A DNA stretch of 64,000 nucleotides from an uncultured Alphaproteobacteria bacterium (GTDB lineage: Bacteria > Pseudomonadota > Alphaproteobacteria > CBDUZE01): positions 177,668 to 241,667 of the forward strand of contig CBDUZE010000002.1 of assembly GCA_965371625.1 (NCBI GenBank), given 5' to 3'. The notes beneath the pieces were generated by a model that did not search any database, was not told the DNA's origin, and saw only the letters and a list, made by a program, of their open reading frames with translations. Below are positions 1 to 64,000 of this stretch, one piece after another; within the stretch, counting starts at the first letter, position 1, and the number at the start of each line of letters is the position of its first letter. The position numbers were made by a program, and so were the translations under genes.

Positions 1-56
1 GAGCCTCGTCCCGAGAATCGCCCTCGGCTTTGCCATTTTGAAAGAATCATCGAACG

Positions 57-1169
57 ATGACGATCCCGATAACGACACCATACTTCTCGGAAGCGAGCCG
101 CAAACGCATTCTCGAAGGCATCGATGAGATTCTGTCCTCCGGCCGACTCATGATGGGACCGTATACGGAGAAATTCGAGACCGCTTTCAAGGAGTTGGTC
201 GGCGCGCCGTATGCCCTGACCGTCAACACCTGCACCACGGCTCTACAGATCTGTCTACAGTTCGCCGACGTCGCGGAGAGCGAGGTTCTGGTGCCGAGCG
301 GCTCCTTCGTGACCGATATCAGCGTCGTGCGCTGGGCCGGCGGCAGGCCGGTGCTGGTGGACATGAACCCGGATACGCTGTCTTTCGATCTCGACGATCT
401 CGAGCGCAAGGTCACGGCCGACACAAAGGCCATCATTTGGGTCCACCTGACCGGACTGATTTCGGCCGACTACCCGGAGATCGTCGCCTTCGCAAAGGAG
501 CACAAACTGTTTCTCATCGAGGACTGCGCCCACGCCCATGGCGCCACCATCGACGGAAGACACGCGGGGTCCCTGGCCGACGCCGGCTGCTTCAGCTTCT
601 ATCCGACCAAGGTCATCACTTCGGGCACGGGGGGCATGATCACCACCGCCAACGCCGAGCTCGTGCACTACGCCAAGGAGGTCCGTCTGCTTGGACGTGA
701 CGCCGAAACGGGTGATACCGTGAGGGTCGGCAACGACTGGTTCATGGACGAGATCCGCGCCTGTGTGGGCTACCATCAACTGGATGAAATCGAAGAGAAT
801 CTGGCGCACCGGCGCGCTGTCGCGGCCCGTTACGATACGGCGCTCCGCAATCAGCCCGGCATGAGCTTGTTGTCGGTGCCCGAGAACGCGCAATCCGCCT
901 ATTACCAGTACCCCGTATTCTTGAGCTCGTCGATCGCGCGCGAACGACTGATTGCGGCGCTCAGGGAAAACCACGACGTGGTCGCCAAGCAGATCTATCT
1001 CCCGACGCACCAGGAAGCCATCTTCCAGGAGCTGGACGACGGCACGCTGAAGAAGACCGAGGAAACCATGTGTCGGGCGCTGTGCCTGCCGATGTCGGCG
1101 CGGATCACCCACCAGGAGATCGACAAGGTGGCCGACGCCCTGATCGCCGAGGTAAGAGCCCTGCTGTGA
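57..1169 (+). CDS. DegT/DnrJ/EryC1/StrS family PLP-dependent sugar aminotransferase
   Basis: 370-aa ORF. The N-terminus 'TTPYFSEASRKRILEGIDEILSSGRLMMGPYTEKFE' and the overall layout are typical of nucleotide-sugar aminotransferases. It is the first gene of the glycan cluster. The stop overlaps the next start (GTGA). Confidence 0.85.
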   Translation: MTIPITTPYFSEASRKRILEGIDEILSSGRLMMGPYTEKFETAFKELVGAPYALTVNTCTTALQICLQFADVAESEVLVPSGSFVTDISVVRWAGGRPVLVDMNPDTLSFDLDDLERKVTADTKAIIWVHLTGLISADYPEIVAFAKEHKLFLIEDCAHAHGATIDGRHAGSLADAGCFSFYPTKVITSGTGGMITTANAELVHYAKEVRLLGRDAETGDTVRVGNDWFMDEIRACVGYHQLDEIEENLAHRRAVAARYDTALRNQPGMSLLSVPENAQSAYYQYPVFLSSSIARERLIAALRENHDVVAKQIYLPTHQEAIFQELDDGTLKKTEETMCRALCLPMSARITHQEIDKVADALIAEVRALL

Positions 1170-2086
1170 CTGTGAGGCTGCTCGTCACGGGTGCCAATGG
1201 CTTCCTGGGCGCACGACTCATCGAGCGATTGATCGCCCGGGGCGAGGTTACGATCACCGCGACCTTCCGCCGTGGCAAGGATCGCCTGCCCCCGCCGGTG
1301 GACGGCAATCCGGTCTATCTGCGCTGCGACCTCGCCGACGGCGCCGAGGTGGTGCGCCTGTTTGCCGCGCGACCGGTCGACGCGGTGATCCACGCCGCCG
1401 CCCTGCCCGGGCGCGATGTCGACGACCTGCGGGCCGCGCTGCGCGACAACGTGGCGGCCCAGACCAACCTGGTACACCAGGCCTTGGCGCAGCGCTGCCG
1501 CCGCTTCATCTATTGCTCGACGATCAGCGTCTACGAAGGAACGGCAAGCGAGCGCGATGCGTTCTCCGAGGGGGACTCGGTGCACCCGTCGAGCGTCTAC
1601 GGCCACAGCAAGTACGCGGCCGAGCAGGTGCTCGCACTGGCGCTCGGAAACCAAACCTCGATGACCGGCGCCAGCCTCCGCCTGGCAGGAGTCCATGGGC
1701 CGGGTCGCGACAGCGGCGTCGTACACCACATGCTGCGGGCGGCCCTCGATGGCCGGCCGCTGGTTGTCGAGGAGCCCAGGAGCCGCTTTCGGATGCTGTT
1801 CGTGGACGATGCCGTCGAAGCGATGTTGTCGGCGCTCCGAGCCGGCGCATCCGGCACCTCGTCCTGCTACAACGTGGCCGGCAAAGAGATTCTTACGCTC
1901 GAGGAATTGGCGACAAAGGTCCTCGCGGTCAGCGGCTCGTCCAGTGCGATCGAGGTGCGGGACAACGGCCGCAGGCGCAACCAGGTGATGGATATCACGC
2001 GGATCGAAAGCGAGCTCGGCTTCCGTCCCCGACCCCTGGAGCACAACCTCGCGCACTACTGTCGCTATCTGAAGGCGGCGGCGTAG
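1166..2086 (+). CDS. NAD-dependent epimerase/dehydratase (SDR family, nucleotide-sugar modifying)
   Basis: Rossmann motif 'LLVTGANGFLGARLIERL' at the N-terminus. The likely GTG start at 1166 or 1172 overlaps the upstream stop. The track ORF starts earlier (1070) inside the previous gene. Confidence 0.8.
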   Translation: MTVRLLVTGANGFLGARLIERLIARGEVTITATFRRGKDRLPPPVDGNPVYLRCDLADGAEVVRLFAARPVDAVIHAAALPGRDVDDLRAALRDNVAAQTNLVHQALAQRCRRFIYCSTISVYEGTASERDAFSEGDSVHPSSVYGHSKYAAEQVLALALGNQTSMTGASLRLAGVHGPGRDSGVVHHMLRAALDGRPLVVEEPRSRFRMLFVDDAVEAMLSALRAGASGTSSCYNVAGKEILTLEELATKVLAVSGSSSAIEVRDNGRRRNQVMDITRIESELGFRPRPLEHNLAHYCRYLKAAA

Positions 2087-2148
2087 CGCTCCGAGGGTCG
2101 CGCCGCGTCCTCACATCACGGCTCGCGCCCCGCACCAGTCCAGGCTCG

Positions 2149-2847
2149 ATGATCGTCGCCATTCACCAGCCCAACTACCTGCCCTGGCTGGGGTACTTCC
2201 ACAAGATCGCGGTCGCCGATGTGCTGGTGTTCCTCGACGACGTCCAGTTCCCGAAGAACAGCTACACCAACCGGGTGCGCATACTGGCAGACGGCAAGGC
2301 GCGCTGGCTCACGGTGCCCGTTACGGTGCACCTCGGCGAGCCCATAAACCGCGTACGACCGGCGACAGGCGACTGGGCCACGCGCCACCGCGACACCGTG
2401 TTCGGCTGCTACCGCCGGGCTCGAGCGTTCCGCGAGGTGTGGCCGCGCATCGAAGAGATGCTCGTCGGAGCGCCCGAGGCCGACCTCGCCGCCATCAACC
2501 GCTACCTGGTGGAGGCCCTGGCCGCCGAGTTGGGGCTCGCGTGTCGCTTCCTGGCCTCGTCCGAGCTCGGCATCGAGGACCAGACCGGCGACCAACGATT
2601 GGTCGCGTTGGTGGCGGCCGTCGACCCCTCGGGCAGCTATCTCTCGGGCCGGGGCGGCGCCAAGTACCAGGACGAAGGCAGGTTCGCCGAGGCCGGGCTC
2701 GGGTTCCGCTATGCCGAGTTCGCGGATCGGAGCTACGACCAGGGTGGGGAGGGCTTCGTCGCCGGCCTTTCGGCCCTCGACGCGGTGATGCACCTGGGCT
2801 GGGCGGGCGCCGCGGAGCTGATCGCCGGCGCGCGGATGCGGCAGTGA
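2149..2847 (+). CDS. WbqC-like family protein (O-antigen cluster-associated)
   Basis: 'MIVAIHQPNYLPWLGYFHKIAVADVLVFLDDVQFPKNSYTNRVRI' is the hallmark N-terminus of the WbqC family. ATG at 2149. The upstream part of track ORF 1513..2847 is a GC-rich in-frame extension overlapping the epimerase. Confidence 0.75.
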   Translation: MIVAIHQPNYLPWLGYFHKIAVADVLVFLDDVQFPKNSYTNRVRILADGKARWLTVPVTVHLGEPINRVRPATGDWATRHRDTVFGCYRRARAFREVWPRIEEMLVGAPEADLAAINRYLVEALAAELGLACRFLASSELGIEDQTGDQRLVALVAAVDPSGSYLSGRGGAKYQDEGRFAEAGLGFRYAEFADRSYDQGGEGFVAGLSALDAVMHLGWAGAAELIAGARMRQ

Positions 2848-4064
2848 CGCAGGCACCGCTCCGCGTCCTGTGCCTGGACATCGAGGGCGGGCATGGCGGC
2901 TCGTCACGCAGTCTTCACGAGTCGCTGCGACACATGGATCGGAGCCGCGTCGCGCCCGAGGTGTGGTGCCGCCGGGGTGGCCGCATCGAGGCGCTCTACG
3001 CCGAGCTCGGCATCCCCTGCCGCGTCGAACCCGCGCTGCCGAAGGTCAGCTCGCTGCCGCGCATCTCCCGCAACCTGATCGCCTACGCCGGCGCGCTGCC
3101 GGGCTTCGTCGCCGGACGGCCGGCGCTGCAGGCCTTGGCCCGCGAGGTCAACGATCGCTTCGAGGTCGTGCACTTCAACCACGAGGGTTTCTGGCTCCTT
3201 GCGCGCTGGCTTAGACCGCGCGCGCCGGCCCGCCTCGTCATGCACATCCGCACCAATCTGTGGGACACAGCGTTCGCCCGCCGGCAAATCCGCAGCATAT
3301 CGCGCATCGTGGACCGCTTGGTGTTCATCACCGAGAATGAACGCGCGCACTTCCGGTCGCTGGGCGGGCGGGGGCAAGGGACGGTGATCTACAACATCGT
3401 CGCGCCGCCCCAAGAGGGACTCACGCAGCACGCCGATATCCCGCGCGACGAGCGCTTCAAGCTCGCCTGCCTGAGCACCTATACCTGGAACCGGGGGCTC
3501 GACCGGCTGGCCGACGTGGCGGCGGCGCTCGAGGCCGCCGGACGGAGCGATTTCCTGTTCGTGATGGCGGGCGACATGCGGCTCAGCCGCTCGCTCCCCG
3601 GCCGGCTCGGCGCCATAGGCCGGCGCGGTGGTAGCCTCGCGGACTATGTCGCCGAGCGTGGCCTCGCGGACTCGTTCCTGTTCCTGGGTCACGTGGCGCA
3701 GCCCGAGCGCGTGCTGGCGGGTTGTCAGGCGCTGGCCAAGCCCACGCGCGAGGACAATCCCTGGGGACGCGACGTGCTCGAGGCGCTGGCCTCCGGCAAG
3801 CCGGTGCTGTCGGTGGGCTCGTGGGAGATCTTCGTCGAGGACGGCGTGACGGGTTTCCTCAAGCCCAGCTTCGACGCCGGGGAATGGGCGCGTGCGCTGA
3901 TCCGTCTGGCCGACGATCCGGAGCGGCGCCGGGCGATGGCCGAGGCAGGCAAGGCGCGCGTCATGAGCCTTTGCCACGGGCCGTCGCGGGCGGCCGAGCT
4001 GGCCCAGGTATGGCAGTCCGCGGGGCGCGCGTCGGGCCAGAAGACCTCGGGTCGGGTCGGGTGA
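2844..4064 (+). CDS. Glycosyltransferase family 1/4
   Basis: GTG at 2844 overlaps the WbqC stop (GTGA). The C-terminal GT-B motif 'EDNPWGRDVLEALASGKPVLS...FVEDGVTGFL' is the E-x7-E retaining GT4 signature. Confidence 0.8.
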   Translation: MTQAPLRVLCLDIEGGHGGSSRSLHESLRHMDRSRVAPEVWCRRGGRIEALYAELGIPCRVEPALPKVSSLPRISRNLIAYAGALPGFVAGRPALQALAREVNDRFEVVHFNHEGFWLLARWLRPRAPARLVMHIRTNLWDTAFARRQIRSISRIVDRLVFITENERAHFRSLGGRGQGTVIYNIVAPPQEGLTQHADIPRDERFKLACLSTYTWNRGLDRLADVAAALEAAGRSDFLFVMAGDMRLSRSLPGRLGAIGRRGGSLADYVAERGLADSFLFLGHVAQPERVLAGCQALAKPTREDNPWGRDVLEALASGKPVLSVGSWEIFVEDGVTGFLKPSFDAGEWARALIRLADDPERRRAMAEAGKARVMSLCHGPSRAAELAQVWQSAGRASGQKTSGRVG

Positions 4065-4141
4065 GCGTCGTCGCGCCCTCGGACCCGGGGTCCACGCAAG
4101 GACCGGGCGGCAACGCCGGCGCGTTGCCTCGCGGTCGGGCG

Positions 4142-4798
4142 ATGCCGACGCTTCTCGCCCAGCTCAGGCACATGCGTGCCCGCCGCCGGGCGCTGAACCG
4201 GGCCTTCTCGGTCGCCTCCGAGTTCGCCGCACTGGAGGAGTCCTGCATCCCCTCTTACCTCCACCGCAACCCGGTCCTGGCCTATGGCGCATGGTGGCGG
4301 CTGTTCGCGGCGGTGCGCCTGGGGCTGAGCGCATCGCCGCCGGGCCCGGTGCTCGACTTCGGCGCCGCGGCGGGAGAGCTCCATCACCTCCTTCCCCAGG
4401 ACACCGAGTATTGCTTCGTCGAGCACGACGAGAGACTGGCGCGAGCCCTCGACGAGGCCGTCCCCGCGGCCCGCCGGCTCCGTCTCGAGACCCTCCCCGA
4501 AGCCCGGTTCGCAACCGTGTTCGCGCTCGATTCGCTCGAGCATAACCCTTACCGGGTGGAAATCTTGCGGCGCCTCAGAGAGACTCTTGGCCCCCGGGGC
4601 GTTCTTGTCGTATCGGGACCCACCGAGAACGTGCTCTATCGCTTGGGGCGCGGGGCAGCCGGTTTCCGCGGCCACGGCCACGAGGCCGATATTTACGCCA
4701 TAGAGGACGAGATCAGCCGTCTGTTCCAGAGGAGAAAGCTGGTCTCGGGTCCCTTTGGACTGCCCTTGTTTCGCATCTCCGTTTGGGGGAAAAACTAG
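4142..4798 (+). CDS. Class I SAM-dependent methyltransferase
   Basis: Motif I 'VLDFGAAAGEL', post-I 'FVEHD', motif II 'TVFALDSLEH' and motif III 'GPRGVLVV'. ATG at 4142. An alternative GTG at 4061 overlaps the GT stop. Confidence 0.6.
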   Translation: MPTLLAQLRHMRARRRALNRAFSVASEFAALEESCIPSYLHRNPVLAYGAWWRLFAAVRLGLSASPPGPVLDFGAAAGELHHLLPQDTEYCFVEHDERLARALDEAVPAARRLRLETLPEARFATVFALDSLEHNPYRVEILRRLRETLGPRGVLVVSGPTENVLYRLGRGAAGFRGHGHEADIYAIEDEISRLFQRRKLVSGPFGLPLFRISVWGKN

Positions 4799-4799
4799 C

Positions 4800-6044
4800 G
4801 TGAAGCTGAGCCAAGTCCCGTATCGGAGCGCCCTCTTTGTTGCGGTCGTGATTGCCGTGCTCGTACGCCTTTTGGTGTTTGTGTTCGCAATCTACAATCC
4901 AATTCCCGACGAAAAAGGGGCGCCGGTCTCTCCGACCCTGGTCACGTCTTCAGTCGATTTCGGTTTCTATAGCCAGGCTGTTGAGACCTATTTCGGAGGT
5001 AACACCGGAACGATTATTGAATCTTTGCGTTCCTTCTACCAAGATCCCCGGAAGAACGGTACAGGATATATCGCTCCAGCTCCGCTTTTTCCTCTTTTCA
5101 TCCTTGGTTTTCGTTACGAGAAAGGTAACACGCTACCTCTATCCATCTGTTACTTGATACTCTCATGCGTGTTCTGCTGGGCATGGCTGAAGTGGCTGGA
5201 TTCGAGACAGGTCTCGGGTCTCTGGTTAGGCCTTTTTGCCCTCGTTCCAAATCCGATCTGGTACATGCTGGTCGTCTCTTCCGATTTACTATTCGCGGCG
5301 CTGTTTTGCGGATTCTATCTCTACTATTTCAAGGTCAGCTGGTCGACTCGGGATATCCTGTTATGGCTATTCTTCGGGGCGGCTTTGTTGCTGACCCGTC
5401 CGAACGCGACCTCGATCGCGCTGTTCGTGGTTGCCGATATCATCAGGCGACGGTACAGAGGCTCTCGAATGGGGCTTCTGATGATTGGCGGGTTCATTCT
5501 CTTCTCGGCCATCATGGTGGTGTTCTTTTATCCCTACTTCATCGTCTTCGTGAATGCGTCCCAGAAGCTCCCGTACTTTGGTTACGCCCCGGCCGACTAC
5601 GTCTCGGGCATTTACGAGTCCTTGCCAACCTGGTTAGACCGCGTGCTATCCGGCCTCAGTCTGGTCTTCGCGAAGATCTTGTACGCCGTGGGACTGCGGC
5701 CCTCCTACGGCGACACGCCTTTCCATCTCGTGGTGTTGCGATCCGCCCTCGGGATCGTGCTCCTGCCCGGTCTGATCTACATCGCCGTCAAGGGGGATTG
5801 GGCTCACCGGCTGTTGGTGGGCCTGGCGCTCGTGCCGGTTCTGGTCGGCGCGTCGCAGGACCGATATCTTCTGTTCATTCAACCGGTCATCTTCTTCTTC
5901 GGGGTTAGGGCGTACGGAGCGACGTGGGCGCTGCTCAGAGACCGACCGGCGTTTCGGGCCGTTCGGGCGCTCGCGGGGAACCGCGACGGGCGACTGGGGG
6001 CCGAGCGAGCGCCGCCGGAAGACCACCGGCTAAACCGACCTTGA
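4800..6044 (+). CDS. Polytopic membrane protein (about 10-11 TM), Wzy/O-antigen polymerase- or ligase-like
   Basis: GTG at 4800 immediately after the upstream TAG. Very hydrophobic and low-GC (~50%) relative to flanks, as is typical for wzy/wzx genes. No soluble catalytic motifs. Confidence 0.5.
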   Translation: MKLSQVPYRSALFVAVVIAVLVRLLVFVFAIYNPIPDEKGAPVSPTLVTSSVDFGFYSQAVETYFGGNTGTIIESLRSFYQDPRKNGTGYIAPAPLFPLFILGFRYEKGNTLPLSICYLILSCVFCWAWLKWLDSRQVSGLWLGLFALVPNPIWYMLVVSSDLLFAALFCGFYLYYFKVSWSTRDILLWLFFGAALLLTRPNATSIALFVVADIIRRRYRGSRMGLLMIGGFILFSAIMVVFFYPYFIVFVNASQKLPYFGYAPADYVSGIYESLPTWLDRVLSGLSLVFAKILYAVGLRPSYGDTPFHLVVLRSALGIVLLPGLIYIAVKGDWAHRLLVGLALVPVLVGASQDRYLLFIQPVIFFFGVRAYGATWALLRDRPAFRAVRALAGNRDGRLGAERAPPEDHRLNRP

Positions 6045-6170
6045 CGGCGCGTCCGGCTTCGCAGGCGCCAACGCATGGTGTATCGTTTTCATGCCGGCTC
6101 TTGGCCGGTGGGCGGCGGCGAGGCCGCGGGGCGGTGAGCTCGCGCCGGCGATTAAGCGCCGCGGAGAGAT

Positions 6171-6902
6171 ATGAAAGACCAACGCAACGGATCGGCTTCC
6201 AGGGTTCTGGTCTTCGTCCCGACCTTGAACGACACGGAGCTCTTGGCCGAGATCGTGGTCGGCGTGAGGCGCCTGTCGAATCGCTACAGCGTGTTAGTGC
6301 TCGACGACGGCTCCCACGCCGCCCACCTACCGGCGCTCGAGGATCTCGACTGCCTGCTCTTCCGCCTGCCCGACAACCTCGGGCTCGGCGCCTGCACGAA
6401 CATCGCCTTCGACCACGCGCTCAGGCACGACTACGAGGCCGTGATCCGGATCGACGCCGACGGCCAGCACCCGATCGAGCGCATTCCTGAGCTGCTGGCG
6501 CCGCTGGAGAGGGATGAGGCGGACGTGGTGGCGGGCTGCCGGGTCAACCACAACTTGGGCACGGGCGCCTCGGCGCTGGCGCGTAGATTGATCAAGTCCT
6601 ACTTTGTCGGGGTGGCCAAGATACTCACCCGCGGCAGGGCGCCAAGCGACCTCAACACCGGCTTCTTCGCCATGAACCGGCGCGCCGTCGCGACCATCAA
6701 TCAGCACCAGCTCGAGCGCTTTCCCGAACCCCAGCTTTATATTCTGGCCTGCCGCGAGCAGCTGCGGGTGACCGAGGTCCCGATAGAGCAGGTCGAGCGC
6801 AAGTTCGGCTCTTCCACGCTGAACCTGGCCCAGGCGGCGGCGATGTTCTACCGCTTCAACATGTTCGTTCTGGGCGAGCTGTTGCATGGCTCGCGCCGAT
6901 GA
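6171..6902 (+). CDS. Glycosyltransferase family 2 (DPM/DPG-synthase-like)
   Basis: 'VLVFVPTLNDTELLAEIVVG...VLVLDDGSHAA' carries the GT-A DxD-type N-terminus. RBS 'ggagag' before ATG 6171. Confidence 0.8.
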   Translation: MKDQRNGSASRVLVFVPTLNDTELLAEIVVGVRRLSNRYSVLVLDDGSHAAHLPALEDLDCLLFRLPDNLGLGACTNIAFDHALRHDYEAVIRIDADGQHPIERIPELLAPLERDEADVVAGCRVNHNLGTGASALARRLIKSYFVGVAKILTRGRAPSDLNTGFFAMNRRAVATINQHQLERFPEPQLYILACREQLRVTEVPIEQVERKFGSSTLNLAQAAAMFYRFNMFVLGELLHGSRR

Positions 6903-7273
6903 TCAAGCTGGCGATCATCCTGTTCCTGGCGCTGGCCCTGGTAATGCTGGTGCGGCGCGGCCTGATCCAGGTGGACCTCTCGTTTCCCTGGTTCCTGGCG
7001 ATCGTCGTTCTCGGCCTGCTCAGCACCCAGGAGACCTTCGTCGGTTGGATGGCGGCGCGGCTCGGCATCCTCTATGCGCCGATCGCCATCGTCTTCGTCA
7101 CCATCTTCATGCTCCTTGGGCTGGTGACCGCGCTGCTGGTCGGGCTCACCCGGCTCAGGCGCCGTCAGATACAGATCGTGCGCTATCTCGCCGCCCTGGA
7201 GCTCGCGGGTCAGGAAGCCGCGGGCTCGGGGCGCGGCCCGGGCGCTCAGCGGCCCGCCAACAAGGCGCGATAG
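6899..7273 (+). CDS. Small membrane protein, DUF2304-like partner of the GT2
   Basis: 124 aa with 3-4 TM segments ('MIKLAIILFLALALVMLV', 'FLAIVVLGLLS', 'IAIVFVTIFMLLGLVTALLVGL'). Its start is coupled (ATGA) to the GT2 stop. Confidence 0.5.
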   Translation: MIKLAIILFLALALVMLVRRGLIQVDLSFPWFLAIVVLGLLSTQETFVGWMAARLGILYAPIAIVFVTIFMLLGLVTALLVGLTRLRRRQIQIVRYLAALELAGQEAAGSGRGPGAQRPANKAR

Positions 7274-8397
7274 ACCTCGAGCGTCGCCGTCACCACCCGG
7301 TCCTCGGAGAAGCCGGCCTCGACCAGCTCCCGCCCGCGGTCGCCCATCCGCCGGCGCAGGGCCGGATCCTCGATCAGCCGAGCGAGCGCCGCCGCCAGCA
7401 CCTCGACGTCGCCGGGTGGCACCAACAAGCCGTTCTCGCCCTCGCGGGTGATCTCGCGGCAGCCCGGGATGTCGCTGGCGACGATCGGGCGGCCGCAGGC
7501 GGCGGCCTCGATCAGCACCTTGGGCACCCCTTCGCCATAGGTCGAGGGCAGGCAGACGACATGCGCCCCGGCGAACACCCGGGCCATGTCGGTGCGCCGC
7601 CCCCACCATTCCACCCCCCCTTCCCGCGACCATTTCTCGAGCGTCGGCTCCGGCACCGCGCGCGGGTTGCTGGCCTTGCTGTCGCCGATGAGGGCGAAGC
7701 GGGCCTCCACCCCTCGGGCGCGCAGCAGCCGCGCCGCCGCAACGAACTCGGCCACCCCCTTCTCCCAGATCATACGGGCGGGCAGGATGACGAGCGGCGG
7801 GCCGGCGGGCTCGGGGGAGGGCGCGAAGGCGCTCAAGGAAACGCCGGAGCCGCGGATCAGCACCATGCGCTCCGGCTTGACCGCGCCGCTCCGCGCCAGG
7901 GTCTCCATGTCGCCGGCGTTCTGGACGATGACCCGGCCGTTGGGATGGCCGGTGGCGATCCGGTAGGCCATGACCGCGAGCCGGCGCAAGAGCCCCGCGC
8001 CAGCGCCCGTGGAGACGAAGACCTGCCCCAGACCGGTCACCGCCGCCACCACCCCCGGCACGCCGAGCAGCCGCGCCGCCAAGCCACCATAGAGCAGCGG
8101 CTTGATGGTGAGCAGGTGCACGAGCTCGGGGCGCAGCCCGCGCATCAGGCGCCAGAGCGCGATCAGCGTCCTCACCTCCTGCCACGGGTTGGTGCCGCGG
8201 CGCGACAGCGGAATGGGGTGGAAGGCGAAGCCGGCGTCGCTGAGCGCCTGGACCGTGAAGCCTTCGGGCGCCCAGACGTGATCCTCGGGCGCTGCCACGT
8301 GGACCTGATAGCCCGCGGCGCGCGCCGCCCGGGCGATGGGCAGCCGATGCGACATGAAGAAGTAGGACTCGTTGACGATGTAGAGCAGCTTCGCCAT
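7246..8397 (-). CDS. Glycosyltransferase family 1/4
   Basis: Start ATG 'MAKLLYIVNESYFFMSHRLPIA' at 8397. GT-B C-terminal motif 'STYGEGVPKVLIEAAACGRPIVASD...GENGLLV'. The 5' part of the track ORF (to 9069) is a GC-rich extension. Confidence 0.8.
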   Translation of the reverse strand: MAKLLYIVNESYFFMSHRLPIARAARAAGYQVHVAAPEDHVWAPEGFTVQALSDAGFAFHPIPLSRRGTNPWQEVRTLIALWRLMRGLRPELVHLLTIKPLLYGGLAARLLGVPGVVAAVTGLGQVFVSTGAGAGLLRRLAVMAYRIATGHPNGRVIVQNAGDMETLARSGAVKPERMVLIRGSGVSLSAFAPSPEPAGPPLVILPARMIWEKGVAEFVAAARLLRARGVEARFALIGDSKASNPRAVPEPTLEKWSREGGVEWWGRRTDMARVFAGAHVVCLPSTYGEGVPKVLIEAAACGRPIVASDIPGCREITREGENGLLVPPGDVEVLAAALARLIEDPALRRRMGDRGRELVEAGFSEDRVVTATLEVYRALLAGR

Positions 8398-8423
8398 CTC
8401 GCCCCCGCGCGCCGAGCCCCGCC

Positions 8424-9500
8424 TCAACCGAGCAGCAAGCGAGAGAAGCTCGGCGCCACGCGCTCGAGCTCGAAGCGCGCCGGCAGCAGGCTCTGCCGCG
8501 GCCGCGAGACCGCTGCCGGCGCCACCCGGGCCATCGCCTGGACGAAGGCCTCGCCGGCCTCGGCCAGCGTCACCGCCCCTTCGGGCGCCGCCGCGGCGAC
8601 CTCGGCGATGCCGCCGGCTTCCGGCGTGGCGATCACCGGCGTGCCGCAGGCCAGCGCCTCGAGCGCCGCGTTGGGCATGCCTTCCCAGCGCGACGGCAGG
8701 AGGAAGGCGTCGGCGCCCGCGTAGGCCGCCCAGGGCGCCGCCACGAAGCCGGCGAAGGTGAGGCGATCGCGAAGCCCGAGCGCCGCCGCGCGACGCCTCA
8801 GGGGCTCGAGCTCGGGACCGTCGCCGAGGATGGTCAGGCAGGGCTCGCCGGCCAGGCCGGCGAACATCCCGAGCAGGCGATCGAACCCCTTCTGCCGCGA
8901 GAGCTTGCCGGCGGCGACGAAGCGGGGCCCCTCTCCCGCGACCCGCTGGGGCGAGCGGGCAGACTGGCGCAGCGCCGCGACGTCGACCGGATTGGCGAGA
9001 TAGGCGATCGATTGGGGCGCCACCGCGAAGTCCCGCACCAGCTCTTGGCCCATCAACCGCGACTGGCAAACGATGGTGTCGGCGCGGCGATAGAGCAGCC
9101 GGTAACCCAGGCGAAGCACCCCGCCATAGGCCAGATCGGGCAGGCTCTTGGACGGCGTGTTGGGCTCACGAATGACCACGCGGAGAGGCCCGGGCAGCAG
9201 TGGCTTCATGGCCAGGAGCGCCAGGTTGGCGTGGCCCATGGTGGCGCACACCACGTCGGGCGCAAGCCGCCGCAAGGTACGATAAAGCGCCGGCAGGGCG
9301 GCGCGCAGACGGCGGCGGCCGAGATCGTGGAGCGGCACGTCCTCGGGCAGGGCCGCGGCCAACGGGCCGCTGGTGTCGAACACCACGAGCTCGGGCGCGA
9401 TGCGCTCGCCGTCCACGGCGCCCGCCAGGGTCAGGAGCACGCGCTGGGCGCCGCCCCCGCTCAGCGAATGCAGCACGAAGACGACGCGAAGTTTGCTCAT
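8424..9500 (-). CDS. Glycosyltransferase family 4
   Basis: ATG 'MSKLRVVFVLHSLSGGGAQRVLLTLA' at 9500. GT-B C-terminus 'SRWEGMPNAALEALACGTPVIAT'. Confidence 0.8.
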   Translation of the reverse strand: MSKLRVVFVLHSLSGGGAQRVLLTLAGAVDGERIAPELVVFDTSGPLAAALPEDVPLHDLGRRRLRAALPALYRTLRRLAPDVVCATMGHANLALLAMKPLLPGPLRVVIREPNTPSKSLPDLAYGGVLRLGYRLLYRRADTIVCQSRLMGQELVRDFAVAPQSIAYLANPVDVAALRQSARSPQRVAGEGPRFVAAGKLSRQKGFDRLLGMFAGLAGEPCLTILGDGPELEPLRRRAAALGLRDRLTFAGFVAAPWAAYAGADAFLLPSRWEGMPNAALEALACGTPVIATPEAGGIAEVAAAAPEGAVTLAEAGEAFVQAMARVAPAAVSRPRQSLLPARFELERVAPSFSRLLLG

Positions 9501-9526
9501 TCGCGCCGCCAACGACCATGAGCCAT

Positions 9527-10657
9527 TCAGACGCGCCCTTGGGACGGGCCCAATACCGGCTTCGCATTGCCACCGCGTCCGGGTGTCCCCGCTAGCCAGG
9601 ACGCATACACCTCGCGAGAGGTCAGGAAAGTGAAAATGAAAACGACGAGTACCAAGTACCCGGTCCGGTAGCGTATGGCCGAGCCTGGATTCATGATTCC
9701 CAAGGGATAAGTCGAAAACAAAATCCAAAACGTCGTGAAAAGCCCGAGAATGAAATTATAGACAGGAACTTCTGGCAAGCGCTTAAGAAGAAAAAAGAGA
9801 AACATCGCGACCAAAATCGTACTTTCGATGAAGGACGAGATCTGTAAGATGCCCGTTGCCGCTTCGCTTAAGGTGGGACCGAAGAAGCTCTGGAACATGC
9901 CATAAGGCGCCTTCCAGAATACGTCGTATTGCTCCGTCCAATAGGGTTCTCGGGTCATTCGCCCAAAACCTACATTGAAATGACGTATGACTTCAAAGGA
10001 AAGTGCATCGATTTTATCACGAAAGGTATAAAGCGGAACAAGAGAAACAATGCCCACAGCTAGGGCGACGAACGCCTTCTGGCGAACCCGATATGCGATC
10101 TTCGAAACACCGATCAAGAATATGAACGCGATCACATACGGCAGCTTGAATATTGCGAGTGCTGCAAACGCAACTATGTGCAAGACGCTCAACTTCTCTC
10201 GATTGTAGTACATGTCAACAACATAGGAGCAACTAACCCCCACCGCGAAGACAACGATTGCTTCCTTTCCGGGAATCGAAGACCACACAGAAAACGATGG
10301 GAATAGAAGAATAAGTGCTACTCTTTTTCTGAACTTGGGCTCCAACGACATTAAGAACTTGACCAGCCCCACGAAAGCAACCGCCTGAAAGAACATGAAG
10401 ATCAAAAGCTCATTGCCGAAGCTGAGTATCTTAAAGAGACGTCCAAGATTCTGCGCTATGACGATCGCTATACCGCGCGATCCCTGGAGCGGGTCCGCCC
10501 CGAGCTGGACCACGTCAATCGCGGTGAAATCGGCACTGATGATTCGCGCTACGTCGCCGAGGCCGGTCAGGCGCGAGACGACAAAGAAGGCTAACGCGGA
10601 GTACGCGCAGCGATAAATGAACAGGAACACGTAGAAAGTGGGCCAGCCTATTGCCAT
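9527..10657 (-). CDS. Wzy-like O-antigen/EPS polymerase (polytopic membrane protein)
   Basis: ATG 'MAIGWPTFYVFLFIY' at 10657. About 10 TM. Low GC (~45%) embedded in a 68% GC locus. Adjacent to wzz. Confidence 0.55.
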   Translation of the reverse strand: MAIGWPTFYVFLFIYRCAYSALAFFVVSRLTGLGDVARIISADFTAIDVVQLGADPLQGSRGIAIVIAQNLGRLFKILSFGNELLIFMFFQAVAFVGLVKFLMSLEPKFRKRVALILLFPSFSVWSSIPGKEAIVVFAVGVSCSYVVDMYYNREKLSVLHIVAFAALAIFKLPYVIAFIFLIGVSKIAYRVRQKAFVALAVGIVSLVPLYTFRDKIDALSFEVIRHFNVGFGRMTREPYWTEQYDVFWKAPYGMFQSFFGPTLSEAATGILQISSFIESTILVAMFLFFLLKRLPEVPVYNFILGLFTTFWILFSTYPLGIMNPGSAIRYRTGYLVLVVFIFTFLTSREVYASWLAGTPGRGGNAKPVLGPSQGRV

Positions 10658-10727
10658 TGCTCGAATTTCGGACGCCGGCAAGGTTAGAGCTACAGGCCGC
10701 GGACGCAGAGCCCCAGCATTGACGAGA

Positions 10728-11735
10728 TCACCCTTCTCGCCGAAACAGGGCGACCAAAAGGATAAGCACGACGGCCAAGCCGAGCACGATCGCCACCGGA
10801 ATTCCAACCGATGCCGTCACCGAGGGCGAGGTCGGGATGTCGGAAACGAAGGCCGGCTCGATGATGCGGCCGGCGTAAGGCAGGGTGCTCTGAAGCATCA
10901 TGGCGGTATGCTCCTCGTTGGTGAGGAGCCCGATGAGGACGTCGCGCGTCTCCAACATCGAGGCGCTTCGCAGCTGTTCCTGAAGATAGGCTCGCCGTTC
11001 CGCAGTGGTCGCGCGATCCTGCTGGCGCAACAGCTCGTCGGCCTCGGCGTACACCGTGGTCAGGAGCTCGTAGGCAAAGTCGGGATCGGTGTGGGCGAAC
11101 GAGATACGCCGGAACGGCTCGAGCTTGAGCGTCTTGATCTCGATCGACGATTTGAGATACCTGGCCAGCGATTCGACCGTGGGCTCCGACCAGGTGCCGA
11201 GATGAAAGAGCCCCCGGAGGCGTTGTTCCCATTCGAATCTCCTGCCCGTGGGCCGGATCCATTTCCCTTCCTCGGGCGCCCACGATGCTTCGTAGACCTT
11301 CTGGAGGTACCCGTACTTCTGCTGCAGCAAACGAGCCAGGGTAAGCGAGGAGATCACCAGCTCCAGACGGTCGAAGGTCGTCGCCTGCTGCCCGCCGAGG
11401 TCGAGTCCGAAGCTCCTCGCCACACCCTTGAGACGGCTCGTCTGGCCGCCGGACTGCCCGATCGCGCCGCCCTGGGAGGGCGCAACGATCATTGCCGCCT
11501 CGAACTGCGGCACGAAATTGCGCATGTCCCTGAGGCCGTAGAGGGCGCCCAGGAAAACCAGCAGAAGGAGCAGCCATTTGCCGCGCCACACCGACCCGAC
11601 GAGAACCCGCAGATCGATGAGCTCCTCGCTCACGGGTCCGGCGACGGCGGTCGGGGCCGGGACGACGCCGGGGCTGGCGACCCGCGGCGAGCCTTGGGCC
11701 TGGTAGTCGGCGGGCTCCGGAACCTGCTCTGCCAT
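10728..11735 (-). CDS. Wzz/chain-length determinant (PCP-1 polysaccharide co-polymerase)
   Basis: ATG 'MAEQVPEPADYQ' at 11735. N-terminal TM 'WLLLLLVFLGALYGL', a long periplasmic coiled region, and C-terminal TM 'GIPVAIVLGLAVVLILLVALF'. 336 aa, so no kinase domain. Confidence 0.7.
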   Translation of the reverse strand: MAEQVPEPADYQAQGSPRVASPGVVPAPTAVAGPVSEELIDLRVLVGSVWRGKWLLLLLVFLGALYGLRDMRNFVPQFEAAMIVAPSQGGAIGQSGGQTSRLKGVARSFGLDLGGQQATTFDRLELVISSLTLARLLQQKYGYLQKVYEASWAPEEGKWIRPTGRRFEWEQRLRGLFHLGTWSEPTVESLARYLKSSIEIKTLKLEPFRRISFAHTDPDFAYELLTTVYAEADELLRQQDRATTAERRAYLQEQLRSASMLETRDVLIGLLTNEEHTAMMLQSTLPYAGRIIEPAFVSDIPTSPSVTASVGIPVAIVLGLAVVLILLVALFRREG

Positions 11736-12091
11736 GCCTGTGATCGAGGTTACCTTGGCGACGACACGTGCACCCCGCGACAGCCACACCCGCTGCCCCC
11801 GCGGCCGGCCGAAGAAACCAGGGCCCTCGTGGGCAATCGCGGGATTGCACAGGATCGTCGCAACTTGCGGGAACATGCCTAGCATACCTGAAGCGGTTAT
11901 TGAACAGTCGTGCATTCGCCGCCCGCCCGCATCGAGCGCGGGAATGGCCGGACGCGGTGCCTGCGGCCGGGGCAGCGGGGCGCTGGCGCGCGAGGCGCTC
12001 GCTCCCGGTTCTCCGGCGGCTTGATCGAGCGGGCCCGGCGCATCCCGGCACCTTGACCAAGCCGAGAAGCGCCAGCACTCTGCCTTCCGCG

Positions 12092-13252
12092 ATGACCCCC
12101 ACCCCTCGGACCAAGATCTGTCACGTCATCACCGGGCTGCCGACGGGCGGCGCCCAGTCGATGCTCGCCAACCTGATCTCGGGCTGCGACCGGGAGGCCT
12201 TCGAGATGGAAGTGATCTCGCTCACCGAGATGGGCCCGGTGGGGGAGCGCCTGGCCCGAATGGGGATCGCCGTCGCCGCGCTGGCGATGAGCCGCACCCT
12301 CCCCAACCCGGCCGATCTCCTTCGCCTCGGGGTCTGGCTTCGCCGCCGCCGTCCCCATGTGGTGCAGACCTGGATGTACCACGCCGATCTCGTCGGCGGC
12401 CTGGCGACGCGGTTTGGTGATCTGGCACCGGTGCTGTGGAACATTCGCCACAGCACCCTGGACCCCGCGGGCACCAAGAAAATGACCCGGTGGACGGCGC
12501 GGGCCTGCGCGCGACTGTCGCGCCACCTGCCGAGCCGCATCGTCTGTTGCTCCGAGGCCTCGCGAACCACCCACGCGGCGCTCGGCTACGCGGCCGACAA
12601 GATGCTGGTGATCCCCAACGGCGTCGACCTGTCCAGGTTCCGACCCGACCCGGGAGCGGCGGCCTCCTTCCGCCGCGAGATCGGAGTGGCCGGCGCGACG
12701 CCCCTGGTCGGATTGATCGGCCGCTTCCATCCCCAGAAGGACCATCGCGGCTTCGTCGCCGCGGCGGCCCGACTCGGAGCGCGCTTTCCCGAGGCCAGGT
12801 TCGTCCTTTGCGGCGATGGCATCACTTGGGAGAACGGCGAGCTCGTAGGCTGGATCCGGGAGTCCGGGTCGGCCGACAGGTTCCTGCTTCTAGGGCCGCG
12901 CGACGACGTGGCGCGAGTCGCCGCGGCGCTCGACCTCGCGGTCTCGTCCTCGGCCTTCGGCGAGGGCTTCAGCAACGCCGTCGTCGAAGCGATGGCCTGC
13001 GGCGTGCCTTGCGTCGTCACCGACGTGGGCGACTCCGCCTTTATCGTCGCTGACACCGGTTGGGTGGTGCCGCCACGGGACGCTGAAGCGCTCGCCGCCA
13101 CCTGCGCCGAGGCCCTGGAGATGGCGCCCGAGCGCCGCCGGGAGCGGGGCTCGGCGGCGCTCAGGCGCGCGACCCGGCATTTCGACCTCCCCGGGATCGT
13201 CGAGCAATACCAGCGACTCTATCTGGAACAGGCGCGCCAACCGCCCACTTGA
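12092..13252 (+). CDS. Glycosyltransferase family 4
   Basis: ATG 'MTPTPRTKICHVITGLPTGGAQSM' at 12092. GT-B C-terminal 'SSAFGEGFSNAVVEAMACGVPCVVTDVGD'. Confidence 0.8.
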   Translation: MTPTPRTKICHVITGLPTGGAQSMLANLISGCDREAFEMEVISLTEMGPVGERLARMGIAVAALAMSRTLPNPADLLRLGVWLRRRRPHVVQTWMYHADLVGGLATRFGDLAPVLWNIRHSTLDPAGTKKMTRWTARACARLSRHLPSRIVCCSEASRTTHAALGYAADKMLVIPNGVDLSRFRPDPGAAASFRREIGVAGATPLVGLIGRFHPQKDHRGFVAAAARLGARFPEARFVLCGDGITWENGELVGWIRESGSADRFLLLGPRDDVARVAAALDLAVSSSAFGEGFSNAVVEAMACGVPCVVTDVGDSAFIVADTGWVVPPRDAEALAATCAEALEMAPERRRERGSAALRRATRHFDLPGIVEQYQRLYLEQARQPPT

Positions 13253-13311
13253 GCGCCATCCCCCCACCACCGGGCCGCGACCCTATCCGACCCCCAAGAT
13301 AGGCTCTGAGG

Positions 13312-16300
13312 TCAATCGAGGATTTTGCTCCAGTAGCGGGCGACCGACCTGAGGCTGCCCTCCTGGGTCAGGAAGTAAAGGCGGTCCGGCACCGAGACCA
13401 TCTGACCGCCGTCGCGCGTGAGCGGGCGGAAGCTGAACAGACCCTTCGCGCGACTCGAGCGCAGCAGCAACGTGTCGAAGGGTATGGTGATGAAAAAGCC
13501 CTTGTCGAAGCTGCCCTCCCCGAAGTCATCGAACGAGACATCGGTGAAGGTGGTCCAGGCGCCGACGCGCATGCCGCTGCGAAACTCGCGGGAAAGCGTC
13601 AGGGTGACGCCATGGTCGCCGGCCAGGTAACGACCGACCTGGACCATGCCGAGCAGGTTGTACCAGGGCATCTCGTAATAGAGGCTGAGATGGCCGGTGA
13701 TGACGTCGTAGCCCCGGAAGTCGAAAAGCTGGTCGAAGTCGCGCTGACGCACGTAATTGACGTCGAGACCGAGCGCCCACCGCGCCCCGAAGGGCCGGTA
13801 GAGCAGCTCCGCCCCGACGCCGCCGAACATCTCCTCGAAGATCCCCGCGCTGACGCGGGCGTACCACTCGGGCCGCGGCGAGAAGACATAGGACGCATGC
13901 ATATTGATGATGTTGTTCTTGCCTTCCTTCAAGTACCTCTGGATGTCGCTTCTCACCCGGGGAAGCTTGCTATCGGACGGGGTCCGCAACCGGTCGAAGT
14001 TGTCGACCATGTTGACGCCGAACCTGGCGGTGAGGCTCAGGCCCCTCATCACCTCCACGCGGCTCGAAAAGGAGGTGAAGAGCTGATAGAGATAGAACGA
14101 CTCCGGCCCGCCGATGTGCTGGCGCAGCGCCGGCCGGATGTCCCAGCTAAACGCGGGATAGCGGTCCGGGTTGAGCGAGGCGTCATCCGCGATCTCACCA
14201 TCGGCCGGCCCCAGGCTGGCGTTGCTCCAGATCTCCTCCGGGCTCCCATTACTGGCGAGCGCGGCCTCGAGATCCCGGCGCATGATCGTGACCCGACTGA
14301 GCTCCATGCCCCGGGCCATGGTGACGACGCCGATCTCCTCGACCGAGGCCGGGGCGTGGTTGGCGACGACGCGGGCGGCGCGGCCGATGTTGCGGGCGGC
14401 CTCGGAAAACCGGGTAGGGGTAATGTAAACGGTTACCCGTTGCTCGGTCACGTGCACGGCGTCGGTCTCGAGGCCCTCCTTGGCGAGATCCTCGATCAGC
14501 GCCGCGTTATCGATACCCTCCGGGGCCCGCTCCGAAGCCGTCGGGCCCGCCGCCGCGGCTTCCCCTTTCTCGGCGACCTGAAGATCGCCGCTCGCGGGGC
14601 CTGAGTCATCGGGCGAGGAGCGGCGGAGCGTCCAGCGCCGGACCTCCGCTCCGGCGTGCATGCCAACCACCGTGATCTCGTCCATCGGTTCGGGCACCGT
14701 GTTCGACACGATCTCGGCCGCGGTGCGGTAGTCGGCGTCGCCGGACATCCCCGGGGCGGAGATATAGACGGTCGTGGTGCGGTGGGAGATGTCGACCGAT
14801 TCGAGATCGAAGCCCTCGGCCTCGAGGCCGTCGAAAAGGCTGTCGGCGACGGCGCTGCGCTTCATCTCCTCGCGGCGCAAAACGACGCGCTCGCGTTCGA
14901 CCCCGGCGGCCACGGTGATGATCCTGACCTGCTTCACGGGCATCGGCAGCGTTCTCAGCACCAGCCGGGCGGCCCGGCGATCGGCGAGATGGCCGCCGCC
15001 GCTGGGCCCGCGCGAGACGTAAACCTTGGCCTCGGAGTGGGACAGGTCGAGCGATTCGACCTCGAAGCCCTGGGCCTCCAGGCCGTCGAAGAGATAGTCG
15101 ACGATGGCCATCTCCTCGACCTGACCGCGCTCGAAGGTGACGCTCTTGCGCTCGCCCTTGGCGACCTCCGCCACCAGCGTGATCCTCTCGACCGGGCTGG
15201 GAACCGCTTCGGCCACCAACTGCGCCGCCCTGGCCAGGGCCAGGGAATCGTCGTTGAGCGCGCCGCGCTCGAGATAGACCCGGGCCTCGACGTGGGAAAG
15301 CTCGACCGAGGCGACCTCGAAGCCCTCGAGCTCCAGTCCGTCGAACAAGCGGTCCACCGCCGCCTCCCGGTCGCCGGGGGAGGGCGCCGCGCCGAGGGGT
15401 CGGTCCGCCTCGGGCGCCGGTGCCGTGGTGGGTAGCGAAGGCGCCAGCACCTTAGCCAGCGCTTGGTCCGCTTCCGGAACCTCGGGCAGTGGCGCCGGTG
15501 ACTCGGCCTCGGAGCCGGGACGCGGCCCCACCGCCGGGGGCGGCCGATCGAAGGGCTTCGGCAACCCCGGCGCATTGAGGTCGGAACGCACCGCGAAGCG
15601 CAGCATCAGCGAGTTGCCGCGTTCAAGGCCGATCGAGGCGTCGAACCACCGGAACGGCCGATAGTTGAGGGCGAAGTTGATCGGCAGGTCGACGTCGAAC
15701 CGGTTGGCGAGGGGCTCGCTTTTGTAGTCGTTGCCGTCGAACTCGAGCTTGGCGGTGAGGCCCCTGATCGGGGTGCGGTATTCGACCCCAAAGAACGGTG
15801 AGACGCTCCTGCCGGCGAAATAATCGTCGAATGAGGGCCGCCCGCCGCGCCCGCTGTCGGAATCGCGGCGGTTGAAGAGGCCCGAGAAAACCCTCATCGG
15901 ATTGGGCCACAGCCCGCGGCTGCCGGCATTGCCCCAGGCGATGCCGAAACTGAAGTCGAAGTCGTAGTAGCGCTTGCTGGCGACGATGTACTCGCTGGAG
16001 AACAGCCCCGTCCCCAATCCATCCTGGATGCCCACGGCAAGGGCCGGAAAATACTGGCTCTCGCGCACGAGCCTGATCTTGATGTCGGCGCCGCGATCCT
16101 TGAGCGTCTGATCGCCGCTGAACGCGGCACTGGAAGAGAACAGGCGATTGCGGATGTCAGTGTACCGAAAAGTCGCCTCGAGCCAGGGTAGGGCGTGGAG
16201 GTTTATGAAGTAGCGGCGGTACTCATCGACCAGGGAGGCGCCCACGTCGAGCTGCCCGTCGGGGCCGAAACGGGCGGTGCGTGTCTGGAGCAGCCCGACG

Positions 16301-16461
16301 CCGCCGAAATCGCTGCTCGAGACATGGTCTTCCAAGGGCGCGGTGCTCGGCTGGCCGACCGCCGGCGGCCCCGTCAGCAGCGCCAGCAGGCCGGCGCAGG
16401 CCGCGACAGCCTTGGGATTCGCCGCCACGCGCTTGCGTCGCGAGCCACGAGCCCGTTTCAT
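13312..16461 (-). CDS. yjbH: YjbH/GfcD-family outer-membrane polysaccharide protein with four internal ~87-aa repeats
   Basis: ATG 'MKRARGSRRKRVAANPKAVAACAGLLALL' (signal peptide) at 16461. The N-terminal YjbH-type region and the C-terminal region ending '...RYWSKILD' match YjbH architecture. The central segment (aa ~378-745) is made of 4 repeats, 'D.LFDGLE..GF...SV..SH....VY'. Confidence 0.7.
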   Translation of the reverse strand: MKRARGSRRKRVAANPKAVAACAGLLALLTGPPAVGQPSTAPLEDHVSSSDFGGVGLLQTRTARFGPDGQLDVGASLVDEYRRYFINLHALPWLEATFRYTDIRNRLFSSSAAFSGDQTLKDRGADIKIRLVRESQYFPALAVGIQDGLGTGLFSSEYIVASKRYYDFDFSFGIAWGNAGSRGLWPNPMRVFSGLFNRRDSDSGRGGRPSFDDYFAGRSVSPFFGVEYRTPIRGLTAKLEFDGNDYKSEPLANRFDVDLPINFALNYRPFRWFDASIGLERGNSLMLRFAVRSDLNAPGLPKPFDRPPPAVGPRPGSEAESPAPLPEVPEADQALAKVLAPSLPTTAPAPEADRPLGAAPSPGDREAAVDRLFDGLELEGFEVASVELSHVEARVYLERGALNDDSLALARAAQLVAEAVPSPVERITLVAEVAKGERKSVTFERGQVEEMAIVDYLFDGLEAQGFEVESLDLSHSEAKVYVSRGPSGGGHLADRRAARLVLRTLPMPVKQVRIITVAAGVERERVVLRREEMKRSAVADSLFDGLEAEGFDLESVDISHRTTTVYISAPGMSGDADYRTAAEIVSNTVPEPMDEITVVGMHAGAEVRRWTLRRSSPDDSGPASGDLQVAEKGEAAAAGPTASERAPEGIDNAALIEDLAKEGLETDAVHVTEQRVTVYITPTRFSEAARNIGRAARVVANHAPASVEEIGVVTMARGMELSRVTIMRRDLEAALASNGSPEEIWSNASLGPADGEIADDASLNPDRYPAFSWDIRPALRQHIGGPESFYLYQLFTSFSSRVEVMRGLSLTARFGVNMVDNFDRLRTPSDSKLPRVRSDIQRYLKEGKNNIINMHASYVFSPRPEWYARVSAGIFEEMFGGVGAELLYRPFGARWALGLDVNYVRQRDFDQLFDFRGYDVITGHLSLYYEMPWYNLLGMVQVGRYLAGDHGVTLTLSREFRSGMRVGAWTTFTDVSFDDFGEGSFDKGFFITIPFDTLLLRSSRAKGLFSFRPLTRDGGQMVSVPDRLYFLTQEGSLRSVARYWSKILD

Positions 16462-16685
16462 CAATCCGATATGGTCGCGACGCTGGGCCATGTGGCCTCA
16501 AGCAAGGAGCGAGGAGCGCAGGCCTGGGCGGCCATCATAAGCGATGAGCGACGACGGCTTGGGAGCAAAAACGGTACCTCGATTAACCTTGCGCCGGGCG
16601 TCGGCAGTCACGTCACACCGGCTCGACGATGCAACCGGCATCGCCTTCGCCGCAGCACCTGCCATCCGCCGCCCTTCGGAAAGGT

Positions 16686-19631
16686 CTAATTGCTGCTTAA
16701 GACGGCGAGGGATGCCGCCGTTATGGCTACCTGGCTCACCAGCAGGGTCATGTCCTTGGCGAACTGCAACAGGTTGAGCGGCGCCGGGTCCTTCGGCACC
16801 ACGATCGAGCTCCCGGGCGGTATCTGCACGGGCGTGAAGTTCCAGGCGCTGACCGACACCGGCTGCGCCTCGCCGTTGGGATAGACCACGAAGACACGGC
16901 TTTCATCGGCGGAGCGCTGGAAGCTGCCGGCCTGCTGAATATAGTCTTGGGCGGTCTTGCCGGCGGCAAATTGCAACGCCCCCGGGTTGAGCACGTCGCC
17001 GGTCACCGAGACGAAGTTGGGGCGCTTGGGCATGAACAGCCTGTCGCCCGGCTCGAGCACCGTATCGAGATCGGGACGCACTTGCAGCACCGTGGGATCC
17101 GCCTCGATCACGACGCGGCCCAACGCCTCGACCGACTGCACCTGCTGCGACAGCTCCTGGAGCGCCAGTACGCCGCGCGGGTCCGCTCCCGACTGCGCCG
17201 CGACCACGGCAAGGGCCGAGTTGAGTTCGCGGGCGGCGCGATTGAAGCCCACCTGCTGGGCCTTCTTTACCCGTTCGCGGGTAAAAACCGCGCCATAGGG
17301 ATAGGCCTGCGCCGTCAGGCCGCCGGCCCGGGCGACGAGTTCGGAGAGGCGTTCGCCGCGGCGAATGTGATAGAGGCCGGGCCGCAGGAACTCGCCCGAA
17401 AGCAAGACCGGCCCATCGTCGCGGTCGCTGAAGATGGCGTTGACGCGGATGACGTCGCCGGGATTGATCGCGACCTGTTGGGTCTCGGCGGCGCCCATAT
17501 CGACGCGGCGGCGCGAGATCGCGGCCGAAGCCTGCCCCGGGTCGCTGGGAAACTGGGACAACTCCACCTGCGAGAGATCGGCCTCGCGGGTCAGGCCGCC
17601 GGCGACGGCGACCAAAGAGGAGAGCGGCGTGCCCGGCGTGATCGGATAGGCGCCCGGCCGCCGTATCTCGCCGTTCACCGCCACCACGTGCTCGAGCAGG
17701 AACGGCAACATATCGGGGAACTGGTCGTAAAGCGGGGGACACGGCAGGCGGTTGGTGAAGGCCAGTTCGCTCTCGACGTCGATGGCGCGGACGGCGTTGG
17801 AAAAGCGTCCCTTTCGGCTGCCGGAAACGATCGCGGCGACGACCCGCAGGCCCGCGCAGACCTCTGCCACCGGTTCTTTCTTCTCGTCGCTCTCGAGGAC
17901 GATGCCCTTCCGGATGCCGGCTTGACGGCCACCGGTGTCCAAGAGACCCTCCAACAGGTCGCGGCGATCGCCGCCCGCGGCGGTCTCCCGATCCGAGTCC
18001 TCGGAACGCTGGCGACGTGCCTCGGTCTCCGCCTGCCTGCCGACGATCGCTCGTTTGGCGCGCTCGAGCCCGGGAACCGGCCGTCCCAGCAGCACGTCCT
18101 GAACGTCGGTCGACGAGAGATAGCGGACGTCATCGGCGCTCAGCACGATCAGCCTGTCGCCGTCGCGCAGGGAGAAATCCTCCTGGTTGCTCAGGACGCG
18201 CTGCAGGTTGATGGGAAAGAGGCGCCGCGAGCGGGTCGACGGATCGGTGGTCTCGAGCACCGCGAACAGGAGATAGGGGTTGTCCCGCAGCCGGTCCGGA
18301 GACGCGACCAGCGCCCGCACCGTCGGAGAAGATGCCAGCGAGCGCCGCCCCGGGACCCCAACGTGCCCCACGAACTCGACCGACCCGAGCTGCACGTCCA
18401 CGCGGCGCTGAACGATGACGATGTCGCCATCTGATACCGGCACCGAGGGGTCTCGTCGCTCGCTGACCTGTTGACGCCCGGTCTGATCGAACGAGATGTG
18501 ATAGAACACGTTTCCGCGCGGCCGCAGCGCGCCGCCCGCGTACCCGAGCAGGTCGGCGATGGTGATCTCCGAGCGGCCCTCGGCGAACTCATAAATGCCC
18601 GGGCGCTTGGCGTCGCCCCCAATGGCAACCGTCGAGCTGATCGACGGTACGAAGATGCGATCGCCGTCAAAAAGACGCAGGCTTCGCCCCACGTTGCCCG
18701 AGATCAGCAGCTCGTAAAGGTCGATCCAGAATATCTCGTCACCGCGGTGGACCTGTATGAGGCGAAGGCTTCCGGTCTTCTTTACGCCACCGGCGAATCC
18801 GATGGCGTCGATTATCGTCGACAACCCGGTAAGCTGGTGCAGCCCGGGACTGCCAACCTCACCCACGACAATCACCGAAATCAGTCGCACCGAACCCACC
18901 GAGACGAAGACGTCGGTACCGAGCAGCGCCGTCGCCGTGCGCGCCTCGAGCTCGCGACGGAACTCGCCGAAGGTCCTTCCGGCGGCGGCAATGGGCGGCA
19001 TGTTGCCGAGCACCACCCGGCCCTCGCGATCCACCAGGACGGATTGGGTGCCGGTCTCCTGGCCGAGAAAGGTGATGATGAGCTCGTCGCTAATGCCGAG
19101 AATGTAGTCCTCCGAAATCGCCCCCGTGGTCAGCTCCTCGAGCTCGAACTCGCCATCGAAGAGCTCGTAACCGAACTGCAAGAGCGTTTCCTGGGCGCGG
19201 GTGCAGTAGTCCCGCTCGAGCCTGGAGAACTTCTTGAGGGTGCGGACCAGCCGTAGGTTTTCCTCGCTGATCTCACCGCGGCAGAAGTCCTCGACCAGCA
19301 TCAGCTCGATCTCGGTGAAGCTGTTGCGCAGTTCCGGAGCGAAACCCAGGATCGATGATTCCCGGCGCGGCCGTTCTCGCCGCTCGATCCCGGGTCGGCT
19401 GCCGGCGCGGCGCGCGCGCTCGAGCTCGTTGGTGGCGCCACCCAAGATGGAGCCCCTGCCCCGCCCGCCCCCCTGCTGCAGCGTGTCGAGCTGCTGGAGG
19501 AAGTCGAGCAGCCCGCTGCCTGCTTGTTGCGCTTGCACGCGGTGGGCCGCCGCGTATGTCGACAACCCGACGACAAGGGCGCAAAATATGACCGCTGGCC
19601 TCGCCCACCGCTGTCTACCTGTCCGTCTCAT
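16686..19631 (-). CDS. Polysaccharide export protein, Wza/KpsD-like with Poly_export domain plus about 5 SLBB domains (981 aa)
   Basis: ATG 'MRRTGRQRWARPAVIFCALVVGLSTYAAAH' carries a signal peptide with no lipobox Cys. 'YILGISDELIITFLGQE...VLVDREGRVVLGNMPPIAAAGRTFGEFRREL' matches the Poly_export/PES motif. It is followed by repeated SLBB-like 'PGxY.l..g..l.dai..AGG' units and a C-terminal amphipathic helix. The track start at 19637 is a TTG. Confidence 0.75.
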   Translation of the reverse strand: MRRTGRQRWARPAVIFCALVVGLSTYAAAHRVQAQQAGSGLLDFLQQLDTLQQGGGRGRGSILGGATNELERARRAGSRPGIERRERPRRESSILGFAPELRNSFTEIELMLVEDFCRGEISEENLRLVRTLKKFSRLERDYCTRAQETLLQFGYELFDGEFELEELTTGAISEDYILGISDELIITFLGQETGTQSVLVDREGRVVLGNMPPIAAAGRTFGEFRRELEARTATALLGTDVFVSVGSVRLISVIVVGEVGSPGLHQLTGLSTIIDAIGFAGGVKKTGSLRLIQVHRGDEIFWIDLYELLISGNVGRSLRLFDGDRIFVPSISSTVAIGGDAKRPGIYEFAEGRSEITIADLLGYAGGALRPRGNVFYHISFDQTGRQQVSERRDPSVPVSDGDIVIVQRRVDVQLGSVEFVGHVGVPGRRSLASSPTVRALVASPDRLRDNPYLLFAVLETTDPSTRSRRLFPINLQRVLSNQEDFSLRDGDRLIVLSADDVRYLSSTDVQDVLLGRPVPGLERAKRAIVGRQAETEARRQRSEDSDRETAAGGDRRDLLEGLLDTGGRQAGIRKGIVLESDEKKEPVAEVCAGLRVVAAIVSGSRKGRFSNAVRAIDVESELAFTNRLPCPPLYDQFPDMLPFLLEHVVAVNGEIRRPGAYPITPGTPLSSLVAVAGGLTREADLSQVELSQFPSDPGQASAAISRRRVDMGAAETQQVAINPGDVIRVNAIFSDRDDGPVLLSGEFLRPGLYHIRRGERLSELVARAGGLTAQAYPYGAVFTRERVKKAQQVGFNRAARELNSALAVVAAQSGADPRGVLALQELSQQVQSVEALGRVVIEADPTVLQVRPDLDTVLEPGDRLFMPKRPNFVSVTGDVLNPGALQFAAGKTAQDYIQQAGSFQRSADESRVFVVYPNGEAQPVSVSAWNFTPVQIPPGSSIVVPKDPAPLNLLQFAKDMTLLVSQVAITAASLAVLSSN

Positions 19632-20331
19632 GCCCAAGACCCCAAATACTCAGCAGAGGTTCGGCGAGGCCGCGCTCCCGCGACGACGCGTGCTCGCTTG
19701 CGGCACCGCGTTCCTGCTTGCTGGGTGCGCGGACGTTCCGGTGCTGGCCAACGCCGTCGATGCCCTGAGGATTGCGGTCATCGGCGCGCCCGACCCGCCG
19801 ATCGAGCGGGCCGCGATCGCGAAATTACCATATGCCTCGATGAGCGCAAAGATCGGAAAGGGCGCGCGTGGCATGCTCGTTCTGGGGCGCTACGATGGCG
19901 ACGATTTACACTGGGTCGCGGGCGGTTCGGGCATCATCGTCACGCGCCACGGACGCGTGGTCAAGACCGCTGGCCTTCCCGTCAACCTCAAGGACACCCG
20001 CGCCTTCCGCGAGGACCCGGTGGCGACGCGGCTGCATCGGCTGGAAAAGCCGGTGGAATACGTCCGTTACGTCGATATCGAACCGGGTCACCGTTACGAC
20101 CTGCCGATTCGGTCGCGGTTCGAGACCGTTGGACCGCAGCGTATAACCATCGTCGAGATCGAGTTCAAGACCGTGCTCGTGCGCGAGGTCAACGAAGCCG
20201 GGACCATGAACTGGAAATTCGAGAACCTCTACTGGGTCGATATCTTCGACGGCTTCGTATGGAAAAGCCGCCAGCATATCGCGCGCGGGATGCCGCCACT
20301 CGAACTCGAGGTGCTCAAACCGGCGGCATAA
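19630..20331 (+). CDS. yjbF: YjbF/GfcB-family lipoprotein
   Basis: ATG at 19630. Signal peptide with lipobox 'AFLLAGC'. About 233 aa. Located in a yjbEFGH-like cluster. The start overlaps the divergent wza-like start (CATG). Confidence 0.6.
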   Translation: MPKTPNTQQRFGEAALPRRRVLACGTAFLLAGCADVPVLANAVDALRIAVIGAPDPPIERAAIAKLPYASMSAKIGKGARGMLVLGRYDGDDLHWVAGGSGIIVTRHGRVVKTAGLPVNLKDTRAFREDPVATRLHRLEKPVEYVRYVDIEPGHRYDLPIRSRFETVGPQRITIVEIEFKTVLVREVNEAGTMNWKFENLYWVDIFDGFVWKSRQHIARGMPPLELEVLKPAA

Positions 20332-20429
20332 GCGCCTGACCGGGGGCGCCGACCCGCACAGGCCTCGGCCTACGCGGCGCAGGCTCCGGTCCTCAACGTG
20401 ATTCGATCGCTTCGCGGTCCGGATCAGCG

Positions 20430-20705
20430 TCACTGCGCCGGCGCATTGGTGGCGGGGGTGGCCGTCGTGTTGTTGTCGGAGCTCGTGGCGCTAAGGGCGA
20501 TGACGATGGCGATCGCCGCGGCGAAACCGACGCCCGTGGCAACCAGCGCATCACGCAGCCTGTCGTCCTTATCGCTGAGGGCGCTCACGCCCGCGGCCGC
20601 GCCCTTGCCGGTATTGGTGGCCTGGGATTGGGCAAGCGCCGGCCCTGGGGAGGCCCCCAGCACCAAAGCAGCGAGGTACGAGATCAAGGTCTTCTTTGAA
20701 ACCAT
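20430..20705 (-). CDS. yjbE: YjbE-like small secreted Ala/Gly/Thr-rich protein
   Basis: 91 aa, 'MVSKKTLISYLAALVLGASPGPALAQSQATNTGKGAAAGVSALSD'. Signal peptide plus a low-complexity region, the size and composition of YjbE. Confidence 0.6.
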   Translation of the reverse strand: MVSKKTLISYLAALVLGASPGPALAQSQATNTGKGAAAGVSALSDKDDRLRDALVATGVGFAAAIAIVIALSATSSDNNTTATPATNAPAQ

Positions 20706-20887
20706 GTCGAATCACAACGACCCATCCGCCGCTGCGAGCATTCACCCCCTAGCGGACGAGCGGCACCAAATTATCACAGATCGTCTTGCCGGCCAAGCTC
20801 AGGTCAGGTCGGGCCTGGCGCCCCGGCGCCTGGTCGATGCCCCCGGGTTGCGAAGGCCAGGCCGCGAGAGTCGCTGTCGTCGCGCGA

Positions 20888-21157
20888 CTATCTGGTCTGG
20901 GTGGCGGTCGAGGAGGTGGTGGCAGCACCCGGGGAGCGGTTGCCGTCATCGAGGGCGAGGGCGAGAACAGGCAAGAGCAAGGCCTGCCCGCCCAGCCCCA
21001 GGAACTGGAATGGGATCGCCAGCTTCAGCGCTTGCTGCACGCCCGCGACCACCCCGAAGCCGGTCTTGGTGGCCTGGGACCTCGCCTGACCCGCAGACGG
21101 AGCGCCGGCGAGGACGAGCGCGAGAGCAGCGACGATCTGAATCTTCCCCGGAATCAC
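20888..21157 (-). CDS. Second YjbE-like small secreted protein (tandem paralog)
   Basis: GTG start 'VIPGKIQIVAALALVLAGAPSAGQARSQATKTGFGVVAGV'. Shares the 'SQATxTGxGxxAGV' core with the 20430..20705 gene. Confidence 0.5.
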   Translation of the reverse strand: MIPGKIQIVAALALVLAGAPSAGQARSQATKTGFGVVAGVQQALKLAIPFQFLGLGGQALLLPVLALALDDGNRSPGAATTSSTATQTR

Positions 21158-21545
21158 GGTGTTAGCTCTAAGTGCTTCGCCCCTTAGATCGTAATCCGAC
21201 TGCCACCTTGATCGCAAGTGCACTGGCCCGACGGAGGAATGAGCCGCGCCGCGCCGGACCCGCCTCCCGCCTCGCTGGAATGACCGCGGAGACGCTAGGC
21301 GCGGCCATCCCGCGGCAGCGCGCCCGACCGCGAGCGCACCAAGCGCGGCGCCTCGGAGGACCGCGGCGGAGGCTCGATTCGCCGGCGGCCCGGAGCCGCC
21401 CGGGGCCTCGATCGCGAGCCTCGCGGACACCGCGTCGAGCAACTGTTTGCTTGCCCGAAGCTCGAGAGCCGTGTTATCTGGCTCCCCGCACCGCCGCATC
21501 GGTTTGCGCCTCTCCCCGCCCGTCACTCGGCAGCGATCATCCGGT

Positions 21546-22472
21546 ATGAGGTTTCTCGGCTCCCTTATTGCCCTGGTCTTGGCGCTGGTCGTTGCCGGGC
21601 AGCCGTCGGCCCGCGCCGAGCAGTCGAGTCGCTACCACATCGGCTATGAGATCCTGCTGGCGGGGTTTTCGGTCGGCAACATCGAGGTGACGGTCGAGCT
21701 CTCCAAGAGCGAGTACCATGTCATTGCCGATACTCGGAATTCAGGCTTGCTGCGGCTGCTGGCCGGGTTCACATCGCGGGCCGAAAGCAGCGGCCGGACC
21801 AGCCTCGGGGAGGTAAGACCGCTAACCCATCGGGCCGACAACGTGTGGGTTGGCGAGAAGAGATACGTTCGCAACGCCTATGGCGACGATGGCGGCGTGA
21901 GCGTGGAGGTGCTTCCCTCCGCCGCCGCCGACGGGCGCGACCAGGTCCCCAGTCACCACCGGGCGGACACCATCGATCCCTTGAGCGCCGCTGTGCAGGC
22001 CAGCCTTCGGGCCGTCGGGGCGCGGGCCTGTCAGGGCAGCCTGGCCGTGTTCGACGGGCGGCGGCGCTACGACCTGCACTTCCGGCCCGTGGGCGAGGAG
22101 GAAGTATCGGGGCCGTTCTACAGCGGACCCGCCCTTCACTGTCATATCGATCTCGAACGCATCATCGGTTTCTCGCGCGACCCCTGGCTGCCCCGGGCCA
22201 AGTCGTCGGACGCGGCGGAGATCTGGTTCGCGCCCGTCGCGGCCGACTTGCCGCCGCTGCCGACGAGAATGATGACGGACCTCGGGCTGGGCACCGCCGA
22301 GGTCATCCTGGTGTCGCTGACCCCCGCCCCGGCGCCCCCGCGCGACCACGAAGCGCGGCCCTCGGCGCCCACCAAATCGGGAGCCGACAGAGCCGGTCAG
22401 GTCTCGCCGTCCGGGGGCGATGTAAGCGGCGACGCCCTCACCCAACTTCTCGAACCGAGGCGCCGCCCCTGA
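21546..22472 (+). CDS. Secreted DUF3108-like protein
   Basis: ATG 'MRFLGSLIALVLALVVAGQPSARA' signal peptide. 'YHIGYEILLAGFSVGNIEVTVE' start typical of DUF3108. Family assignment from memory only. Confidence 0.4.
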   Translation: MRFLGSLIALVLALVVAGQPSARAEQSSRYHIGYEILLAGFSVGNIEVTVELSKSEYHVIADTRNSGLLRLLAGFTSRAESSGRTSLGEVRPLTHRADNVWVGEKRYVRNAYGDDGGVSVEVLPSAAADGRDQVPSHHRADTIDPLSAAVQASLRAVGARACQGSLAVFDGRRRYDLHFRPVGEEEVSGPFYSGPALHCHIDLERIIGFSRDPWLPRAKSSDAAEIWFAPVAADLPPLPTRMMTDLGLGTAEVILVSLTPAPAPPRDHEARPSAPTKSGADRAGQVSPSGGDVSGDALTQLLEPRRRP

Positions 22473-22497
22473 GCCGAGCGCCGCCGCGGCGGCGGGG

Positions 22498-23997
22498 TCA
22501 GAAGCGAAACGTCCAGGTCGCCTCTATCGAGGCCAGGAAATCGCTCGTGCCCGGCGTGTTCGGTTCGTCGTCCTGGAGCCGCAGCTCGATGCCGAAGGTG
22601 CCCTTGCGCCAGGGAACGTTGAGGCCGATTTCAAACAGGTTGATGTCCTCGTTGTTGAGGCTCAAGGGTCGAGGGCTGGCGCTACCGCGATTGAGCTCGG
22701 CGTGATGGTAGGCCAGCCGGTAGGTCCAGTCGCGCAGGTCGGTCAGCGTGCCCACCACCGAGAACAGACGGGCGTCACCGTCGAGACTGTGGCCGAGGGC
22801 GCGGCGGCGATAGCGATAGCCGCTCTTGTAGATGAAGTGGTTGTAGAAGACGCCGAGACGGGCGTCGCTGAGGGGCAGGCCTCCCTGATAGGAGGTGCTG
22901 TCCGAATACTCGGTGGTCAGGCGCCACAGCCCCCCCTCGCCACCGATGCCGCCCCACAACGTCAGGCCGACAACCAGCCCCGCCAGGTCGGGATAGATGA
23001 GAAATTCCTCGGCCTCGCCGATGAGCTGACCGTACAGGGTGAAATACTGGCCGGCCAAACTCGAGGAGAAGCGCAGGTCGAGGCCCTCGAGCTGATTGCC
23101 GGGATCGTTGAGGGGATCGCCGGTGAAATCGTTGCCGATGAAGGAGTCGACGAAGGTGTCGAACTCGCAGGGCCGGCCGCCACCGCAAATCATCAGCGCG
23201 CGGGTGGCGCCGATCTCCAGGCCGGGCAAGGGATTGAACGCCACCCGGAAGCCGAGCACGAGCGGATTCGAGATCACCCGCCCACCCTCCTCGAGGACGC
23301 CGCCGAAGGCGTTGAACTGCCACGGTCCGATCCAGCTCAGCCACGGGTTCTCGAACGCCGTCGGGTTGCGGCGCATCAGCCCCACCCGGGGGAAGGGGCG
23401 CGCGTTGTTGGAAAGGATCAGGCTGCTCACCTCGCCCGGTCCCCACCACTGATCGAGGGTGCCGCCGTAGACGATCCAATTGGCGATGCTCAGGGCGAAG
23501 TAGCTGTCGTCGAAGGCAAGATCGCCGCCGCCGAAATCGATATCGCTCTGGTAACCGACGCTGAGCCGGGCAGCCATGGTCCTGGTCATCCACTCGGCCC
23601 GGGCCCGGGCATCGATCTCGCGCCGCCCGCTGGGACCGAAGTCGCGCACCAGCGCGGGCTCGCTCGAGAACCTGCCGATGGCTTCCATCCTGAAGCGCTT
23701 GATGGCGGTTTCCCGGGCCATGCGGTTCCGCACCCGCCTGAGGCTGCGGCGGACGTGCGGCGGCAGTCTGGACGCGTCCTCGACAACGAGGCGATTGGAG
23801 ATTTGTGCCCAGGGAATCGGCCACGTCGTGACCAGGCCGTCGATCAGGCCGTACTGGGTGAGCACCTCGATATCGCTTCTCAGCACCGCGTCGCCGACCT
23901 CGGCCCACGGCGACGCCGAGGCGGGCGTCGGAGCGGCCGAGAGGGCCCCCAGCAGGCCCAGCAAGCCGACGATCAAGGCCGCCCGAATTCTCGCCAT
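22498..23997 (-). CDS. wzi: Capsule assembly protein Wzi-like outer-membrane beta-barrel
   Basis: 499 aa, signal peptide 'MARIRAALIVGLLGLLGALSAAP'. 'LTQYGLIDGLVTTWPIPWAQI' Wzi-like N-terminal helical region. Aromatic-rich beta-strand pattern ending in C-terminal Phe ('ATWTFRF'). Adjacent to the wza/yjb genes. Confidence 0.6.
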   Translation of the reverse strand: MARIRAALIVGLLGLLGALSAAPTPASASPWAEVGDAVLRSDIEVLTQYGLIDGLVTTWPIPWAQISNRLVVEDASRLPPHVRRSLRRVRNRMARETAIKRFRMEAIGRFSSEPALVRDFGPSGRREIDARARAEWMTRTMAARLSVGYQSDIDFGGGDLAFDDSYFALSIANWIVYGGTLDQWWGPGEVSSLILSNNARPFPRVGLMRRNPTAFENPWLSWIGPWQFNAFGGVLEEGGRVISNPLVLGFRVAFNPLPGLEIGATRALMICGGGRPCEFDTFVDSFIGNDFTGDPLNDPGNQLEGLDLRFSSSLAGQYFTLYGQLIGEAEEFLIYPDLAGLVVGLTLWGGIGGEGGLWRLTTEYSDSTSYQGGLPLSDARLGVFYNHFIYKSGYRYRRRALGHSLDGDARLFSVVGTLTDLRDWTYRLAYHHAELNRGSASPRPLSLNNEDINLFEIGLNVPWRKGTFGIELRLQDDEPNTPGTSDFLASIEATWTFRF

Positions 23998-24203
23998 TCA
24001 CCCGTCTCCCGAGCCCCTCGAACGCGCCGCCCAACAGCGCCGGGAGCTTCGCGGCAAGCCCCCCGCTCGGGGGGACGCTAGCACGAAAGGAATTGTTCGG
24101 CCATCCGAGGGCACCGGCGTCCTCATCCGGGCGGCGGCGGCGGCCAGGGCGGCACGAGGGTTCGGGCGCCCCGCGATCGGGCGGCCCAAGCGGCCGGCCG
24201 GGC

Positions 24204-25013
24204 TCACCAGCGGCGATGGCGGTTGAGGAAGGCCAGGATCGTGGCCACGTTGCTCGGGTCCTTGAAGACGTCGTGGCCGCCGCCGCCCGCGAGCACGATC
24301 GAGCGCGCGGCCGGCCGGCGCGCCATGAAGCGGCCGCAGTCCCCGCCCTGGCCGCGGGTCCGATTGGGGGCGTACCAGGGGTCGTCGCGGTGGACGATGG
24401 CCAGGATCGGCTCTTCGGGCGGAGCGGCGATGCCGCGGACGATGGGCGCGCCGTTGCAGGTCCACTGGGCGATCACGCGGGCGTTGAACTCGTCGCCGCG
24501 ATAAAGCGCGACGGCGACCCCGCCCTCGCTGGAGCCGATCAGAAACAGGTTGCGGCGGTCGACCCACCCGAGCTCGACCGCGCGCCGCACGGCGAAGGCG
24601 ATCTCGGCCAGTCGGAACTCGTAGACGAACAGGTTGTGGCCACCGGTCTTGCTCTCGGGGTCGCACTGCAGGGGGCGATAGCGGCGGGCGAAGCTGTCGG
24701 GCGCGATGACCGCGAATCCCGCCGCCGCCAGTCGCATCAGGAAGTCGAGGTCGCCCAGGCCGGTGCAGCCATGGAGGTAGATCACCGTCGGCAGCCTCCG
24801 CGTCGCGGCGCCGGCGCTGGCCGGGTCACCGAAGGCGCTCTGGCCCATCTTCGCGTGGTGGATCGGAGTGCCGCCCATCGGCGGCAGGACAAGGGTGGCC
24901 CCGTCCCAGGTGCGCGCCAGATCGGACGGCGAGTCCGACGGCGAGTCCGACCGCCAGACCGCGCCGCAGGCGGCAAGCACGAGCAGCGGGAGGATGGCGA
25001 CGGCCTTCAGCAT
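24204..25013 (-). CDS. Dienelactone-hydrolase-like alpha/beta hydrolase lipoprotein
   Basis: ATG 'MLKAVAILPLLVLAACG' lipobox. 'VIYLHGCTG' and 'LIGSSEGG' nucleophile-elbow-like motifs. Confidence 0.55.
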   Translation of the reverse strand: MLKAVAILPLLVLAACGAVWRSDSPSDSPSDLARTWDGATLVLPPMGGTPIHHAKMGQSAFGDPASAGAATRRLPTVIYLHGCTGLGDLDFLMRLAAAGFAVIAPDSFARRYRPLQCDPESKTGGHNLFVYEFRLAEIAFAVRRAVELGWVDRRNLFLIGSSEGGVAVALYRGDEFNARVIAQWTCNGAPIVRGIAAPPEEPILAIVHRDDPWYAPNRTRGQGGDCGRFMARRPAARSIVLAGGGGHDVFKDPSNVATILAFLNRHRRW

Positions 25014-25035
25014 CGATGCGAGCGAACGCCGGCGC

Positions 25036-25953
25036 TCAGCGGCCGACGGCAAGCTTCGCCGGGTCGCGGCCCTGGCCTCGCGCGCGGCCTGCGATCAGCG
25101 GCGCCACCGCCACCCACCACTCCGGCTGGAGGGCGCGGGTCGCCGCCGCCGCCGCCTGAGCCGCCCGGGCCTCGGGAAAGATGCCGAAACAGGTGGCGCC
25201 ACTGCCCGACATCCGCGCCAGCAGACAGCCGGGCTGGTCCTCGAGCAGCCGCAACACTCGGCCAATCGCCGGGACCATCGCCGCCGCCGGCCGCTCGAGG
25301 TCGTTGCGCCGGCTCGCCAACAGCCCGGCCAACTGCGACGCCGAGGTCGGCGTCTCGGCGAAGCGCCCGGGCCCCGACGGCGCGCCGCGCAAGGCAGCGA
25401 AAACCTCCCCGGTCGGCGCCGGCGGTCCCGGGTTCACCAGCACCACGTCGACGGGCGGCAGCTTCTGAGCCGGCGCCACCTTCTCGCCGACGCCGCTCAC
25501 GAAGACGGTTTGCCCGGCCAGGCAGGCCGGCACGTCCGCCCCCAACGAGAGCCCGAGCGCGCGCAACTGGTCCTCATCGATCGCGAGCCCCCATAATTCG
25601 ACCAACGCCCGCAGCGCCGCCGCCGCGTCGGCCGAGCCCCCGCCCAGCCCCGCCGCCACCGGCAGACGCTTCTCGAGCGACATCCGCGCGCCGGCCTCGA
25701 CCCCGGCGGCGGCGGCCAACGCGCGGGCGGCTCGCATCACCAAGTTGCCGTCGTCGTCCGTGACCAGGGAAGCGAAAGGTCCGCTGACCGCGAGCGACAG
25801 CGCTGCCGCCGGACCCACCTCGAGGGCGTCGCCGACGGCGGCGAAGGCGACCAAGCTGTCGAGCAGGTGGTATCCGTCGGCCCGCTTGCCGACAACGTGG
25901 AGGTAGAGGTTGATCTTGGCGGGCGCGGCGCGGCGGACGACTCGCTCCTCCAC
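25036..25953 (-). CDS. ispE: 4-(cytidine 5'-diphospho)-2-C-methyl-D-erythritol kinase
   Basis: 'APAKINLYLHVVGKRADGYH' and the GHMP kinase motif 'PVAAGLGGGSADAAAAL'. GTG start. Confidence 0.85.
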   Translation of the reverse strand: MEERVVRRAAPAKINLYLHVVGKRADGYHLLDSLVAFAAVGDALEVGPAAALSLAVSGPFASLVTDDDGNLVMRAARALAAAAGVEAGARMSLEKRLPVAAGLGGGSADAAAALRALVELWGLAIDEDQLRALGLSLGADVPACLAGQTVFVSGVGEKVAPAQKLPPVDVVLVNPGPPAPTGEVFAALRGAPSGPGRFAETPTSASQLAGLLASRRNDLERPAAAMVPAIGRVLRLLEDQPGCLLARMSGSGATCFGIFPEARAAQAAAAATRALQPEWWVAVAPLIAGRARGQGRDPAKLAVGR

Positions 25954-25959
25954 GGGCGC

Positions 25960-27720
25960 TCAGCTCCCCTCTTTGGCGGGCTCGCGGGGCGTCAGGCCCA
26001 GCTTCAGCTTGGCCTCGATGGCCGGTACGAGCTCCTCGTCCGGGGTGAAGGAAAGCGCGCGCCGCCATTGGAATCGGGCCTCGTTAACACGATCGACGCG
26101 CCAGTATGCGTCGCCCAGATGGTCGTTGATGGTGGGGTCCTCGGGCCGCAGCTCGACCGCGCGCTCGAGCTGCTCCACGGCCTCGATGTAGCTGCCCATC
26201 CGGTAGTAGACCCAGCCCAGGCTGTCGACGATGTAACCGTCGTTGGGCCGCAGCTCGACCGCCTTCTCGATCATCCCCAGCGCCCGCTCGAAGTTGTCCC
26301 CTTGCTCGACCCAGGAATAGCCCAGGTAGTTGAGCACCAGAGGCTGGTCCGGCTTGAGCTCGAGGGCGTGGAGGAAATCGGCCTCGGCGCGAGTCCACTG
26401 GCGCGAGCGCTCGAGGGCGATGCCCCGCGCGTACAACAGCGACCAGTGGCGCTCCTCGAACTCGGAAATGCGCTCGAACACTCCGTCGTAGGCGTCCGCC
26501 GCCTCTTGGTAACGCTCGCGGCCGCGCAAGATGTCGGCCAAGGTGACCAGCGCCTCGATGCGCCCGGTGCGCTCCTCGGCCATCTCGCGGAGCCGCTCCA
26601 CCGCCTCGTCGGTGCGATCGATTCGATCCAGCGCCGAGGCGACGCGTAGGCGCGCGTTCCAACCATAGGGCGAGTCGCGGCCTATCTCGTCGTAGGTCTC
26701 GATGGCATCGTCCCAGCGGCGCTCGCCTTCGAACAGCTCGCCGAGCAGCGTCCGCGCCACCGCCAGATCGGACTGCATGAAGAGGGCGAGTCGGGAGTAG
26801 TTCTGAGCCGAGTCCTGCGCGTTGTCCTGTGCCAAGGCACTGGCGACGTCGAACAGCGCCTCGGCGACGCCGCTCGAGGGGTCGGCAACGAGAGCCCGCG
26901 GCGGCATCCCCTTGTCGAACCGCGCCAGGGTGTCCGAGATCACCGGATTATCGGGTCTGCGCTCCAGGTACTCGAGGTAAAGCTCCCGCGCCTCCTGCCC
27001 CCGACCGTTCTTTTCGAGGAACGAGCCGAAGGCCTCGATCATGCGTTGGGTGCCGCCGGAGGTCTCCTCGACGGCCTCCCGGAAGGCCGCTTCGGCCGCC
27101 TCGTCGCGCCCGGCGAAGTCGTGAATCAGGGCGCCATGAAAGGCGCGAAACGAGGCGAACGACTCGGTCTCCGTGAGTGCCTCGAGGGCGGCGACCGCGG
27201 CGTCGTACTGCTCGCCCGCGGCCAGCGCCCAGGCGCCGAGGAGTGGCACGAGCAAGGTATTGAAGCCCGAGCTCGGCGCTGCCTTCAGGCGCCCCAGCAC
27301 CGATTCGTAGTCGCCCTTCTTGAAGTCGCCGAGCGCCGCCACCAAGTGCGCGATGCCGGTGCGGGGGGACTGCTCGACGACCTTGATGGCGAGCGGCATC
27401 GCCTCGTCGATGCGGCCGTCGGCGACGAAGAGGAAGAAGGTCCGGCGCAGCAGCGCCACGTTGTCCGGATCCTCGGCCAGCGCCATGGCGTAAAAATCGG
27501 CCGCCGCCTCGATATCCTTGCCCGAGCGGGCGAAGCGTCCCGCCAGATAGCTGCCAAGGGGCGACTCGAGCCGGGCCTCCGGCATCGGCGCCGGTGCCTG
27601 CGGGACTGGCGCGGGTGGCGGGAGCTCCGATTGGGGCACGCAGGTGGCGATCAGGCCGAGAGCCAAGGCCAGCGCCACGGTCATCGCCGCGGTCGTCAAC
27701 GCCGAGTGTCGTCGCACCAA
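25960..27720 (-). CDS. Tetratricopeptide-repeat lipoprotein
   Basis: Signal peptide/lipobox 'ALALGLIATC'. Multiple TPR units ('AADFYAMALAEDPDN', 'YLGYSWVEQGDNFERALGMIEKAVELRPNDGY...'). Directly upstream of ispE, a conserved alphaproteobacterial arrangement. TTG start. Confidence 0.75.
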   Translation of the reverse strand: MVRRHSALTTAAMTVALALALGLIATCVPQSELPPPAPVPQAPAPMPEARLESPLGSYLAGRFARSGKDIEAAADFYAMALAEDPDNVALLRRTFFLFVADGRIDEAMPLAIKVVEQSPRTGIAHLVAALGDFKKGDYESVLGRLKAAPSSGFNTLLVPLLGAWALAAGEQYDAAVAALEALTETESFASFRAFHGALIHDFAGRDEAAEAAFREAVEETSGGTQRMIEAFGSFLEKNGRGQEARELYLEYLERRPDNPVISDTLARFDKGMPPRALVADPSSGVAEALFDVASALAQDNAQDSAQNYSRLALFMQSDLAVARTLLGELFEGERRWDDAIETYDEIGRDSPYGWNARLRVASALDRIDRTDEAVERLREMAEERTGRIEALVTLADILRGRERYQEAADAYDGVFERISEFEERHWSLLYARGIALERSRQWTRAEADFLHALELKPDQPLVLNYLGYSWVEQGDNFERALGMIEKAVELRPNDGYIVDSLGWVYYRMGSYIEAVEQLERAVELRPEDPTINDHLGDAYWRVDRVNEARFQWRRALSFTPDEELVPAIEAKLKLGLTPREPAKEGS

Positions 27721-27843
27721 TCGTATCCCTTGGCTCTTGCCTTCAGGCTCGATTCCCGAGCCCCGTCATAGCCGCCATTATACACAGGTCCGACGCGGTC
27801 ATGGACCCGTTATGCAGCCGCCCGCGAGAGCTCCCGGAGCCGC

Positions 27844-29496
27844 TTACATGTTGGGATAGTTGGGCCCGCCGCCGCCCTCGGGCACCACCCAATCGATGTT
27901 CTGAGTAGGGTCCTTGATGTCGCAGGTCTTGCAGTGAACGCAGTTCGGGGCGTTGATCTGCAGCCGCGGGTTGCCGCCGTCATCGTCCGCGACGATCTCG
28001 TAGACGCCGGCCGGACAGTATCTTTGTTCCGGGGCGTCGTAGCGCGCCAGGTTGACGGCGATGGGCACCGATTCGTCCTTGAGCCGGAGGTGGACCGGCT
28101 GGTCCTCCTCGTGGTTGGTGTTGGAGATGTAGACCGACGACAAGCGGTCGAAGCTCACCACCCCGTCGGGCTTGGGATAGTCGATCTTCTCGCACTCGGC
28201 CGCCGGTTTGAGGCTGAGATGGTCGGGATGGTGGTGAAAGGTCCACGGCGCGCGACCCCTGAGGAGCTTGAGCTCGAGGCCGGTATAGAGGGTTCCGGCG
28301 ATCAGGCCCCAGCGGAACGCAGGGCGCACGTTGCGCGCGACGCGAAGCTCGTCGTGGAGCCACGAGCCTGCGATCAGCTCGGGGTAGCGGGAGAGCTCGC
28401 GGCGCCCCTCGGCGCCCGGGCCAAGCGCCTCGAACACCGCTTCGGCCGCCAGCATGCCCGACTTCATGGCGGTGTGCGTGCCCTTGATCTTGGGTACGTT
28501 GAGAAACCCCGCCGCGCAGCCCACCAGGGCGCCGCCCGGGAACACCAGCTTGGGGACCGACTGCAGACCGCCCTCGTTGATCGCCCGCGCCCCGTAGGCG
28601 ACGCGTTCCCCGCCCTCGAAAGTGGGCCGGATCGCCGGGTGGGTCTTGAAGCGCTGGAACTCATCGAAGGGCGAGAGATGCGGGTTCTGGTAATCGAGGG
28701 CGACGACGAAGCCGACCGCAACCTGATGGTCCTCGAGGTGGTACATGAAGGAGCCGCCATAGGTCTTGCGGTCGAGCGGCCAGCCCGCGGTGTGCATCAC
28801 CAGCCCCTGGCGGTGCTTCTCGGGCGCGACCCGCCACAGCTCCTTGATGCCGATGCCGTAGATCTGGGGATCGGCGTCCTCGCGCAAGGCGAAGCGCTCA
28901 AAGAGGGTCTTCGAGAGCGAGCCCCGGCAGCCCTCGGCGAACAGCGTATGGCGCGCGTGGAGCTCCATGCCGGGCATGAAGGTGTCCTTGTGCGAGCCGT
29001 CGCCGGCGACCCCCATGTCGCCGGTGGCCACTCCCTTGACGCCGCCGTGGGCGTCATAGAGCACCTCGGCGGCGGCGAAGCCGGGATAGACCTCGACCCC
29101 CAGCTCCTCGGCCTGAGTGCCGAGCCAGCGGCACAGGCTGCCCAGGCTGATGACGTAGTTGCCGTGGTTGGCGAACTCGGGCGGGAGCAGGAAGTTGGGC
29201 ACCTTGAAGGCGCCGCCGGGGCCCAGGAACATCATCCGCTCCTCGGTCACCGGGGCGTTGAGCGGCGCCCCGCGGGCCTCCCAGTCGGGGATCAGCTCGT
29301 TGAGCGCACGGGGCTCGAGCACCGCGCCCGAGAGGATATGGGCGCCCACCTCCGAGCCCTTTTCGAGGACGCAGACGGTGACCTCGCGAGCGCTTTCCTG
29401 GGCCAACTGCTTGAGCCGGATCGCCGCGCTCAGGCCCGCCGGACCGGCGCCCACGATCACCACGTCGAACTCCATCGACTCGCGTTCCATCGCCAC
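27844..29496 (-). CDS. Electron-transfer flavoprotein:ubiquinone oxidoreductase
   Basis: FAD fold 'FDVVIVGAGPAGLSAAIRL'. C-terminal 4Fe-4S 'CPAGVYEI...NCVHCKTCDIKDP'. Confidence 0.9.
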   Translation of the reverse strand: MAMERESMEFDVVIVGAGPAGLSAAIRLKQLAQESAREVTVCVLEKGSEVGAHILSGAVLEPRALNELIPDWEARGAPLNAPVTEERMMFLGPGGAFKVPNFLLPPEFANHGNYVISLGSLCRWLGTQAEELGVEVYPGFAAAEVLYDAHGGVKGVATGDMGVAGDGSHKDTFMPGMELHARHTLFAEGCRGSLSKTLFERFALREDADPQIYGIGIKELWRVAPEKHRQGLVMHTAGWPLDRKTYGGSFMYHLEDHQVAVGFVVALDYQNPHLSPFDEFQRFKTHPAIRPTFEGGERVAYGARAINEGGLQSVPKLVFPGGALVGCAAGFLNVPKIKGTHTAMKSGMLAAEAVFEALGPGAEGRRELSRYPELIAGSWLHDELRVARNVRPAFRWGLIAGTLYTGLELKLLRGRAPWTFHHHPDHLSLKPAAECEKIDYPKPDGVVSFDRLSSVYISNTNHEEDQPVHLRLKDESVPIAVNLARYDAPEQRYCPAGVYEIVADDDGGNPRLQINAPNCVHCKTCDIKDPTQNIDWVVPEGGGGPNYPNM

Positions 29497-29812
29497 CCTC
29501 CCGAGCGCTCGCCACCGCCCTCGCCGCCCTCCGGGTTATGCCCCCGAAGCCCGGCGGCGGTCAATCGGGCCTGAGCCATAAACTAGGGCGCGGCACCGCC
29601 TTTGTCAGCGCCCGGGGCCTTGCCGCGGCGCTCAATGCGCGCGCCGCTCGAGAGCGTCGCCCGAACGGTGCGACGATGGCGGCCCGGCGCGGGGACGGCT
29701 ACAATCGCCGTGACCCGAGGGCTCTCCTGGACTGGGCGCCAACCAGGGGCGCTCGGTTTGCTCCGGCGCCAGCCAAAGGTCTCGCCATCGCCATGCCAGA
29801 GGCCCGAGACTG

Positions 29813-30301
29813 ATGACGTGGAAAGGCACCCTCGCCGCCGCGCTCGTGGCCGGGCTCGCCGCGGCCTGCGACGATGCGCCCAAGGACAAGCCCTACATCG
29901 AGTTCGCCGGCGGCGGCTTCATCTTCAACTACCGCATCGCCGAGGCCTATTACGGTTTTGTCGCCAGGGTGGTCCGCGAGCTCCCCGAGGGCACCGTCCT
30001 CGAGGCCGAGCTCGAGAACCCGAGCGGCGGCGCTCCCTTCATCGTCAGACGCCTCTTCCACAAGACGCAGATCACCTACACCTTCGAATCGCCACCGCTC
30101 GAGGGCGTCGAGGCCGGCCGCGACTATGGCGTCGAGCTGCGGCTCCTCGATCCCGGCGAGCAACGGCTGATCGCGCGTTACAGCCGCACCTTTCGCAGCG
30201 AGCTTGGCCAAGAGGCGCTGCCCAAGCACCCGCTCACCGTCGGGCCCGGCCACCAACCCAATCCCGACAGCCGAGCCCCGGCTCCCCTGACCAAGGAATG
30301 A
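29813..30301 (+). CDS. Hypothetical lipoprotein
   Basis: 'MTWKGTLAAALVAGLAAAC' lipobox. 162 aa. No recognisable catalytic motif. Confidence 0.5.
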   Translation: MTWKGTLAAALVAGLAAACDDAPKDKPYIEFAGGGFIFNYRIAEAYYGFVARVVRELPEGTVLEAELENPSGGAPFIVRRLFHKTQITYTFESPPLEGVEAGRDYGVELRLLDPGEQRLIARYSRTFRSELGQEALPKHPLTVGPGHQPNPDSRAPAPLTKE

Positions 30302-30348
30302 TACGGCAGCGCTGGCGAGCCGCCGTTTGGCCATGATACTGTGGCGCC

Positions 30349-31179
30349 ATGGCGGCAACACCCGGGTTGCGCGAGCTCCTCGAATGGTACCTCGAGGCCG
30401 GCGCCGACGAGGCCATCGGCGAGGCCCCGCGCGACCGCTACCGCGAGACGCCGGCGGCGGCCCCGGCGGAGGCGAGGAGGGCCTCGCCTGAACCCTCGCC
30501 ATCACGAGCCGCGGCGCAGCCCCCCGCGGCCAGAGCGGCGCCGCGCCGACCCGCCGGCGACCTCTTGGCAATGGCCTCGCCGCATTCGGCGGCGCAGAGC
30601 GCCGGCGAGCTCGCCGCCGCCTGCGGCACGCTCGACGAGCTGGCCGAGGTGGTGCGGAACTTCGAGGGCCTGGCGCTCAGGGAAACCGCCACCAACCTGG
30701 TCTTCGGCGACGGCAACCCGGAGGCCCAGGTGATGATCGTCGGCGAGGCGCCGGGCGCCGACGAGGATCGCCAGGGGCTGCCCTTCGTCGGCGTCTCGGG
30801 CCAGCTCCTCGACCGCATGCTGGCCGCCATCGGCCTCGACCGCCGCCACGTCTACATCACCAACATGCTGCACTGGCGGCCGCCCGGCAACCGCAAGCCG
30901 ACCACCGCCGAGATCACCGCCTCACTGCCCTTCATCGAGCGTCAGATCGAGCTGGTGGCGCCGCAAATCCTGGTGCCGGTGGGGGGCACCGCGGCAAGCA
31001 CGCTGCTCGGCACCTCGCAAGGCATCACCAAGCTGCGCGGGCGCTGGTGCTTCTATCGGCGGCCGGGCGTCGAGATCCCGGCGCTCCCGACCTATCACCC
31101 GGCCTTCCTTTTGCGCCAGCCGGCCCTAAAGCGAGACTCCTGGCATGATCTGCTGGAGATAAAAACCAAGCTAAGTTAA
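30349..31179 (+). CDS. Uracil-DNA glycosylase, family 4
   Basis: '[30 protein letters not shown]' (GEAPG motif) and 'HPAFLLRQP'. N-terminal Pro/Ala-rich extension. Confidence 0.8.
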
Positions 31180-31184
31180 CCATA

Positions 31185-31290
31185 TTGTTTTGTTATTTGT
31201 TGGGAATTTTAATAAAGTCTTAGCGAATTCTTATCTTTCGCGAGTTCTTTTTAATTGCCATCTACGCGTTAACAAGTTATTAATAATTGT
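31185..31290. promoter_or_regulatory. Strongly AT-rich intergenic block upstream of slt
   Basis: About 100 bp at ~25% GC ('ttgttttgttatttgttgggaattttaataaagtcttagcgaattcttatc...ttaacaagttattaataattgt'). Contains palindromic 'ttaacaagttattaa'. The rest of the window is ~68% GC. Confidence 0.3.
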
Positions 31291-33234
31291 ATGAGCGCTG
31301 ATCGGACCGCGCCGAGTGGCGCGCATTCCCGTTTTACCCTGTGCCCGCCGCTGCTGGCGGGCGCATTGGTGGCTGCCTGGGCGCTCGCCTCGCCGACCAC
31401 CGCCACCAGGCTGGCGGCCGCCGAGCTCGAGACCGCGGCCCTGGTGGGCGACGGGTTGCGCGGCCCAGACAGCTTCGAGACCGTTCCCCTGGCGCCGGCC
31501 AACGCCTCGCTCGCCACCGCCTCGCTCGCCACCGTCGCCGAGCTGCCGCGGGTGCTCGGCGCCAGCGACATCGCCCGCTTCCAGAGAATCTTCGCCTATC
31601 AGCGAGACCAGGACTGGCGCGCCGCCGAGCGCGAGGCCCAGGGGCTCGACGATCGGCTGTTGATGGGGCACGTGCGCTTCGAGCGCTACATGCATCCCAC
31701 CGGCTACCGCTCCAAGTACCCCGAGCTCTACGCCTGGCTCGAGGTCTACGCCGATCACCCGGGCGCGGACCGGGTCTATCGCCTGGCCCTCAAGCGCCGC
31801 CCGAGCGGCTGGAAGCGGCCGAAAAGGCCCGCCGTCAGGCAACCGCGATCCGCGGAGGCGATGCCGGGGCCGAGCGCGGAGGCCACCGCCAAGACCCCCT
31901 CGTCGGTCAAGAAACGCACCAAGGCGCAGGCCAGGATGGCGCGTCGCCTGGCGCGGAAGCTGGAGCGATACTTGGCGCGGGGCAGGATCGCGGCGGCCGA
32001 GAACCTGCTCCGCCACAAGCAGGTTCGCCGGGTGCTCGGTGAGCGCGAGCTCGACGTCGGGCGATCCAAGGTGGCGGCAGCGCTCTATTACACGGGCCAG
32101 GACGCCAAGGCGCTGAAGCTGGCACAAGTCGCGACGCGCTCGCGGGCGCAAGTGCCGCTCGCCGATTGGACCGCCGGCCTCGCCGCCTGGCGCCTCGGCG
32201 AGACCGAGCGCGCCGGCCCTCACTTCGAGGCCCTGGCCCATTCCACCACGGCCTCGGCCTGGAACGTGGCCGCTGGCGCCTATTGGGCGGCGCGGGCGAG
32301 CGCCGAGCACGGTGCCCGGGGCGAGCGTGATCGCCTGCTCGAGATCGCGGCCGCCCACCCCCGCACCTTTTACGGCCTGTTGGCGGGTCGCGTGCTGGCC
32401 TCGGATACCCCCTTCGCCTGGCAGCCGCTGCCGCTCGGGAGCGACGAGCTAACGCGGCTGATGGCCGACCCGGCGGTGCGGCGGGCGTTGGCGCTGGCCG
32501 AGGTCGGCCGCCACGATCTCGCCCAGCAGGAGATCGATCTCGTCCGCCGCGGCGCTGATGAGCCCCTCGCCCGGACGCTCCTGGCGTTGGCCAGCCGCCT
32601 CGGCATGGCGGCGATCGAGATGCGCCTCGGCAGCACCCTGGTCGACGCAAGAAGCCCCTATTTCGACAGCGTCAACTATCCGCTTTCGCCGTGGCGGCCC
32701 GAGACCGGCCTCAAGCTCGATCGTGCCCTGCTCCACGCCTTCATGCGCCAGGAATCGCGCTTCAGCAGCCGCGCCCGGAGCCGCAAGGGGGCGCACGGTC
32801 TGATGCAGTTGATGCCGCGAACCGCGAGCGAGGTGGCCGGCGACCGCTCGCTGGCGGGCCGCAACAGGCAAAAGCTGTTCTCGCCCGAGTTCAACCTCGA
32901 ACTGGGCCAGAGCTACCTCATCAAGCTGATCGATTCCAAGACCGTTCGCGGCAACCTGTTGCTGCTTGCCGCGGCCTATAACGCCGGCCCCGGCAAGCTC
33001 AAGAGCTGGCTCAAGACCGTCAGGCACGGCGACGACCCGTTGTTGTTCATGGAAAGCGTGCCGGTGCGCGAGACCCGCTTGTTCATCGAGCGCGTGATCA
33101 CTAACTTCTGGATCTATCGCCACCGCTTGCGACAGGATTCACCCTCGCTCGACGCCGTCGCGAGCGGCAATTGGCCTTACTACGTGACCCTCGACCGCAG
33201 GCACATCACGGTAGCTCGCAATGACAGTCGCTGA
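31291..33234 (+). CDS. slt: Soluble lytic murein transglycosylase (Slt family)
   Basis: SLT domain 'LLHAFMRQESRFSSRARSRKGAHGLMQLMPRTA...AAYNAGPGKLKSW'. Long N-terminal superhelical region. Confidence 0.8.
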   Translation: MSADRTAPSGAHSRFTLCPPLLAGALVAAWALASPTTATRLAAAELETAALVGDGLRGPDSFETVPLAPANASLATASLATVAELPRVLGASDIARFQRIFAYQRDQDWRAAEREAQGLDDRLLMGHVRFERYMHPTGYRSKYPELYAWLEVYADHPGADRVYRLALKRRPSGWKRPKRPAVRQPRSAEAMPGPSAEATAKTPSSVKKRTKAQARMARRLARKLERYLARGRIAAAENLLRHKQVRRVLGERELDVGRSKVAAALYYTGQDAKALKLAQVATRSRAQVPLADWTAGLAAWRLGETERAGPHFEALAHSTTASAWNVAAGAYWAARASAEHGARGERDRLLEIAAAHPRTFYGLLAGRVLASDTPFAWQPLPLGSDELTRLMADPAVRRALALAEVGRHDLAQQEIDLVRRGADEPLARTLLALASRLGMAAIEMRLGSTLVDARSPYFDSVNYPLSPWRPETGLKLDRALLHAFMRQESRFSSRARSRKGAHGLMQLMPRTASEVAGDRSLAGRNRQKLFSPEFNLELGQSYLIKLIDSKTVRGNLLLLAAAYNAGPGKLKSWLKTVRHGDDPLLFMESVPVRETRLFIERVITNFWIYRHRLRQDSPSLDAVASGNWPYYVTLDRRHITVARNDSR

Positions 33235-33769
33235 CAACGAGCGGTCCTTCCTGCCCGTCAACATCGCCGTTCTCACGGTCTCGGACACCCGGGAGCGCAA
33301 GGACGACACCTCCGGCCAGGTGCTGGTGGATCGCCTGACCGCGGCGGGCCACCGCCTCGCCGATCGGGCCATCGTGCGCGACGACACGGCCGGCATCGTC
33401 GCTCGCTTGCGCACCTGGATCGACGACGATCGGATCGACGTGATCATCGCCACCGGCGGCACCGGGCTGACCGGGCGGGACGTCACGCCCGAGGCCTTCA
33501 AGGAGGTCTGCGAGAAGGAGATCGCCGGCTTCGGCGAGCTCTTCCGCATGCTCAGCTTCGAGAAGATCGGCACCTCGACGATCCAGTCACGGGCCACCGC
33601 CGGGGTCGCCCGCGGCACCTATCTCTTCGCCCTGCCAGGCTCGCCCGGCGCCTGCAAGGACGCCTGGGACGGTATCCTCCTTTCCCAGCTCGATTACCGC
33701 CACCAGCCCTGCAACTTCGTCGAGCTGATGCCCCGGCTGTTGGAGCACCGGCCCCAGAAGATCGCCTGA
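33221..33769 (+). CDS. moaB: Molybdenum cofactor biosynthesis protein B (MoaB/MogA fold)
   Basis: 'IAVLTVSDTRERKDDTSGQVL' and 'DVIIATGGTGLTGRDVTPEA'. Confidence 0.75.
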   Translation: MTVADNERSFLPVNIAVLTVSDTRERKDDTSGQVLVDRLTAAGHRLADRAIVRDDTAGIVARLRTWIDDDRIDVIIATGGTGLTGRDVTPEAFKEVCEKEIAGFGELFRMLSFEKIGTSTIQSRATAGVARGTYLFALPGSPGACKDAWDGILLSQLDYRHQPCNFVELMPRLLEHRPQKIA

Positions 33770-33840
33770 GCCGGACCGCGAAGCGGCGAGGGCCCGGCGC
33801 CCGCGGCGACTCACTTCCCCCCGAGATCGGGAGCGTTTCC

Positions 33841-35376
33841 ATGACCGATCCGTTCATCTTGCGCCCGGGCGAGTTGACGCTCGGCGACCTGCGCCGACTC
33901 GACGATCCCGGACTCGCCGTGGTCCTCGACGAGGGCTGCGGCGCGGCGATCGCGGCGGCCCACGACGCCATCACCCGGGCGATCGCCGAGGAACGGCGCA
34001 TCTACGGCGTCAACACCGGCTTCGGCAGCCTCGCCGACACCCTGATCCCCGAGGACCAGATGCGCGAGCTGCAGCGCCGGCTGGTGTTGTCGAACGCGGT
34101 GGGAAGCGGCCCGTTGCTGCCCGACCGCGTGGTGCGGCGCATCGTGGTGCTCAAGGCCAACGCCCTGGCGCGGGCCCATTCGGGGGTCCGCCCGCGCCTC
34201 GTGGAGGCCCTGCTCGAGCTCTACAACGCCGGCCTCCAGCCTTGCATTCCGGGCAAGGGCTCGGTCGGCGCCTCGGGCGATCTGGCGCCCCTCGCCCACC
34301 TCGCGGCGGCGCTCATCGGGGTCGGCGAGATGCGCGTCGACGGCGAAGTGGCGCCGGCCGCCGAGGCGCTGGCCCGCGCCGGCCTCGAGCCCGTGGAGCT
34401 GGCGCCCAAGGAGGGGCTTTCGATGCTCAACGGCACCGAGGTCTCGACGGCGCTGGCGCTCGACGGCCTGTTCGCGCTCGAGGCGGTGTTCGCCGCCGCC
34501 CTGGTCGCCGGCGCGCTCAGCGTCGAGGCGGCGCTGGGCAGCGAGATCGCCTTCGCCGCCCCGATTCACGAGATCCGCGGTCAAGCGGGCGAGATCGAGG
34601 TCGCCGCGGTCTTGCGCCGGCTCCTGGCGGGAAGCGAGTTGCGCGTCCGCGCCGGCGAGAAGGGCCGCCTGCAGGACCCCTACAGCCTGCGCTGCCAGCC
34701 CCAGGTCATGGGCGCCTGCCTCGACAGCCTGCGCTTCGCCGCCGAGGTGCTGCTCCGCGAGGCCAACGCGGTGGGCGACAACCCGCTGGTCTTCGCCGAG
34801 GGCGGCGAGATCCTCTATGGCGGCAACTTCCACGGCGCCCCGGTGGCCATGGCGGCGGACCTGCTGGCGCTGGTGATCGCCCAGGTGAGCGGGCTCGCCG
34901 AGCGTCGCGTCGCCCTCCTGACCGACGCCAACATGAGCGGCCTGCCGCCCTTCCTGGTGGAGGGCAGCGGCCTCAACTCGGGCTTCATGGCGGCGCAGAT
35001 CGCGGCCGCGGCCCTGGCCAGCGAGACCAAGGCCCTGGCCCATCCCGGCAGCGCCGACAGCATCCCCACCGTGGCCAACTTCGAGGACTACGTCAGCATG
35101 GCCACCTACGCCTCGCGCCGGCTTTCGGAGATGGCCGAGAACGCCGCCACCGTGGTCGGGATCGAGCTCATGGCCGCGGCCCAGGGGTTCGGCTTCCACC
35201 GCCCGCTCACCACCAGCCCGGAGCTCGAGGCGGCGCTCGAGGCGCTCGCGGCGCGCGTCCCCCGCTTCACCGAGGACCGCTTCATGGCGCCCGAGATCGA
35301 GGCCATCAAGGAGCTGGTGCGGAGCGGCCACTTCCTGAGCTACCTGCCGCCCGGGCTCCTGCCCAGCGCCGCCTGA
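33841..35376 (+). CDS. MIO-dependent aromatic-amino-acid/histidine ammonia-lyase
   Basis: 'GSVGASGDLAPLAHLA' is the Ala-Ser-Gly MIO motif. 511 aa. No other hut genes nearby, so substrate (His vs Tyr/Phe) is unresolved. Confidence 0.85.
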   Translation: MTDPFILRPGELTLGDLRRLDDPGLAVVLDEGCGAAIAAAHDAITRAIAEERRIYGVNTGFGSLADTLIPEDQMRELQRRLVLSNAVGSGPLLPDRVVRRIVVLKANALARAHSGVRPRLVEALLELYNAGLQPCIPGKGSVGASGDLAPLAHLAAALIGVGEMRVDGEVAPAAEALARAGLEPVELAPKEGLSMLNGTEVSTALALDGLFALEAVFAAALVAGALSVEAALGSEIAFAAPIHEIRGQAGEIEVAAVLRRLLAGSELRVRAGEKGRLQDPYSLRCQPQVMGACLDSLRFAAEVLLREANAVGDNPLVFAEGGEILYGGNFHGAPVAMAADLLALVIAQVSGLAERRVALLTDANMSGLPPFLVEGSGLNSGFMAAQIAAAALASETKALAHPGSADSIPTVANFEDYVSMATYASRRLSEMAENAATVVGIELMAAAQGFGFHRPLTTSPELEAALEALAARVPRFTEDRFMAPEIEAIKELVRSGHFLSYLPPGLLPSAA

Positions 35377-35987
35377 CCGCGCCCGGCCCCGATCAGGCGC
35401 CAGCGGGCGTAGTCGGCGGCGTTGTCGACGTCGCTCAAGCGCTCGACGAAGGCCACCGAGAAGCGCGGCCCCAGGTTGGCCAGGGTGTCCTCGAGGGCGT
35501 GGACGCTCGACCAGCGCACGGCGCGAAAGAGGTCGGCGGGCGGCGGCGGGCGGCGCCGCGCCCCCACCAGCCAGTAGCCGCCGTCCTCGGCGGGGCCGAA
35601 CACCAGGTCGTGGCGGCCGAGCGCGGCGAAGGCCCGAGCGACGTGGCCGGCGCCCAGGCCCGGGATGTCGCTGCCGACGATGACCACCGGCCCCGGCGGC
35701 AGGATCTTGAGCGGCCGGGCCATGCGCTGGCCGAGGTCGCCCGGGCCCTGGGGCAGGCGGGGCAGACGCCTGGGCCAGAAGGCGCTCGCCGCGGCGAAGC
35801 GGTCGGGCGTGACGGCGAGCCAGCAGCGCCAACGCGGGTCATGCCCCAGGCGCGCCAGCACCGTGGTCGAGGTGGCGCGGTAGAAGCGCCGCGCCGCCAC
35901 CGCGCCGATCTCGCGCGCCAGCCGGCTCTTGACGGCGCCGAGGCGCGGCGCCTTCACCATCACCACCAGGTGGTTGACCAGGCCCAT
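35340..35987 (-). CDS. TIGR04282/DUF2064-family glycosyltransferase-like protein
   Basis: ATG 'MGLVNHLVVMVKAPRLGAVKSRLAREIG' at 35987. 'GSDIPGLG' and 'GPAEDGGYWLVG' motifs. Typically partnered with the upstream TIGR04283 GT2. Confidence 0.65.
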   Translation of the reverse strand: MGLVNHLVVMVKAPRLGAVKSRLAREIGAVAARRFYRATSTTVLARLGHDPRWRCWLAVTPDRFAAASAFWPRRLPRLPQGPGDLGQRMARPLKILPPGPVVIVGSDIPGLGAGHVARAFAALGRHDLVFGPAEDGGYWLVGARRRPPPPADLFRAVRWSSVHALEDTLANLGPRFSVAFVERLSDVDNAADYARWRLIGAGRGQAALGRSPGGR

Positions 35988-35995
35988 CGCCGGGC

Positions 35996-36682
35996 TCAGC
36001 CGTAGAGCCGCACCAGCAGCCGTGGCGGCACGCCGATGAAGTAAAGCCCCAGGCAGGCCAGGTTGCGGAGGCTGCGGCGCAGGTAGCCGGCGCGGCGGTA
36101 GCGCGCGGCCGAGGTGAGGGCGGCGGCCTCGAGCACGACCAGTCGCCTGGCGCCGATGCGGCGCACGATGTCCACGTCCTCCATCAGCGGCAGCGGCCGG
36201 AAGCCGCCGACACGCTTGTAGAGATCGCGATGGATCAGGAGGCCCTGGTCGCCATAAGGAAGCCCCAGCACCCGGCAGCGCCAGGCCACCAGCGCCTCGA
36301 GGCGGCGCGCCGCCACGTCCTCGTCGACGACGACGAAGCGAAAGACGGCGGCGCGCTGCGCGCTCCCGGCCGCGGCCATGAAGCTCCGCGCGGCCGCCTC
36401 CCAGCCCGCCTCGAGCGCGGTATCGGCGTGGAGGAACAACAACCACGGGCTGCTGGCCGCCTCGGCGCCGGCCGCGAGCTGGGAACCCCGCCCCCGCGCC
36501 GCCACGACCAGCCGCGCGCCGCCGCCCGCGGCGACGCTCGGGGTTGCGTCGCTCGAGCCGCCGTCGGCCACCACCACCTCGGCGACGAGGCCCGCGCGGC
36601 GCGCCGCCGCGAGCGCCGCGAGCGCGCGGCGAAGCTCGCCCGCCGCCTGATAGGCCGGGATCACCACGCTCACCTGGGCCAC
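35996..36682 (-). CDS. Glycosyltransferase family 2 (TIGR04283-like)
   Basis: 'VSVVIPAYQAAGELRRALAAL...VVADGGSSD...PYGDQGLLIHRDLY'. 8-bp gap to the DUF2064 gene. Confidence 0.7.
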   Translation of the reverse strand: MAQVSVVIPAYQAAGELRRALAALAAARRAGLVAEVVVADGGSSDATPSVAAGGGARLVVAARGRGSQLAAGAEAASSPWLLFLHADTALEAGWEAAARSFMAAAGSAQRAAVFRFVVVDEDVAARRLEALVAWRCRVLGLPYGDQGLLIHRDLYKRVGGFRPLPLMEDVDIVRRIGARRLVVLEAAALTSAARYRRAGYLRRSLRNLACLGLYFIGVPPRLLVRLYG

Positions 36683-36783
36683 CGCCCGACACCACCCGAT
36701 CGCTTGAACATTCCCCGATCATAGAGCAGATCGCCGGGGCCGCGGAGCAGCGGCTGCTTCTCGGGTCCCGCGCATGATCAAAT

Positions 36784-36807
36784 GTTCTTGTTTTGTTCGC
36801 TTCGTTC
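36784..36807 (+). promoter_or_regulatory. Alphaproteobacterial LexA/SOS box (GTTC-N7-GTTC) upstream of the radical SAM gene
   Basis: 'GTTCttgttttGTTCgcttcGTTC'. The first two half-sites sit at the exact N7 spacing. 16 bp upstream of the 36823 start codon. Confidence 0.5.
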
Positions 36808-36822
36808 TGCTAGCTTCGCCCC

Positions 36823-37914
36823 ATGGTCGATCTCGCGGCAAATCTGGCCGAGCCGGCGGCGCAACACGGGCGCGGCGCGCTCTCCAACGCCAGCGGGCGT
36901 TTCGAGCGCCTGAGCCGGGAACTCATCGACGACGGCTGGGAGCGGCCGGAGCCGGAAGCGCCGCGGCTGCGCACCACGGTGAGCCTCGACGCGAGCCGCA
37001 GCGTCATCGCCCACAACGACTCGCCCGACCTCGGCTTCGATCGCTCGATCAACCCCTACCGGGGCTGCGAGCACGGCTGCATCTACTGCTTCGCCCGGCC
37101 CAGCCACGCTTATCTGGGGCTCTCGCCGGGGCTCGACTTCGAGAGCCGCCTGTTCGTCAAGGCCGACGCCGCGCGGCTCCTCGAGGCCGAGCTCGCCCGG
37201 CCCGGTTATCGGCCGGCCCCGATCGCGCTCGGCACCAACACCGACCCCTACCAGCCGATCGAGCGGGAGTGGCGGGTGACCCGGGGGGTGCTGCAGGTGC
37301 TCGCCGCCCACGGCCATCCCGCGACCATCGTCACCAAGTCGGACCTGGTGACCCGCGACATCGACGTGCTCGCGCCGATGGCGGCCCAGGGGCTGGTCAA
37401 GGTGGCGCTCTCGGTCACCACCCTCGACGGACGACTGGCGCGCCGCATGGAGCCCCGGGCACCAAGGCCCAAGCGGCGGCTCGAGGCGATGCGCGCCTTG
37501 AGCCGGGCCGGGATCCCCACCGGGGTCATGGTGGCGCCGCTGATCCCGGCCCTCAACGATCCCGAGATCGAGGCCATCCTCGAGGCCGCGGCCGAGGCCG
37601 GGGCGCGGGAGGCGGGCTACATCCTGTTGCGCCTGCCCCACGAGATAAAGCATCTGTTCCGCGAGTGGCTCGATCAGCACGCGCCCCACCGCGCGGCGCG
37701 CATCATGCGCCTGGTGCGCGAGATGCGGGGCGGCCGCGACTATGACGCCACCTTCCATGAGCGCATGACCGGGACCGGGCGCTACGCCGAGCTGATCAAG
37801 CGGCGCTTCGACCTGGGGTGCCGGCGCTTCGGCCTCAACCGGGATCCGGCGCGGCTCGAGAGCCGCCGCTTCCGCGCCCCTCAGGCGGCGGAGGACCAGC
37901 TCGCGTTGTTCTAG
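36823..37914 (+). CDS. Radical SAM protein, PA0069 family
   Basis: 'CEHGCIYCFARPSHAY' CxxxCxxC motif. 363 aa. A family commonly found in LexA regulons. Confidence 0.8.
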   Translation: MVDLAANLAEPAAQHGRGALSNASGRFERLSRELIDDGWERPEPEAPRLRTTVSLDASRSVIAHNDSPDLGFDRSINPYRGCEHGCIYCFARPSHAYLGLSPGLDFESRLFVKADAARLLEAELARPGYRPAPIALGTNTDPYQPIEREWRVTRGVLQVLAAHGHPATIVTKSDLVTRDIDVLAPMAAQGLVKVALSVTTLDGRLARRMEPRAPRPKRRLEAMRALSRAGIPTGVMVAPLIPALNDPEIEAILEAAAEAGAREAGYILLRLPHEIKHLFREWLDQHAPHRAARIMRLVREMRGGRDYDATFHERMTGTGRYAELIKRRFDLGCRRFGLNRDPARLESRRFRAPQAAEDQLALF

Positions 37915-39081
37915 GGTGGCGCCCGCTCGAGGTCGCAACCCGCGCCATCTCCCAACTCGCGATCACGGCCTGTTGCACCCATCTCAGGGGCATGCAGGAA
38001 CGGTGCAACTAGGTATCCAAACCCCACCAGACGAACAAATTCGCGGCGCGCCGGAGCCCCCTGATGGGGTGCCGCGCGCTTTTCACAAGCGCCGCCGGCC
38101 AACGCGAGAACGGATTATCGCAACCAATAGTCGGTACACATCAATGACTTCGACAAATCTTGGTCGGGCGAAAACGTGTCGGCGTTGGTGGAAAACCAAG
38201 CTGGGAAAAGCAAGAACTACGGTTGATTAGGCACCCAGAGAGGTATAGTATGCGTTCTTCGATCTAAATGCGGGAAAGTATCTTCTAGGTACTTTATGGT
38301 GATTGCGGCCTCACTCCCATTTTGTACAAATTCGGCTTAAGAATCAACATCTTGCAGCCGTGTTGCGAGCGAGGCAAGGGGATACCTGGAGGCTCAATTG
38401 AGTTAGGTCGCCTATCCAGACCGATTTTGATCGGCACCTTATGGTGAGTCTCTGAGCATAGAAGTCACCGCGGATGCCAGCCTGGTGGCTGTTGTGACCC
38501 AGACGAGACGCTCGGATTGACCGACATGTCCCAATCGATGCTTTTGGGGGTGTGGCACACGAGAGACTGTAGGTATACGAACTGGCGTCCGTTTCGGCAC
38601 TCGGTCATTGGTTCTCTAGCCGGACGCCAGGACATCACTGACCCTGGCCGCTTTTCGCTCCTTCTGGTAACCGCGAGCCGCCCGTCAAACACTGGCGAGG
38701 CATTGCAATCAGGATTGGACCATAGAGGGAAGGTGTGGATCAGAACCCTCCGCGACGCAATCAGGATCGATTGGCATTTGACCGACCTGGTTCCCGGGCT
38801 TTGTTCGATAGCCAGAGACCAAATTGCGCATCGTTTATCACGTCTTGTTTCACGCCTGCTACAGGGTCAACCGCGCGCCCAATTCCCGGACCGCGGCTGT
38901 GGCATCATCATTTCCGGATTACCGGACAGGTCGAGAGGCTTGACGACGCGGCAGAAAATCCCTCCTGGGGCGCGAGCCAATCACTATGGCCATCACTCGC
39001 AGCTTCTTCTCACTTCATAGTGACCACGGTGGAAACAACTGGGTAACGTCGACTTTAGATCGGGAAGCAAAGGAGCACAAG

Positions 39082-39936
39082 ATGTGTACATTTTTGAAAT
39101 TTCTGCTTCTGAGTGTGAGTCTTCTGGTATACGCGGCCTATATCCCCGGGGCGCTCAGTCAAGACCCCAGTTTTGTAATGAAACGTGCGGTAAAGTATTT
39201 CGACGATACCGCCGTGCCGCAAATCATAGGAGGTACGATTGCAGATCCATCGGACTGGCCGGCAACGTTTGTATTTATTAGTCCTCAGGGTGGCGGCTGT
39301 ACGAGCACTGCAATTGGCCCAAAGGTAATCTTGACAGCAGCTCATTGCATTGGCGATAACGCTAAGGGTATTGTGGAACTGAATGGACGCACGGTGGCAG
39401 CTGCATGCTATCATCATCCTGATTACCACAACAACGTGTCGGACACTGATCCGAAATGGTCCGAAAAGGTATCTCCAGACTTTGCACTTTGTATAACTGA
39501 CGACCAGCTTGCAGGGTTAGATTTCGAGAACATCGATAAGGAGGGAACCGAGCTCAAGCTTGGGCAGACTATCCAACTTGTTGGTTTTGGATGCAATGCA
39601 ATCGGCGGAACGGACAACGGGTTTGGCGTTCTATATGAAGGCAATTCCGCCGTCCAGAGCCTGCCCACGCCACCGAGCTACTATACGATAACACTCGGTG
39701 GTGCGGCTGTCTGTTATGGAGATAGTGGCGGTGGAGCGTACGTACTCTTAAATCCACCGGCAAAGGCACGTCGGGTTTTGATGGGTGTGGCCTCTCGCGG
39801 CAACATCTCCACAAGATCCTTGCTCTCGACAACTAGCTTGTCTGGCTTTATTTCTTGGGCTGATTCCTTAGCCGGGCGACACAACACGAAGATATGCGGG
39901 ATAGATACCGGTGTTCCAGGGTGCAGATCGATGTAG
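39082..39936 (+). CDS. Secreted trypsin-like serine protease (S1 family)
   Basis: RBS 'aaggag' then ATG. Signal peptide 'MCTFLKFLLLSVSLLVYAAYIPGALS'. Propeptide then 'IIGG'. Catalytic triad 'LTAAHC', Asp, 'GDSGG'. GC ~48%. Confidence 0.8.
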   Translation: MCTFLKFLLLSVSLLVYAAYIPGALSQDPSFVMKRAVKYFDDTAVPQIIGGTIADPSDWPATFVFISPQGGGCTSTAIGPKVILTAAHCIGDNAKGIVELNGRTVAAACYHHPDYHNNVSDTDPKWSEKVSPDFALCITDDQLAGLDFENIDKEGTELKLGQTIQLVGFGCNAIGGTDNGFGVLYEGNSAVQSLPTPPSYYTITLGGAAVCYGDSGGGAYVLLNPPAKARRVLMGVASRGNISTRSLLSTTSLSGFISWADSLAGRHNTKICGIDTGVPGCRSM

Positions 39937-40010
39937 GACCCGATTTACCTTCACCCTAGAAATCATAAGACCAATTGTGATGTCCCCGGCATAATGAGGA
40001 GTGTATCGGC

Positions 40011-42113
40011 ATGCTGAGATTTGGGAATAGATTGACCATAATAGTAATTACCTTTTGTCTTACAGCGTCCACAAGTTCGCGCGGTGACATGGTTACCTTA
40101 TTCGTTGTTAGCTCCGCGATAACAAAAGACGTCGTCGAATATGTGGCAAGAATCGGCAAGCCCCAACGCATACACGTGAAGAAGGGTCAGAGATTTTCGG
40201 ATATTTTGAGAGCGCGATGCGGTCGCCTCAATAACAACTTCATTAATTTATTGAGAACGTCATCGGCGACAGAATTGGGAAAATTGTTGAATTTGGATTT
40301 TGCGTATGAAAGAGATCAATTTATAGAACTCCCTGCGTGTTTGAGTTTGCCACAATATACGGCCACAGAGAGAATAGTTGAAGAAGATGACAGCCCTTGG
40401 GATTATTTTTCCAATGACTCTGCAGGATTTATGTATTTTGAGACTCCATCGCCAATGGTGAAACGGATTGTGGCTACAGCGGCAGATGCTCCGACCACCT
40501 TTATGGACGCCTTTGGGCACTTGAATCCCGGCTTCACATCCTCGGGTATCATTCACGAAGGAGAAGTGGTTCAAGTACCAAAAACACCGGCTGTTTGGTC
40601 ATCTCTGCAAATTCGGCCCGATATCGCAGCGTTTCTCGAGCCGGTCTCAGATGTCCTTGCTCGGCTCTTGATGGAAGGAGGACAAACCCGAGAAACTGCA
40701 CTTATTGAGAGACCAGAAGAAATCATTCTGTATGCACCTCTAACTAATGCGCAGCTGGTTGAGTTTAAATCTTGTCAGGCATCACAGACCTCAACAAATC
40801 TTGACTATGCCTTTGACCCAATGGAGTTAACGAAAGTTATCACCGTCAACAAAAGGTTCCTCCAAGAAGAGCGGCGGTCGACCCCAGATAGGACGACAAT
40901 AGTGATCCCGGATACTGGTCTCTATACCCATGGGAGGACACCATTTCATAACGGACGCTTGATACTGGTCGATCGGTATAGTCCTAGCGATCCCTACGCG
41001 AGCATTCGTCCTTCATCCAAATACCCGTATCGTCATCACGGCACCTACGTAGCTTCAGTAGCCCTGGGGGGCGCGAGCTTTCTGCAGGCATTCGATGTCA
41101 TGGGAGTGGATATTAAGATTGCGCCTATTAATATAATCGAAGAAAAAGAAAGGATATGCTGGCGTTCAAATGCGGCTGCATACAGTTGCCCTTACCATCG
41201 CGTAAAGACGGAGGCTTTCAACAATGCAATGGCAAGTGCCGAGACTCACAATGCCATTCTCAATCTTAGCGTAGGGCGCCTAACACGATTTATCGGCCTT
41301 GAAAAATATCTGAATAAGGATAGTAGTATATTGTTCGTTGTGGCTGCTGGAAACGCCGGCCAGTCACTTTCGAAAAGAAAGACCTATCCGTCACGGTATG
41401 GCGGGAGCAATAATGATGGGAAGTACAATCTGATATCGGTGGCTGCGCTGGACTTAGACGGCTCGAGAGCTGGTTTTTCAAATTATGGAAGCGAATACGT
41501 TGACATCGCGGCACCAGGTTGTCGTCAGCGCGTGTTTGAATACAATGATGAGTCACGTAGCTTCAGCTTCCAGAGGAAATCGGGCACATCATTTGCAGCG
41601 CCGTTGGTCTCGTTTACTGCAGCATTGATCAAGTCCTTTTGGTTGGGCGCGTCGCCGCGTAAAATCAAACACCGCATTATCACAGCTTCGGATATTTCCG
41701 AAGAACTCTGGGGGAAGGGCGAAGTGGCCGGTGGGCGCATGCTAAATGTTGTGAAAGCGGTTTCTTTGTATCAAGACATAGTAGAAGCTAGAGCTGATGG
41801 AGAATCCAGACTTATTCGGGGTGAGATAGATTCAAATCATCGGATTTTCGAGTTTTGTGATGGGAGACTCACGCTTTACCGAAAGGATAACCCAGGGCGC
41901 CCGCAAATAAAGAAAATTACACCTATTGCAGACCCGACATCTCAGGAGCCGAGAATTCTGGTTTACTGGACCAATGTTGAGGGTGTATTGAGGCCTGAGA
42001 TATGCGCGCAACAAGAAATTACCATAAAGATAACAGAGGATTTTACCGGGCGGGTATACGAGTTACCGACAGATAGTATAATCGACGTTGTTTTTTCGGA
42101 GCGGTTGAACTAG
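40011..42113 (+). CDS. Secreted subtilisin-like serine protease (S8 family) with N- and C-terminal extra domains
   Basis: RBS 'gaggag'. Signal peptide 'MLRFGNRLTIIVITFCLTAS'. Catalytic 'VIPDTGL' (Asp), 'HGTYVASVALGG' (His), 'GTSFAAPLVS' (Ser). GC ~45%. Confidence 0.85.
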   Translation: MLRFGNRLTIIVITFCLTASTSSRGDMVTLFVVSSAITKDVVEYVARIGKPQRIHVKKGQRFSDILRARCGRLNNNFINLLRTSSATELGKLLNLDFAYERDQFIELPACLSLPQYTATERIVEEDDSPWDYFSNDSAGFMYFETPSPMVKRIVATAADAPTTFMDAFGHLNPGFTSSGIIHEGEVVQVPKTPAVWSSLQIRPDIAAFLEPVSDVLARLLMEGGQTRETALIERPEEIILYAPLTNAQLVEFKSCQASQTSTNLDYAFDPMELTKVITVNKRFLQEERRSTPDRTTIVIPDTGLYTHGRTPFHNGRLILVDRYSPSDPYASIRPSSKYPYRHHGTYVASVALGGASFLQAFDVMGVDIKIAPINIIEEKERICWRSNAAAYSCPYHRVKTEAFNNAMASAETHNAILNLSVGRLTRFIGLEKYLNKDSSILFVVAAGNAGQSLSKRKTYPSRYGGSNNDGKYNLISVAALDLDGSRAGFSNYGSEYVDIAAPGCRQRVFEYNDESRSFSFQRKSGTSFAAPLVSFTAALIKSFWLGASPRKIKHRIITASDISEELWGKGEVAGGRMLNVVKAVSLYQDIVEARADGESRLIRGEIDSNHRIFEFCDGRLTLYRKDNPGRPQIKKITPIADPTSQEPRILVYWTNVEGVLRPEICAQQEITIKITEDFTGRVYELPTDSIIDVVFSERLN

Positions 42114-42202
42114 CGACGGCTACCAGAGATTCCTGGCCGGAGCGGTATTTCACTGCGGGGCCAAGTCGTGGAACAATGCTTCATTGGCCCGGCTACCGTG
42201 GC

Positions 42203-43024
42203 CTACCTCCCAACGAAAGTGCCCTTGCGGCGCTCGAGAAAGGCGCGGAGGCCCTCGGCCGCGTCGGCACTGGCGAAGAGCCGGCGCTGGGTGGGGCCGA
42301 AATCGGCGGCCGCCGCCTGGCGCCCATCGGTCAGTGCCTTGAGCGCCGAGGCGCGGGTCGCGGCGACGGCCAGCGGCGCCTGCCGGGCGATGGTAGCGGC
42401 GATCTCGAGGGCCCGGTCGAGCTCCTCGCCGGGCGCCGTCACCTCCTGCACGAAGCCCAGACGCAAGGCCTCGTCGGCGCCGAACTCGTCGCCGGTCAAG
42501 AGATAGCGCATGGCGTTGCCCCAGCCGGCGCGCTCGACCATGCGGATGGTGGCGCCGGCCGCCGCCATGATGCCGCGCGCCACCTCGTGCTGGCGGAAGC
42601 GGGTGTCGGCCGCGGCCACGGTGACGTCGGCGCCGAGCAGGAGCTCGATGCCGAGCGTCAGGCACCAGCCGCACACCGCCACCACCACCGGCTTGACGCG
42701 CAACGGCGGGCGCAGGCCGAAGGGATCGACGGTGCCCTCGGGCAACAGACCCTCGCCGGCGCCCATGCGGGCGACGAAGCGGTCGAGCTGGATGCCGGCG
42801 GTGAAGTTGCCGCCGTGGGCGAAGAGCACCCCGCATCTCAGGCCAGGATCGTCGTCGAGCTCCGAGTAGGCGGCCGAGAGCGCGGCCATCATCTCGGGCG
42901 TGAAGGCATTGAGCTTGGCCGGCCGGTCGATGCCGATCAGCAACAGATGGCCGCGCCGCTCGGTGGCGATCCGGCCCTCTGTGCCGAGCCGTGCCGGCGC
43001 CCCGTTCTCATTATCCTTGGTCAT
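42203..43024 (-). CDS. Enoyl-CoA hydratase/isomerase family protein
   Basis: Crotonase fold 'LLLIGIDRPAKLNAFTPEMMAALSAAYSELDDDPGLRCGVLFAHGGNFTAGIQL'. Confidence 0.8.
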   Translation of the reverse strand: MTKDNENGAPARLGTEGRIATERRGHLLLIGIDRPAKLNAFTPEMMAALSAAYSELDDDPGLRCGVLFAHGGNFTAGIQLDRFVARMGAGEGLLPEGTVDPFGLRPPLRVKPVVVAVCGWCLTLGIELLLGADVTVAAADTRFRQHEVARGIMAAAGATIRMVERAGWGNAMRYLLTGDEFGADEALRLGFVQEVTAPGEELDRALEIAATIARQAPLAVAATRASALKALTDGRQAAAADFGPTQRRLFASADAAEGLRAFLERRKGTFVGR

Positions 43025-43102
43025 CCCTTCGCTCCGCTTTATCCCTGATCGCGGTCCCGTGCAGCGGCCGCAATACCTGCAACGATCATGCTATCGTCGA
43101 TG

Positions 43103-43131
43103 TTGAAAACACAACATTTTTGTTGTATAAA
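43103..43131 (+). promoter_or_regulatory. Putative hicAB promoter (TTGAAA-17-TATAAA) with embedded palindrome ACAACA-ttttt-GTTGT
   Basis: Near-consensus -35/-10 in the only AT-rich stretch upstream of hicA. The inverted repeat at 43111-43126 overlaps the spacer/-10, as expected for an antitoxin operator. Confidence 0.4.
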
Positions 43132-43139
43132 GCCGTGGC

Positions 43140-43322
43140 GTGAATAGCAATCAGTTCAGAAGATGGCTGGCCAAGCAGGGCTGCACGTTTGGCAAGAAAT
43201 CCGGCGGCCACATCACTATATTTCGCGGTGGCAGAGAAAGCCAAATGCCGGTGCACGGCGGCCGCAAGCAGCTCGGCAAAGGGCTTATGGCAAAGGTCAA
43301 GAAGGATCTAGGACTAGAATGA
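43140..43322 (+). CDS. hicA: HicA-family mRNA interferase toxin
   Basis: 60 aa 'MNSNQFRRWLAKQGCTFGKKSGGHITIFRGG...MPVHGGRKQLGKGLMAKVKKDLGL' carries the HicA dsRBD-like motif. GTG start. Confidence 0.75.
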   Translation: MNSNQFRRWLAKQGCTFGKKSGGHITIFRGGRESQMPVHGGRKQLGKGLMAKVKKDLGLE

Positions 43323-43750
43323 GGTACAGCTACCCGGTTGATTTGACGCCCGATGATAACGACACCCTGCTAGTGACGTTTCCCGACCTGCCGCCGGCCA
43401 CCACGTTTGGCGAAGACGAGGCGGACGCCCTGCTCCATGCCCGCGACGCTCTGACCGCAATGTTCGTCCATTTCATGGACGAGCGCCGGGCGATCCCGCG
43501 TCCCTCGAAGCCCAGGAAGGGCCAGCGGGTTGTCGAGGTAGCGCCCCTGGTTGCGGCGAAGCTCGCCCTTTACGAGGCCATGCGCGCCCAAGGGGTGACC
43601 AAGGCGGCGCTCGCCCGGCGGCTCGATTACCACGGCCCACAGGTCGACCGGCTGCTCGATCTCCATCACAAATCGCGCCTCGAGCACCTGACGCGGGCTC
43701 TTGCGACGCTCGGCAAACGGCTGGTGCTCGAGGTTCGCGACGCGGCTTGA
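43319..43750 (+). CDS. hicB: HicB-family antitoxin (RNase H-like N-domain plus C-terminal HTH)
   Basis: ATGA overlap with the hicA stop. 'LLVTFPDLPPATTFGEDEADALLHARDAL'. C-terminal HTH 'VTKAALARRLDYHGPQVDRLL'. Confidence 0.7.
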   Translation: MRYSYPVDLTPDDNDTLLVTFPDLPPATTFGEDEADALLHARDALTAMFVHFMDERRAIPRPSKPRKGQRVVEVAPLVAAKLALYEAMRAQGVTKAALARRLDYHGPQVDRLLDLHHKSRLEHLTRALATLGKRLVLEVRDAA

Positions 43751-43828
43751 GACCGCGCCGGCGTGGGGTTGACGACCGGACGCCCGAGTGAGCCCAGACC
43801 CGCCATTCCGCGTCCGCCCCGACCTCCG

Positions 43829-44412
43829 ATGCCTGACCTGAGCCTCGAGGCCCGGGCGCGGGGCCCGGCCGCCGGCATCGACGAGGCCGGACGCGGGCCC
43901 TGGGCGGGGCCGGTGGTGGCGGCGGCGGTGGTGCTCGATCCGGCGGCTATTCCCGAGGGCCTCGACGATTCGAAGAAGCTCAGCCCGGCCCGCCGCCGGT
44001 ACCTGTTCGAGGCCCTGGTGCCTTGCGCCCGGGTCGGCCTTGGCGCCGCCTCCGTCTCCGAGATCGACCGTCTCAACATCCTCGGCGCCACCATGCTCGC
44101 GATGGCCCGTGCGCTGGCCCGCCTCGGCCTGGTCCCGGCGCTGGCGCTGGTCGACGGCAACCGGGCGCCGGAGCTGCCGTGCCCGGCGCTGACGGTGGTG
44201 GGGGGCGATTCCCGCTCGCTTTCGATCGCCGCGGCCTCGATCGTCGCCAAGGTCACCCGCGACCGGCTGATGGCGCGCCTGGCCGCGGCCCACCCCGGCT
44301 TCGGCTGGGAACGCAACGCCGGCTACGGCACGCCCGAGCACCGCGCCGCGCTCTATCGGCTAGGGGTCACCCCTCACCACCGCACGAGCTTCGCGCCCAT
44401 ACGTAAGATATT

Positions 44413-44431
<19 letters not shown>
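43829..44431 (+). CDS. rnhB: Ribonuclease HII
   Basis: '[22 protein letters not shown]', 'DDSKKLS' and 'VDGN' motifs. Confidence 0.85.
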
Positions 44432-45553
<1,122 letters not shown>

Positions 45554-45585
45554 GGCGAGGGCCCCGGGGCCCGCCAAGGGTGAGG

Positions 45586-46326
45586 ATGAAGCGCATCGCG
45601 CGGGCCGCCCGCCCGGCCCTCGTGGCCCTGGCCGTGGCCCTGGCCGTGGCTCTGACCGTGGCTCTGACCGTGGCCCTCGCGCCGGCCGCGGCGAGCGCTG
45701 CCGGCGAGGTCCACCGCCAGGTGCCGGTCGAGGTGGATCCCGCGCGCAACTACCTCTTCTACCTGCACGGCGCCTGGATCGAGCGCCACGGCCTCGGCCA
45801 ACCCCATCCCATACATGGGCCGTACCGCTTCGAGGACATCGCCGCGGCGTTTGCCGCGCGAGGTTTCGTCGTCATCGCCGCGGCCCGGCTCCGGGAAACC
45901 GTGGCCCCGCGCTACGCCGAGGGGATCGCGGATCAGGTTCGCCACCTGCTCGCGCGCGGGGTGGCGCCCGAGAACATCACCATCGCCGGCCATTCGAAGG
46001 GCGGCATGATAACGCTCGCCGCCGCCACCCTGCTGCGGGCGCCCACCATCAACTTCGTGGTCATGGCCGGCTGTGGCCGCGAAGGGAGCTCGTTTCGCCG
46101 CGGCTACGAGCGCTTCATCGCGCGCCGCGCCGCCGCGCTCCAAGGGCACATTCTCTCGCTCTACGACCGCGCCGACCGCGAGGCCGGGAGCTGCCGGCAA
46201 GCCTTGGAGCGGGCCATCCGGGTCGACGGCCGCGAGACCACCTTCAGCACCGGGCTCGGCCACGGGCTTTTCTACGCCCCCCGCGACCTGTGGATCGACG
46301 CGGTCGTGAGCTGGGTGGGCGGCTAG
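45586..46326 (+). CDS. Secreted alpha/beta hydrolase
   Basis: Signal peptide 'MKRIARAARPALVALAVALAVALTVALTVALAPAAASA'. 'IAGHSKGG' nucleophile elbow. Confidence 0.6.
   Translation: MKRIARAARPALVALAVALAVALTVALTVALAPAAASAAGEVHRQVPVEVDPARNYLFYLHGAWIERHGLGQPHPIHGPYRFEDIAAAFAARGFVVIAAARLRETVAPRYAEGIADQVRHLLARGVAPENITIAGHSKGGMITLAAATLLRAPTINFVVMAGCGREGSSFRRGYERFIARRAAALQGHILSLYDRADREAGSCRQALERAIRVDGRETTFSTGLGHGLFYAPRDLWIDAVVSWVGG
45620..45682 (+). repeat. 12-bp tandem repeat (gtggc[ct]ctg[ga]cc), about 4.5 copies, encoding a (VALA/VALT)n signal-peptide core
   Basis: Direct reading 'gtggccctggcc gtggccctggcc gtggctctgacc gtggctctgacc gtggccctcgcg'. Confidence 0.7.
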
Positions 46327-46395
46327 CCGTCGCCGACCCCGCCCTCCCGCACCGCGCGGTGGCAGGGCACGATGAGCGAGATCGGATTCGTGATC
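46327..46395 (-). pseudogene. Remnant of an O6-methylguanine-DNA methyltransferase (Ogt) C-terminus
   Basis: The minus-strand translation '*LRKRITNPISLIVPCHRAVREGGVGDG*' contains the Ogt active-site 'PCHR' motif. A 28-nt identical core is shared with the ada 3' end at ~54212-54239. It is bounded by stops on both sides. Confidence 0.45.
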
Positions 46396-46477
46396 CGCTT
46401 TCGAAGCTATCGCGCGCGCTACTTCGAGATGGCGCCGTTGTCACGGCCCAAGGCTCTGAGAAAGCACGCCAGCCTAA

Positions 46478-47488
46478 CTACTCGCATTCCCTGATCGACA
46501 ACCCTTCCGGCAGCACCGTATCGCGATCACCGCAGGCTGTGTCGAGCTGATCCTGGACCAACCCCCTTGCCAGCTTGAGGTTGGCGCCGCGCAGGTCGGC
46601 ATTTCCAAGCACCGTAGCGGTGAGAATAGACCTTGCGAGGTTCGCGTCCTTCAAGACAGCGTTCCTCAAGTCGGCTCCTTCAAGGTTTGCTCTCCCCAGA
46701 TTGGACTTCGTCAGATTGGCGTCACGTAACACGGCTTGCTGTAGATTCGCTCGTTCCAGGTTTGCTGATTCCAGATGAGCACCTTGCAGCTGAGCGTTGC
46801 TCAGATCAGCTCTTTTCAGCTTGGCGCGGCGCAAGTCAACGCCGGTCATTATTGCTCCTCGCAGGATCGCCCTTTCCAATTCAGCAAATTCAAGGGTAGC
46901 TTTCGCGAGGTTGGCTTCGCTCAAGTCAGCCTCTTTCAGGTCCGCTCCATTCATTTTGCAGCCCGTGAGTATGGCGCGCACCAGGTTGGCTTTCTGCAGG
47001 TCCACTCGGCTCAAGTTGACTCGCTTGAGATCCGTGCCACTCAAGTCGGCTTTCTCCAGGTCGGCCCCACTCAACTTGGCCCCTCGCATTTTCGCCCCAC
47101 GCATGTTGGCCTTTTCCAATATGGCCCCGCGCAGATCAGCACCCCCGAGCATGGCCCCTGCGAGGTTCGCCTTCGACAGATCCGCCCCGTTCAAGTTCGC
47201 GGAGCTCAGCATGGCGCGACTGAGGTTTGCGCCATGAAGATCGGCCCGTGCCAAGTTGGCCGAATTCAGGATGGCCCGACTCAGATCGGCGCCTTTCAGG
47301 CTGGCGTTCTGGAGATCGGCGCGCGCCAGATCGGCTCCTTTAAGGTCGCAATTCGGGCATTCTCTCGTCGCCCTTAGCACGTCCACGCTCTTCTTATCGA
47401 AGGCGTGGCCATTGACGAACGGTACAAGCACAGTCGCTACGGCGATAGACGCAATCGTCAGCGTCTTCAGTCGTAGTTTTCTGGTCAT
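46478..47488 (-). CDS. Secreted pentapeptide-repeat protein (copy A)
   Basis: ATG 'MTRKLRLKTLTIASIAVATVLVPFVNGHA' signal peptide. Then about 50 A(D/N)LxxA(N/D)L pentapeptide repeats. C-terminal 'CGDRDTVLPEGLSIRECE'. Confidence 0.8.
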   Translation of the reverse strand: MTRKLRLKTLTIASIAVATVLVPFVNGHAFDKKSVDVLRATRECPNCDLKGADLARADLQNASLKGADLSRAILNSANLARADLHGANLSRAMLSSANLNGADLSKANLAGAMLGGADLRGAILEKANMRGAKMRGAKLSGADLEKADLSGTDLKRVNLSRVDLQKANLVRAILTGCKMNGADLKEADLSEANLAKATLEFAELERAILRGAIMTGVDLRRAKLKRADLSNAQLQGAHLESANLERANLQQAVLRDANLTKSNLGRANLEGADLRNAVLKDANLARSILTATVLGNADLRGANLKLARGLVQDQLDTACGDRDTVLPEGLSIRECE

Positions 47489-47697
47489 CACAGGTTCCTT
47501 CTCAAGTTCCAATCTGCTGAAAAGCCCCTCCTTTGTCACTGATTTGGGTGATACGTTTCCTTATCAAACCCTCCATCCGCATCCGACATTTGCGCCAATT
47601 GCCGTGCTCATGCTATCTCCGCTGGGCCAGTGGGCCGCCGAGAGCGAAGAGCATACCGTGGCCGAGTTGCCGCCGCGCGGCATCACTGCTCGGCGCG
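46478..47697. repeat. Segmental duplication copy A (about 1.22 kb, ~93% identical to 49091-50307)
   Basis: Identity starts exactly at the PRP stop codon and extends ~210 bp upstream of the PRP start. Small indels in the 5' flank. Confidence 0.85.
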
Positions 47698-48287
47698 TCC
47701 TTCTCCTCAATTCGCCCATCAATCAATGATAGACATGGCGCCAGAAATGACAATCAGGATGTCCCCTTAATGTTCTACGTGAATCCCCTTAGCCAAGATC
47801 GCCCAGATGGCTTCTCCCGGCTGCCGACGGCGATAGCACAACGGACGTTCGTGCCACAACTCCCACACTAACCAGCACGGTAGGTCACGATCCTCCCTCT
47901 ACCTGGCTGACTGAGTTGGCGATGGGAAACCCCGCCAAACCGTCAACTCAGGCGCCAAGGGCACGCCTCGCCTTGGGGCGGCCTTGTTTCGGTACCGGGA
48001 ACCTTGAGATTGGCGCACCCCGTTCTCGGGACACAATTCATCGGCGCGCCTGAAGGCGTGGAGCGATGCGTCTCCGCCCTCTTGTTGGCTCGTCGAGCCG
48101 GCGCTGAATTTTCGGTTCTTCTCTCTAGAAAAAAGGAGCGACCCGGACGCCGCCCCTTAACTTTGCGCCGTTAAGCTTGCGGTCGGCCGCTGAGCGTTAC
48201 TTCATCTTCGCCGCGCGATTGGCCAATTTAAGAGCCTCTTGAAGCATTTGCTCCGCTCTTTCGGAATTATGGAGACCCATGCTGCGA

Positions 48288-48720
48288 TCAAGCAATACGA
48301 AGTTGATCATCGAGGCTGAAAACCGGTACTTCAACCCACTTCTTTAGGTGCGGCAAGGCCTTATTGCCTTCCTGATGGCACGCCATGCACGCGCTGCGAA
48401 CACCGGCGAATTTTTGCGAGGCCGGTGTCGCGACCATGAAGGTATGGGAGGAGACATCCCTTGGGTGTGGTTTACTGGCGGTCTTGTTTGAGCGATACCC
48501 GATCGTCGCCATATGACAATCGACGCATTTGACGCCAGCCTTCTCCATCGGGCTTCCCGCATACATCTTGGCATTGGGCCGCATGGCATAGCCGTTCTCG
48601 GAATGACAACTTATACACAACTTTTCAGGCTTCATGCGGAGTTAAGCGTTCTCCCATTTGCCGTGGAAGGTGTGACAGGTCACGCAGCTCATACCGGCCG
48701 TATTGAAGTGGGTACTCTTA
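48288..48720 (-). pseudogene. Fragmented multiheme c-type cytochrome (4 CxxCH motifs in two frames)
   Basis: ORF 48288..48635 has 'CISCH', 'CVDCH' and 'CMACH'. It has no signal peptide or TM. Immediately upstream, in another frame, 'PDFTKSTHFNTAGMSCVTCHTFHGKWENA*' carries a fourth CxxCH. This is consistent with a frameshifted and truncated NapC/NrfH-like or larger multiheme gene. GC ~52%. Confidence 0.5.
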
Positions 48721-49090
48721 GTGAAATCCGGCCACTACGAAGTGAGCGTCCTTGAAAGAATCCTGGCCAGATTGAACACGTTGCGCCTCCCGTAGCATCG
48801 TCAGTGTGTCGGTGGGCGAATCTACGCTCCCGGTATCCTAGGCCAACGAAAATCCGCCCAGGAAAACGAGGTATGCACCTGCCAGAAATACCGAACTAGC
48901 CAGTCGAACGAGCCTCTAGAACGGTTCCAGGTCAATTGGAGCCGCTCTCAGGCCGCGCCGGCGCGGACCCTTGGATCCGCTGCCGTGAGCGAAAAGAATC
49001 TGGAGCGATTCCAGGCGACCTGGAATTGCTCTGGAATACTCGGGTCATTTCTTGAATTCTCTGGCCGATGCATGTGGGAAATGCAGCTAT

Positions 49091-50101
49091 CTACTCGCAT
49101 TCCCTGATCGACAACCCCTCCGGCAGCACCGTATCGCGATCACCGCAGGCTGTGTCGAGCTGATCCTGGACCAACCCCCTTGCCAGCTTGAGGTTGGCGC
49201 CGCGCAGGTCGGCATTTCCAAGCACCGTAGCGGTGAGAATAGACCTTGCGAGGTTCGCGTCCTTCAAGACAGCGTTCCTCAAGTCGGCTCCTTCAAGGTT
49301 TGCTCTTCCCAGATTGGACTTCGTCAGATTGGCGTCACGTAACACGGCATGCTGTAGATTCGCTCGTTCCAGGTTTGCTGATTCCAGATTCGACCGGTTC
49401 AAGTGAGCGTTGCTCAGATCAGCTCTTTTCAGCTTGGCGCGGCTCAAGTTAACGTCGGTCATTATTGTTCCTCGCAGGATCGCCCTTTCCAATTCAGCAA
49501 ATTCAAGGATGGCTTTCGCGAGGTTGGCTTCGCTCAAGTCAGCCTCTTTCAGGTCCGCTCCACTCATTTTGCAGCCCGTGAGTATGGCGCCCTTCAGGTT
49601 GGCTTTCTGCAGGTCCACTCGGCTCAAGTTGACTCGCTTGAGGTCCGTGCCACTCAAGTCGGCTTTCTCCAGGTCGGCCCCGCTCAACTTGGCCCCTCGC
49701 ATTTTCGCCCCACGCATGTTGGCCTTTTCCAAAATGGCCCCGCGCAGGTCAGCACCCCCGAGCATGGCCCCTGCGAGGTTCGCCTTCGACAGATCCGCCC
49801 CGTTCAAGTTCGCGGAGCTCAGCATGGCGCGACTGAGGTCCGCTCCATGAAGATCGGCCCACCCCAAGTTGGCCGAATTCAGGATGGCCCGACTCAGATC
49901 GGCACCTTTCAGATTGGCATTCCGGAGATCAGCGCGCGCGAGATCGGCTCCTTTCAGGTCACAACCCGGGCATTCTCTCGACGCCCTTAGCACGTCCATA
50001 CTCTTCTGCTCGAAAGCGTGACCATTGACGAATGGTCCAAGCACAGCCGCTACGGTTATAGACGCAATCGTCAGCGCCTTCAGTCGTAGTTTGCTGGTCA
50101 T
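49091..50101 (-). CDS. Secreted pentapeptide-repeat protein (copy B)
   Basis: 336 aa, a near-identical paralog of 46478..47488 with the same signal peptide and repeat array. Confidence 0.8.
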   Translation of the reverse strand: MTSKLRLKALTIASITVAAVLGPFVNGHAFEQKSMDVLRASRECPGCDLKGADLARADLRNANLKGADLSRAILNSANLGWADLHGADLSRAMLSSANLNGADLSKANLAGAMLGGADLRGAILEKANMRGAKMRGAKLSGADLEKADLSGTDLKRVNLSRVDLQKANLKGAILTGCKMSGADLKEADLSEANLAKAILEFAELERAILRGTIMTDVNLSRAKLKRADLSNAHLNRSNLESANLERANLQHAVLRDANLTKSNLGRANLEGADLRNAVLKDANLARSILTATVLGNADLRGANLKLARGLVQDQLDTACGDRDTVLPEGLSIRECE

Positions 50102-50307
50102 CACAGGCTCCTTCTCAAGTTCTAATCCGCTGAAAAGCCTCTCTTTTGTCACTGATTTGGGTGATACGTTTCCTTATCAAACCCTCCATTCGTATCCGGA
50201 ACTCGTGCCAATTGCTGTGCTCGTGCCATCTCCGCCGGGCGAGTGCACCGCTGAGAGCGGAGAGCATACTGTGGCCGAGTTGCGCCGCGCGGCATCACTG
50301 CTCGGCG
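49091..50307. repeat. Segmental duplication copy B
   Basis: See copy A. Confidence 0.85.
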
Positions 50308-50374
50308 CTTCCCTGTCCGGGCAGCCCCGCGGCCTCGCTTGAGCGGTGCGCGTCCCTCTCGAAAAGGGCTCGCG

Positions 50375-50587
50375 CTAGTCCATCCCGCCGCCGCGGACCC
50401 GCACGCGCCGTCCCGCCAGCTCCGCGATCACGGTGACCACGGCGATGGCCAGAAATATCAGGGCGCCCAGACCCCAGACCCGGATGCTGGGCGGCATGTA
50501 GATCATCGGGATGGTGGCGTAGAGCGTCGCCAGGACGCCCCATACCGCGAAGATGCTGCCGATGAGCAATGCGTCGAAGCTCTTCAT
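50375..50587 (-). CDS. Small 2-TM membrane protein, last gene of the oxidase operon
   Basis: RBS 'aaaggaga' then ATG 'MKSFDALLIGSIFAVWGVLATLYATIPMIYMPPSIRVWGLGALIFLAIAVVTVIAEL'. 23 bp after the subunit I stop. Confidence 0.45.
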   Translation of the reverse strand: MKSFDALLIGSIFAVWGVLATLYATIPMIYMPPSIRVWGLGALIFLAIAVVTVIAELAGRRVRVRGGGMD

Positions 50588-50610
50588 GACCTTTTCTCCT
50601 TTACTGTGGT

Positions 50611-52296
50611 TCAGTGGCCGCCAGCGGCGCTGCCGCCCACGACGATGGGAACGCTTTCCAGAATCTCGAAGCTCACGGCGGTGAAGGCGTACATGGCGCC
50701 GATCAAGACGAACACGCAAAGCGGTCCGACCCAGGCGCCGTGCCGACCGATGGCCGCACCGCCCCAGGAGACGCTCGATAGATCCTCGATGCCTTGGCCC
50801 GCGCGGCCGACCTCTCCGACCAGACTCCGCACGAGGGCGTAGACGTACACCGCCAGCGCGACCGTCATGAACGTGGCGCCGATACCGACGACACCCATCG
50901 CCGTCCCCCAGACGAAGGGAGCATCGCCTTCATAGCTGAGGTCGAAGAGACGCCGCGGGACGCCCTTGTATCCGGCCACGAGACCGGCGCTGCCGAACAG
51001 CAGCAGCCCCAAGGTGGTGACGTAGGGCATCCTGGCGAGAAGCGATGGGCGCCAGATTCGGCCCCCCGCCAGCGCCGGGATCACGTAGATCAGGGCGGCA
51101 ATGAAGGTGAGCGTGACCGTGCCCAACGTCAGGAAGTGGAAGTAGCCCGGTACGAAGAAGGTATCGCTCAACAACAGCGCCAGCTTCTCCTGAATGAGCA
51201 CGAAGGAGAACACGCCGCCCAGGGCGAGATTGATCACCGCCATCCCGATCGCCGCCATCGCCGGATTGCTCCAGGGGAGCATACCCACCCACCCGAACAG
51301 ACCGCGGGCACCTTGGGCCCTGGCGTGCGATTCGAGCGAGGCGACGATGATCAAAAACACCAAAATCGTCGGCACGGCGATGAACAAGGAGAGCAGTGAC
51401 CCGGACATCCGCACGGCGTCGGCCAACCCGGGCTCGAGGAACATGTGGTAGAGCGAGGTGGGCGGCACGAAGATCAGGTACATGGCGAAAACGAATTTCG
51501 AGACGCGCGCTCCGAAAATCGATTTGACCCCGGTGATGACCTCGACCAGCACGTACCAGATCACAACCGTGGCCATGAGCGGCAGGTAGTGCATGTTGTG
51601 GAACAAGACGTGCCAGCTCATGGTGTAGCCGGAGACCTCGGGCCCGAGCCCGAACGCCCACAGCATGGCGGGCAGAAAGGCGTTGACGCCGGCGACGGCA
51701 CTGACCATGAGCAACCCGGCCCAGGCCACGGAGGCGAAGGCAATCGAGGACCAGGTGTCGATCTTGCCCGCGAGCTTGGGGCGCAGCGCCGTCATCAGGC
51801 TCGAGGCGGCGACCACGAAGAGACCGGCACTGAGCAGGATGTAGCCGAGATAGAAGTAGCCCGCCTCGGTCATCTCGAACTCGACCAGCTCCGGATTGCC
51901 GTCGTAGAGCAGGATCGCTCCCAGGTTGGGCGCGATCTCGCTCAACACGAACCCCGCGGTCATCAGGATCAGGCCCAGCCACGCCAGCGGTCGCCAGGCG
52001 ATGCCTTCGCTGCCATCGGTGTAGACGCTGGCCAGGATGAGCACGAAAGCCGCCTGCATGAAGTAGAGCCAGTAAAAGAAAATGGTGGTTCCATGCAGGC
52101 TCAGCATTGTGTACGCCGTCTCCGGCCCGAGCTCGACAAAGCCAGCGCGGTCGAAGGCCGAAAACGCGCCGTAGACGAGTCCCAAAGCCAGGGCGACGAT
52201 GGCCAGGGCGGTGAAACTCAACAGCAGCCTCTTGTCTCCCTGGGGAAGGGCCTTCAGGCCCTCGACCAGTGGATTCTTGATCGCTTTCTCAGTCAT
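50611..52296 (-). CDS. Heme-copper oxidase superfamily subunit I-like protein (divergent)
   Basis: 561 aa, at least 12 TM. His residues are spaced like HCO helices II/VI/VII/X ('LSLHGTT', 'WHVLFHNMHY', 'YHMF', 'YFHF'). Canonical HH and HxH appear as YH and YxH. RBS 'ggagcag'. Confidence 0.7.
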   Translation of the reverse strand: MTEKAIKNPLVEGLKALPQGDKRLLLSFTALAIVALALGLVYGAFSAFDRAGFVELGPETAYTMLSLHGTTIFFYWLYFMQAAFVLILASVYTDGSEGIAWRPLAWLGLILMTAGFVLSEIAPNLGAILLYDGNPELVEFEMTEAGYFYLGYILLSAGLFVVAASSLMTALRPKLAGKIDTWSSIAFASVAWAGLLMVSAVAGVNAFLPAMLWAFGLGPEVSGYTMSWHVLFHNMHYLPLMATVVIWYVLVEVITGVKSIFGARVSKFVFAMYLIFVPPTSLYHMFLEPGLADAVRMSGSLLSLFIAVPTILVFLIIVASLESHARAQGARGLFGWVGMLPWSNPAMAAIGMAVINLALGGVFSFVLIQEKLALLLSDTFFVPGYFHFLTLGTVTLTFIAALIYVIPALAGGRIWRPSLLARMPYVTTLGLLLFGSAGLVAGYKGVPRRLFDLSYEGDAPFVWGTAMGVVGIGATFMTVALAVYVYALVRSLVGEVGRAGQGIEDLSSVSWGGAAIGRHGAWVGPLCVFVLIGAMYAFTAVSFEILESVPIVVGGSAAGGH

Positions 52297-52317
52297 CGTT
52301 CTGCTCCTGCCCTGCCG

Positions 52318-53319
52318 TCACTCGACGATGATCTTGCCCTTCATCATGTCGTGACCGAGGCCGCAGTAGACGGTGCAGTAGACCAGGTACTCGCCGGGCT
52401 CGGTGAAGGTCATGGTCATCTCGGCCATGGTCCGCGCCGGACGACGCATGATGTGCCCGGCAAATCCGACGTTGACGGAGGCGCCGTGGATGGCGTCCAT
52501 CGACATGATGCGGAAGCGGTAGGGAAGGTCCGCCTCGAGCCGAAGCACCTCGGGCTCGTAGGCGTAGCGCATCGCCATCATATAGATGTCGATCGGCCCG
52601 GTGTCGTCTTGGCCCGGTGAGGTGCTGCCGTGCTCCGCTTCGGCTTCGTCGTGCCCCGCTTCGGCCGCGCCATGCTCCGCTTCGGCTTCGTCATGAGCCG
52701 GTGGGACTACGACGGGCTCCGACTCGGCCGCCTGGTGGCGGTCGCCCGTGGTCCCCATCGAGAGCTCCGCGACCCCCGCGATCGCCTGTTGCTGAACCTC
52801 GGTGAACGCCTGGGCCGAGATCTCGCCCACCGTGTAAGCACGGTAGGCCGCGGTCAGCTCCAATAGCCCGATCGGCGTGTGGACACGGCCCATTTGGTGC
52901 TCGTCGGCCATTGCCTCGTCACCGTGACGGGCAGGGGCAAGCGCCGTTTGGTCGTCGTCGCCATGACCGACGTCACCGGGCATGGCGTTTCGCCCGGACT
53001 CGGACTCCATATGACGCCTGGGTTTGACGCTGCCGTCAGGCAGACTGAACTTTTCGACGAACGCTTCGGTGCGGAGGCGGAAATCGGCCGGCGTCATTCC
53101 GCCGGCAGCGCCGCCGTGACCGCCGTGAACCGCTTTGCTTGCGCCGACCGCCTGTGCTTCGGACAGGAATCTGAAGCTGGTCGGCGCGGCATCATAGGCC
53201 GCCCATACGAAGTAGAGGCTGATGACGGCGAACCCGACCGTGGCAACGAAACCCCACCTCGTGGTGAAATGCCTTCTCGGGCTCTCGCCCGCGAGGCCTT
53301 CGTTCTCTTGCTCTGACAT
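52318..53319 (-). CDS. Heme-copper oxidase subunit II-like protein with CuA cupredoxin domain
   Basis: ATG 'MSEQENEGLAG' after RBS 'ggaggg'. One N-terminal TM. His/Glu-rich duplicated linker 'GHDEAEAEHGAAEAGHDEAEAEHG'. The C-terminal 'AGH...YCTVYCGLGHDMM' gives H..CxxxCxxxHxxM, a complete CuA ligand set. Confidence 0.7.
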   Translation of the reverse strand: MSEQENEGLAGESPRRHFTTRWGFVATVGFAVISLYFVWAAYDAAPTSFRFLSEAQAVGASKAVHGGHGGAAGGMTPADFRLRTEAFVEKFSLPDGSVKPRRHMESESGRNAMPGDVGHGDDDQTALAPARHGDEAMADEHQMGRVHTPIGLLELTAAYRAYTVGEISAQAFTEVQQQAIAGVAELSMGTTGDRHQAAESEPVVVPPAHDEAEAEHGAAEAGHDEAEAEHGSTSPGQDDTGPIDIYMMAMRYAYEPEVLRLEADLPYRFRIMSMDAIHGASVNVGFAGHIMRRPARTMAEMTMTFTEPGEYLVYCTVYCGLGHDMMKGKIIVE

Positions 53320-53486
53320 GACCCAGTCCCTCCGTGAAAGACATTGCTGCCACGCTAGCCCTGGCACCGCGACGGACCCCGCTCGCGGGGAGTGGGTGCC
53401 GCCCTGAACCGTGCTGGAGGCTGGGATCGCTTAGCTGCGGTGGCGCGACAAAACGCGGCGCCACGCGTCAACGACGACAGCCGGGG

Positions 53487-53834
53487 CTAGCACTGAGAGG
53501 GATGGTGGGGAGGGCCGCGGGCCCATCGAACGATCTGGGGCCTTGCGACCAAGACGCCGTCGCTGTCGGGCTCGCCGAGCGCCGGGACGACGCCGTCATG
53601 GGCCGTGGCGGTAGCGAGGGTCGCCAGGGCCAGCCCGCACGGCATAACGCAGGGACAGATCTGCGGGCAGTTAGTGCAAAATGCCTCTTGCGAACCGTGG
53701 TGCGAGGTTTCCCGAGCTGCGGCCGCCGCGCCCTCGTGGGGCGCGGACGGCATCGCGGCATGCACGAGTGGACCGCTGGCGACAGTAATCACCAGCAGGA
53801 TCAGCAATAGGCGCTTGAGAAGCGGCGATATCAT
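53487..53834 (-). CDS. Secreted Cys/His-rich small protein
   Basis: ATG 'MISPLLKRLLLILLVITVASGPLVHA'. 'SHHGSQEAFCTNCPQICPCVMPC' metal-binding-like cluster. Sits between the FNR box and the oxidase genes. Confidence 0.35.
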   Translation of the reverse strand: MISPLLKRLLLILLVITVASGPLVHAAMPSAPHEGAAAAARETSHHGSQEAFCTNCPQICPCVMPCGLALATLATATAHDGVVPALGEPDSDGVLVARPQIVRWARGPPHHPSQC

Positions 53835-53964
53835 CTGCAACGTGCCGGGGTCGCCGCCCGGTTCTTGCGTCAGCCGTGGGTACCGGACGGCTCGACCAGC
53901 GCAACAATAGAACCATGATCAAGACCCGAGAATGTGACACGGTGTCCTGCGACAATTTGTCTCA

Positions 53965-53978
53965 ATGATCTCGATCAA
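53965..53978. promoter_or_regulatory. FixK/FNR-type box (aTGAT-ctcg-ATCAA) upstream of the oxidase operon
   Basis: 9/10 match to TTGAT-N4-ATCAA. Located in a locally AT-rich segment ~130 bp upstream of the Cys-rich gene start. Confidence 0.45.
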
Positions 53979-54110
53979 TGGTTGCGGGAAACGCGCGACG
54001 CGCTGCGCTCCCGCCGCAGGTGATTTGGACGTCAGACGACCGCGCGAACGGCTATCGCCGCCGATCCGCCCGCGGTGCCGGGCCGAGGTTCGCGCCGGTC
54101 TTGGGCGGGC

Positions 54111-55229
54111 TCACCCGGCGGCGGCCCGCTTCTGCCGCGCGGCGGCGCGTTCGCTGGCGAGCAATGCCTCCTTGCGCTCGAGGCCCCAGCGATAACCGCC
54201 GAGACCGCCGTCCTCGCGCAGCGCGCGGTGGCAGGGCACGATGAGCGAGACCGGGTTGGTGGCGCAGGCCCGGCCCACGGCGCGCTGGGCCTTGGGTTTG
54301 CCGAGGCGGGCGGCGATCTCGCCGTAGCTCCGGGTCTCGCCCAGGGGGATGCGCTTGAGCTCCTCCCAGACCCGCCACTGGAAGGCGGTGGCGCGCACGT
54401 CGAGCGGGAGGTCGAGGCGCGGCTCGGCGCCCGCCAGGTAGCCGACCAGCGCCGCGCTCCAGCGCCCCAGGCCACGGTCGTCGCGGCGGATCTCGGCGGC
54501 CGGGTATTCCTGGGCGAGCTCGCCCTCGAGCTCGGCATCGTCGTCGCCGAGATAGACCGCGCAGACGCCGCGCTCGGTGGCGCCGACCAAGAGCCGGCCG
54601 AGCGAGGAGGCGACGACGCTGTAGCGGATGCGGGCGCCGCGTCCGCCCTTGGCGTAGGTCGCCGGGGTCATGCCGAGCTGCGTCGGCGCGCGCTCGTAAA
54701 GCCGGCTCGAGGAGCCGTAGCCGGCCTCGTAGAGCGCCCCCGTCACCGGCTCGCCGCGGCGCAGACCGGCCTTGAGCCGGCCCAAACGGCGGGCGTCGGC
54801 GTACTGGCGCGGGGTGATGCCCATGACGCGCTTGAAGGTGCGCTGCAGATGGTAGGGGCTGAGGCCGGCGTGGCTCGAGAGCTCGGCCAGCGTCGGCGGC
54901 CCGCCGTCGCCATTGCCGGCACCCTGGCCAGCGCCCTGGCCATCGATGTACCGGCACACCCGGCGCACCATGTCGAGGTGGGGATCGCCGGCCTCGGCGT
55001 CGCCGGGGCGGCAGCGGCGGCAGGCGCGGTAGCCGGCCTGCTCGGCGGCCTCGGGCACGGCGAAGAAGTGGACGTTCTCGCGCCGCGGCCGGCGGCTCGG
55101 GCACGACGGCCGGCAGTAGATGCCGGTCGAGCTTACGGCGTAAACGAAGCTGCCGTCGAAACCGGCATCGCGGCTCTCGACGGCGTGCCAGTGCTCATTC
55201 ACGGTCATGGTCGTTGTCTCCGGTGGCAT
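54111..55229 (-). CDS. ada: Bifunctional Ada: N-terminal Zn methylphosphotriester domain/AraC-type HTH plus O6-methylguanine-DNA methyltransferase
   Basis: 'YCRPSCPSRRPRR...CRRCRP' Ada N-terminal Cys4 domain. HTH 'LAELSSHAGLSPYHLQRTFK'. C-terminal 'LIVPCHRAL' Ogt active site. The start is possibly at 55208 ('MTVNEHWH'). Confidence 0.85.
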   Translation of the reverse strand: MPPETTTMTVNEHWHAVESRDAGFDGSFVYAVSSTGIYCRPSCPSRRPRRENVHFFAVPEAAEQAGYRACRRCRPGDAEAGDPHLDMVRRVCRYIDGQGAGQGAGNGDGGPPTLAELSSHAGLSPYHLQRTFKRVMGITPRQYADARRLGRLKAGLRRGEPVTGALYEAGYGSSSRLYERAPTQLGMTPATYAKGGRGARIRYSVVASSLGRLLVGATERGVCAVYLGDDDAELEGELAQEYPAAEIRRDDRGLGRWSAALVGYLAGAEPRLDLPLDVRATAFQWRVWEELKRIPLGETRSYGEIAARLGKPKAQRAVGRACATNPVSLIVPCHRALREDGGLGGYRWGLERKEALLASERAAARQKRAAAG

Positions 55230-55271
55230 GATCTCGATCCCCGGTGTTAGAGCACGGGCGCGGGCGCCATT

Positions 55272-56384
55272 CTATCCGAAGCTTGCGCCCGAATCCTCCC
55301 CGGGCGCCGCGCCCCGGGCGTGGCGGATCACCTTCTTCATCAGGGTCGGCAGCGCCAGCGCCTCCAAACGCCCTAAGGGATGCCAGCGGGCGCCGTCGGG
55401 GGGCGCGGCCTCAGCCTCCGCCGCCCACCCCGTCATCACCATGAGCTCGAGGTGAAAGTGGCTGAAGGTGTGGCCCACCGAGCCCTCGACGAGGCGCCAG
55501 TCGGCGGCGAGCGGGGCCAGCGCCCGGGCCTCGGCGGCGTGCCACGCCCGCGCCCGCCACGGCGTCGAGGGCACCTCGGTCATGCCGCCCAACAAGCCGC
55601 GCTCGGGGCGCCGCCGCACCAACAGCTCGCCCGCTCCCGGAAGCGCGCGTTTGAGCGCCACGAAGGCGACGCCGTGGCGCCTCGGCCGCGCCGCCTTGGG
55701 GGCTCGCCTGGGCAGGCGCTCGGGCCGGCCCCGGGCGCGGGCGACGCAGGCCGCGGCCCAGGGACAGCGACCGCACGCGGGCTTGCGCGGCAGACAGATC
55801 GTGGCGCCGAGCTCCATCACCGCCTGGGCGTAGTCGCCGGCGCGCTCCGCGGGCGTGAGCCGCGCCGCCAGCTCCTTGAGCCGGGGCTTCGCCGCCGGCA
55901 GCGGCTCGGCGACGCCAAAGAGGCGCGCCATCACCCGCTCGACGTTGCCGTCCACCACCACCGCTCGGCGCTCGAAGGCGATGGCCGCGATGGCGGCCGC
56001 GGTGTAGGGCCCGATACCGGGCAGCGCGCGAAGCTCCGCCTCGTCCTCGGGAAAGCGCCCGCCCAGGCGCTCGCTGAGCTCTCGGGCGCAGCGCACGAGG
56101 TTGCGCGCGCGGGCGTAGTAGCCGAGCCCCTGCCAGGCATGGAGCACCTCCTCGAGCGGCGCCTTGCTGAGCGCGCCGAGGCTGGGCCAGCGGCCGACGA
56201 AGTCGTGGAAGTAGGGAACCACCGTGGCCGCGGTGGTCTGCTGCAACATGACCTCGCTGAGCCACACCCGGTAGGGGTCGGGGCGGGTCCCCGGCGAGGC
56301 CCGCCAGGGCAGCTTTCGGCGCTGGCGGTCGTACCAGGCCAGCAGCTCGGAAGGCCGCGGATCTCGCCTCGCCGTCTTGGACAT
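55272..56384 (-). CDS. mutY: A/G-specific adenine DNA glycosylase
   Basis: 'VMLQQTTAATVVPYFHDFVGRWPSL...WQGLGYYARARNL' HhH-GPD motif. Four-Cys cluster 'CLPRKPACGRCPWAAAC'. C-terminal NUDIX-like domain. Confidence 0.85.
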   Translation of the reverse strand: MSKTARRDPRPSELLAWYDRQRRKLPWRASPGTRPDPYRVWLSEVMLQQTTAATVVPYFHDFVGRWPSLGALSKAPLEEVLHAWQGLGYYARARNLVRCARELSERLGGRFPEDEAELRALPGIGPYTAAAIAAIAFERRAVVVDGNVERVMARLFGVAEPLPAAKPRLKELAARLTPAERAGDYAQAVMELGATICLPRKPACGRCPWAAACVARARGRPERLPRRAPKAARPRRHGVAFVALKRALPGAGELLVRRRPERGLLGGMTEVPSTPWRARAWHAAEARALAPLAADWRLVEGSVGHTFSHFHLELMVMTGWAAEAEAAPPDGARWHPLGRLEALALPTLMKKVIRHARGAAPGEDSGASFG

Positions 56385-56454
56385 TTCCTGTCACCCGAGG
56401 GGACGATTAGCTATATCATGGACGCGCCGCGATCGGACCTTCTGTGGGCGAGGG

Positions 56455-56958
56455 ATGAGCATGCAGACGAGGCCGCAGGCCAGGGGACCAAGGCGCTTGG
56501 CGGCGGCGCTCTCGAAGGCGACCCGCGCCACCTTCCGCCGCCGCGGCTTCGCCCACGCCGGGGTCTTGAGCCGCTGGCCGGAGATCGTCGGCGACGAGCT
56601 CGCCACCATGAGCTGCCCGGAGAAGCTCAGCTTCCCGCCCGGGCGCGGCGACGGCGGGACCCTGCAGGTGCGCGTGGCGGGCGGCTTCGCCACCGAGCTC
56701 CAACATCTCGAGCCGCTGGTGATCGAGCGCATCAACACCTTCTTCGGCTACGCGGCGGTCGGCCGCCTGGCGCTGAAGCAGGGACCGTTGCCGGCGCGGC
56801 GCCAGGTACGCAGGCCCGGGCGGGCGCTGGGCCGGGCCGAGGAAGAGGCGCTCGGCGCGCGCGTCGCCGGCACCGCGGATCAGGGCCTCAAGTCGGCGCT
56901 GCTCGATCTCGGCCGCCGCATCGCCGCCCGCCTGCCCGCCGCGGAGCGGAGGGGATGA
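56455..56958 (+). CDS. DUF721-family protein
   Basis: ATG 'MSMQTRPQARGPRRLAAALSKATRATFRRRGFAHAGVLSRWPEIVGDELATMSCPEKL'. Conserved mutY-DUF721-dsbA-smc neighbourhood in Alphaproteobacteria. The track ORF begins with a TTG at 56377. Confidence 0.55.
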   Translation: MSMQTRPQARGPRRLAAALSKATRATFRRRGFAHAGVLSRWPEIVGDELATMSCPEKLSFPPGRGDGGTLQVRVAGGFATELQHLEPLVIERINTFFGYAAVGRLALKQGPLPARRQVRRPGRALGRAEEEALGARVAGTADQGLKSALLDLGRRIAARLPAAERRG

Positions 56959-57032
56959 GCGCTGGCGCCGGCGGCCGGGCTCGGGGGAGGGCCGTGACAG
57001 GGGCCGAGATTGGGGCCGGCGCGGCGGCGTCC

Positions 57033-57061
57033 TTGAGCCCCGCCGATCGACAGCCTATACT
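57033..57061 (+). promoter_or_regulatory. Putative sigma70-type promoter (TTGAGC-17-TATACT) for the dsbA-smc transcription unit
   Basis: Exact 17-bp spacer. Followed by RBS 'aggagg' 57075-57080 and GTG at 57086. Confidence 0.4.
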
Positions 57062-57085
57062 AGATCTTGTGGTTAGGAGGATACG

Positions 57086-57709
57086 GTGACACTAAAGAGA
57101 AGGGATTTTCTTGCCTTCGCCCTCGGCGTCGCACCCTTCGCCGGGGCCTTCCCTTGGCGCTCTTCCGCGGCCTGGGCCGAAGCCTACGCCACCGGCGACA
57201 TGGCGCTCGGTTCGCCGGACGCGCCGGTCACGGTGATCGAGTACGCCTCAATGACCTGTCCCCACTGCGCCTACTTCCATGAGGAGAGCTTCCCCGACCT
57301 CAAGTCCAAGTACATCGAGACCGGCAAGGTACGCTTCATCTATCGCGAGTTTCCCCTCGACGGGGCGGCCCTGCGCGCCTCGATGCTGGCCCGTTGCGCC
57401 GGCGAGAAGCGCTTCTTCGCCTTCATAGAGGTGCTGTTCCGCGAGCAAGACCGCTGGCGGCTCTCGCCCGACCCGATCGGGGCGCTGGCCAAGCTCGGCC
57501 GCGTCGGCGGCATCGGAAGGAAGGACTTCGAGGCCTGCATGAACAACAAGGCGCTGGGCGACAGCATCCTCTCGACGCGGCTTGTCGGCAGCCAGAAGTT
57601 CGACGTCCAATCGACGCCCACCTTCATCATCAACGGCAAGAAGCACCCGGGCGCGCTCAGCATCGATCAACTCGCCCGCATCATCGACCCCCTGGTGGGC
57701 CAGGACTAG
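57086..57709 (+). CDS. DsbA-family thiol:disulfide oxidoreductase with Tat-type signal
   Basis: 'RRDFLAF' twin-arginine motif. Active site 'MTCPHCAYFH' (CPHC). C-terminal 'TPTFIINGK'. Confidence 0.8.
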   Translation: MTLKRRDFLAFALGVAPFAGAFPWRSSAAWAEAYATGDMALGSPDAPVTVIEYASMTCPHCAYFHEESFPDLKSKYIETGKVRFIYREFPLDGAALRASMLARCAGEKRFFAFIEVLFREQDRWRLSPDPIGALAKLGRVGGIGRKDFEACMNNKALGDSILSTRLVGSQKFDVQSTPTFIINGKKHPGALSIDQLARIIDPLVGQD

Positions 57710-57736
57710 GGCCAAGACGAACGACGGACCGCGCCG

Positions 57737-60700
57737 GTGCAATTCACCCGTTTGCGCCTCTCGGGCTTCAAGTCCTTCGTCGAGGCCACCGAGCTCCACA
57801 TCGAGCCTGGTTTGACCGGCTTGGTGGGCCCCAACGGCTGCGGCAAATCGAATATCGTCGAGGCGCTGGGCTGGGTCATGGGCGAGACCTCGGCCAAGCG
57901 GATGCGTGGCGAGGGTATGGACGACGTCATCTTCGCCGGTACCGTCGACCGCCCGCCGAGGAACCTGGCCGAGGTCTCGCTCCAGCTCGACAACGCCGAG
58001 CGGCGGGCGCCGGCCCAGTTCAACGAAGCCGAGGTGCTGGAGGTGATCCGCCGCATCGAGCGCGGCAGCGGCTCCGCCTACCGCGTCAACGGCCGCGAGG
58101 TGCGCGCCCGCGACGTCCAGCTGCTGTTCGCCGACGCCACCACCGGCGCCCGTTCGACGGCCCTGGTGAGCCAGGGCCGGGTCGACGCCCTGATCAACGC
58201 CAAGCCGACCGACCGTCGCGCGCTCCTGGAAGAGGCCGCGGGCATCACCGGCCTCCACTCGCGGCGCCACGAGGCCGAGCTCCGTCTGCGCGCGGCGGAC
58301 GTCAACCTGGAGCGCCTCGACGACGTGATGGCGGCCCTCGAGACCCAGCTTCTGGGCCTCAAACGCCAGGCCCGCCAGGCCTCGCGCTATCGCAATATCT
58401 CGGGCCACATCCGGCGCACCGAGGCGACCCTGCTCCATCTCCGCTGGGCCGCGGCCAGGGCCGAGACGCAAGCCGCCCAAGCGCGGCTCAAGGAGGCCGA
58501 GGCGGCGGTCGCCCGGCTCACCGCCGCGGCCGCCCGGGCGTCGAGCGCCGAGGCCGCGTCGGCCGCGCGGCTGCCGGGGCTCAGGGACGAGGAGGCCAGG
58601 TCGGCGGCAGGGCTCCACCGCCTGGCGGTGGCGCGCGAAGGTCTCGAGGCCGAGGAAGAGCGGGTGCGCGCCGACCAACGCCAATTGCAGGCACGCCTCG
58701 ATCAGATCGCCGAGGACACGGCCCGCGAGCAGGAGCTGGCGGCGGACGCGGCGGGAGCGCTGGCACGGCTCGAGGAGGAGACGGTCCGGCTCGAGGCAGC
58801 GCGAGGCGACGAAGAGACCGCCCGTGTCGCGGCCGGGGAGCGGCTCGACAAGGCGCGCGCGGCGCTCGGCGACCACGAGGGCGAGCTTCAAGCACTGACC
58901 GAGAAGGTCGCCGCCTCTGGCGCCCGGCGTCAAAGCCTCGGCCAGCGGATCAGCGATCTCGGCGAGCGCATCGCCGAGCTATATGGGCGTGCCCAGACCG
59001 CGGCGGCGGAGCGCGAGGGGCTCGAGGGAGCGAGCGGCGGCGACGACAGCGGCGCCGATGAGGAGGCCCTTGCGGCGGCCAAGGGGCGCGCCGGGACGGC
59101 CCGCGAGGCCGCTCGAGAAGCCGAGCAGGAGCGCGAGCGCGGCCAGGATCTGGAAGGCGAAGCGCGCGAGCGGCTCAAGGGCGCCGAGGAGGAGGTGGCC
59201 AAGCTCCGCGCCGAACGGGACGCGCTGGTCGCCCTCCTCGCGGTCAACGAGGACGACATGTGGCCGCCCCTGATCGACGCGGTGCGGGTCGAGGGCGGCT
59301 ATGAGCGCGCCCTCGGCGCGGCGCTCGGCGACGACCTTTCGTTTCCCGCCGACGAAGCCGCACCGGTGCACTGGAAGGTGCTCGAGGAAGACGACGAGGC
59401 CCCGGCCCTGCCCTCGGGCGCCGAAGCCCTGAGCCGCTTCGTCACGGCGCCGGCGGCGCTTACGCGACGCCTCGCGCAGATCGGCGTGGTGGCCGACGGC
59501 GAGGGGCCGAAGCTGGCGCTCGGGCTCAAGCAGGGACAGCGCCTGGTGACCCGTTCGGGGGCGCTGTGGCGCTGGGACGGCTACACGGTCTCGGCCGGCG
59601 CGCCGACCGCAACCGCGACCCGTCTCGGCCAGCGCAACCGGCTCGACGAGCTGCGCCAAGCGCTGGGGCCGGCGGAGAAGCGCGCCAACAAGGCCCGGGA
59701 CCAGTTCGACGCCGCCCACCAAGCCGCCCTGGCCGCGGTCGAACAGGATAGGGCGGCGCGCGCCGCCCTGGCGCAAGCCGACGACTCGCTACGCGCCACC
59801 GGCGAGGCCCGGGCCGAGGCGATCCAGCGCGCGGCCGCCGCCGCGAGCCGGCGCGCCGCCCTCGAAGCGACCGCGGAGCGCCTCACCGCCGAGCTCCAAG
59901 ATGCCGAGCGCCAGCGCGCCGAGGCCGCGGCGGCGGTGGCGGCGCTGCCCGGAGAGGACGCCGACCGCCATGCCCTCGCCGAGCTCCGCGAGACGGTCTC
60001 CGGCCTGCGCGACCGCTTGGGCCAAGCGCAAAGCGTGCACGATCGCCAGGGCGCCGAGGCGGCGGCTCGGGCGGCCAGGCTCGAGGCTGTGGTCGCCGAG
60101 GCGGGCTCGTGGCGGCGCCGCGCCGAGGCCGCCGGGCGCCAGCTCGAGGAACTGTCGAAACGCCACGCCGAGGTCGAGGCGGCGCTCGGCGCGCTTGCCA
60201 CCCGCCCGGGGCAAATCGCCGAGAAGCGCGCCGCCCTCTTCGCCCAGATCGGCAGCGCCGAAAAGGAGCGCGACCGGGCGGCGGATGCGTTGGCCGCCGC
60301 CGAGCGCGAGGTCGCGGATCTCGACAAGACCACCCGCGAGGCGCAGCAGGCGTTGACCGAGGGACGTGAGGACGGCATCAGGCGCGAGGCCGCGGCGAGC
60401 CAGGCCGACGCCCATGAGGCCGAGGTGGTGGCGCGCATCCGCGAGGCGCTCGACTGCGAGCCCGAGCGGACCTTGGAGCTGGCCGAGCTCAAGGATCCCG
60501 ACAACCCGCCCGACCTCGAGTGGGCCGAGACCCGGCTGGCGCGGCTCAAGCGCGAGCGCGACAACATGGGCCCGGTGAACCTGCTGGCCGAGCAGGAGGC
60601 CCTGGAAGTGGGCGAGCAGCTCGAGACCTTGCGCACCGAGCGCGCCGACCTCGAGGGTGCGATCGCCCGGCTGCGCCAGGGCATCAGCGCGCTCAACCGC

Positions 60701-61192
60701 GAGGGTCGGGAGCGCCTGCTGGCCGCCTTCGGCAAGGTCGACGAGCACTTCCGCGAGCTTTTCGTGCGCCTTTTCGGGGGCGGCCACGCCGAGCTCGCGC
60801 TCACCGAGTCCGACGACCCGCTCGAGGCCGGCCTGGAGATCATGGCGAGCCCCGCCGGCAAGCGGCTCCAGATGATGTCGCTGATGTCGGGCGGCGAACA
60901 GGCGTTGAGCGCGCTGGCGCTTCTGTTCGCCATGTTCCTCACCAACCCGGCGCCGATCTGCGTCCTCGACGAGGTCGACGCGCCCCTCGACGACAACAAC
61001 GTCTCGCGTTTTTGCGACCTGGTCGACGAGATCGCCCGCGCCACCGCCACCCGTTTCCTCCTGGTCACCCACAACCCCATCACCATGGCCCGCATGGACC
61101 GGCTCTTCGGGGTTACCATGGGCGAGCTCGGGATCTCCCAATTGGTCTCCGTCGACCTCGCCAGCGCGGAAGCCCTGAGGGAGGCAAGCTGA
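57737..61192 (+). CDS. smc: Chromosome segregation protein SMC
   Basis: Walker A 'GLVGPNGCGKSNIVEAL'. Long coiled coils and hinge. C-terminal signature 'LSGGEQALSALALLFA' and Walker B 'ICVLDEVDAPLD'. Confidence 0.9.
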   Translation: MQFTRLRLSGFKSFVEATELHIEPGLTGLVGPNGCGKSNIVEALGWVMGETSAKRMRGEGMDDVIFAGTVDRPPRNLAEVSLQLDNAERRAPAQFNEAEVLEVIRRIERGSGSAYRVNGREVRARDVQLLFADATTGARSTALVSQGRVDALINAKPTDRRALLEEAAGITGLHSRRHEAELRLRAADVNLERLDDVMAALETQLLGLKRQARQASRYRNISGHIRRTEATLLHLRWAAARAETQAAQARLKEAEAAVARLTAAAARASSAEAASAARLPGLRDEEARSAAGLHRLAVAREGLEAEEERVRADQRQLQARLDQIAEDTAREQELAADAAGALARLEEETVRLEAARGDEETARVAAGERLDKARAALGDHEGELQALTEKVAASGARRQSLGQRISDLGERIAELYGRAQTAAAEREGLEGASGGDDSGADEEALAAAKGRAGTAREAAREAEQERERGQDLEGEARERLKGAEEEVAKLRAERDALVALLAVNEDDMWPPLIDAVRVEGGYERALGAALGDDLSFPADEAAPVHWKVLEEDDEAPALPSGAEALSRFVTAPAALTRRLAQIGVVADGEGPKLALGLKQGQRLVTRSGALWRWDGYTVSAGAPTATATRLGQRNRLDELRQALGPAEKRANKARDQFDAAHQAALAAVEQDRAARAALAQADDSLRATGEARAEAIQRAAAAASRRAALEATAERLTAELQDAERQRAEAAAAVAALPGEDADRHALAELRETVSGLRDRLGQAQSVHDRQGAEAAARAARLEAVVAEAGSWRRRAEAAGRQLEELSKRHAEVEAALGALATRPGQIAEKRAALFAQIGSAEKERDRAADALAAAEREVADLDKTTREAQQALTEGREDGIRREAAASQADAHEAEVVARIREALDCEPERTLELAELKDPDNPPDLEWAETRLARLKRERDNMGPVNLLAEQEALEVGEQLETLRTERADLEGAIARLRQGISALNREGRERLLAAFGKVDEHFRELFVRLFGGGHAELALTESDDPLEAGLEIMASPAGKRLQMMSLMSGGEQALSALALLFAMFLTNPAPICVLDEVDAPLDDNNVSRFCDLVDEIARATATRFLLVTHNPITMARMDRLFGVTMGELGISQLVSVDLASAEALREAS

Positions 61193-61251
61193 GCCTCGCT
61201 ATTGTCAAAATTCTCTTCTATTTCAATAACTTAGAGGCGATCCCGCGGACC

Positions 61252-61280
61252 TTGACAGGCCCCGAACGAGCCCCTATCGT
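61252..61280 (+). promoter_or_regulatory. Putative sigma70 promoter (TTGACA-17-TATCGT) for the atpI-atpB-atpE-atpF2-atpF operon
   Basis: Perfect -35 hexamer and 17-nt spacer ~60 bp upstream of atpI. The preceding 61196-61250 is AT-rich. Confidence 0.4.
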
Positions 61281-61340
61281 GCACCCGCTTCTGCGGGGGG
61301 CCGGGGGCAAACCTGGGCTGCGGGGCGCCGGTATAAGGTA

Positions 61341-61682
61341 ATGAGCGAAGACGGCAGCCCTCCATCGCTCGAGGACCTCGACAGTCGCTTGAGGAAGGCC
61401 CGCAAGGCGCGCTGGCCGGAGCGCGACCCGGCCCAGCCAGGGAGCAACATGGGCCTGGGGTTGCGCCTCGCCATCGAGATGGCGGCGGCGGTCGCGGTGG
61501 CGGTAGCTATCGGCTGGTTCTTCGACGGTTGGCTGGGCACGCGTCCGTGGCTCATGATCGTGTTCCTGGCCTTCGGGTTTGCCGCCGGGGTATTGAACGT
61601 TTACCGTGTCGCCTCCCGCCAGGTAGGTTCCCCGGCCGCTCGGACGAGAACAGACGAATCGCGGGAAAGCGAAGAGAGTTAG
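61341..61682 (+). CDS. AtpZ/AtpI-family small membrane protein
   Basis: 113 aa with two TM ('LAIEMAAAVAVAVAIGWFF', 'WLMIVFLAFGFAAGVLNVY'). Immediately upstream of atpB. Confidence 0.6.
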   Translation: MSEDGSPPSLEDLDSRLRKARKARWPERDPAQPGSNMGLGLRLAIEMAAAVAVAVAIGWFFDGWLGTRPWLMIVFLAFGFAAGVLNVYRVASRQVGSPAARTRTDESRESEES

Positions 61683-61700
61683 CGAAGCCTGGGCGAGCGG

Positions 61701-62432
61701 ATGCTGGAAATCGGTGACCCCCTTCATCAGTTCGAGATCGGCCGCCTGATTGCGGTCGAGATCGCCGGTCTCGACGTGTCCTTCACCAAGTCGTCGGCCT
61801 TCATGGTCATCGCGGTGGTGCTGATCACGGGGTTTCTCACCGCCAGCATGCAGGGCCGGGCGATGGTGCCGGGACGCTGGCAGTCGCTGGCCGAACTGAG
61901 CTACGAGTTCATCGCCGGGATGTTGCGCGACAACGTGGGCACCGAGGGGCGACGCTACTTCCCCTTCGTCTTCAGCCTGTTCATGTTCATCCTGTTCTCC
62001 AACGCCCTGGGACTGCTTCCCTACAGCTTCACCGTCACCAGCCACGTCATCATCACCTTCGCCATGGCGCTGGTCGTCTTCATCGGCGTAACGATCATCG
62101 GCTTCGTCAAACACGGGCTTGGCTTTTTCGGCTTCTTCCTGCCCCACGGGGTGCCCTGGTACATCGCCCCGGTGCTGGTTCCGGTCGAGATCCTGTCCTA
62201 CCTGGTGCGGCCCGTGAGCCTGTCGCTGCGGCTCTTCGCCAACATGATGGCCGGCCACACCATGCTCAAGGTGTTCGCAAGCTTCGTCGTCGCGCTCGGC
62301 TTCTTCGGCGTGATTCCCTTCGCCCTGCTCATAGCGCTGACCGGCCTCGAGATCGTGGTCGCGTTCCTCCAGGCCTACGTGTTCACGATCCTCACCTGCG
62401 TTTACCTCAACGACGCGCTTCACATGCACTAG
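61701..62432 (+). CDS. atpB: F0F1 ATP synthase subunit a
   Basis: 'LSLRLFANMMAGH' with the conserved Arg. 5-6 TM. Confidence 0.9.
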   Translation: MLEIGDPLHQFEIGRLIAVEIAGLDVSFTKSSAFMVIAVVLITGFLTASMQGRAMVPGRWQSLAELSYEFIAGMLRDNVGTEGRRYFPFVFSLFMFILFSNALGLLPYSFTVTSHVIITFAMALVVFIGVTIIGFVKHGLGFFGFFLPHGVPWYIAPVLVPVEILSYLVRPVSLSLRLFANMMAGHTMLKVFASFVVALGFFGVIPFALLIALTGLEIVVAFLQAYVFTILTCVYLNDALHMH

Positions 62433-62523
62433 AGGGAAATGCGCCCCGATCCGGTGTTCTCCGGATCTTCCAGTGACGAACAACAACGGCCAGTGCCGAA
62501 CAACAACGGAAGGAAACCAAGCG

Positions 62524-62751
62524 ATGGAAGCAGACGCTGCAAAGCTGATTGGCGCGGGATTGGCGGCGATCGGACTCGGCGGTGTGGGGGTCGGCATCGG
62601 CAACGTCTTCTCGTCGATGATCTCCTCCGTAGCCCGCAACCCCGCGGCGGCCCCCGACGTCCAGCTCTTCATGTGGATCGGCTTCGCGTTGGTCGAGGCG
62701 GTGGCGTTCTATGCCCTCTTGATCTCGCTCTTGATCCTGTTCGTCTTCTAG
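62524..62751 (+). CDS. atpE: F0F1 ATP synthase subunit c
   Basis: ATG 'MEADAAKLIGAGLAAIGLGGVGVGIG...ARNP...FMWIGFALVEAVAFYALLISL'. Glu in helix 2. Confidence 0.85.
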   Translation: MEADAAKLIGAGLAAIGLGGVGVGIGNVFSSMISSVARNPAAAPDVQLFMWIGFALVEAVAFYALLISLLILFVF

Positions 62752-62799
62752 GCCCGGGCCCGGCCCGCTGCGGTTCGAGCCCAACAGACGGGACCCGAG

Positions 62800-63285
62800 A
62801 TGCCCCAGCTGGATCCAACCACCTTCGCACCCCAGCTGATCTGGCTCGCGATCACCTTCGTCGCGCTCTATCTGCTGATGGCGCGGGTGGCGCTGCCGCG
62901 CATCGCCCGGGTGCTCGAGGAACGCCAGGATCGCATCGCCGACGATCTCGAGCAGGCCGAGAAGCTCAGCGAGGAGGCGCGCGCCGCCGAGGCGGCTTAC
63001 GAATCGGCGCTGGCGGAAGCCCGCGAGGAAGCCCACGCGGTGGCTTCCCATGCCCGCGAGCGGGCCGCGGCCGAGGCCGCCGAGCGCGCCGCGGAGGACG
63101 GCCGCGCCCTGGCGGCGCGGGTCGCCGAGGCCGAGGCGCGCATCGCCGAGGCCAAGGGCGAGGCGATGGCCGAGCTGCGCGCCACCGCCAGCGACATCGC
63201 CCGGGCGGCGACGGCCAAACTGATCGGCCTCGAGATCGAGGCCGAGGCCGCGGCACGAGCGGTCGAGGCCGAGGGCAGTGGGTGA
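62800..63285 (+). CDS. atpF2: F0F1 ATP synthase subunit b'
   Basis: Single N-terminal TM 'QLIWLAITFVALYLLMA', then a long Ala/Glu/Arg-rich helix. Confidence 0.75.
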   Translation: MPQLDPTTFAPQLIWLAITFVALYLLMARVALPRIARVLEERQDRIADDLEQAEKLSEEARAAEAAYESALAEAREEAHAVASHARERAAAEAAERAAEDGRALAARVAEAEARIAEAKGEAMAELRATASDIARAATAKLIGLEIEAEAAARAVEAEGSG

Positions 63286-63761
63286 TGGACGCCAGCTTCT
63301 GGGTCGCCGCCGCCTTCGTCTTGTTCGTGGCGTTGATCGCCAAGCGGGGCTACCAGTTCATTACCGAGGGCTTGGATAAGCGGGCCGCGCGCATCAAGAC
63401 CGAGCTCGAGGAGGCGGTGCGCCTGCGCGAGGAGGCGCAAGCCCTGCTCGCCAGCTATCAGCGCAAGCAGCGCGACGCGGTCAGGGAGGCCGAGGAGATC
63501 GTCGAGCGCGCCAGGCGCGAAGCGGCGCGCATCGCCGAGCAGGCGGAGGAGGACCTGGCGGCAGCGCTCGAGCGCCGCACCCGGCTGGCGGAAGCCAAGA
63601 TCTCCCAGGCCGAGGCCCAGGCGCTGGCGGAGGTGCGCAACCAGGCGGTCGACATGGCGCTGGCGGCGACCCGCCGGCTGATGGCCGAGAACCTCGATGA
63701 GAGCCGCGCCGAGGCCCTCATCGACGAGGCCATCGCCGAGCTCGGCGACAAGCTGAACTAA
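63285..63761 (+). CDS. atpF: F0F1 ATP synthase subunit b
   Basis: ATG overlaps the atpF2 stop (ATGA). 'MDASFWVAAAFVLFVALIAKRGYQFI' TM plus coiled helix. The track ORF 62439..63761 is an in-frame GC-rich extension. Confidence 0.75.
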   Translation: MDASFWVAAAFVLFVALIAKRGYQFITEGLDKRAARIKTELEEAVRLREEAQALLASYQRKQRDAVREAEEIVERARREAARIAEQAEEDLAAALERRTRLAEAKISQAEAQALAEVRNQAVDMALAATRRLMAENLDESRAEALIDEAIAELGDKLN

Positions 63762-63764
63762 CCT

Positions 63765-64000
63765 TACTCCGCGGCGTCGCTCACCGGGCTGCCAGCGCAA
63801 GATCGGCTGGCGCGCGGCCCTGGTCTCGTCGAGGCGGCGGCGGGGCGCGAGCCGGGGCGCGCCGGTGAAGCGCTCGACCTCGCCCGCCTTGGCGGCGAGC
63901 GCCAGCGCCCTCAGTGAGGCGATGAAGCGATCCAGGCTCTCCTTGCTCTCGCTCTCGGTGGGCTCGACCAAGAGCGCGCCGTGCACCACCAGCGGGAAGT
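63765..64000 (-). CDS. gcvPB: Glycine dehydrogenase (decarboxylating) subunit 2, 3' end (partial, runs off the window)
   Basis: 'HGALLVEPTESESKESLDRFIASL...RRLDETRAARQPILRW' matches the GcvPB C-terminus. No in-frame stop appears until 62997, far into the antisense of atpF. A TAA in the +1 frame at 63765-63767 is the likely true end, implying a frameshift or sequence error near 63780. Confidence 0.5.

Follow-up and report, generated by a model that had tools for sequence, protein, structure and literature searches.

A predicted Class 2, KpsD-type exporter with a GfcC-like C-terminal module, encoded beside yjbH and yjbF in an uncultured alphaproteobacterium

In the group 2 capsules of E. coli, the exporter KpsD works without Gfc or Yjb proteins. 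KpsD typifies the Class 2 outer-membrane exporters (OPX), which have the architecture Poly_export-SLBBn-GfcC (Saïdi et al. 2022, PMC9603273). The same authors already tabulated YjbH/GfcD and Wzi beside Class 2 OPX genes, proposed a contact of the integrated GfcC module with the barrel of such systems, and suggested that Class 2 OPX may use partner barrels; in their account GfcD and YjbH each end in a barrel similar to the PgaA porin (PMC9603273). Homologues of YjbH/GfcD adjoin Class 1, 2A and 2B OPX genes and never those of Class 3, whose members have no pore at all (PMC9603273, Table 1). In E. coli, GfcC forms a heterodimer with the lipoprotein GfcB (KD near 100 nM), and this heterodimer binds GfcD (Larson et al. 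2021, PMC8592465). The same paper cites OtnG of Burkholderia thailandensis, in which GfcC and GfcD are fused. There has also been speculation that GfcD exports amyloid-like or GfcA-type substrates (PMC9603273, PMC8592465).

Here we analyzed a 64-kb stretch of DNA, called the window below, in which the region 13312-23997, judged from its sequence, probably encodes the machinery by which an uncultured alphaproteobacterium exports a surface polysaccharide at its outer membrane. The features of this region and of its surroundings were as follows.

57..13252, strand not specified: adjacent glycan-synthesis genes (Pfam, hydropathy)
10728..11915, minus strand: two-TM chain-length-determinant-like (PCP) protein with no kinase domain (Pfam Wzz, sub-threshold)
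13312..16461, minus strand: yjbH/gfcD-type outer-membrane double β-barrel, 1049 aa (Pfam YjbH 739 bits, E=6e-222)
14257..15375, minus strand: four predicted tandem α/β (α-β-β-α-β-β) periplasmic domains in YjbH, residues about 363-735 (sequence repeats, AF2)
16686..19631, minus strand: exporter (OPX), 981 aa (Pfam Poly_export, SLBB, SLBB_2, Caps_syn_GfcC_N and Caps_syn_GfcC_C)
19630..20331, plus strand: yjbF/gfcB-type lipoprotein, 233 aa (Pfam YjbF 142.8 bits, E=1e-41)
20430..20705, minus strand: small secreted protein 1, 91 aa (GfcA/YjbE position and GfcA/YjbE-like architecture)
20888..21157, minus strand: small secreted protein 2, 89 aa (paralogue of protein 1, same architecture)
21546..22472, plus strand: DUF3108 secreted protein, 308 aa (Pfam DUF3108 63.4 bits, cutoff 26, E=3e-17)
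22498..23997, minus strand: Wzi-family outer-membrane protein, 499 aa (Pfam Caps_assemb_Wzi 242.8 bits, E=8e-72)

All seven genes that the first-pass annotation had named were present, at or very near the coordinates it gave, and the open reading frames of all seven showed a coding-type GC3 of 0.78-0.87. Its assignments of YjbH, YjbF, Wzi, DUF3108 and a Wza/KpsD-like exporter were upheld by Pfam, and for YjbH, YjbF, Wzi and the exporter also by PDB or BLASTP matches.

By its predicted domains the exporter falls into Class 2, the KpsD type, in the OPX scheme of Saïdi et al. (2022, PMC9603273), having a PES domain, at least one following SLBB domain and a non-overlapping C-terminal GfcC-like region. 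Its parts were located as listed here.

18897..19115, minus strand: Poly_export (PES) domain (Pfam PF02563 41.8 bits, cutoff 28)
16788..17363, minus strand: GfcC-like C-terminal module, residues about 757-948 (Pfam, hhalign, PDB profile, Foldseek)
16695..16772, minus strand: predicted hydrophobic helix of 26 residues, 954-979 (AF2 secondary structure)

Residues 174-368 aligned with residues 83-288 of E. coli GfcE/Wza (hhalign, probability 98.6%), and a PDB profile search matched Wza (2J58) to residues 173-364 with E=4e-21. Pfam recognized SLBB in four stretches (131.8 bits) and SLBB_2 in two (101.3 bits), with β-grasp units visible in the AF2 monomer model. Homologues fell into at least 642 protein clusters, PF06251 (GfcC_C) being found in 117 of 120 among the matches listed. 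The likeness to KpsD extends over the domain order, a Sec-type signal of a protein that is not a lipoprotein, and collinearity at both ends, with two HSPs of 27% and 30% identity (exporter 153-489 with KpsD 69-411, and exporter 785-922 with KpsD 375-509). However, with 981 aa the exporter is nearly twice as long as the 558-aa KpsD, the extra length being made up of an N-terminal helical region of ~170 aa and a central insert of ~300 aa that holds additional SLBB domains and invariant cysteines. It also differs from KpsD in its setting, a glycosyltransferase cluster where no KpsMT ABC transporter was seen, and in the direct coupling of its gene to yjbH and yjbF.

The tail of the exporter accounts for the component that had been thought missing. 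The first-pass annotation had found no separate YjbG/GfcC and had suggested a GfcC function fused to the exporter; both points agreed well with our results. The module, two β-grasp domains and a helical hairpin, scored above threshold with Caps_syn_GfcC_N (24.2 bits, cutoff 22.1) and Caps_syn_GfcC_C (41.4 bits, cutoff 20) in Pfam, while the tail of E. coli KpsD stayed below the GfcC thresholds. Residues 776-944 aligned with E. coli GfcC 58-219 (hhalign, probability 95%, E=3e-8), the GfcC structure 3P42 matched residues 804-939 in a PDB profile search (E=7e-11), and Foldseek with the exporter model gave 3P42 (E=8e-11, TM-score 0.48 on target) and also recovered 2W8H. Using E. coli GfcC and YjbG as tblastn queries, we obtained a match only in the exporter gene, with no second GfcC/YjbG-like sequence in the 64-kb window. 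For 80 related loci, tblastn over the 10 kb around the exporter turned up no stand-alone gfcC in 79, the single exception being a broken exporter gene. In this locus the GfcC component is a domain of the exporter and not its own protein as in E. coli. OtnG is a further case of GfcC joined to an adjacent part of the export machinery, with the difference that in OtnG GfcC stands at the N-terminus of the barrel and not at the C-terminus of the exporter, and that the extra barrel length in the present locus consists of repeats of YjbH's own middle domain. The existence of the GfcC-GfcD fusion in OtnG supports the idea of the exporter, GfcC and GfcD working as one unit.

The predicted partners of such a unit are encoded on either side. 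YjbH, which would have 1059 aa if started at an alternative ATG at 16491, matched E. coli GfcD in BLASTP over an N-terminal barrel (YjbH 58-329 with GfcD 33-300, 43% identity) and a C-terminal part (677-1044 with 320-691, 36% identity), the barrels in the AF2 model spanning residues 70-294 and 749-1011; E. coli YjbH was likewise matched in BLASTP. Between them the model placed middle domains at 365-444, 445-529, 530-613 and 652-727, in contrast to the one middle domain of E. coli GfcD/YjbH; a repeat HMM found four copies here, one in E. coli GfcD and one to four among 54 related loci. The predicted arrangement of four tandem periplasmic domains is not described in the papers we consulted. YjbF carries the signal RRRVLACGTAFLLAGC with the lipobox LLAGC, aligned with GfcB at 29% identity over 212 residues, nearly the full GfcB length (BLASTP), and matched the YmcC/GfcB structure 2IN5 with E=2.6e-16 in a PDB search; database gene calls for yjbF begin at 19588, giving 247 aa. 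Small protein 1 is composed of a signal peptide, a QSQATNTGKG motif, a hydrophobic segment and a T-rich tail, and small protein 2, 33% identical to it (alignment A3), shares this general architecture. They had been described as two YjbE-like proteins, of which the tandem secreted nature, the architecture and the position stood; sequence homology to YjbE or GfcA was not detected: the Pfam YjbE HMM, which also misses E. coli GfcA, matched neither protein, and in hhalign to YjbE and GfcA the signal peptide alone aligned. The YjbE-like label is one of architecture and position only. With a GfcA-like protein from a Burkholderiales locus the hhalign probability was 91%, a value obtained with low-complexity sequences. 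Related loci have one to three tandem copies at the same position, and this conserved family is not described in the papers we consulted.

The gene order had been called scrambled relative to E. coli. We instead found small proteins, yjbF, exporter (GfcC) and yjbH to be collinear with yjbE-F-G-H, so that the order A/E, B/F, C/G, D/H of the gfcABCDE-etp-etk and yjbEFGH operons is kept, with the exporter at the G position, Thr-tailed signal-peptide proteins at that of GfcA/YjbE, and yjbF alone inverted. As the first-pass annotation had noted, yjbF on the plus strand is divergent from the exporter-yjbH pair on the minus strand, in contrast to the co-directional E. coli operons; the head-to-head start codons of yjbF and exporter are not described in the papers we consulted. 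The arrangement is a fixed one: where the related loci had room, the exporter led directly to yjbH in 54 of 66 (82%) and yjbF preceded the exporter in 50 of 69. Of 54 related loci with a yjbF gene, 52 had it on the opposite strand, L077 and L080 being the only two where it was co-directional, and the layout with the exporter in the G slot and an inverted yjbF recurs in at least 50 genomes. The yjbF-exporter-yjbH trio was also present in the divergent Rhodospirillales locus L077, in a gammaproteobacterial MAG (Nevskia, L080) and in a betaproteobacterial MAG (Burkholderiales, L076). An exporter clade that includes Inquilinus retained the GfcC module although neither yjbH nor yjbF lay within 10 kb, so that the module can apparently work without adjacent partners.

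The surroundings set this locus further apart from the E. coli gfc operon, whose exporter Wza is not a Class 2 protein but a lipoprotein of Class 1 that has Wza_C. Neither Etk nor Etp gave a tblastn match in the window, and the PCP-like protein, which is probably the inner-membrane partner, has no kinase domain; its Pfam Wzz score (24.9 bits) fell just below the cutoff of 25.5, its hydrophobic segments lie at 104-122 and 372-390, and homologues occurred near the exporter-yjbH pair in 24 of the 80 loci, most often directly downstream of yjbH. Genes within 57..13252 encode a DegT aminotransferase, an epimerase, GT4 and GT2 glycosyltransferases and DUF2304, and two multi-TM proteins (4755-6044 and 9527-10807) belonging to no Pfam or NCBIfam family, the homologues of the latter all being hypothetical proteins. 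The cluster, earlier described as Wzy-dependent, is at most putatively so, with no Wzx family, recognizable Wzy or ABC transporter in the window and with the Wzz match sub-threshold; it may extend past the window start. Also added relative to E. coli are Wzi and DUF3108, both accessories outside the conserved core. The Pfam match of Wzi spans profile positions 16-366 of 392, and its residues 34-433 matched 5-393 of PDB 2YNK (E=7e-37), a lectin role being predicted from homology. Wzi is a lineage-specific addition: just 2 of the 80 loci had it, and it took this position only within the species cluster to which the window belongs, while in L082 it lay close to the exporter. The DUF3108 gene, a variable accessory, had its counterpart at the corresponding position in 9 of the 80.

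With a probability of roughly 0.7, we consider the region to be the outer-membrane end of a Gfc/Yjb-type (group 4 capsule) system that exports and assembles a surface polysaccharide, built on a Class 2 OPX. The exporter would oligomerize like Wza/KpsD and carry the polymer through the periplasm, and the GfcC module in its tail would act in cis as free GfcC does in E. coli. This module would bind YjbF and thereby attach the exporter to the α/β domains of YjbH in the periplasm. The polymer would leave, in the version we favour, through the exporter's own hydrophobic C-terminal helix, with YjbH/YjbF as a coupled accessory machine that would either handle the Thr-tailed small proteins or fix the polymer at the surface, and Wzi would add lectin-type surface retention in this lineage.

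The exit route is where a second reading, possible although clearly less probable, departs from the first. It holds that the exporter stops short of the outer membrane, that the GfcC module and YjbF plug into YjbH, and that the polymer exits via the PgaA-like C-terminal barrel of YjbH, as through the Wzp porins for Class 3 OPX in Myxococcus. Pfam found no Wza_C in the exporter, while detecting it in the GfcE control at 57 bits, so that an outer-membrane-spanning role of the helix, as in the Wza_C-like terminal helix that marks subclass 2B, is only putative; the hhalign alignment to GfcE ends at exporter residue 368. The tight same-strand pairing of exporter and yjbH (224 bp apart), their adjacency in most loci, and the published suggestion of partner barrels for Class 2 (PMC9603273) point in the same direction. 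In Myxococcus, too, an OPX gene is paired with one for an outer-membrane β-barrel (PMC9603273; Schwabe 2022, PMC9601211), but Wzp is an 18-stranded barrel and YjbH has two barrels, a GfcB-type lipoprotein is also involved here, and the present exporter is untruncated, with GfcC module and terminal helix. That helix (SQLAITAASLAV) is conserved across the exporter alignment and of membrane-spanning length, and has a mean hydropathy of 1.36, compared with 0.11 in the helix of Wza/GfcE and -0.24 in that of GfcC, which speaks against an exit through YjbH; it has low pLDDT in the AF2 monomer model, and with such hydropathy it could also be an inner-membrane stop-transfer segment. That YjbH/GfcD is never found beside the pore-less, porin-needing Class 3 genes (PMC9603273) argues that the barrel is not simply a substitute for a missing pore, and the Inquilinus-type exporters likewise have no adjacent yjbH.

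It is unlikely that two independent systems merely lie side by side, the exporter as a self-sufficient KpsD-like translocon with an ancestral SLBB pair as its tail, and YjbH, YjbF and the small proteins as a separate secretion device from which, for example, Gly/Ala-rich small proteins leave via a FapF-like N-terminal barrel of YjbH: the autonomy of E. coli KpsD, the exporters without yjbH or yjbF, the opposite transcription of yjbF and the speculation on amyloid-like or GfcA-type export via GfcD would fit, but in loci of alpha-, beta- and gammaproteobacteria alike the exporter sits exactly where G is expected, flanked by F and H, its tail scores on GfcC-specific models that KpsD fails, GfcC-GfcD fusions exist, and the adjacency to yjbH reaches 82%.

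The GfcC-fused exporter layout had been presented as an uncharacterized novelty, which does not hold, since Saïdi et al. (2022, PMC9603273) had published Poly_export-SLBB-GfcC as the architecture of Class 2 OPX; the layout, widespread as it is, has been catalogued before, and the present locus is a tidy example and not a discovery. At long odds, exporter, YjbF and four-domain YjbH could in this lineage form one fixed supercomplex from which glycan and small proteins would exit by separate channels, the small proteins, glycosylated on their Thr tails, then serving as a covalent capsule anchor; the glycan may pass either via the helix of the exporter or via the C-terminal barrel, and the small proteins via a FapF-like N-terminal barrel. 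If true, this would give a defined job to the long-unexplained GfcABCD/YjbEFGH proteins, and the natural exporter-GfcC fusion would offer a Rosetta-stone handle for testing it.

Genes in the module (13312-23997) were called as open reading frames with coding-type third-position GC, in a window having a GC content of ~68%, and were further assigned using Pfam searches, giving the following features.

13312-16461, minus strand: yjbH, 1049 aa, Pfam YjbH at 739 bits
14257-15375, minus strand: four tandem copies of the middle α/β periplasmic domain within YjbH
16686-19631, minus strand: exporter, 981 aa, with Pfam Poly_export, SLBB, SLBB_2 and GfcC models
19630-20331, plus strand: yjbF, Pfam at 142.8 bits
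20430-20705, minus strand: small open reading frame
20888-21157, minus strand: small open reading frame
21546-22472, plus strand: DUF3108 protein, 63.4 bits
22498-23997, minus strand: wzi, 242.8 bits

These scores, together with comparisons to E. coli K-12 proteins and to PDB sequences, bore out the assignments of YjbH, YjbF, Wzi, the DUF3108 protein and the Wza/KpsD-like exporter made in the first-pass annotation. YjbF aligned with E. coli GfcB at 29% identity over 212 residues, approximately the full length of GfcB (GfcA, GfcB, GfcC and GfcD being the counterparts of YjbE, YjbF, YjbG and YjbH), and matched the sequence of the GfcB/YmcC crystal structure 2IN5 with E=2.6e-16, while Wzi matched 2YNK with E=7e-37. 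The NCBI annotation of a sister MAG likewise has a 'capsule assembly Wzi family protein' and a 'YjbF family lipoprotein'. The DUF3108 family, which may have a 'YmcC-like fold', was on that lead considered as a distant relative of GfcB/YjbF, a kinship that was not supported by hhalign (probability 0.5%) or by any match to PDB sequences.

The main finding concerns the C-terminal part of the exporter, whose extra domains had been proposed to carry a fused GfcC function, and all four approaches used here agreed that this part is a homologue of GfcC. Pfam placed Poly_export, four stretches of SLBB and two of SLBB_2 along the protein, with GfcC_N (24.2 bits, curated cutoff 22.1) and GfcC_C (41.4 bits, cutoff 20) at its C-terminus. 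With a profile built from 35 exporter homologues (alignment A1), hhalign matched residues 776-944 to residues 58-219 of E. coli GfcC (probability 95%, E=3e-8) and residues 174-368 to GfcE, the E. coli Wza paralogue (probability 98.6%). When the same profile was searched against PDB sequences, the front end (residues 173-364) matched Wza 2J58 at E=4e-21 and the tail (residues 804-939) matched GfcC 3P42 at E=7e-11. An AlphaFold2 model of the exporter (mean pLDDT 75) gave separate Foldseek matches to Wza (E=2.5e-15) and to GfcC (E=8e-11), the latter covering ~210 aligned columns of 225-234. It was also clear that a separate YjbG/GfcC is missing from the window, as first suggested, since tblastn with GfcC and YjbG found no further copy in the 64-kb window and no stand-alone gfcC was seen within 10 kb of the exporter in any of 80 related loci, where the sole outside match, in L081, was a broken exporter gene.

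Several other features of the exporter were noted. Its first ~170 residues (1-170) form a helical region without a Pfam family, and a central insert of ~300 residues holds further SLBB domains and a helical or disordered part (~499-647), again without a Pfam family. Four cysteines are invariant in A1 (C117, C143, C592 and C631) and could form two conserved disulfides. In the model, the GfcC-like part contains a helical hairpin (786-833), and the exporter ends in a helix at 954-979. This helix is conserved (consensus SQLAITAASLAV in A1) and has a mean hydropathy of 1.36, as compared with 0.11 for GfcE and -0.24 for GfcC. Pfam Wza_C was not found in the exporter, with the GfcE control scoring 57 bits.

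Comparison with KpsD of E. coli CFT073 revealed likeness that was collinear at both ends, with exporter residues 153-489 corresponding to KpsD 69-411 (27% identity) and residues 785-922 to KpsD 375-509 (30% identity). The exporter is however longer, at 981 aa versus 558 aa, the extra being the N-terminal helical region and the central insert, and its tail is nearer to free GfcC, whereas the Pfam GfcC models miss KpsD entirely. Class 2 OPX proteins have been divided by whether they end in a Wza_C-like helix (subclass 2B) or not (subclass 2A); in the same survey, OPX genes with a neighbouring YjbH homologue number 5 in Class 2A and 19 in Class 2B, and those with a neighbouring Wzi number 9 and 48, respectively (Saïdi et al. 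2022, PMC9603273, Table 1). The exporter beside YjbH/GfcD is an instance of a catalogued Class 2 OPX architecture, the fusion is not an uncharacterised novelty, and its functional meaning is likewise a previously published suggestion.

The arrangement is widespread. Homologues of the exporter fall into at least 642 clusters at 45-100% identity, and the GfcC_C domain (PF06251) is present in 117 of the 120 exporter clusters listed, with lengths nearly all within 830-1050 aa. Scanning a single genome for each species gave 403 loci, of which 80 were fetched, mostly from uncultured Alphaproteobacteria (Rhodospirillaceae, Minwuiaceae and others) but including Inquilinus, Azospirillum sp. RU38E, a Hyphomicrobiales isolate, one betaproteobacterial and two gammaproteobacterial MAGs. 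Where there is room for it, yjbH comes next after the exporter and shares its strand (54 of 66 loci). Directly upstream of the exporter, yjbF is found in 50 of 69 loci, and it faces the other way in all but two. About 20 loci share the wider context of the window, with genes for a TPR protein, ispE, a hypothetical hydrolase-like protein and sometimes DUF3108, followed by small open reading frames, yjbF, the exporter and yjbH, and then often a Wzz-like protein or GT4. DUF3108 occurs in only 9 of the 80 loci and Wzi solely in the window's own species cluster and in L082, and both are therefore accessories. The chief exceptions to the core are nine loci of the Inquilinus clade (L045, L049-L053, L055, L057 and L059), in which the exporters (~43% identity) keep the GfcC-like module and yjbH and yjbF are absent within 10 kb; this clade would offer a natural control for whether the GfcC module needs YjbH/YjbF.

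Reading the window as small proteins (E), inverted yjbF (F), exporter with GfcC module (G) and yjbH (H), the gene order is not scrambled, as had been claimed, but collinear with yjbEFGH and gfcABCD, given the assignments of the small proteins. The divergence of yjbF (plus strand) from the exporter and yjbH (both minus) was in turn as first described. The signal-peptide-bearing ATG of the exporter at 19631 and the ATG of yjbF at 19630, which is the start that includes an RR-containing signal, diverge with a 2-nt overlap (site 19588-19637); among 22 related loci the extrapolated start spacing had a median of 18 bp and a range of -21 to +158. Such abutting starts leave no intergenic promoter space, which suggests either that the promoters sit within coding sequence or that transcription of the small-protein genes runs on through antisense yjbF into exporter-yjbH. 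Promoter and terminator scans of the module gave chance-level results, and Rfam and tRNA scans of the whole window gave no matches. An invertible yjbF segment was considered and rejected, the only flanking inverted pair being 15 nt at 87%, among 12 such pairs within 1.5 kb, and the orientation being constant in 52 out of 54 yjbF-bearing related loci. In two divergent loci, L077 (Rhodospirillales) and L080 (Nevskia), yjbF points the same way as the exporter and yjbH, which makes the inversion a lineage feature. The YjbF signal peptide (19630-19730, plus strand) is long, with 33 residues up to the lipobox Cys, and carries RRR, and its homologues (alignment A5) keep an RR-x-x-L motif ahead of L-A/G-G-C. 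Judged from this sequence it looks like a twin-arginine (Tat) lipoprotein signal; in E. coli YjbF and GfcB, by contrast, the signal is short and of the Sec type.

Related loci have one to three tandem open reading frames upstream of yjbF, on the strand of the exporter, and the two small proteins of the window align with these as one family (alignment A3). Its members begin with a signal peptide, followed by a near-invariant QSQxxxTGxGxxAG, a region rich in Gly/Ala, a hydrophobic segment rich in Ala/Val, a patch of acidic residues that is often DDDD, and then a Thr/Ser-rich tail. E. coli GfcA/YjbE are built alike, their signal peptide being followed by a hydrophobic stretch of the AVGVA type, a patch of D/G and a T-rich tail with TSTQ or TTR at its end. 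The small proteins are thus GfcA/YjbE-like by position and architecture only, and the earlier 'YjbE-like' label was not borne out at the sequence level, as Pfam, BLASTP and hhalign comparisons with YjbE/GfcA were negative. The Pfam YjbE model misses the small proteins and likewise E. coli GfcA, and hhalign aligned the family with YjbE and GfcA at the signal peptide alone. A Burkholderiales locus (L076) with the same layout as the window, having a small protein, inverted yjbF, exporter and yjbH, encodes an 89-aa GfcA-like protein (3025-3294, plus strand) with the tail AASNNGNEDSGSSSSTSTSTSTR, close to AANDSGDGGSHNTSTTTSTTR of E. coli GfcA. This protein aligned in hhalign with the C-terminal half of the family at a probability of 91%, for sequences that are low-complexity, and it may link the alphaproteobacterial small proteins to GfcA.

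YjbH showed 43% identity to E. coli GfcD in the N-terminal barrel and 36% in the C-terminal part, and its surplus of 350 residues over the E. coli protein lies between the two barrels, consisting of a Pro/Ala-rich linker and three added copies of a ~85-residue α/β middle domain. Its AlphaFold2 model (mean pLDDT 77) has barrels at 70-294 and 749-1011, disorder at 318-362 and four α-β-β-α-β-β domains at 365-444, 445-529, 530-613 and 652-727, among which the motif LFDGLEaeGFEvesvdlSH recurs. A repeat HMM counted four copies in this YjbH, one in E. coli GfcD and one to four among 54 related loci (a lower bound for distant relatives), with YjbH lengths of ~730-1100 aa. The idea that the array grows with exporter length found no correlation, the exporter being steady at ~920-1060 aa. 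Foldseek of the model against PDB gave only generic porins and a weak match to T3SS PrgH ring domains (E=0.015), and we found no published description of the tandem array in the limited literature covered. The single middle domain of E. coli has been predicted to bind peptidoglycan (Solan et al. 2021, PMC8346858) and placed at the mouth of the second barrel (Larson et al. 2021, PMC8592465).

The neighbouring glycan cluster contained the following features.

57-13252: glycan genes, encoding a DegT aminotransferase, an epimerase, one GT2, four GT4 and DUF2304, and further a two-TM Wzz-like protein and two multi-TM proteins without a family
9527-10807, minus strand: multi-TM protein, 376 aa as called in the databases, no Pfam domain
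10728-11915, minus strand: the Wzz-like protein

The Wzz-like protein, having two TM segments and no kinase, scored 24.9 bits, slightly below the cutoff, and gave no meaningful match to KpsE or to PDB. No Wzx, recognisable Wzy, initiating transferase, ABC transporter, Etk or Etp was found in the window. The cluster is cut by the start of the window, and its earlier description as Wzy-dependent is plausible at most. An attempt to identify a Wzy through homologues of the 9527-10807 protein failed, as its family of at least 111 clusters is hypothetical throughout by annotation, save that the UniRef name of one distant member starts 'Glycosyltransferase RgtA/B/...'; the protein is a candidate polymerase or GT-C enzyme. 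At 4755-7273 (plus strand), a 429-aa multi-TM protein without a family lies together with GT2 and a small DUF2304 membrane protein, a trio that by inference resembles a GtrA/GtrB/GtrC-type set for periplasmic polymer glycosylation.

Beyond 24 kb downstream the window has housekeeping genes. A low-GC island at ~38000-42100 (47-53% versus ~68% elsewhere), with open reading frames of 316 aa (38986-39936) and 700 aa (40011-42113), is probably foreign DNA. Two paralogous 353-aa pentapeptide-repeat proteins (46478-47539 and 49091-50152, both minus strand), ~1.5 kb apart, sit in a lower-GC stretch (57-61%), and a CcrM-like DNA methyltransferase with N6_N4_Mtase and RAMA domains (44465-45553, plus strand) fits an alphaproteobacterial origin.

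With regards to mechanism, the evidence proper is homology and conserved adjacency, and what lies beyond these we infer from E. coli biochemistry, where GfcB and GfcC form a heterodimer (KD near 100 nM) whose binding to GfcD exceeds that of GfcB or GfcC by itself; in Burkholderia, OtnG is a fusion of GfcC with GfcD (Larson et al. 2021, PMC8592465). In the most economical reading, the built-in GfcC module of the exporter would bind YjbF and, via YjbF, the periplasmic domains of YjbH, which would tie the glycan conduit to the double barrel. It is possible that exporter and barrel instead form a composite translocon with the polymer leaving through the C-terminal barrel of YjbH, which would agree with Wza_C being undetected in the exporter. 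We nonetheless lean towards polymer exit through the exporter's own terminal helix, because that helix is conserved, hydrophobic and of membrane length, and because in the published survey the OPX proteins of Class 3, which need a porin, are never found in the company of YjbH/GfcD homologues (Saïdi et al. 2022, PMC9603273). In that case YjbH and YjbF would form a coupled accessory device whose task may be to handle the small Thr-tailed proteins or to fix the polymer to the cell surface, and Wzi would contribute retention of the lectin type in this lineage.

The present analysis adds that the gene order is collinear with yjbEFGH, how far the arrangement extends in Alphaproteobacteria and how fixed it is there, that the YjbH domain array varies in copy number, that the divergent start codons abut, that the small proteins form a family and that the exporter tail is close to free GfcC. 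What GfcABCD/YjbEFGH do has been a standing question since 2005, with E. coli GfcB, GfcC and GfcD known to bind each other, and GfcC on the end of an exporter beside YjbH/YjbF, an arrangement present in hundreds of genomes, together with the OtnG fusion, argues that exporter, GfcC, GfcB and GfcD act as one outer-membrane unit. This idea is in print as a suggestion and the present gain is limited to a clear and conserved test case, with structural details in the variable middle-domain array of YjbH, the hydrophobic helix that ends the exporter and the family of small proteins, and with cultivable relatives having the same layout in Azospirillum sp. RU38E and Hyphomicrobiales UR115.

Follow-up and report, generated by a model that had tools for sequence, protein, structure and literature searches.

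What kind of exporter is encoded by a gene for 981 residues that resembles Wza but lacks a lipobox, why is the protein so long, and by which route could polysaccharide leave the cell through it? These questions are raised by a locus in a 64,000-nucleotide stretch of DNA from an uncultured alphaproteobacterium (referred to here as the window), which a preliminary description had flagged for the unusual size of this protein. The protein turns out to be real, secreted and ordinary: it belongs to an already described class of long polysaccharide exporters that lack lipidation. Its open reading frame occupies 16686..19637 on the minus strand when counted from an in-frame TTG at 19637, and the start codon, the ATG at 19631 (MRRTGRQ...), lies two codons 3' of this TTG, which gives 981 residues. 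Since the reading frame starts at the TTG, a longer N-terminus is impossible, leaving no room for the miscalled start with a lipobox that the preliminary description had considered. Coding is supported by the codon-position GC of the frame (0.69/0.47/0.84) and by full-length homologues numbering in the hundreds, and codon bias is even over the whole frame. The protein is made up of the following parts.

16686..19631, minus strand: whole coding sequence of the Class 2 OPX protein (981 residues and stop; ATG at 19631)
19530..19631, minus strand: signal peptide of Sec/SPI type without lipobox, residues 1-34, MRRTGRQRWARPAVIFCALVVGLSTYAAAHRVQA, followed by QQ (sequence inspection; conservation of Q35)
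19332..19529, minus strand: low-complexity, low-confidence segment, probably disordered, residues 35-100 (pLDDT 40-66; no Pfam match)
19152..19319, minus strand: small three-helix N-terminal domain leading into Poly_export, residues 105-160 (pLDDT 86-97; no Pfam match)
18891..19115, minus strand: Poly_export (PES, Wza D1) domain, residues 173-247 (PF02563 match at 173-245, 41.8 bits, cutoff 28; alignment with Wza 2J58)
18642..18884, minus strand: SLBB unit A (Wza D2), residues 250-330 (SLBB 37.1 and SLBB_2 36.6 bits; beta-grasp fold in the model)
18402..18632, minus strand: SLBB unit B (Wza D3), residues 334-410 (SLBB 18.9 bits, below cutoff; alignment with Wza D3; beta-grasp in the model)
18138..18383, minus strand: divergent beta-grasp unit C, residues 417-498 (beta-grasp secondary-structure pattern, pLDDT >90)
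17688..18137, minus strand: linker, residues 499-648 (long helix 522-549; disordered 549-585; small helical region 593-647)
17436..17687, minus strand: SLBB unit D, residues 649-732 (SLBB 49.2 and SLBB_2 36.3 bits)
17031..17411, minus strand: SLBB unit E, GfcC domain D2 (Caps_syn_GfcC_N), residues 741-867 (PF20616, 28.9 bits, cutoff 22.1; SLBB 29.1 bits; 3P42 alignments)
16797..17015, minus strand: SLBB unit F, GfcC domain D3 (Caps_syn_GfcC_C), residues 873-945 (PF06251, 46.2 bits, cutoff 20; 3P42 alignment)
16689..16784, minus strand: conserved C-terminal helix, residues 950-981, ending in SQVAITAASLAVLSSN (helix 954-975 at low pLDDT; conservation)

The sole N-terminal cysteine, C17 in 'VIFC', is preceded by just five hydrophobic residues and has at position -1 a phenylalanine that is unfit for a lipobox, and the hydrophobic core of the signal peptide runs past it to finish at AHRVQA/QQ. 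Sequence inspection found no conserved lipobox in the protein or across 111 aligned homologues, eight of which carry chance lipobox-like matches at varying positions, whereas at least 90% of the same set retain Q35 and the conserved A-x-A/Q site of the family fits signal peptidase I. The preliminary description of a 981-residue exporter without a lipobox is thus borne out, and the protein is a predicted Sec/SPI-secreted non-lipoprotein. Further downstream, the three-helix domain holds a cysteine pair, C117 and C143, that is also kept at 90% or more among the 111 homologues.

The AlphaFold2 model of the monomer (mean pLDDT 83) contains the six beta-grasp (SLBB) units A to F listed above. Scanned singly against Pfam SLBB (PF10531, cutoff 27 bits), they gave 37, 19, no match, 49, 29 and 27 bits, respectively, placing three units over the cutoff (A, D and E) and two just below it (B and F); the whole protein reached 131.8 bits for SLBB and 101.3 bits for SLBB_2. 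Unit C, which has no Pfam match, gets weak cross-matches from the family's own SLBB profiles. The earlier estimate of about five SLBB domains was therefore right, with a structural count of six, and the four SLBB-like motifs quoted at that time correspond to units 1, 4, 5 and 6; the Pfam scan and the model both yield more units than the two SLBB domains plus filler that had been weighed against it. Comparison with Wza (2J58) gave an E value of 4e-14 over query residues 199-370 at the sequence level and 1e-14 to 3e-15 with Foldseek. The N-terminal half of the protein is Wza-like, consisting of Poly_export and three beta-grasp units.

The linker behind this half holds an invariant cysteine pair, C592 and C631, in its helical region; its part 520-630 is unaligned in many alphaproteobacterial relatives, and the entire linker is absent from gammaproteobacterial and Nitrospirota relatives. 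At the other end of the protein, the last ~240 residues (~742-981) are a complete GfcC/YjbG module with two beta-grasp domains, a helical hairpin inserted in the first (786-833, within unit E) and a terminal helix. Pfam scores in this region were 24-29 bits for Caps_syn_GfcC_N and 41-46 bits for Caps_syn_GfcC_C, both over their cutoffs (22.1 and 20). In searches against GfcC (PDB 3P42), phmmer returned an E value of 2.7e-12 over query residues 799-943, a profile search 7.7e-15 with 3P42 residues 58-198 aligned, and Foldseek 5.5e-11 with the entire GfcC chain covered. Fusion with accessory capsule proteins, one of the two explanations offered in the preliminary description, was hence correct, and because a GfcC/YjbG module is joined to a Wza-like part, the length of the protein is explained and not unusual. 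Alternatively, the length could be an annotation artefact, with a Wza-like gene and an adjacent yjbG/gfcC gene read as one frame through a sequencing or assembly error. The two halves are indeed joined by a variable linker that is partly disordered (residues 549-585), but codon bias is uniform, and the same uninterrupted architecture of 930-1000 residues recurs across different assemblies in over 100 independent homologues, and also in isolate genomes of Iodidimonas, Niveispirillum and Sphingosinicellaceae. This homologue set refutes the artefact, to which we assign a negligible probability.

The order Poly_export-SLBB(n)-GfcC makes the protein a Class 2 OPX protein of the KpsD type, a class that was named by Saidi et al. 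in 2022 for this architecture and is typified by E. coli KpsD (PMC9603273). In sub-class 2B, the GfcC module is followed by a Wza_C-like helix that spans the outer membrane, a feature that 2A lacks; 2B members have a median length of 824 residues and Sec/SPI signal peptides in about 83% of cases (PMC9603273). Table S2 of the same study lists Rhodospirillales proteins of 981-990 residues with 5-7 SLBB domains, such as those of Niveispirillum cyanobacteriorum (983 residues, Class-2B), Nitrospirillum amazonense (985 residues) and Indioceanicola profundi (990 residues, Class-2A), the Niveispirillum entry having been classed as 2B, with Wza_C, by HHpred (PMC9603273). The notion of an unusual size accordingly fails, since Wza, a lipoprotein of 380 residues, is the wrong baseline. 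Searching 1.84 billion cluster representatives yielded 3,359 relatives at E<=1e-30, and most of the best 150 among them are 850-1,000 residues long. One homologue from Niveispirillum (locus L030), with 983 residues equal in length to the Table S2 entry, is 41.5% identical over residues 132-981, and its gene has a divergent yjbF upstream and yjbH downstream. Class 2 (KpsD-type) identity together with a role as conduit is the best explanation as a whole, and we consider it highly probable.

Near the C-terminus, the model shows a low-pLDDT helix of about 22 residues (954-975), and its amphipathicity is moderate (hydrophobic moment 0.31, a value reached by 3.7% of shuffles), so that of the amphipathic helix proposed earlier the helix itself stands, at low confidence, while its amphipathic character is modest. 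The final 18 residues are all small and hydrophobic, with A969, T971-S974, A976 and V977 each retained in at least 90% of 111 homologues, and this hydrophobic conserved stretch closes the protein in all relatives. Pfam gave no match to Wza_C (PF18412) in the last 42 residues at E<=10. A putative counterpart of the sub-class 2B helix is this low-pLDDT helix, which is colinear with the tail of a KpsD-like protein and has no PF18412 match; of the listed proteins of similar length, that of Niveispirillum falls in 2B and that of Indioceanicola in 2A. The tail past the last GfcC-aligned residue measures 37 residues, compared with 38 in stand-alone GfcC, a comparison that would be weakened by a tag on the 3P42 construct. 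The conserved helix region 950-981 may serve for insertion into, or docking at, the outer membrane.

The OPX gene is part of an exopolysaccharide or capsule locus on the chromosome, where three neighbours stand out.

13312..16491, minus strand: YjbH/GfcD-type double beta-barrel of 1059 residues, directly downstream of the OPX gene (PF06082, 739 bits; AlphaFold2 model, pLDDT 82.8)
19630..20331, plus strand: YjbF/GfcB-type lipoprotein, divergent from the OPX gene (PF11102, 142.8 bits; lipobox LLAGC)
20430..20705, minus strand: secreted Ala/Gly/Ser/Thr-rich protein of 91 residues, candidate YjbE/GfcA counterpart (translation; position)

Together they form a conserved block of yjbE-like gene, yjbF/gfcB, OPX::GfcC and yjbH/gfcD. 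The full block is reproduced at 57% identity in locus L031, including a gene for 90 residues at the yjbE-like position, and the block is conserved at L001-L003 and L030 as well, with yjbF at the equivalent position in all five loci. The 91-residue protein itself has no Pfam match, and the periplasmic middle domain of YjbH is present in four copies. No separate PF06251 protein (GfcC/YjbG, ~250 residues) was found among the scanned neighbours; the locus is of the yjbEFGH/gfcABCD type, with its 'G/C' component fused to the OPX protein. Of 28 genome loci, 18 have a yjbH homologue immediately 3' of the OPX gene, at gaps of about 10-200 bp. The other 10 loci have no adjacent yjbH; the contig of L017 stops 235 bases downstream and is uninformative, whereas loci from Sphingomonadales, Micavibrio, gammaproteobacteria and Nitrospirota lack the gene despite enough flank. 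Its absence beside the OPX gene in several lineages means that docking to YjbH cannot be a family-wide requirement, unless those genomes encode the partner at another site.

Besides this block, the window encodes glycosyltransferases, a DegT aminotransferase, an epimerase, a Wzz-domain protein and Wzi. Among the 36 window ORFs scanned with Pfam, a subset of all ORFs, there was no ABC transporter, no KpsM/KpsT, KpsE or KpsC/KpsS, no second OPX gene and no identifiable flippase or polymerase; Pfam matched nothing in two low-GC ORFs (4755-6044 and 9527-10807). Because the scanned ORFs include Wzz and Wzi but no ABC transporter, we infer a Wzx/Wzy pathway, of which the OPX protein would most likely be the periplasmic conduit. 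By analogy with Wza and KpsD, it would oligomerise, probably into an octamer, the stacked rings would form the conduit, and the Poly_export ring would touch the Wzz-type co-polymerase encoded nearby. A periplasm-spanning conduit of extra length, as envisaged in the preliminary description, is geometrically possible. In E. coli, a GfcB-GfcC heterodimer binds GfcD (PMC8592465), and by analogy the GfcC module probably docks the OPX protein to YjbF and to the double barrel of YjbH; the fused module and the lipoprotein YjbF may in this way tether the non-lipidated conduit to the barrel at the outer membrane. For the exit of the polymer, two routes may be envisaged: a pore of C-terminal helices, which has been suggested for KpsD and Class 2B, or the C-terminal barrel of YjbH.

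If the first route applies, eight C-terminal helices would build an outer-membrane pore, as they do in Wza, and the polymer would leave through the OPX protein itself, with YjbF and YjbH serving a separate route (e.g., for a lipid- or protein-linked glycan) or acting as regulators. Such a pore would agree with the conserved hydrophobic C-terminus and its colinearity with that of the KpsD-like protein, with the 2B assignment of the length-matched Niveispirillum entry, and with the Sphingomonadales, gammaproteobacterial and Nitrospirota relatives that have no yjbH beside the gene; in addition, a published model has GfcD exporting lipid-anchored chains (PMC11494523). However, the predicted helix is short and of low confidence compared with the 35 residues of the Wza C-terminal helix (PMC9603273), the Wza_C match is absent even at the permissive threshold, and the tail is about as long as that of periplasmic GfcC, subject to the possible tag in 3P42. 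Weighing these points, we give the pore of C-terminal helices not quite an even chance.

Alternatively, the OPX protein may not span the outer membrane, with its GfcC module and YjbF plugging the conduit onto the C-terminal barrel of YjbH as the real exit, much as Class 3 OPX proteins work with a beta-barrel in Myxococcus. The close, conserved adjacency of the OPX gene and yjbH, the adjoining yjbF and yjbE-like genes and the single OPX gene among the scanned ORFs all point in this direction, as do the binding of GfcB-GfcC to GfcD and the existence of GfcC-GfcD fusions (OtnG); moreover, the idea has been raised for Class 2 OPX proteins (PMC9603273), and Class 3 OPX-porin translocons are established (PMC12819527). 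Yet many family members miss an adjacent yjbH, and exit through the barrel would leave the conserved hydrophobic terminal helix without a role; we hold this route only tentatively, as distinctly below an even chance.

Among the closest known systems are the Rhodospirillales Class 2 proteins of Table S2, themselves known from sequence alone: they share the length, the Sec/SPI signal peptide and the succession of Poly_export, 5-7 SLBB units and a GfcC region, and differ in sequence divergence and partner details only, such as a YjbH of 843 residues in Niveispirillum versus the 1059 residues with four middle-domain copies in the window. E. coli K30 Wza (Class 1 OPX; 2J58) has homologous Poly_export (D1), D2 and D3 beta-grasp domains and a presumed role as ring-stacked periplasmic conduit. 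However, it is a lipoprotein of ~380 residues with a Wza_C helix, whereas the window protein, to which three further beta-grasp units and the GfcC module are added, has neither a recognisable lipobox nor a Pfam match to Wza_C; membership in Class 1 was rejected, as no lipobox is apparent and the GfcC module occupies the place after the SLBB units where Wza_C would be expected.

For E. coli KpsD, we used as representative a KpsD-like protein of 557 residues from a kps-type cluster on a Citrobacter plasmid (NZ_CP056211). Both are non-lipoproteins with N-terminal Poly_export and SLBB, a GfcC-like C-terminal region and a terminal helix, and BLASTP aligned query residues 146-407 with 61-321 (E 2e-18) and 808-972 with 395-551 (E 7e-14); the window protein is longer by ~400 residues in the middle (units C and D, the linker and part of E) and by ~85 at the N-terminus. 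KpsD, the OPX protein of E. coli group 2 capsules, functions with the KpsMT ABC transporter, KpsE and KpsC/S, in contrast to the Wzz-type protein, Wzi, YjbF, YjbH and glycosyltransferases that surround the window gene. Identity as a KpsD orthologue of an ABC-transporter-dependent capsule is supported in part: the ends are colinear, but kps linkage is missing among the 36 scanned ORFs.

Finally, the whole fold of stand-alone periplasmic GfcC/YjbG, known from E. coli group 4 capsule and yjbEFGH operons (3P42), is found in residues ~742-981, with the genetic partners GfcB/YjbF and GfcD/YjbH adjoining. The gfcABCD/yjbEFGH-type set is thus present as YjbF, YjbH and a GfcC module within the OPX protein, whereas GfcC/YjbG is a separate gene in E. 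coli. A comparable joining is found in OtnG of Burkholderia thailandensis, a GfcC-GfcD fusion (PMC8592465), in which a GfcC module is likewise covalently linked to a partner of the same machinery. There, GfcC is fused to the beta-barrel, while the window gene joins it to the OPX protein and leaves the barrel as a protein of its own; the OtnG fusion supports a physical complex between GfcC and its partner.

The open reading frame of the outer-membrane polysaccharide export (OPX) protein, 16686..19637 (-), opens with a TTG, and an ATG two codons downstream, at 19631 (MRRTGRQ...), gives a product of 981 aa. Its codon-position GC content (0.69/0.47/0.84) is typical for genuine genes in a window of ~68% GC. 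The sole N-terminal cysteine, C17 ("VIFC"), has a phenylalanine at position -1 and is preceded by just five hydrophobic residues, and the hydrophobic core runs past it as far as AHRVQA|QQ. In an alignment of 111 OPX homologues, Q35 is conserved to at least 90%, and lipobox-like matches occur in 8 of the 111, at varying positions. Judged by sequence inspection and conservation, the protein thus carries a predicted Sec/SPI signal peptide and is non-acylated, in agreement with the preliminary description, which had reported the absence of a lipobox. That description had also raised the possibility of a miscalled N terminus with a true lipobox start. We rejected this alternative: since the frame opens only two codons 5' of the ATG, a longer N terminus with a hidden lipobox is impossible, and C17 is neither placed in nor conserved as a lipobox. 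The database copy of the protein (P0001) has 950 aa, 31 residues fewer than the ORF, and its close relative P0002 starts with "MQAQQAG"; both sequences fit a gene call that begins at V32 and would leave out the signal peptide. Because the longer N terminus is conserved in the homologues P0003 to P0008 (60 to 75% identity), we prefer the ATG. A fused-ORF artefact as the source of the protein's length was likewise rejected on homologue evidence.

Scanned as a whole against Pfam, the protein matches Poly_export at residues 173-245, SLBB and SLBB_2 in four stretches each, Caps_syn_GfcC_N at 757-866, and Caps_syn_GfcC_C at 883-948. The 111-sequence alignment served as input for an AlphaFold2 model (mean pLDDT, 83), which resolves the following parts; the SLBB bit scores come from scanning the beta-grasp units one at a time (cutoff, 27 bits).

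Domain anatomy of the OPX protein (residues; AlphaFold2 model unless indicated)
1-34: predicted signal peptide
35-100: low-confidence segment
105-160: small three-helix domain with conserved C117 and C143
173-247: Poly_export domain
250-330: beta-grasp unit A (Pfam SLBB, 37 bits)
334-410: beta-grasp unit B (Pfam SLBB, 19 bits)
417-498: beta-grasp unit C (no Pfam SLBB match)
522-549: long helix
549-585: disordered stretch
593-647: short helical region with C592 and C631, invariant in the 111 homologues
649-732: beta-grasp unit D (Pfam SLBB, 49 bits)
741-867: beta-grasp unit E, with a helical hairpin at 786-833 (SLBB, 29 bits; GfcC_N, 29 bits)
873-945: beta-grasp unit F (SLBB, 27 bits; GfcC_C, 46 bits)
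954-975: terminal helix, low confidence

Profiles made from each beta-grasp unit cross-match the starts of the others (251, 334, 417, 649, 742, and 874). Together with the single-unit scans and the model, this gives a structural count of six, so that the estimate of about five SLBB domains had been right. The N-terminal region, the linker, and unit C had no matches in the Pfam scan, and it is the AlphaFold2 model by itself that suggests their nature. The cysteine pairs C117/C143 (conserved to at least 90%) and C592/C631 lie in regions without a Pfam match and may form periplasmic disulfides. As for the C terminus, proposed to end in an amphipathic helix, the helix itself is present in the low-confidence end of the model, but its amphipathicity is only moderate (hydrophobic moment of 0.31, reached by 3.7% of shuffles), and its final 18 positions are uniformly occupied by small, hydrophobic residues. 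No Pfam match to Wza_C was found, even when the isolated tail was scanned.

The two halves of the protein resemble different known structures. In a sequence search, the PDB entries matched are Wza (2J58; E value, 4e-14) for residues 199-370 and the periplasmic protein GfcC (3P42; 2.7e-12) for residues 799-943. The latter match improves to 7.7e-15 when a profile is used that covers the C-terminal 247 residues and draws on 21 diverse relatives, and this alignment is colinear from the helical hairpin through the "W-N...PPGS" motif. Foldseek searches with the model likewise retrieved Wza (3e-15 to 1e-14) and GfcC (5.5e-11, with ~238 aligned columns against a chain of 225 to 234 residues), followed by poly-ubiquitin chains, which are tandem beta-grasps. 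Given this agreement between sequence, profile, and fold, the protein combines an N-terminal half of the Wza type with an entire GfcC/YjbG module, which bears out the earlier suggestion of a fusion with accessory capsule proteins.

The gene lies in a polysaccharide locus that spans ~0-24 kb of the window.

Features of the polysaccharide locus
~0-24 kb: DegT aminotransferase, epimerase, and several GT4 and GT2 glycosyltransferases; also DUF3108 and Wzi
10728-11915 (-): Wzz-domain protein
13312-16491 (-): YjbH/GfcD, directly downstream of the OPX gene
19630-20331 (+): YjbF/GfcB, with lipobox LLAGC, divergent from the OPX gene
20430-20705 (-): 91-aa secreted Ala/Gly/Ser/Thr-rich protein

Among the 36 window ORFs scanned, neither an ABC transporter nor a second OPX gene was found. 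Two ORFs of ~430 aa each and lower GC inside the locus, 4755-6044 (+) and 9527-10807 (-), had no Pfam match and are candidate genes for the still missing polymerase (Wzy) or flippase (Wzx). The 91-aa ORF, which combines a signal peptide, the Ala/Gly/Ser/Thr-rich body, and a hydrophobic stretch, had no Pfam match either; a 90-aa gene holds its position, between DUF3108 and yjbF, in the related locus L031, and we regard it as a candidate counterpart of YjbE/GfcA. The OPX ATG (-) and the first yjbF ATG (+) overlap in one CATG (19629-19632), so that the two genes would start head-to-head with zero intergenic region. In relatives, the spacing is ~60 to 160 bp. A sigma-70-like match for yjbF is located inside the OPX coding region (19559-19587), and one of the two genes may use another start; for yjbF, the alternative GTG at 19690 would yield a protein with a poor signal peptide.

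Four tandem copies of the periplasmic middle domain (residues 372-454, 455-539, 540-623, and 662-745; motif LFDGLExEGF...SH) account for the length of the YjbH/GfcD homologue, 1059 aa. In the AlphaFold2 model of this protein (pLDDT, 82.8), they are flanked by one barrel on the N-terminal side (80-304) and another on the C-terminal side (759-1021). These tandem domains weakly resemble the periplasmic ring-building domains of PrgH (Foldseek probability of 0.97 to 0.98; E value, ~0.01). Long YjbH forms of 830 to 1100 aa are the norm in the best 120 homologues.

Of 28 related loci that were sampled for synteny in species-representative genomes, 18 have a yjbH homologue directly 3' of the OPX gene, and these are all from Alphaproteobacteria (including Iodidimonas, Kordiimonadaceae, Emcibacteraceae, and Rhodothalassiaceae). 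It was not found in the flanks of the OPX genes sampled from Sphingomonadales, Micavibrio, Gammaproteobacteria, and Nitrospirota (a further locus, L017, has too little flanking sequence for this assessment), and in the latter two groups Wzi adjoins the OPX gene instead. One 2.9-Mb contig repeats the whole block of ispE, a 270-aa gene, DUF3108, a 90-aa gene, yjbF, OPX (957 aa), and yjbH (1002 aa). Genes for ETF-ubiquinone oxidoreductase, a TPR protein, and the GHMP kinase IspE directly precede the OPX gene in Iodidimonas and a Sphingosinicellaceae isolate; this trio occupies 25036-29496 (-) in the window, 2891-7380 in locus L006, and 3184-7626 in locus L016. These common neighbours point to a conserved chromosomal position and vertical inheritance rather than to a mobile capsule island.

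Elsewhere in the window, a low-GC island at 38500-42113 (47 to 53%, versus ~68% elsewhere) looks horizontally acquired. Its products are a peptidase of the trypsin-like type (38986-39936, +) and an S8 subtilase of 700 aa (40011-42113, +); as Rfam found no RNA families in the whole window, this stretch is not an rRNA operon. Two pentapeptide-repeat proteins of 353 aa that are 91% identical (46478-47539 and 49091-50152, both -) are separated by ~2.6 kb in a region of 57 to 61% GC. A CcrM-like adenine methyltransferase (N6_N4_Mtase and RAMA domains; 44465-45553, +) is consistent with an alphaproteobacterial origin of the window.

Beyond the established domain composition, lipobox-free signal-peptide export, and conserved linkage with both yjbF and yjbH, a model of export can be drawn by analogy to Wza and KpsD, in which the protein would oligomerise, its stacked rings would form a periplasmic conduit, and the Poly_export ring would face the inner-membrane co-polymerase. 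In E. coli, the GfcB-GfcC heterodimer (KD of ~100 nM) binds GfcD (PMC8592465), and by analogy the fused GfcC module, together with the lipoprotein YjbF, might keep the conduit, itself non-acylated, in place at the outer membrane and against YjbH. Independently of this, the known GfcC-GfcD fusions (OtnG; PMC8592465) also indicate that the parts function in contact with one another. We give this docking mechanism slightly less than an even chance. The polymer could leave through a pore of the OPX C-terminal helices, as Class 2B proteins are read; the hydrophobic terminus is very conserved and colinear with a KpsD-like C terminus, and some relatives lack an adjacent yjbH, but Wza_C has no Pfam match and the helix is short and of low confidence. 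Alternatively, as already proposed in the literature, the polymer could exit through the C-terminal barrel of YjbH. In such a composite translocon, the OPX protein of this alphaproteobacterial lineage would never cross the outer membrane, GfcC and YjbF would couple the long six-SLBB tube in the periplasm to the YjbH double barrel, and the fourfold YjbH periplasmic domain would perhaps form a ring or spacer to match it; we consider this arrangement as a whole rather unlikely. With either exit route allowed, the overall account of the protein is highly probable.

If true, the composite arrangement would represent a fourth, "Class 2 plus GfcD-type barrel" translocon, and the enigmatic GfcBCD/YjbFGH would gain a defined job, that of providing a Wzy-type pathway with its docking station and exit at the outer membrane. 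With a GfcC module fused to the OPX protein and GfcB- and GfcD-type genes flanking it, the locus is a natural "Rosetta stone" that supports a published hypothesis in which GfcC-type modules would connect OPX conduits with the barrels of GfcD/YjbH. The modest value of the finding lies in gene context. The protein as such, one more sequence of a catalogued class, is of little importance.

The preliminary description had considered the protein unusual, which does not hold: its length, signal peptide, SLBB count, GfcC module, and neighbours are typical of described Class 2 OPX proteins, and it had seemed unusual because Wza, the wrong baseline, served as the yardstick. A word-index search (8,000 scored candidates) found at least 572 homologues at E values of ≤1e-10, the best 120 of which are mostly 930 to 1000 aa with the same Pfam set, and an exhaustive search of 1.84 billion cluster representatives found 3,359 relatives at ≤1e-30, most of the best 150 having 850 to 1000 aa. 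Longer members of ~1,190 to 1,325 aa exist (P0050, P0010, P0018, P0058, and P0077). In the one inspected, P0050 (1,191 aa), the extra length is an added copy of a module comprising the Cys-helical region and two SLBB domains, so module duplication is one route of growth in this family. NCBIfam gave only subthreshold matches (EpsE, Wza, EpsY, and PEP-CTERM exporter models), and hence no curated equivalog. The protein is very probably a further member of the large, already catalogued Class 2, and it mainly resets the baseline: outside the Wza paradigm, long OPX proteins with multiple SLBB domains and no lipidation are the normal case.

This agrees with the classification of Saidi et al. (PMC9603273), in which E. 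coli KpsD is the type example of Class 2, Class 2B has a median length of 824 aa with Sec/SPI signal peptides in ~83% of members, and YjbH/GfcD homologues occur near OPX genes in 4 to 5 cases for Class 2A and 18 to 19 for Class 2B. Their Table S2 lists proteins from Niveispirillum cyanobacteriorum (981 aa with six SLBB domains and 983 aa with five; both Class 2B), Nitrospirillum amazonense (985 aa; Class 2B), and Indioceanicola profundi (990 aa; Class 2A; seven SLBB domains). Our stand-in for E. coli KpsD was a KpsD-like protein of 557 aa, encoded in a kps-type cluster of a Citrobacter plasmid; relative to it, the OPX protein is colinear at both ends (146-407 versus 61-321, and 808-972 versus 395-551, the second block taking in the terminal helix) but has ~400 extra residues in the middle and ~85 at the N terminus. 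A 983-aa Niveispirillum homologue, encoded on a 1-Mb replicon, is 41.5% identical to residues 132-981 and has yjbF divergent upstream and yjbH (843 aa) directly downstream; cultured relatives with the same block, such as Niveispirillum, would make GfcBCD/YjbFGH function tractable.

Follow-up and report, generated by a model that had tools for sequence, protein, structure and literature searches.

A probable LexA operator of the alphaproteobacterial type in the predicted core promoter of a PA0069-family radical SAM gene

The locus described here raises the question of whether a short direct repeat in front of a radical SAM gene serves as a LexA operator, and whether the gene can be counted among the SOS genes of its host. 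The window, by which we mean the whole stretch of DNA analysed, is 64,000 nucleotides long and comes from an uncultured Alphaproteobacteria bacterium. Read directly from the plus strand of the window, the letters at positions 36784–36798 are GTTCTTGTTTTGTTC, i.e., two GTTC half-sites on either side of the spacer ttgtttt. This direct repeat, GTTC-N7-GTTC, was assigned as a LexA operator (SOS box) on the basis of its motif, its matrix score, and its conservation. The open reading frame downstream, 36823–37914 on the plus strand (stop codon included), has its first start codon at 36823 and encodes a 363-aa protein of the PA0069 family, recognised by NCBIfam NF033668, Pfam PF04055, and a CxxxCxxC motif. 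The initial annotation had put the end of the box 25 bp before the ATG (36823–36825). The two are in fact separated by 24 nt, the A of the ATG being the 25th base after the box. The surrounding intergenic region is 140 bp long, with a GC content of ∼0.57–0.58 vs. ∼0.75 around it.

In such a T-rich intergenic stretch, a correctly spaced pair of GTTC tetramers could arise by chance and have no regulatory role. Two observations favour a chance match: the GTTC-N7-GTTC core was found once in the 64-kb window where shuffled sequences predict 1.68 occurrences, and the intergenic region is locally AT-richer than its surroundings. Because the core count is at chance level, we turned to full-site matrices and phylogenetic footprinting. 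An independent matrix was built from 31 Caulobacter crescentus LexA boxes with LexA ChIP-seq peaks (S6 table, PMC12700426); the box of the radical SAM gene itself was deliberately omitted from it. With this matrix the site at 36784–36798 scored 26.6 bits, which is higher than all 31 training boxes (14.7–25.8 bits) and also exceeds the top site of each of 100 shuffled windows (mean 14.4, maximum 23.5 bits). A second matrix, derived from the orthologous promoters, gave 33.2 bits for the same site. The original reading of the repeat as the alphaproteobacterial LexA motif is thus well supported, since it outscores every ChIP-backed Caulobacter box. The runner-up in the window reached 14.0 bits with the Caulobacter matrix, and from this distance we conclude that the window holds exactly one credible LexA box. 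The next-best candidates, at 47761 (14.0 bits) and 47417 (12.5 bits), score lower than any real box and fall inside the range of the shuffled windows, and both were rejected.

Conservation of the site was examined upstream of 80 orthologous loci (55–66% identity), all from one scan of species-representative genomes. Nearly all of these loci are labelled Alphaproteobacteria, with Stella, Bradyrhizobium, Rhizobium, Hyphomonas, Tepidicaulis, Caulobacteraceae, and Rhodospirillaceae among them, and the nearest orthologues of the window gene are all alphaproteobacterial. In 65 of the 80 orthologues, the 250 nt in front of the gene contained an exact GTTC-N7-GTTC on the coding strand, and four more carried the one-mismatch variant GTAC-N7-GTTC. 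The background in the remainder of the same loci amounted to nine matches in 493 kb, which corresponds to an expectation of 0.006 for each upstream region. The loci that carry no box are mostly labelled Gammaproteobacteria or come without upstream sequence. The gammaproteobacterial LexA motif is a palindrome, CTGT-N8-ACAG, and not a direct repeat (PMC4951493).

Across 64 orthologous sites the spacer was also conserved (TTGnTTT) and a T preceded the box; positions farther outside carried ∼0 bits. Such flat flanks indicate a footprint rather than general similarity between the upstream regions. Three closer relatives (L081–L083, 75–88% identity), which were found by exact-protein look-up, retain AATGTTCTTGnTTTGTTC, a TG-TAG element, and CCATG, and the remaining intergenic sequence diverges. 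Conservation in orthologous promoters had been set in advance as a test of this site, and the outcome was clearly in its favour. A match without function would not be expected to outscore all of the shuffled windows and all of the real Caulobacter boxes, nor to recur, spacer included, in front of the orthologue in 65 genomes between unconserved flanks. The conservation data effectively refute a chance origin of the repeat, which we regard as extremely improbable.

Another GTTC is found at 36804–36807, 5 nt past the end of the box, and had been pointed out as a further half-site. It is present as described, but it is not conserved as a half-site in either comparison. The corresponding positions carry ∼0–0.2 bits in the 64 orthologues, and they vary even among the relatives at 75–88% identity. 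We therefore rejected the third GTTC as a half-site or as part of a tandem box.

The scan also returned alphaproteobacterial-like PA0069 orthologues in several MAGs with other labels (‘Candidatus Cybelea’, ‘Marinimicrobia’, or ‘Gammaproteobacteria/Rudaea’), namely L001 (DASQHM010000089.1), L010 (CANJEU010000110.1), L047, L050, and L051. L001 and L010 additionally have a perfect alpha-type LexA box. These loci suggest mis-binned contigs or mislabelled bins.

A site that was once an operator may persist as a relic, if LexA has been lost from the organism or has changed its specificity and the promoter is now constitutive. The 64-kb window contains no lexA gene, and likewise no lexA, recA, uvrA, or imuA promoter. 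Exceptions to class-wide LexA motifs are documented after lexA duplication (PMC4951493). On the other hand, the same work reports GTTC-N7-GTTC to be extremely well conserved among Alphaproteobacteria, and the box in the window is perfect, top-scoring, and retained at 75–88% identity while adjacent bases drift. A box of this quality that is maintained in this way argues for ongoing selection and against an altered LexA specificity, and we consider a relic very improbable.

The position of the box relative to the gene was analysed in the same set of orthologous promoters. A generic sigma-70 and terminator scan of 36600–36900 called no promoter and no terminator, so the −35 and −10 elements were assigned from conservation and from the transcription start site (TSS) known in Caulobacter. 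The putative −35 element, TTGTTT at 36788–36793 on the plus strand, lies wholly within the operator. Its TTG occupies box positions 5–7 in 53–58 of the 64 orthologous sites. Seventeen nucleotides further downstream is the putative −10 hexamer, TAGCTT at 36811–36816, part of a putative extended −10 element, TGcTAGCTT at 36808–36816 (plus strand). When the orthologous promoters are anchored on the ATG, a T at −12 is found in 30 of 46, an A at −11 in 29 of 46, and a T at −7 in 32 of 46, and TG-TAG is invariant among the relatives at 75–88% identity.

An in-frame open ATG is found 37–42 nt past the start of the box (mode 39) in 46 of the 64 box-bearing orthologues; in the window this distance is 39 nt. 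A TAnnnT at −12 to −7 places the A of the ATG at +1, and for this reason we predict that transcription starts at the start codon. The 46 ATG-anchored orthologues show no purine-rich Shine-Dalgarno sequence, and in the window the distance from the box to the ATG leaves no space for a leader or a Shine-Dalgarno sequence. The radical SAM mRNA is accordingly predicted, from the fixed spacing and by analogy with the Caulobacter TSS, to be leaderless and to begin at 36823. The conserved spacing of box, −10 element, and ATG implies a putative leaderless SOS promoter module that is widespread among these genomes. The LexA box would overlap the core promoter, itself predicted from conservation, of the gene that it regulates. 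Rhizobiaceae-type loci (L013, L023, L028, L032, L034, L039, L045, L054, and L062) keep TAGGAAT and have a longer leader instead. The intergenic region and the gene gave no Rfam match to an RNA element at E ≤ 1.

A known counterpart of this promoter is that of C. crescentus CCNA_01391, annotated as ‘Radical SAM superfamily protein’ in a transcription unit of 1083 bp. At CCNA_01391 the ChIP peak of LexA reaches 944 rpm (PMC12700426), and the gene belongs to those that mitomycin C induces earliest and most strongly. The evidence for binding and damage induction in Caulobacter comes from ChIP-seq, RNA-seq, and a reporter. Global 5′-RACE assigned it a ‘leaderless primary TSS’ (PMC4287350). Its box, GTTCTTGTTATGTTC, is the same as the box in the window at 14 of 15 positions (T in the window vs. 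A in Caulobacter at position 10). The gap from box to coding sequence is 24 bp in both, and the genes are of similar length. The published primer for the CCNA_01391 reporter encodes RTGRFES, which fits the N-terminal motif (S/T)GR(F/Y)E of the PA0069 family. From the annotation, the length, the primer-encoded motif, and the promoter geometry we infer that CCNA_01391 is the orthologue of the window gene. By this orthology, LexA would bind the operator in the organism of the window too, and DNA damage would induce the gene. The Caulobacter promoter also has an antisense TSS and annotated CtrA and SciP motifs. The Caulobacter endonuclease III gene (CCNA_02355) has an identical box, which is also 24 bp from its coding sequence.

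The overlap of operator and promoter allows a further reading, in which the conserved element is the core promoter alone or the site of another regulator such as CtrA or SciP. A −35-like TTG is located inside the box, and part of the conservation may serve RNA polymerase; in addition, the CtrA and SciP motifs are annotated near the CCNA_01391 TSS (PMC4287350). A −35 hexamer, however, leaves the near-universal pair of GTTC at N7 spacing unexplained. Moreover, the Caulobacter site has a LexA ChIP-seq peak and its gene responds strongly and early to mitomycin C, and an identical box is found at other Caulobacter SOS genes of unrelated function. A promoter element or a CtrA/SciP site without LexA is, in our estimate, quite improbable.

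Given its motif, score, conservation, and box/−10/ATG geometry, the 15-mer at 36784–36798 is very likely a functional alphaproteobacterial-type LexA operator in the core promoter of the radical SAM gene. In the absence of damage, LexA bound as a dimer to the direct repeat would keep RNA polymerase off the embedded −35 element (TTG at 36788–36790). Upon DNA damage, self-cleavage of LexA stimulated by RecA would free the promoter. The derepressed promoter would then yield a leaderless transcript, from which the radical SAM enzyme would be produced during the SOS response.

As an orthologous copy of a characterised SOS promoter and operator, the arrangement in the window is an ordinary instance of an already known circuit. 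With it, the gene can be confidently assigned to the SOS regulon of a high-GC alphaproteobacterium. What we add is modest: the rigid geometry of operator, −35, −10, and ATG recurs in ∼46 diverse alphaproteobacterial genomes, which generalises the leaderless start seen in Caulobacter. The fixed spacing of box, −10 element, and ATG is an added detail and introduces no new principle.

That PA0069-type enzymes are recurrent members of LexA regulons, as initially stated, is borne out by the literature. In P. aeruginosa, PA0069 is listed among 15 genes of the LexA regulon (Cirz et al., 2006, as cited in bioRxiv 10.1101/2022.03.14.484287). That protein belongs to the same family (NF033668 is named after PA0069) and is SOS-induced, although the gammaproteobacterial LexA site is the palindrome CTGT-N8-ACAG vs. 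the direct repeat in the window. A 2012 study predicted that LexA controls the ‘splB’/COG1533 group in Alpha- and Betaproteobacteria (PMC3323433). The group was later proposed as a core SOS component in several phyla, with EMSA support in Verrucomicrobia (PMC4951493), and it appeared again in the LexA regulons of Bacteroidetes, Balneolaeota, and Gram-positive bacteria (PMC8565304, PMC7739468). In these studies the gene appears as one member of the regulon, and it shares both the orthologous group and the regulatory logic with the gene in the window. Mycobacterium tuberculosis Rv2578c, a radical SAM protein of a sister family, is likewise a LexA target, with a LexA ChIP-seq site and RecA dependence. 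The actinobacterial LexA box is GAAC-N4-GTTC. The window gene adds one more example to the pattern of PA0069/COG1533 radical SAM enzymes as core SOS genes.

As for the enzyme itself, its sequence places it in the PA0069 family: NF033668 matches with 529 bits vs. a cut-off of 360 and covers profile positions 2–348 of 348, and PF04055 matches with an E-value of 6.5e-18. The cluster motif CEHGCIYC (C82-x3-C86-x2-C89) is invariant in 35 homologues, and its three cluster ligands are the only invariant cysteines in the 35-sequence alignment. Membership in the Rv2578c family (NF038135) was rejected, with 234 bits vs. a cut-off of 430, in agreement with a sister family. The SPL family was absent among the NCBIfam matches of the protein, and a phmmer search against PDB gave a best E-value of 0.24, to an unrelated protein. 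We then compared structures using an AlphaFold model of medium confidence (mean pLDDT 72.7). The top Foldseek match of this model was spore photoproduct lyase (TM 0.51–0.56, 15–16% identity over ∼305 columns, E-value 4e-6). SplB (PDB 4FHC and 4K9R) is a radical SAM enzyme as well and acts on DNA; the identity between the two is only 15–16%. The modelled fold would fit an enzyme that is a distant relative of SplB. Since the nearest solved fold is that of spore photoproduct lyase, the leading guess for its activity is that it repairs a DNA lesion directly by radical chemistry. The label ‘SplB-like DNA repair’ is a reasonable analogy, to be used without implying family membership. In the literature we found no recently solved function for the PA0069 family.

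Upstream of the box and divergent from the radical SAM gene is a TIGR04283 glycosyltransferase gene (NCBIfam; 35996–36682, minus strand). It is followed by a TIGR04282/DUF2064 gene, and together they form a pair on the minus strand at 35340–36682. The pair is the divergent upstream neighbour in the window and in both syntenic close relatives, and it adjoins the PA0069 radical SAM gene divergently in ∼15–17 of 83 loci from several alphaproteobacterial lineages (L001, L021, L026, L031, L035, L046, L053, L056, L069, L080, L081, L083, and others). NCBIfam names TIGR04283 and TIGR04282 as transferases of arsenosugar biosynthesis; both families were first defined as the partners of another radical SAM enzyme.

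This recurrence raises the possibility of a bidirectional operator that also controls the TIGR04283/TIGR04282 operon, which is compatible with LexA control of the radical SAM gene. If true, the radical SAM enzyme and the two transferases would form one damage-induced pathway, and this would provide a first biochemical approach to the substrate on which PA0069-family enzymes act. Yet the box accompanies the radical SAM gene in most loci, and most loci are without the pair; its orientation and spacing suit the radical SAM promoter. The distance from the box to the start of the glycosyltransferase gene is 101 nt in the window vs. ∼70 nt in L081 and L083, and the Caulobacter SOS list includes no glycosyltransferase or DUF2064 gene. 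Control in both directions is thus unlikely, and we retain the operator as that of the radical SAM gene.

Fragments of ada, mutY, UDG, and ogt were initially said to cluster in the window and had been brought forward in support of a link between the radical SAM gene and the DNA-damage response. The genes are there, but they are intact. A bifunctional ada is located at 54111–55229 (minus strand), and its C-terminal domain is what had been called ogt; mutY follows at 55272–56384 (minus strand). A family-4 UDG gene is located at 30349–31179 (plus strand); the protein matches TIGR00758 with 213 bits vs. 125 and scores below the cut-off of UdgX TIGR03914. The linkage to the box did not hold up: ada, mutY, and UDG are 6–19 kb away from it, and a scan of the whole window with the Caulobacter matrix found no LexA-like site at any of them. 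These repair genes add nothing to the regulatory argument. We also considered an SOS-regulated operon of a radical SAM gene with UDG, of the type of Caulobacter CCNA_02417/02418. This candidate was rejected, as the UDG gene has neither a radical SAM partner nor a LexA-like site.

In the same region (54111–61192), ada and mutY are followed on the plus strand by dciA, a gene for a DsbA-like thioredoxin, and smc. The mutY and dciA genes are divergent, and their predicted open reading frames overlap by 8 nt (56377–56384). With such an overlap, one of the two start codons has probably been called too far upstream.

Several other features of the window were recorded. Just past the stop codon of the radical SAM gene begins a low-GC island (38000–42150; GC 0.41–0.62 vs. 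∼0.72 around it) that encodes a trypsin-like protease (38986–39936, plus strand) and a subtilase S8 protease (40011–42113, plus strand). In the relative L081 (76% identical), RNase HII comes after the radical SAM gene instead. Based on this difference, the island at 38000–42150 was probably inserted by horizontal transfer. No tRNA gene was found in the window.

A CcrM-like N6-adenine methyltransferase with N6_N4_Mtase and RAMA domains is encoded at 44465–45553 (plus strand); it scores 604 bits with NF050803, which is below the 830-bit equivalog cut-off. As a taxonomic hint, a gene of this kind agrees with the alphaproteobacterial origin of the window. Two 353-aa pentapeptide-repeat proteins, 91% identical to each other, are encoded 2.6 kb apart on the minus strand (46478–47539 and 49091–50152). 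The 3′-terminal 300 nt of the two genes are 99% identical, and their GC3 of 0.67 is lower than that of the neighbouring genes. The pair points to duplication or gene conversion in the recent past. Positions 57–23997 make up a large locus for exopolysaccharide or capsule. Its genes include a DegT aminotransferase, several GT4 and GT2 glycosyltransferases, Wzi, a 1059-aa YjbH-family protein, and a 983-aa Wza-like export protein with SLBB domains.
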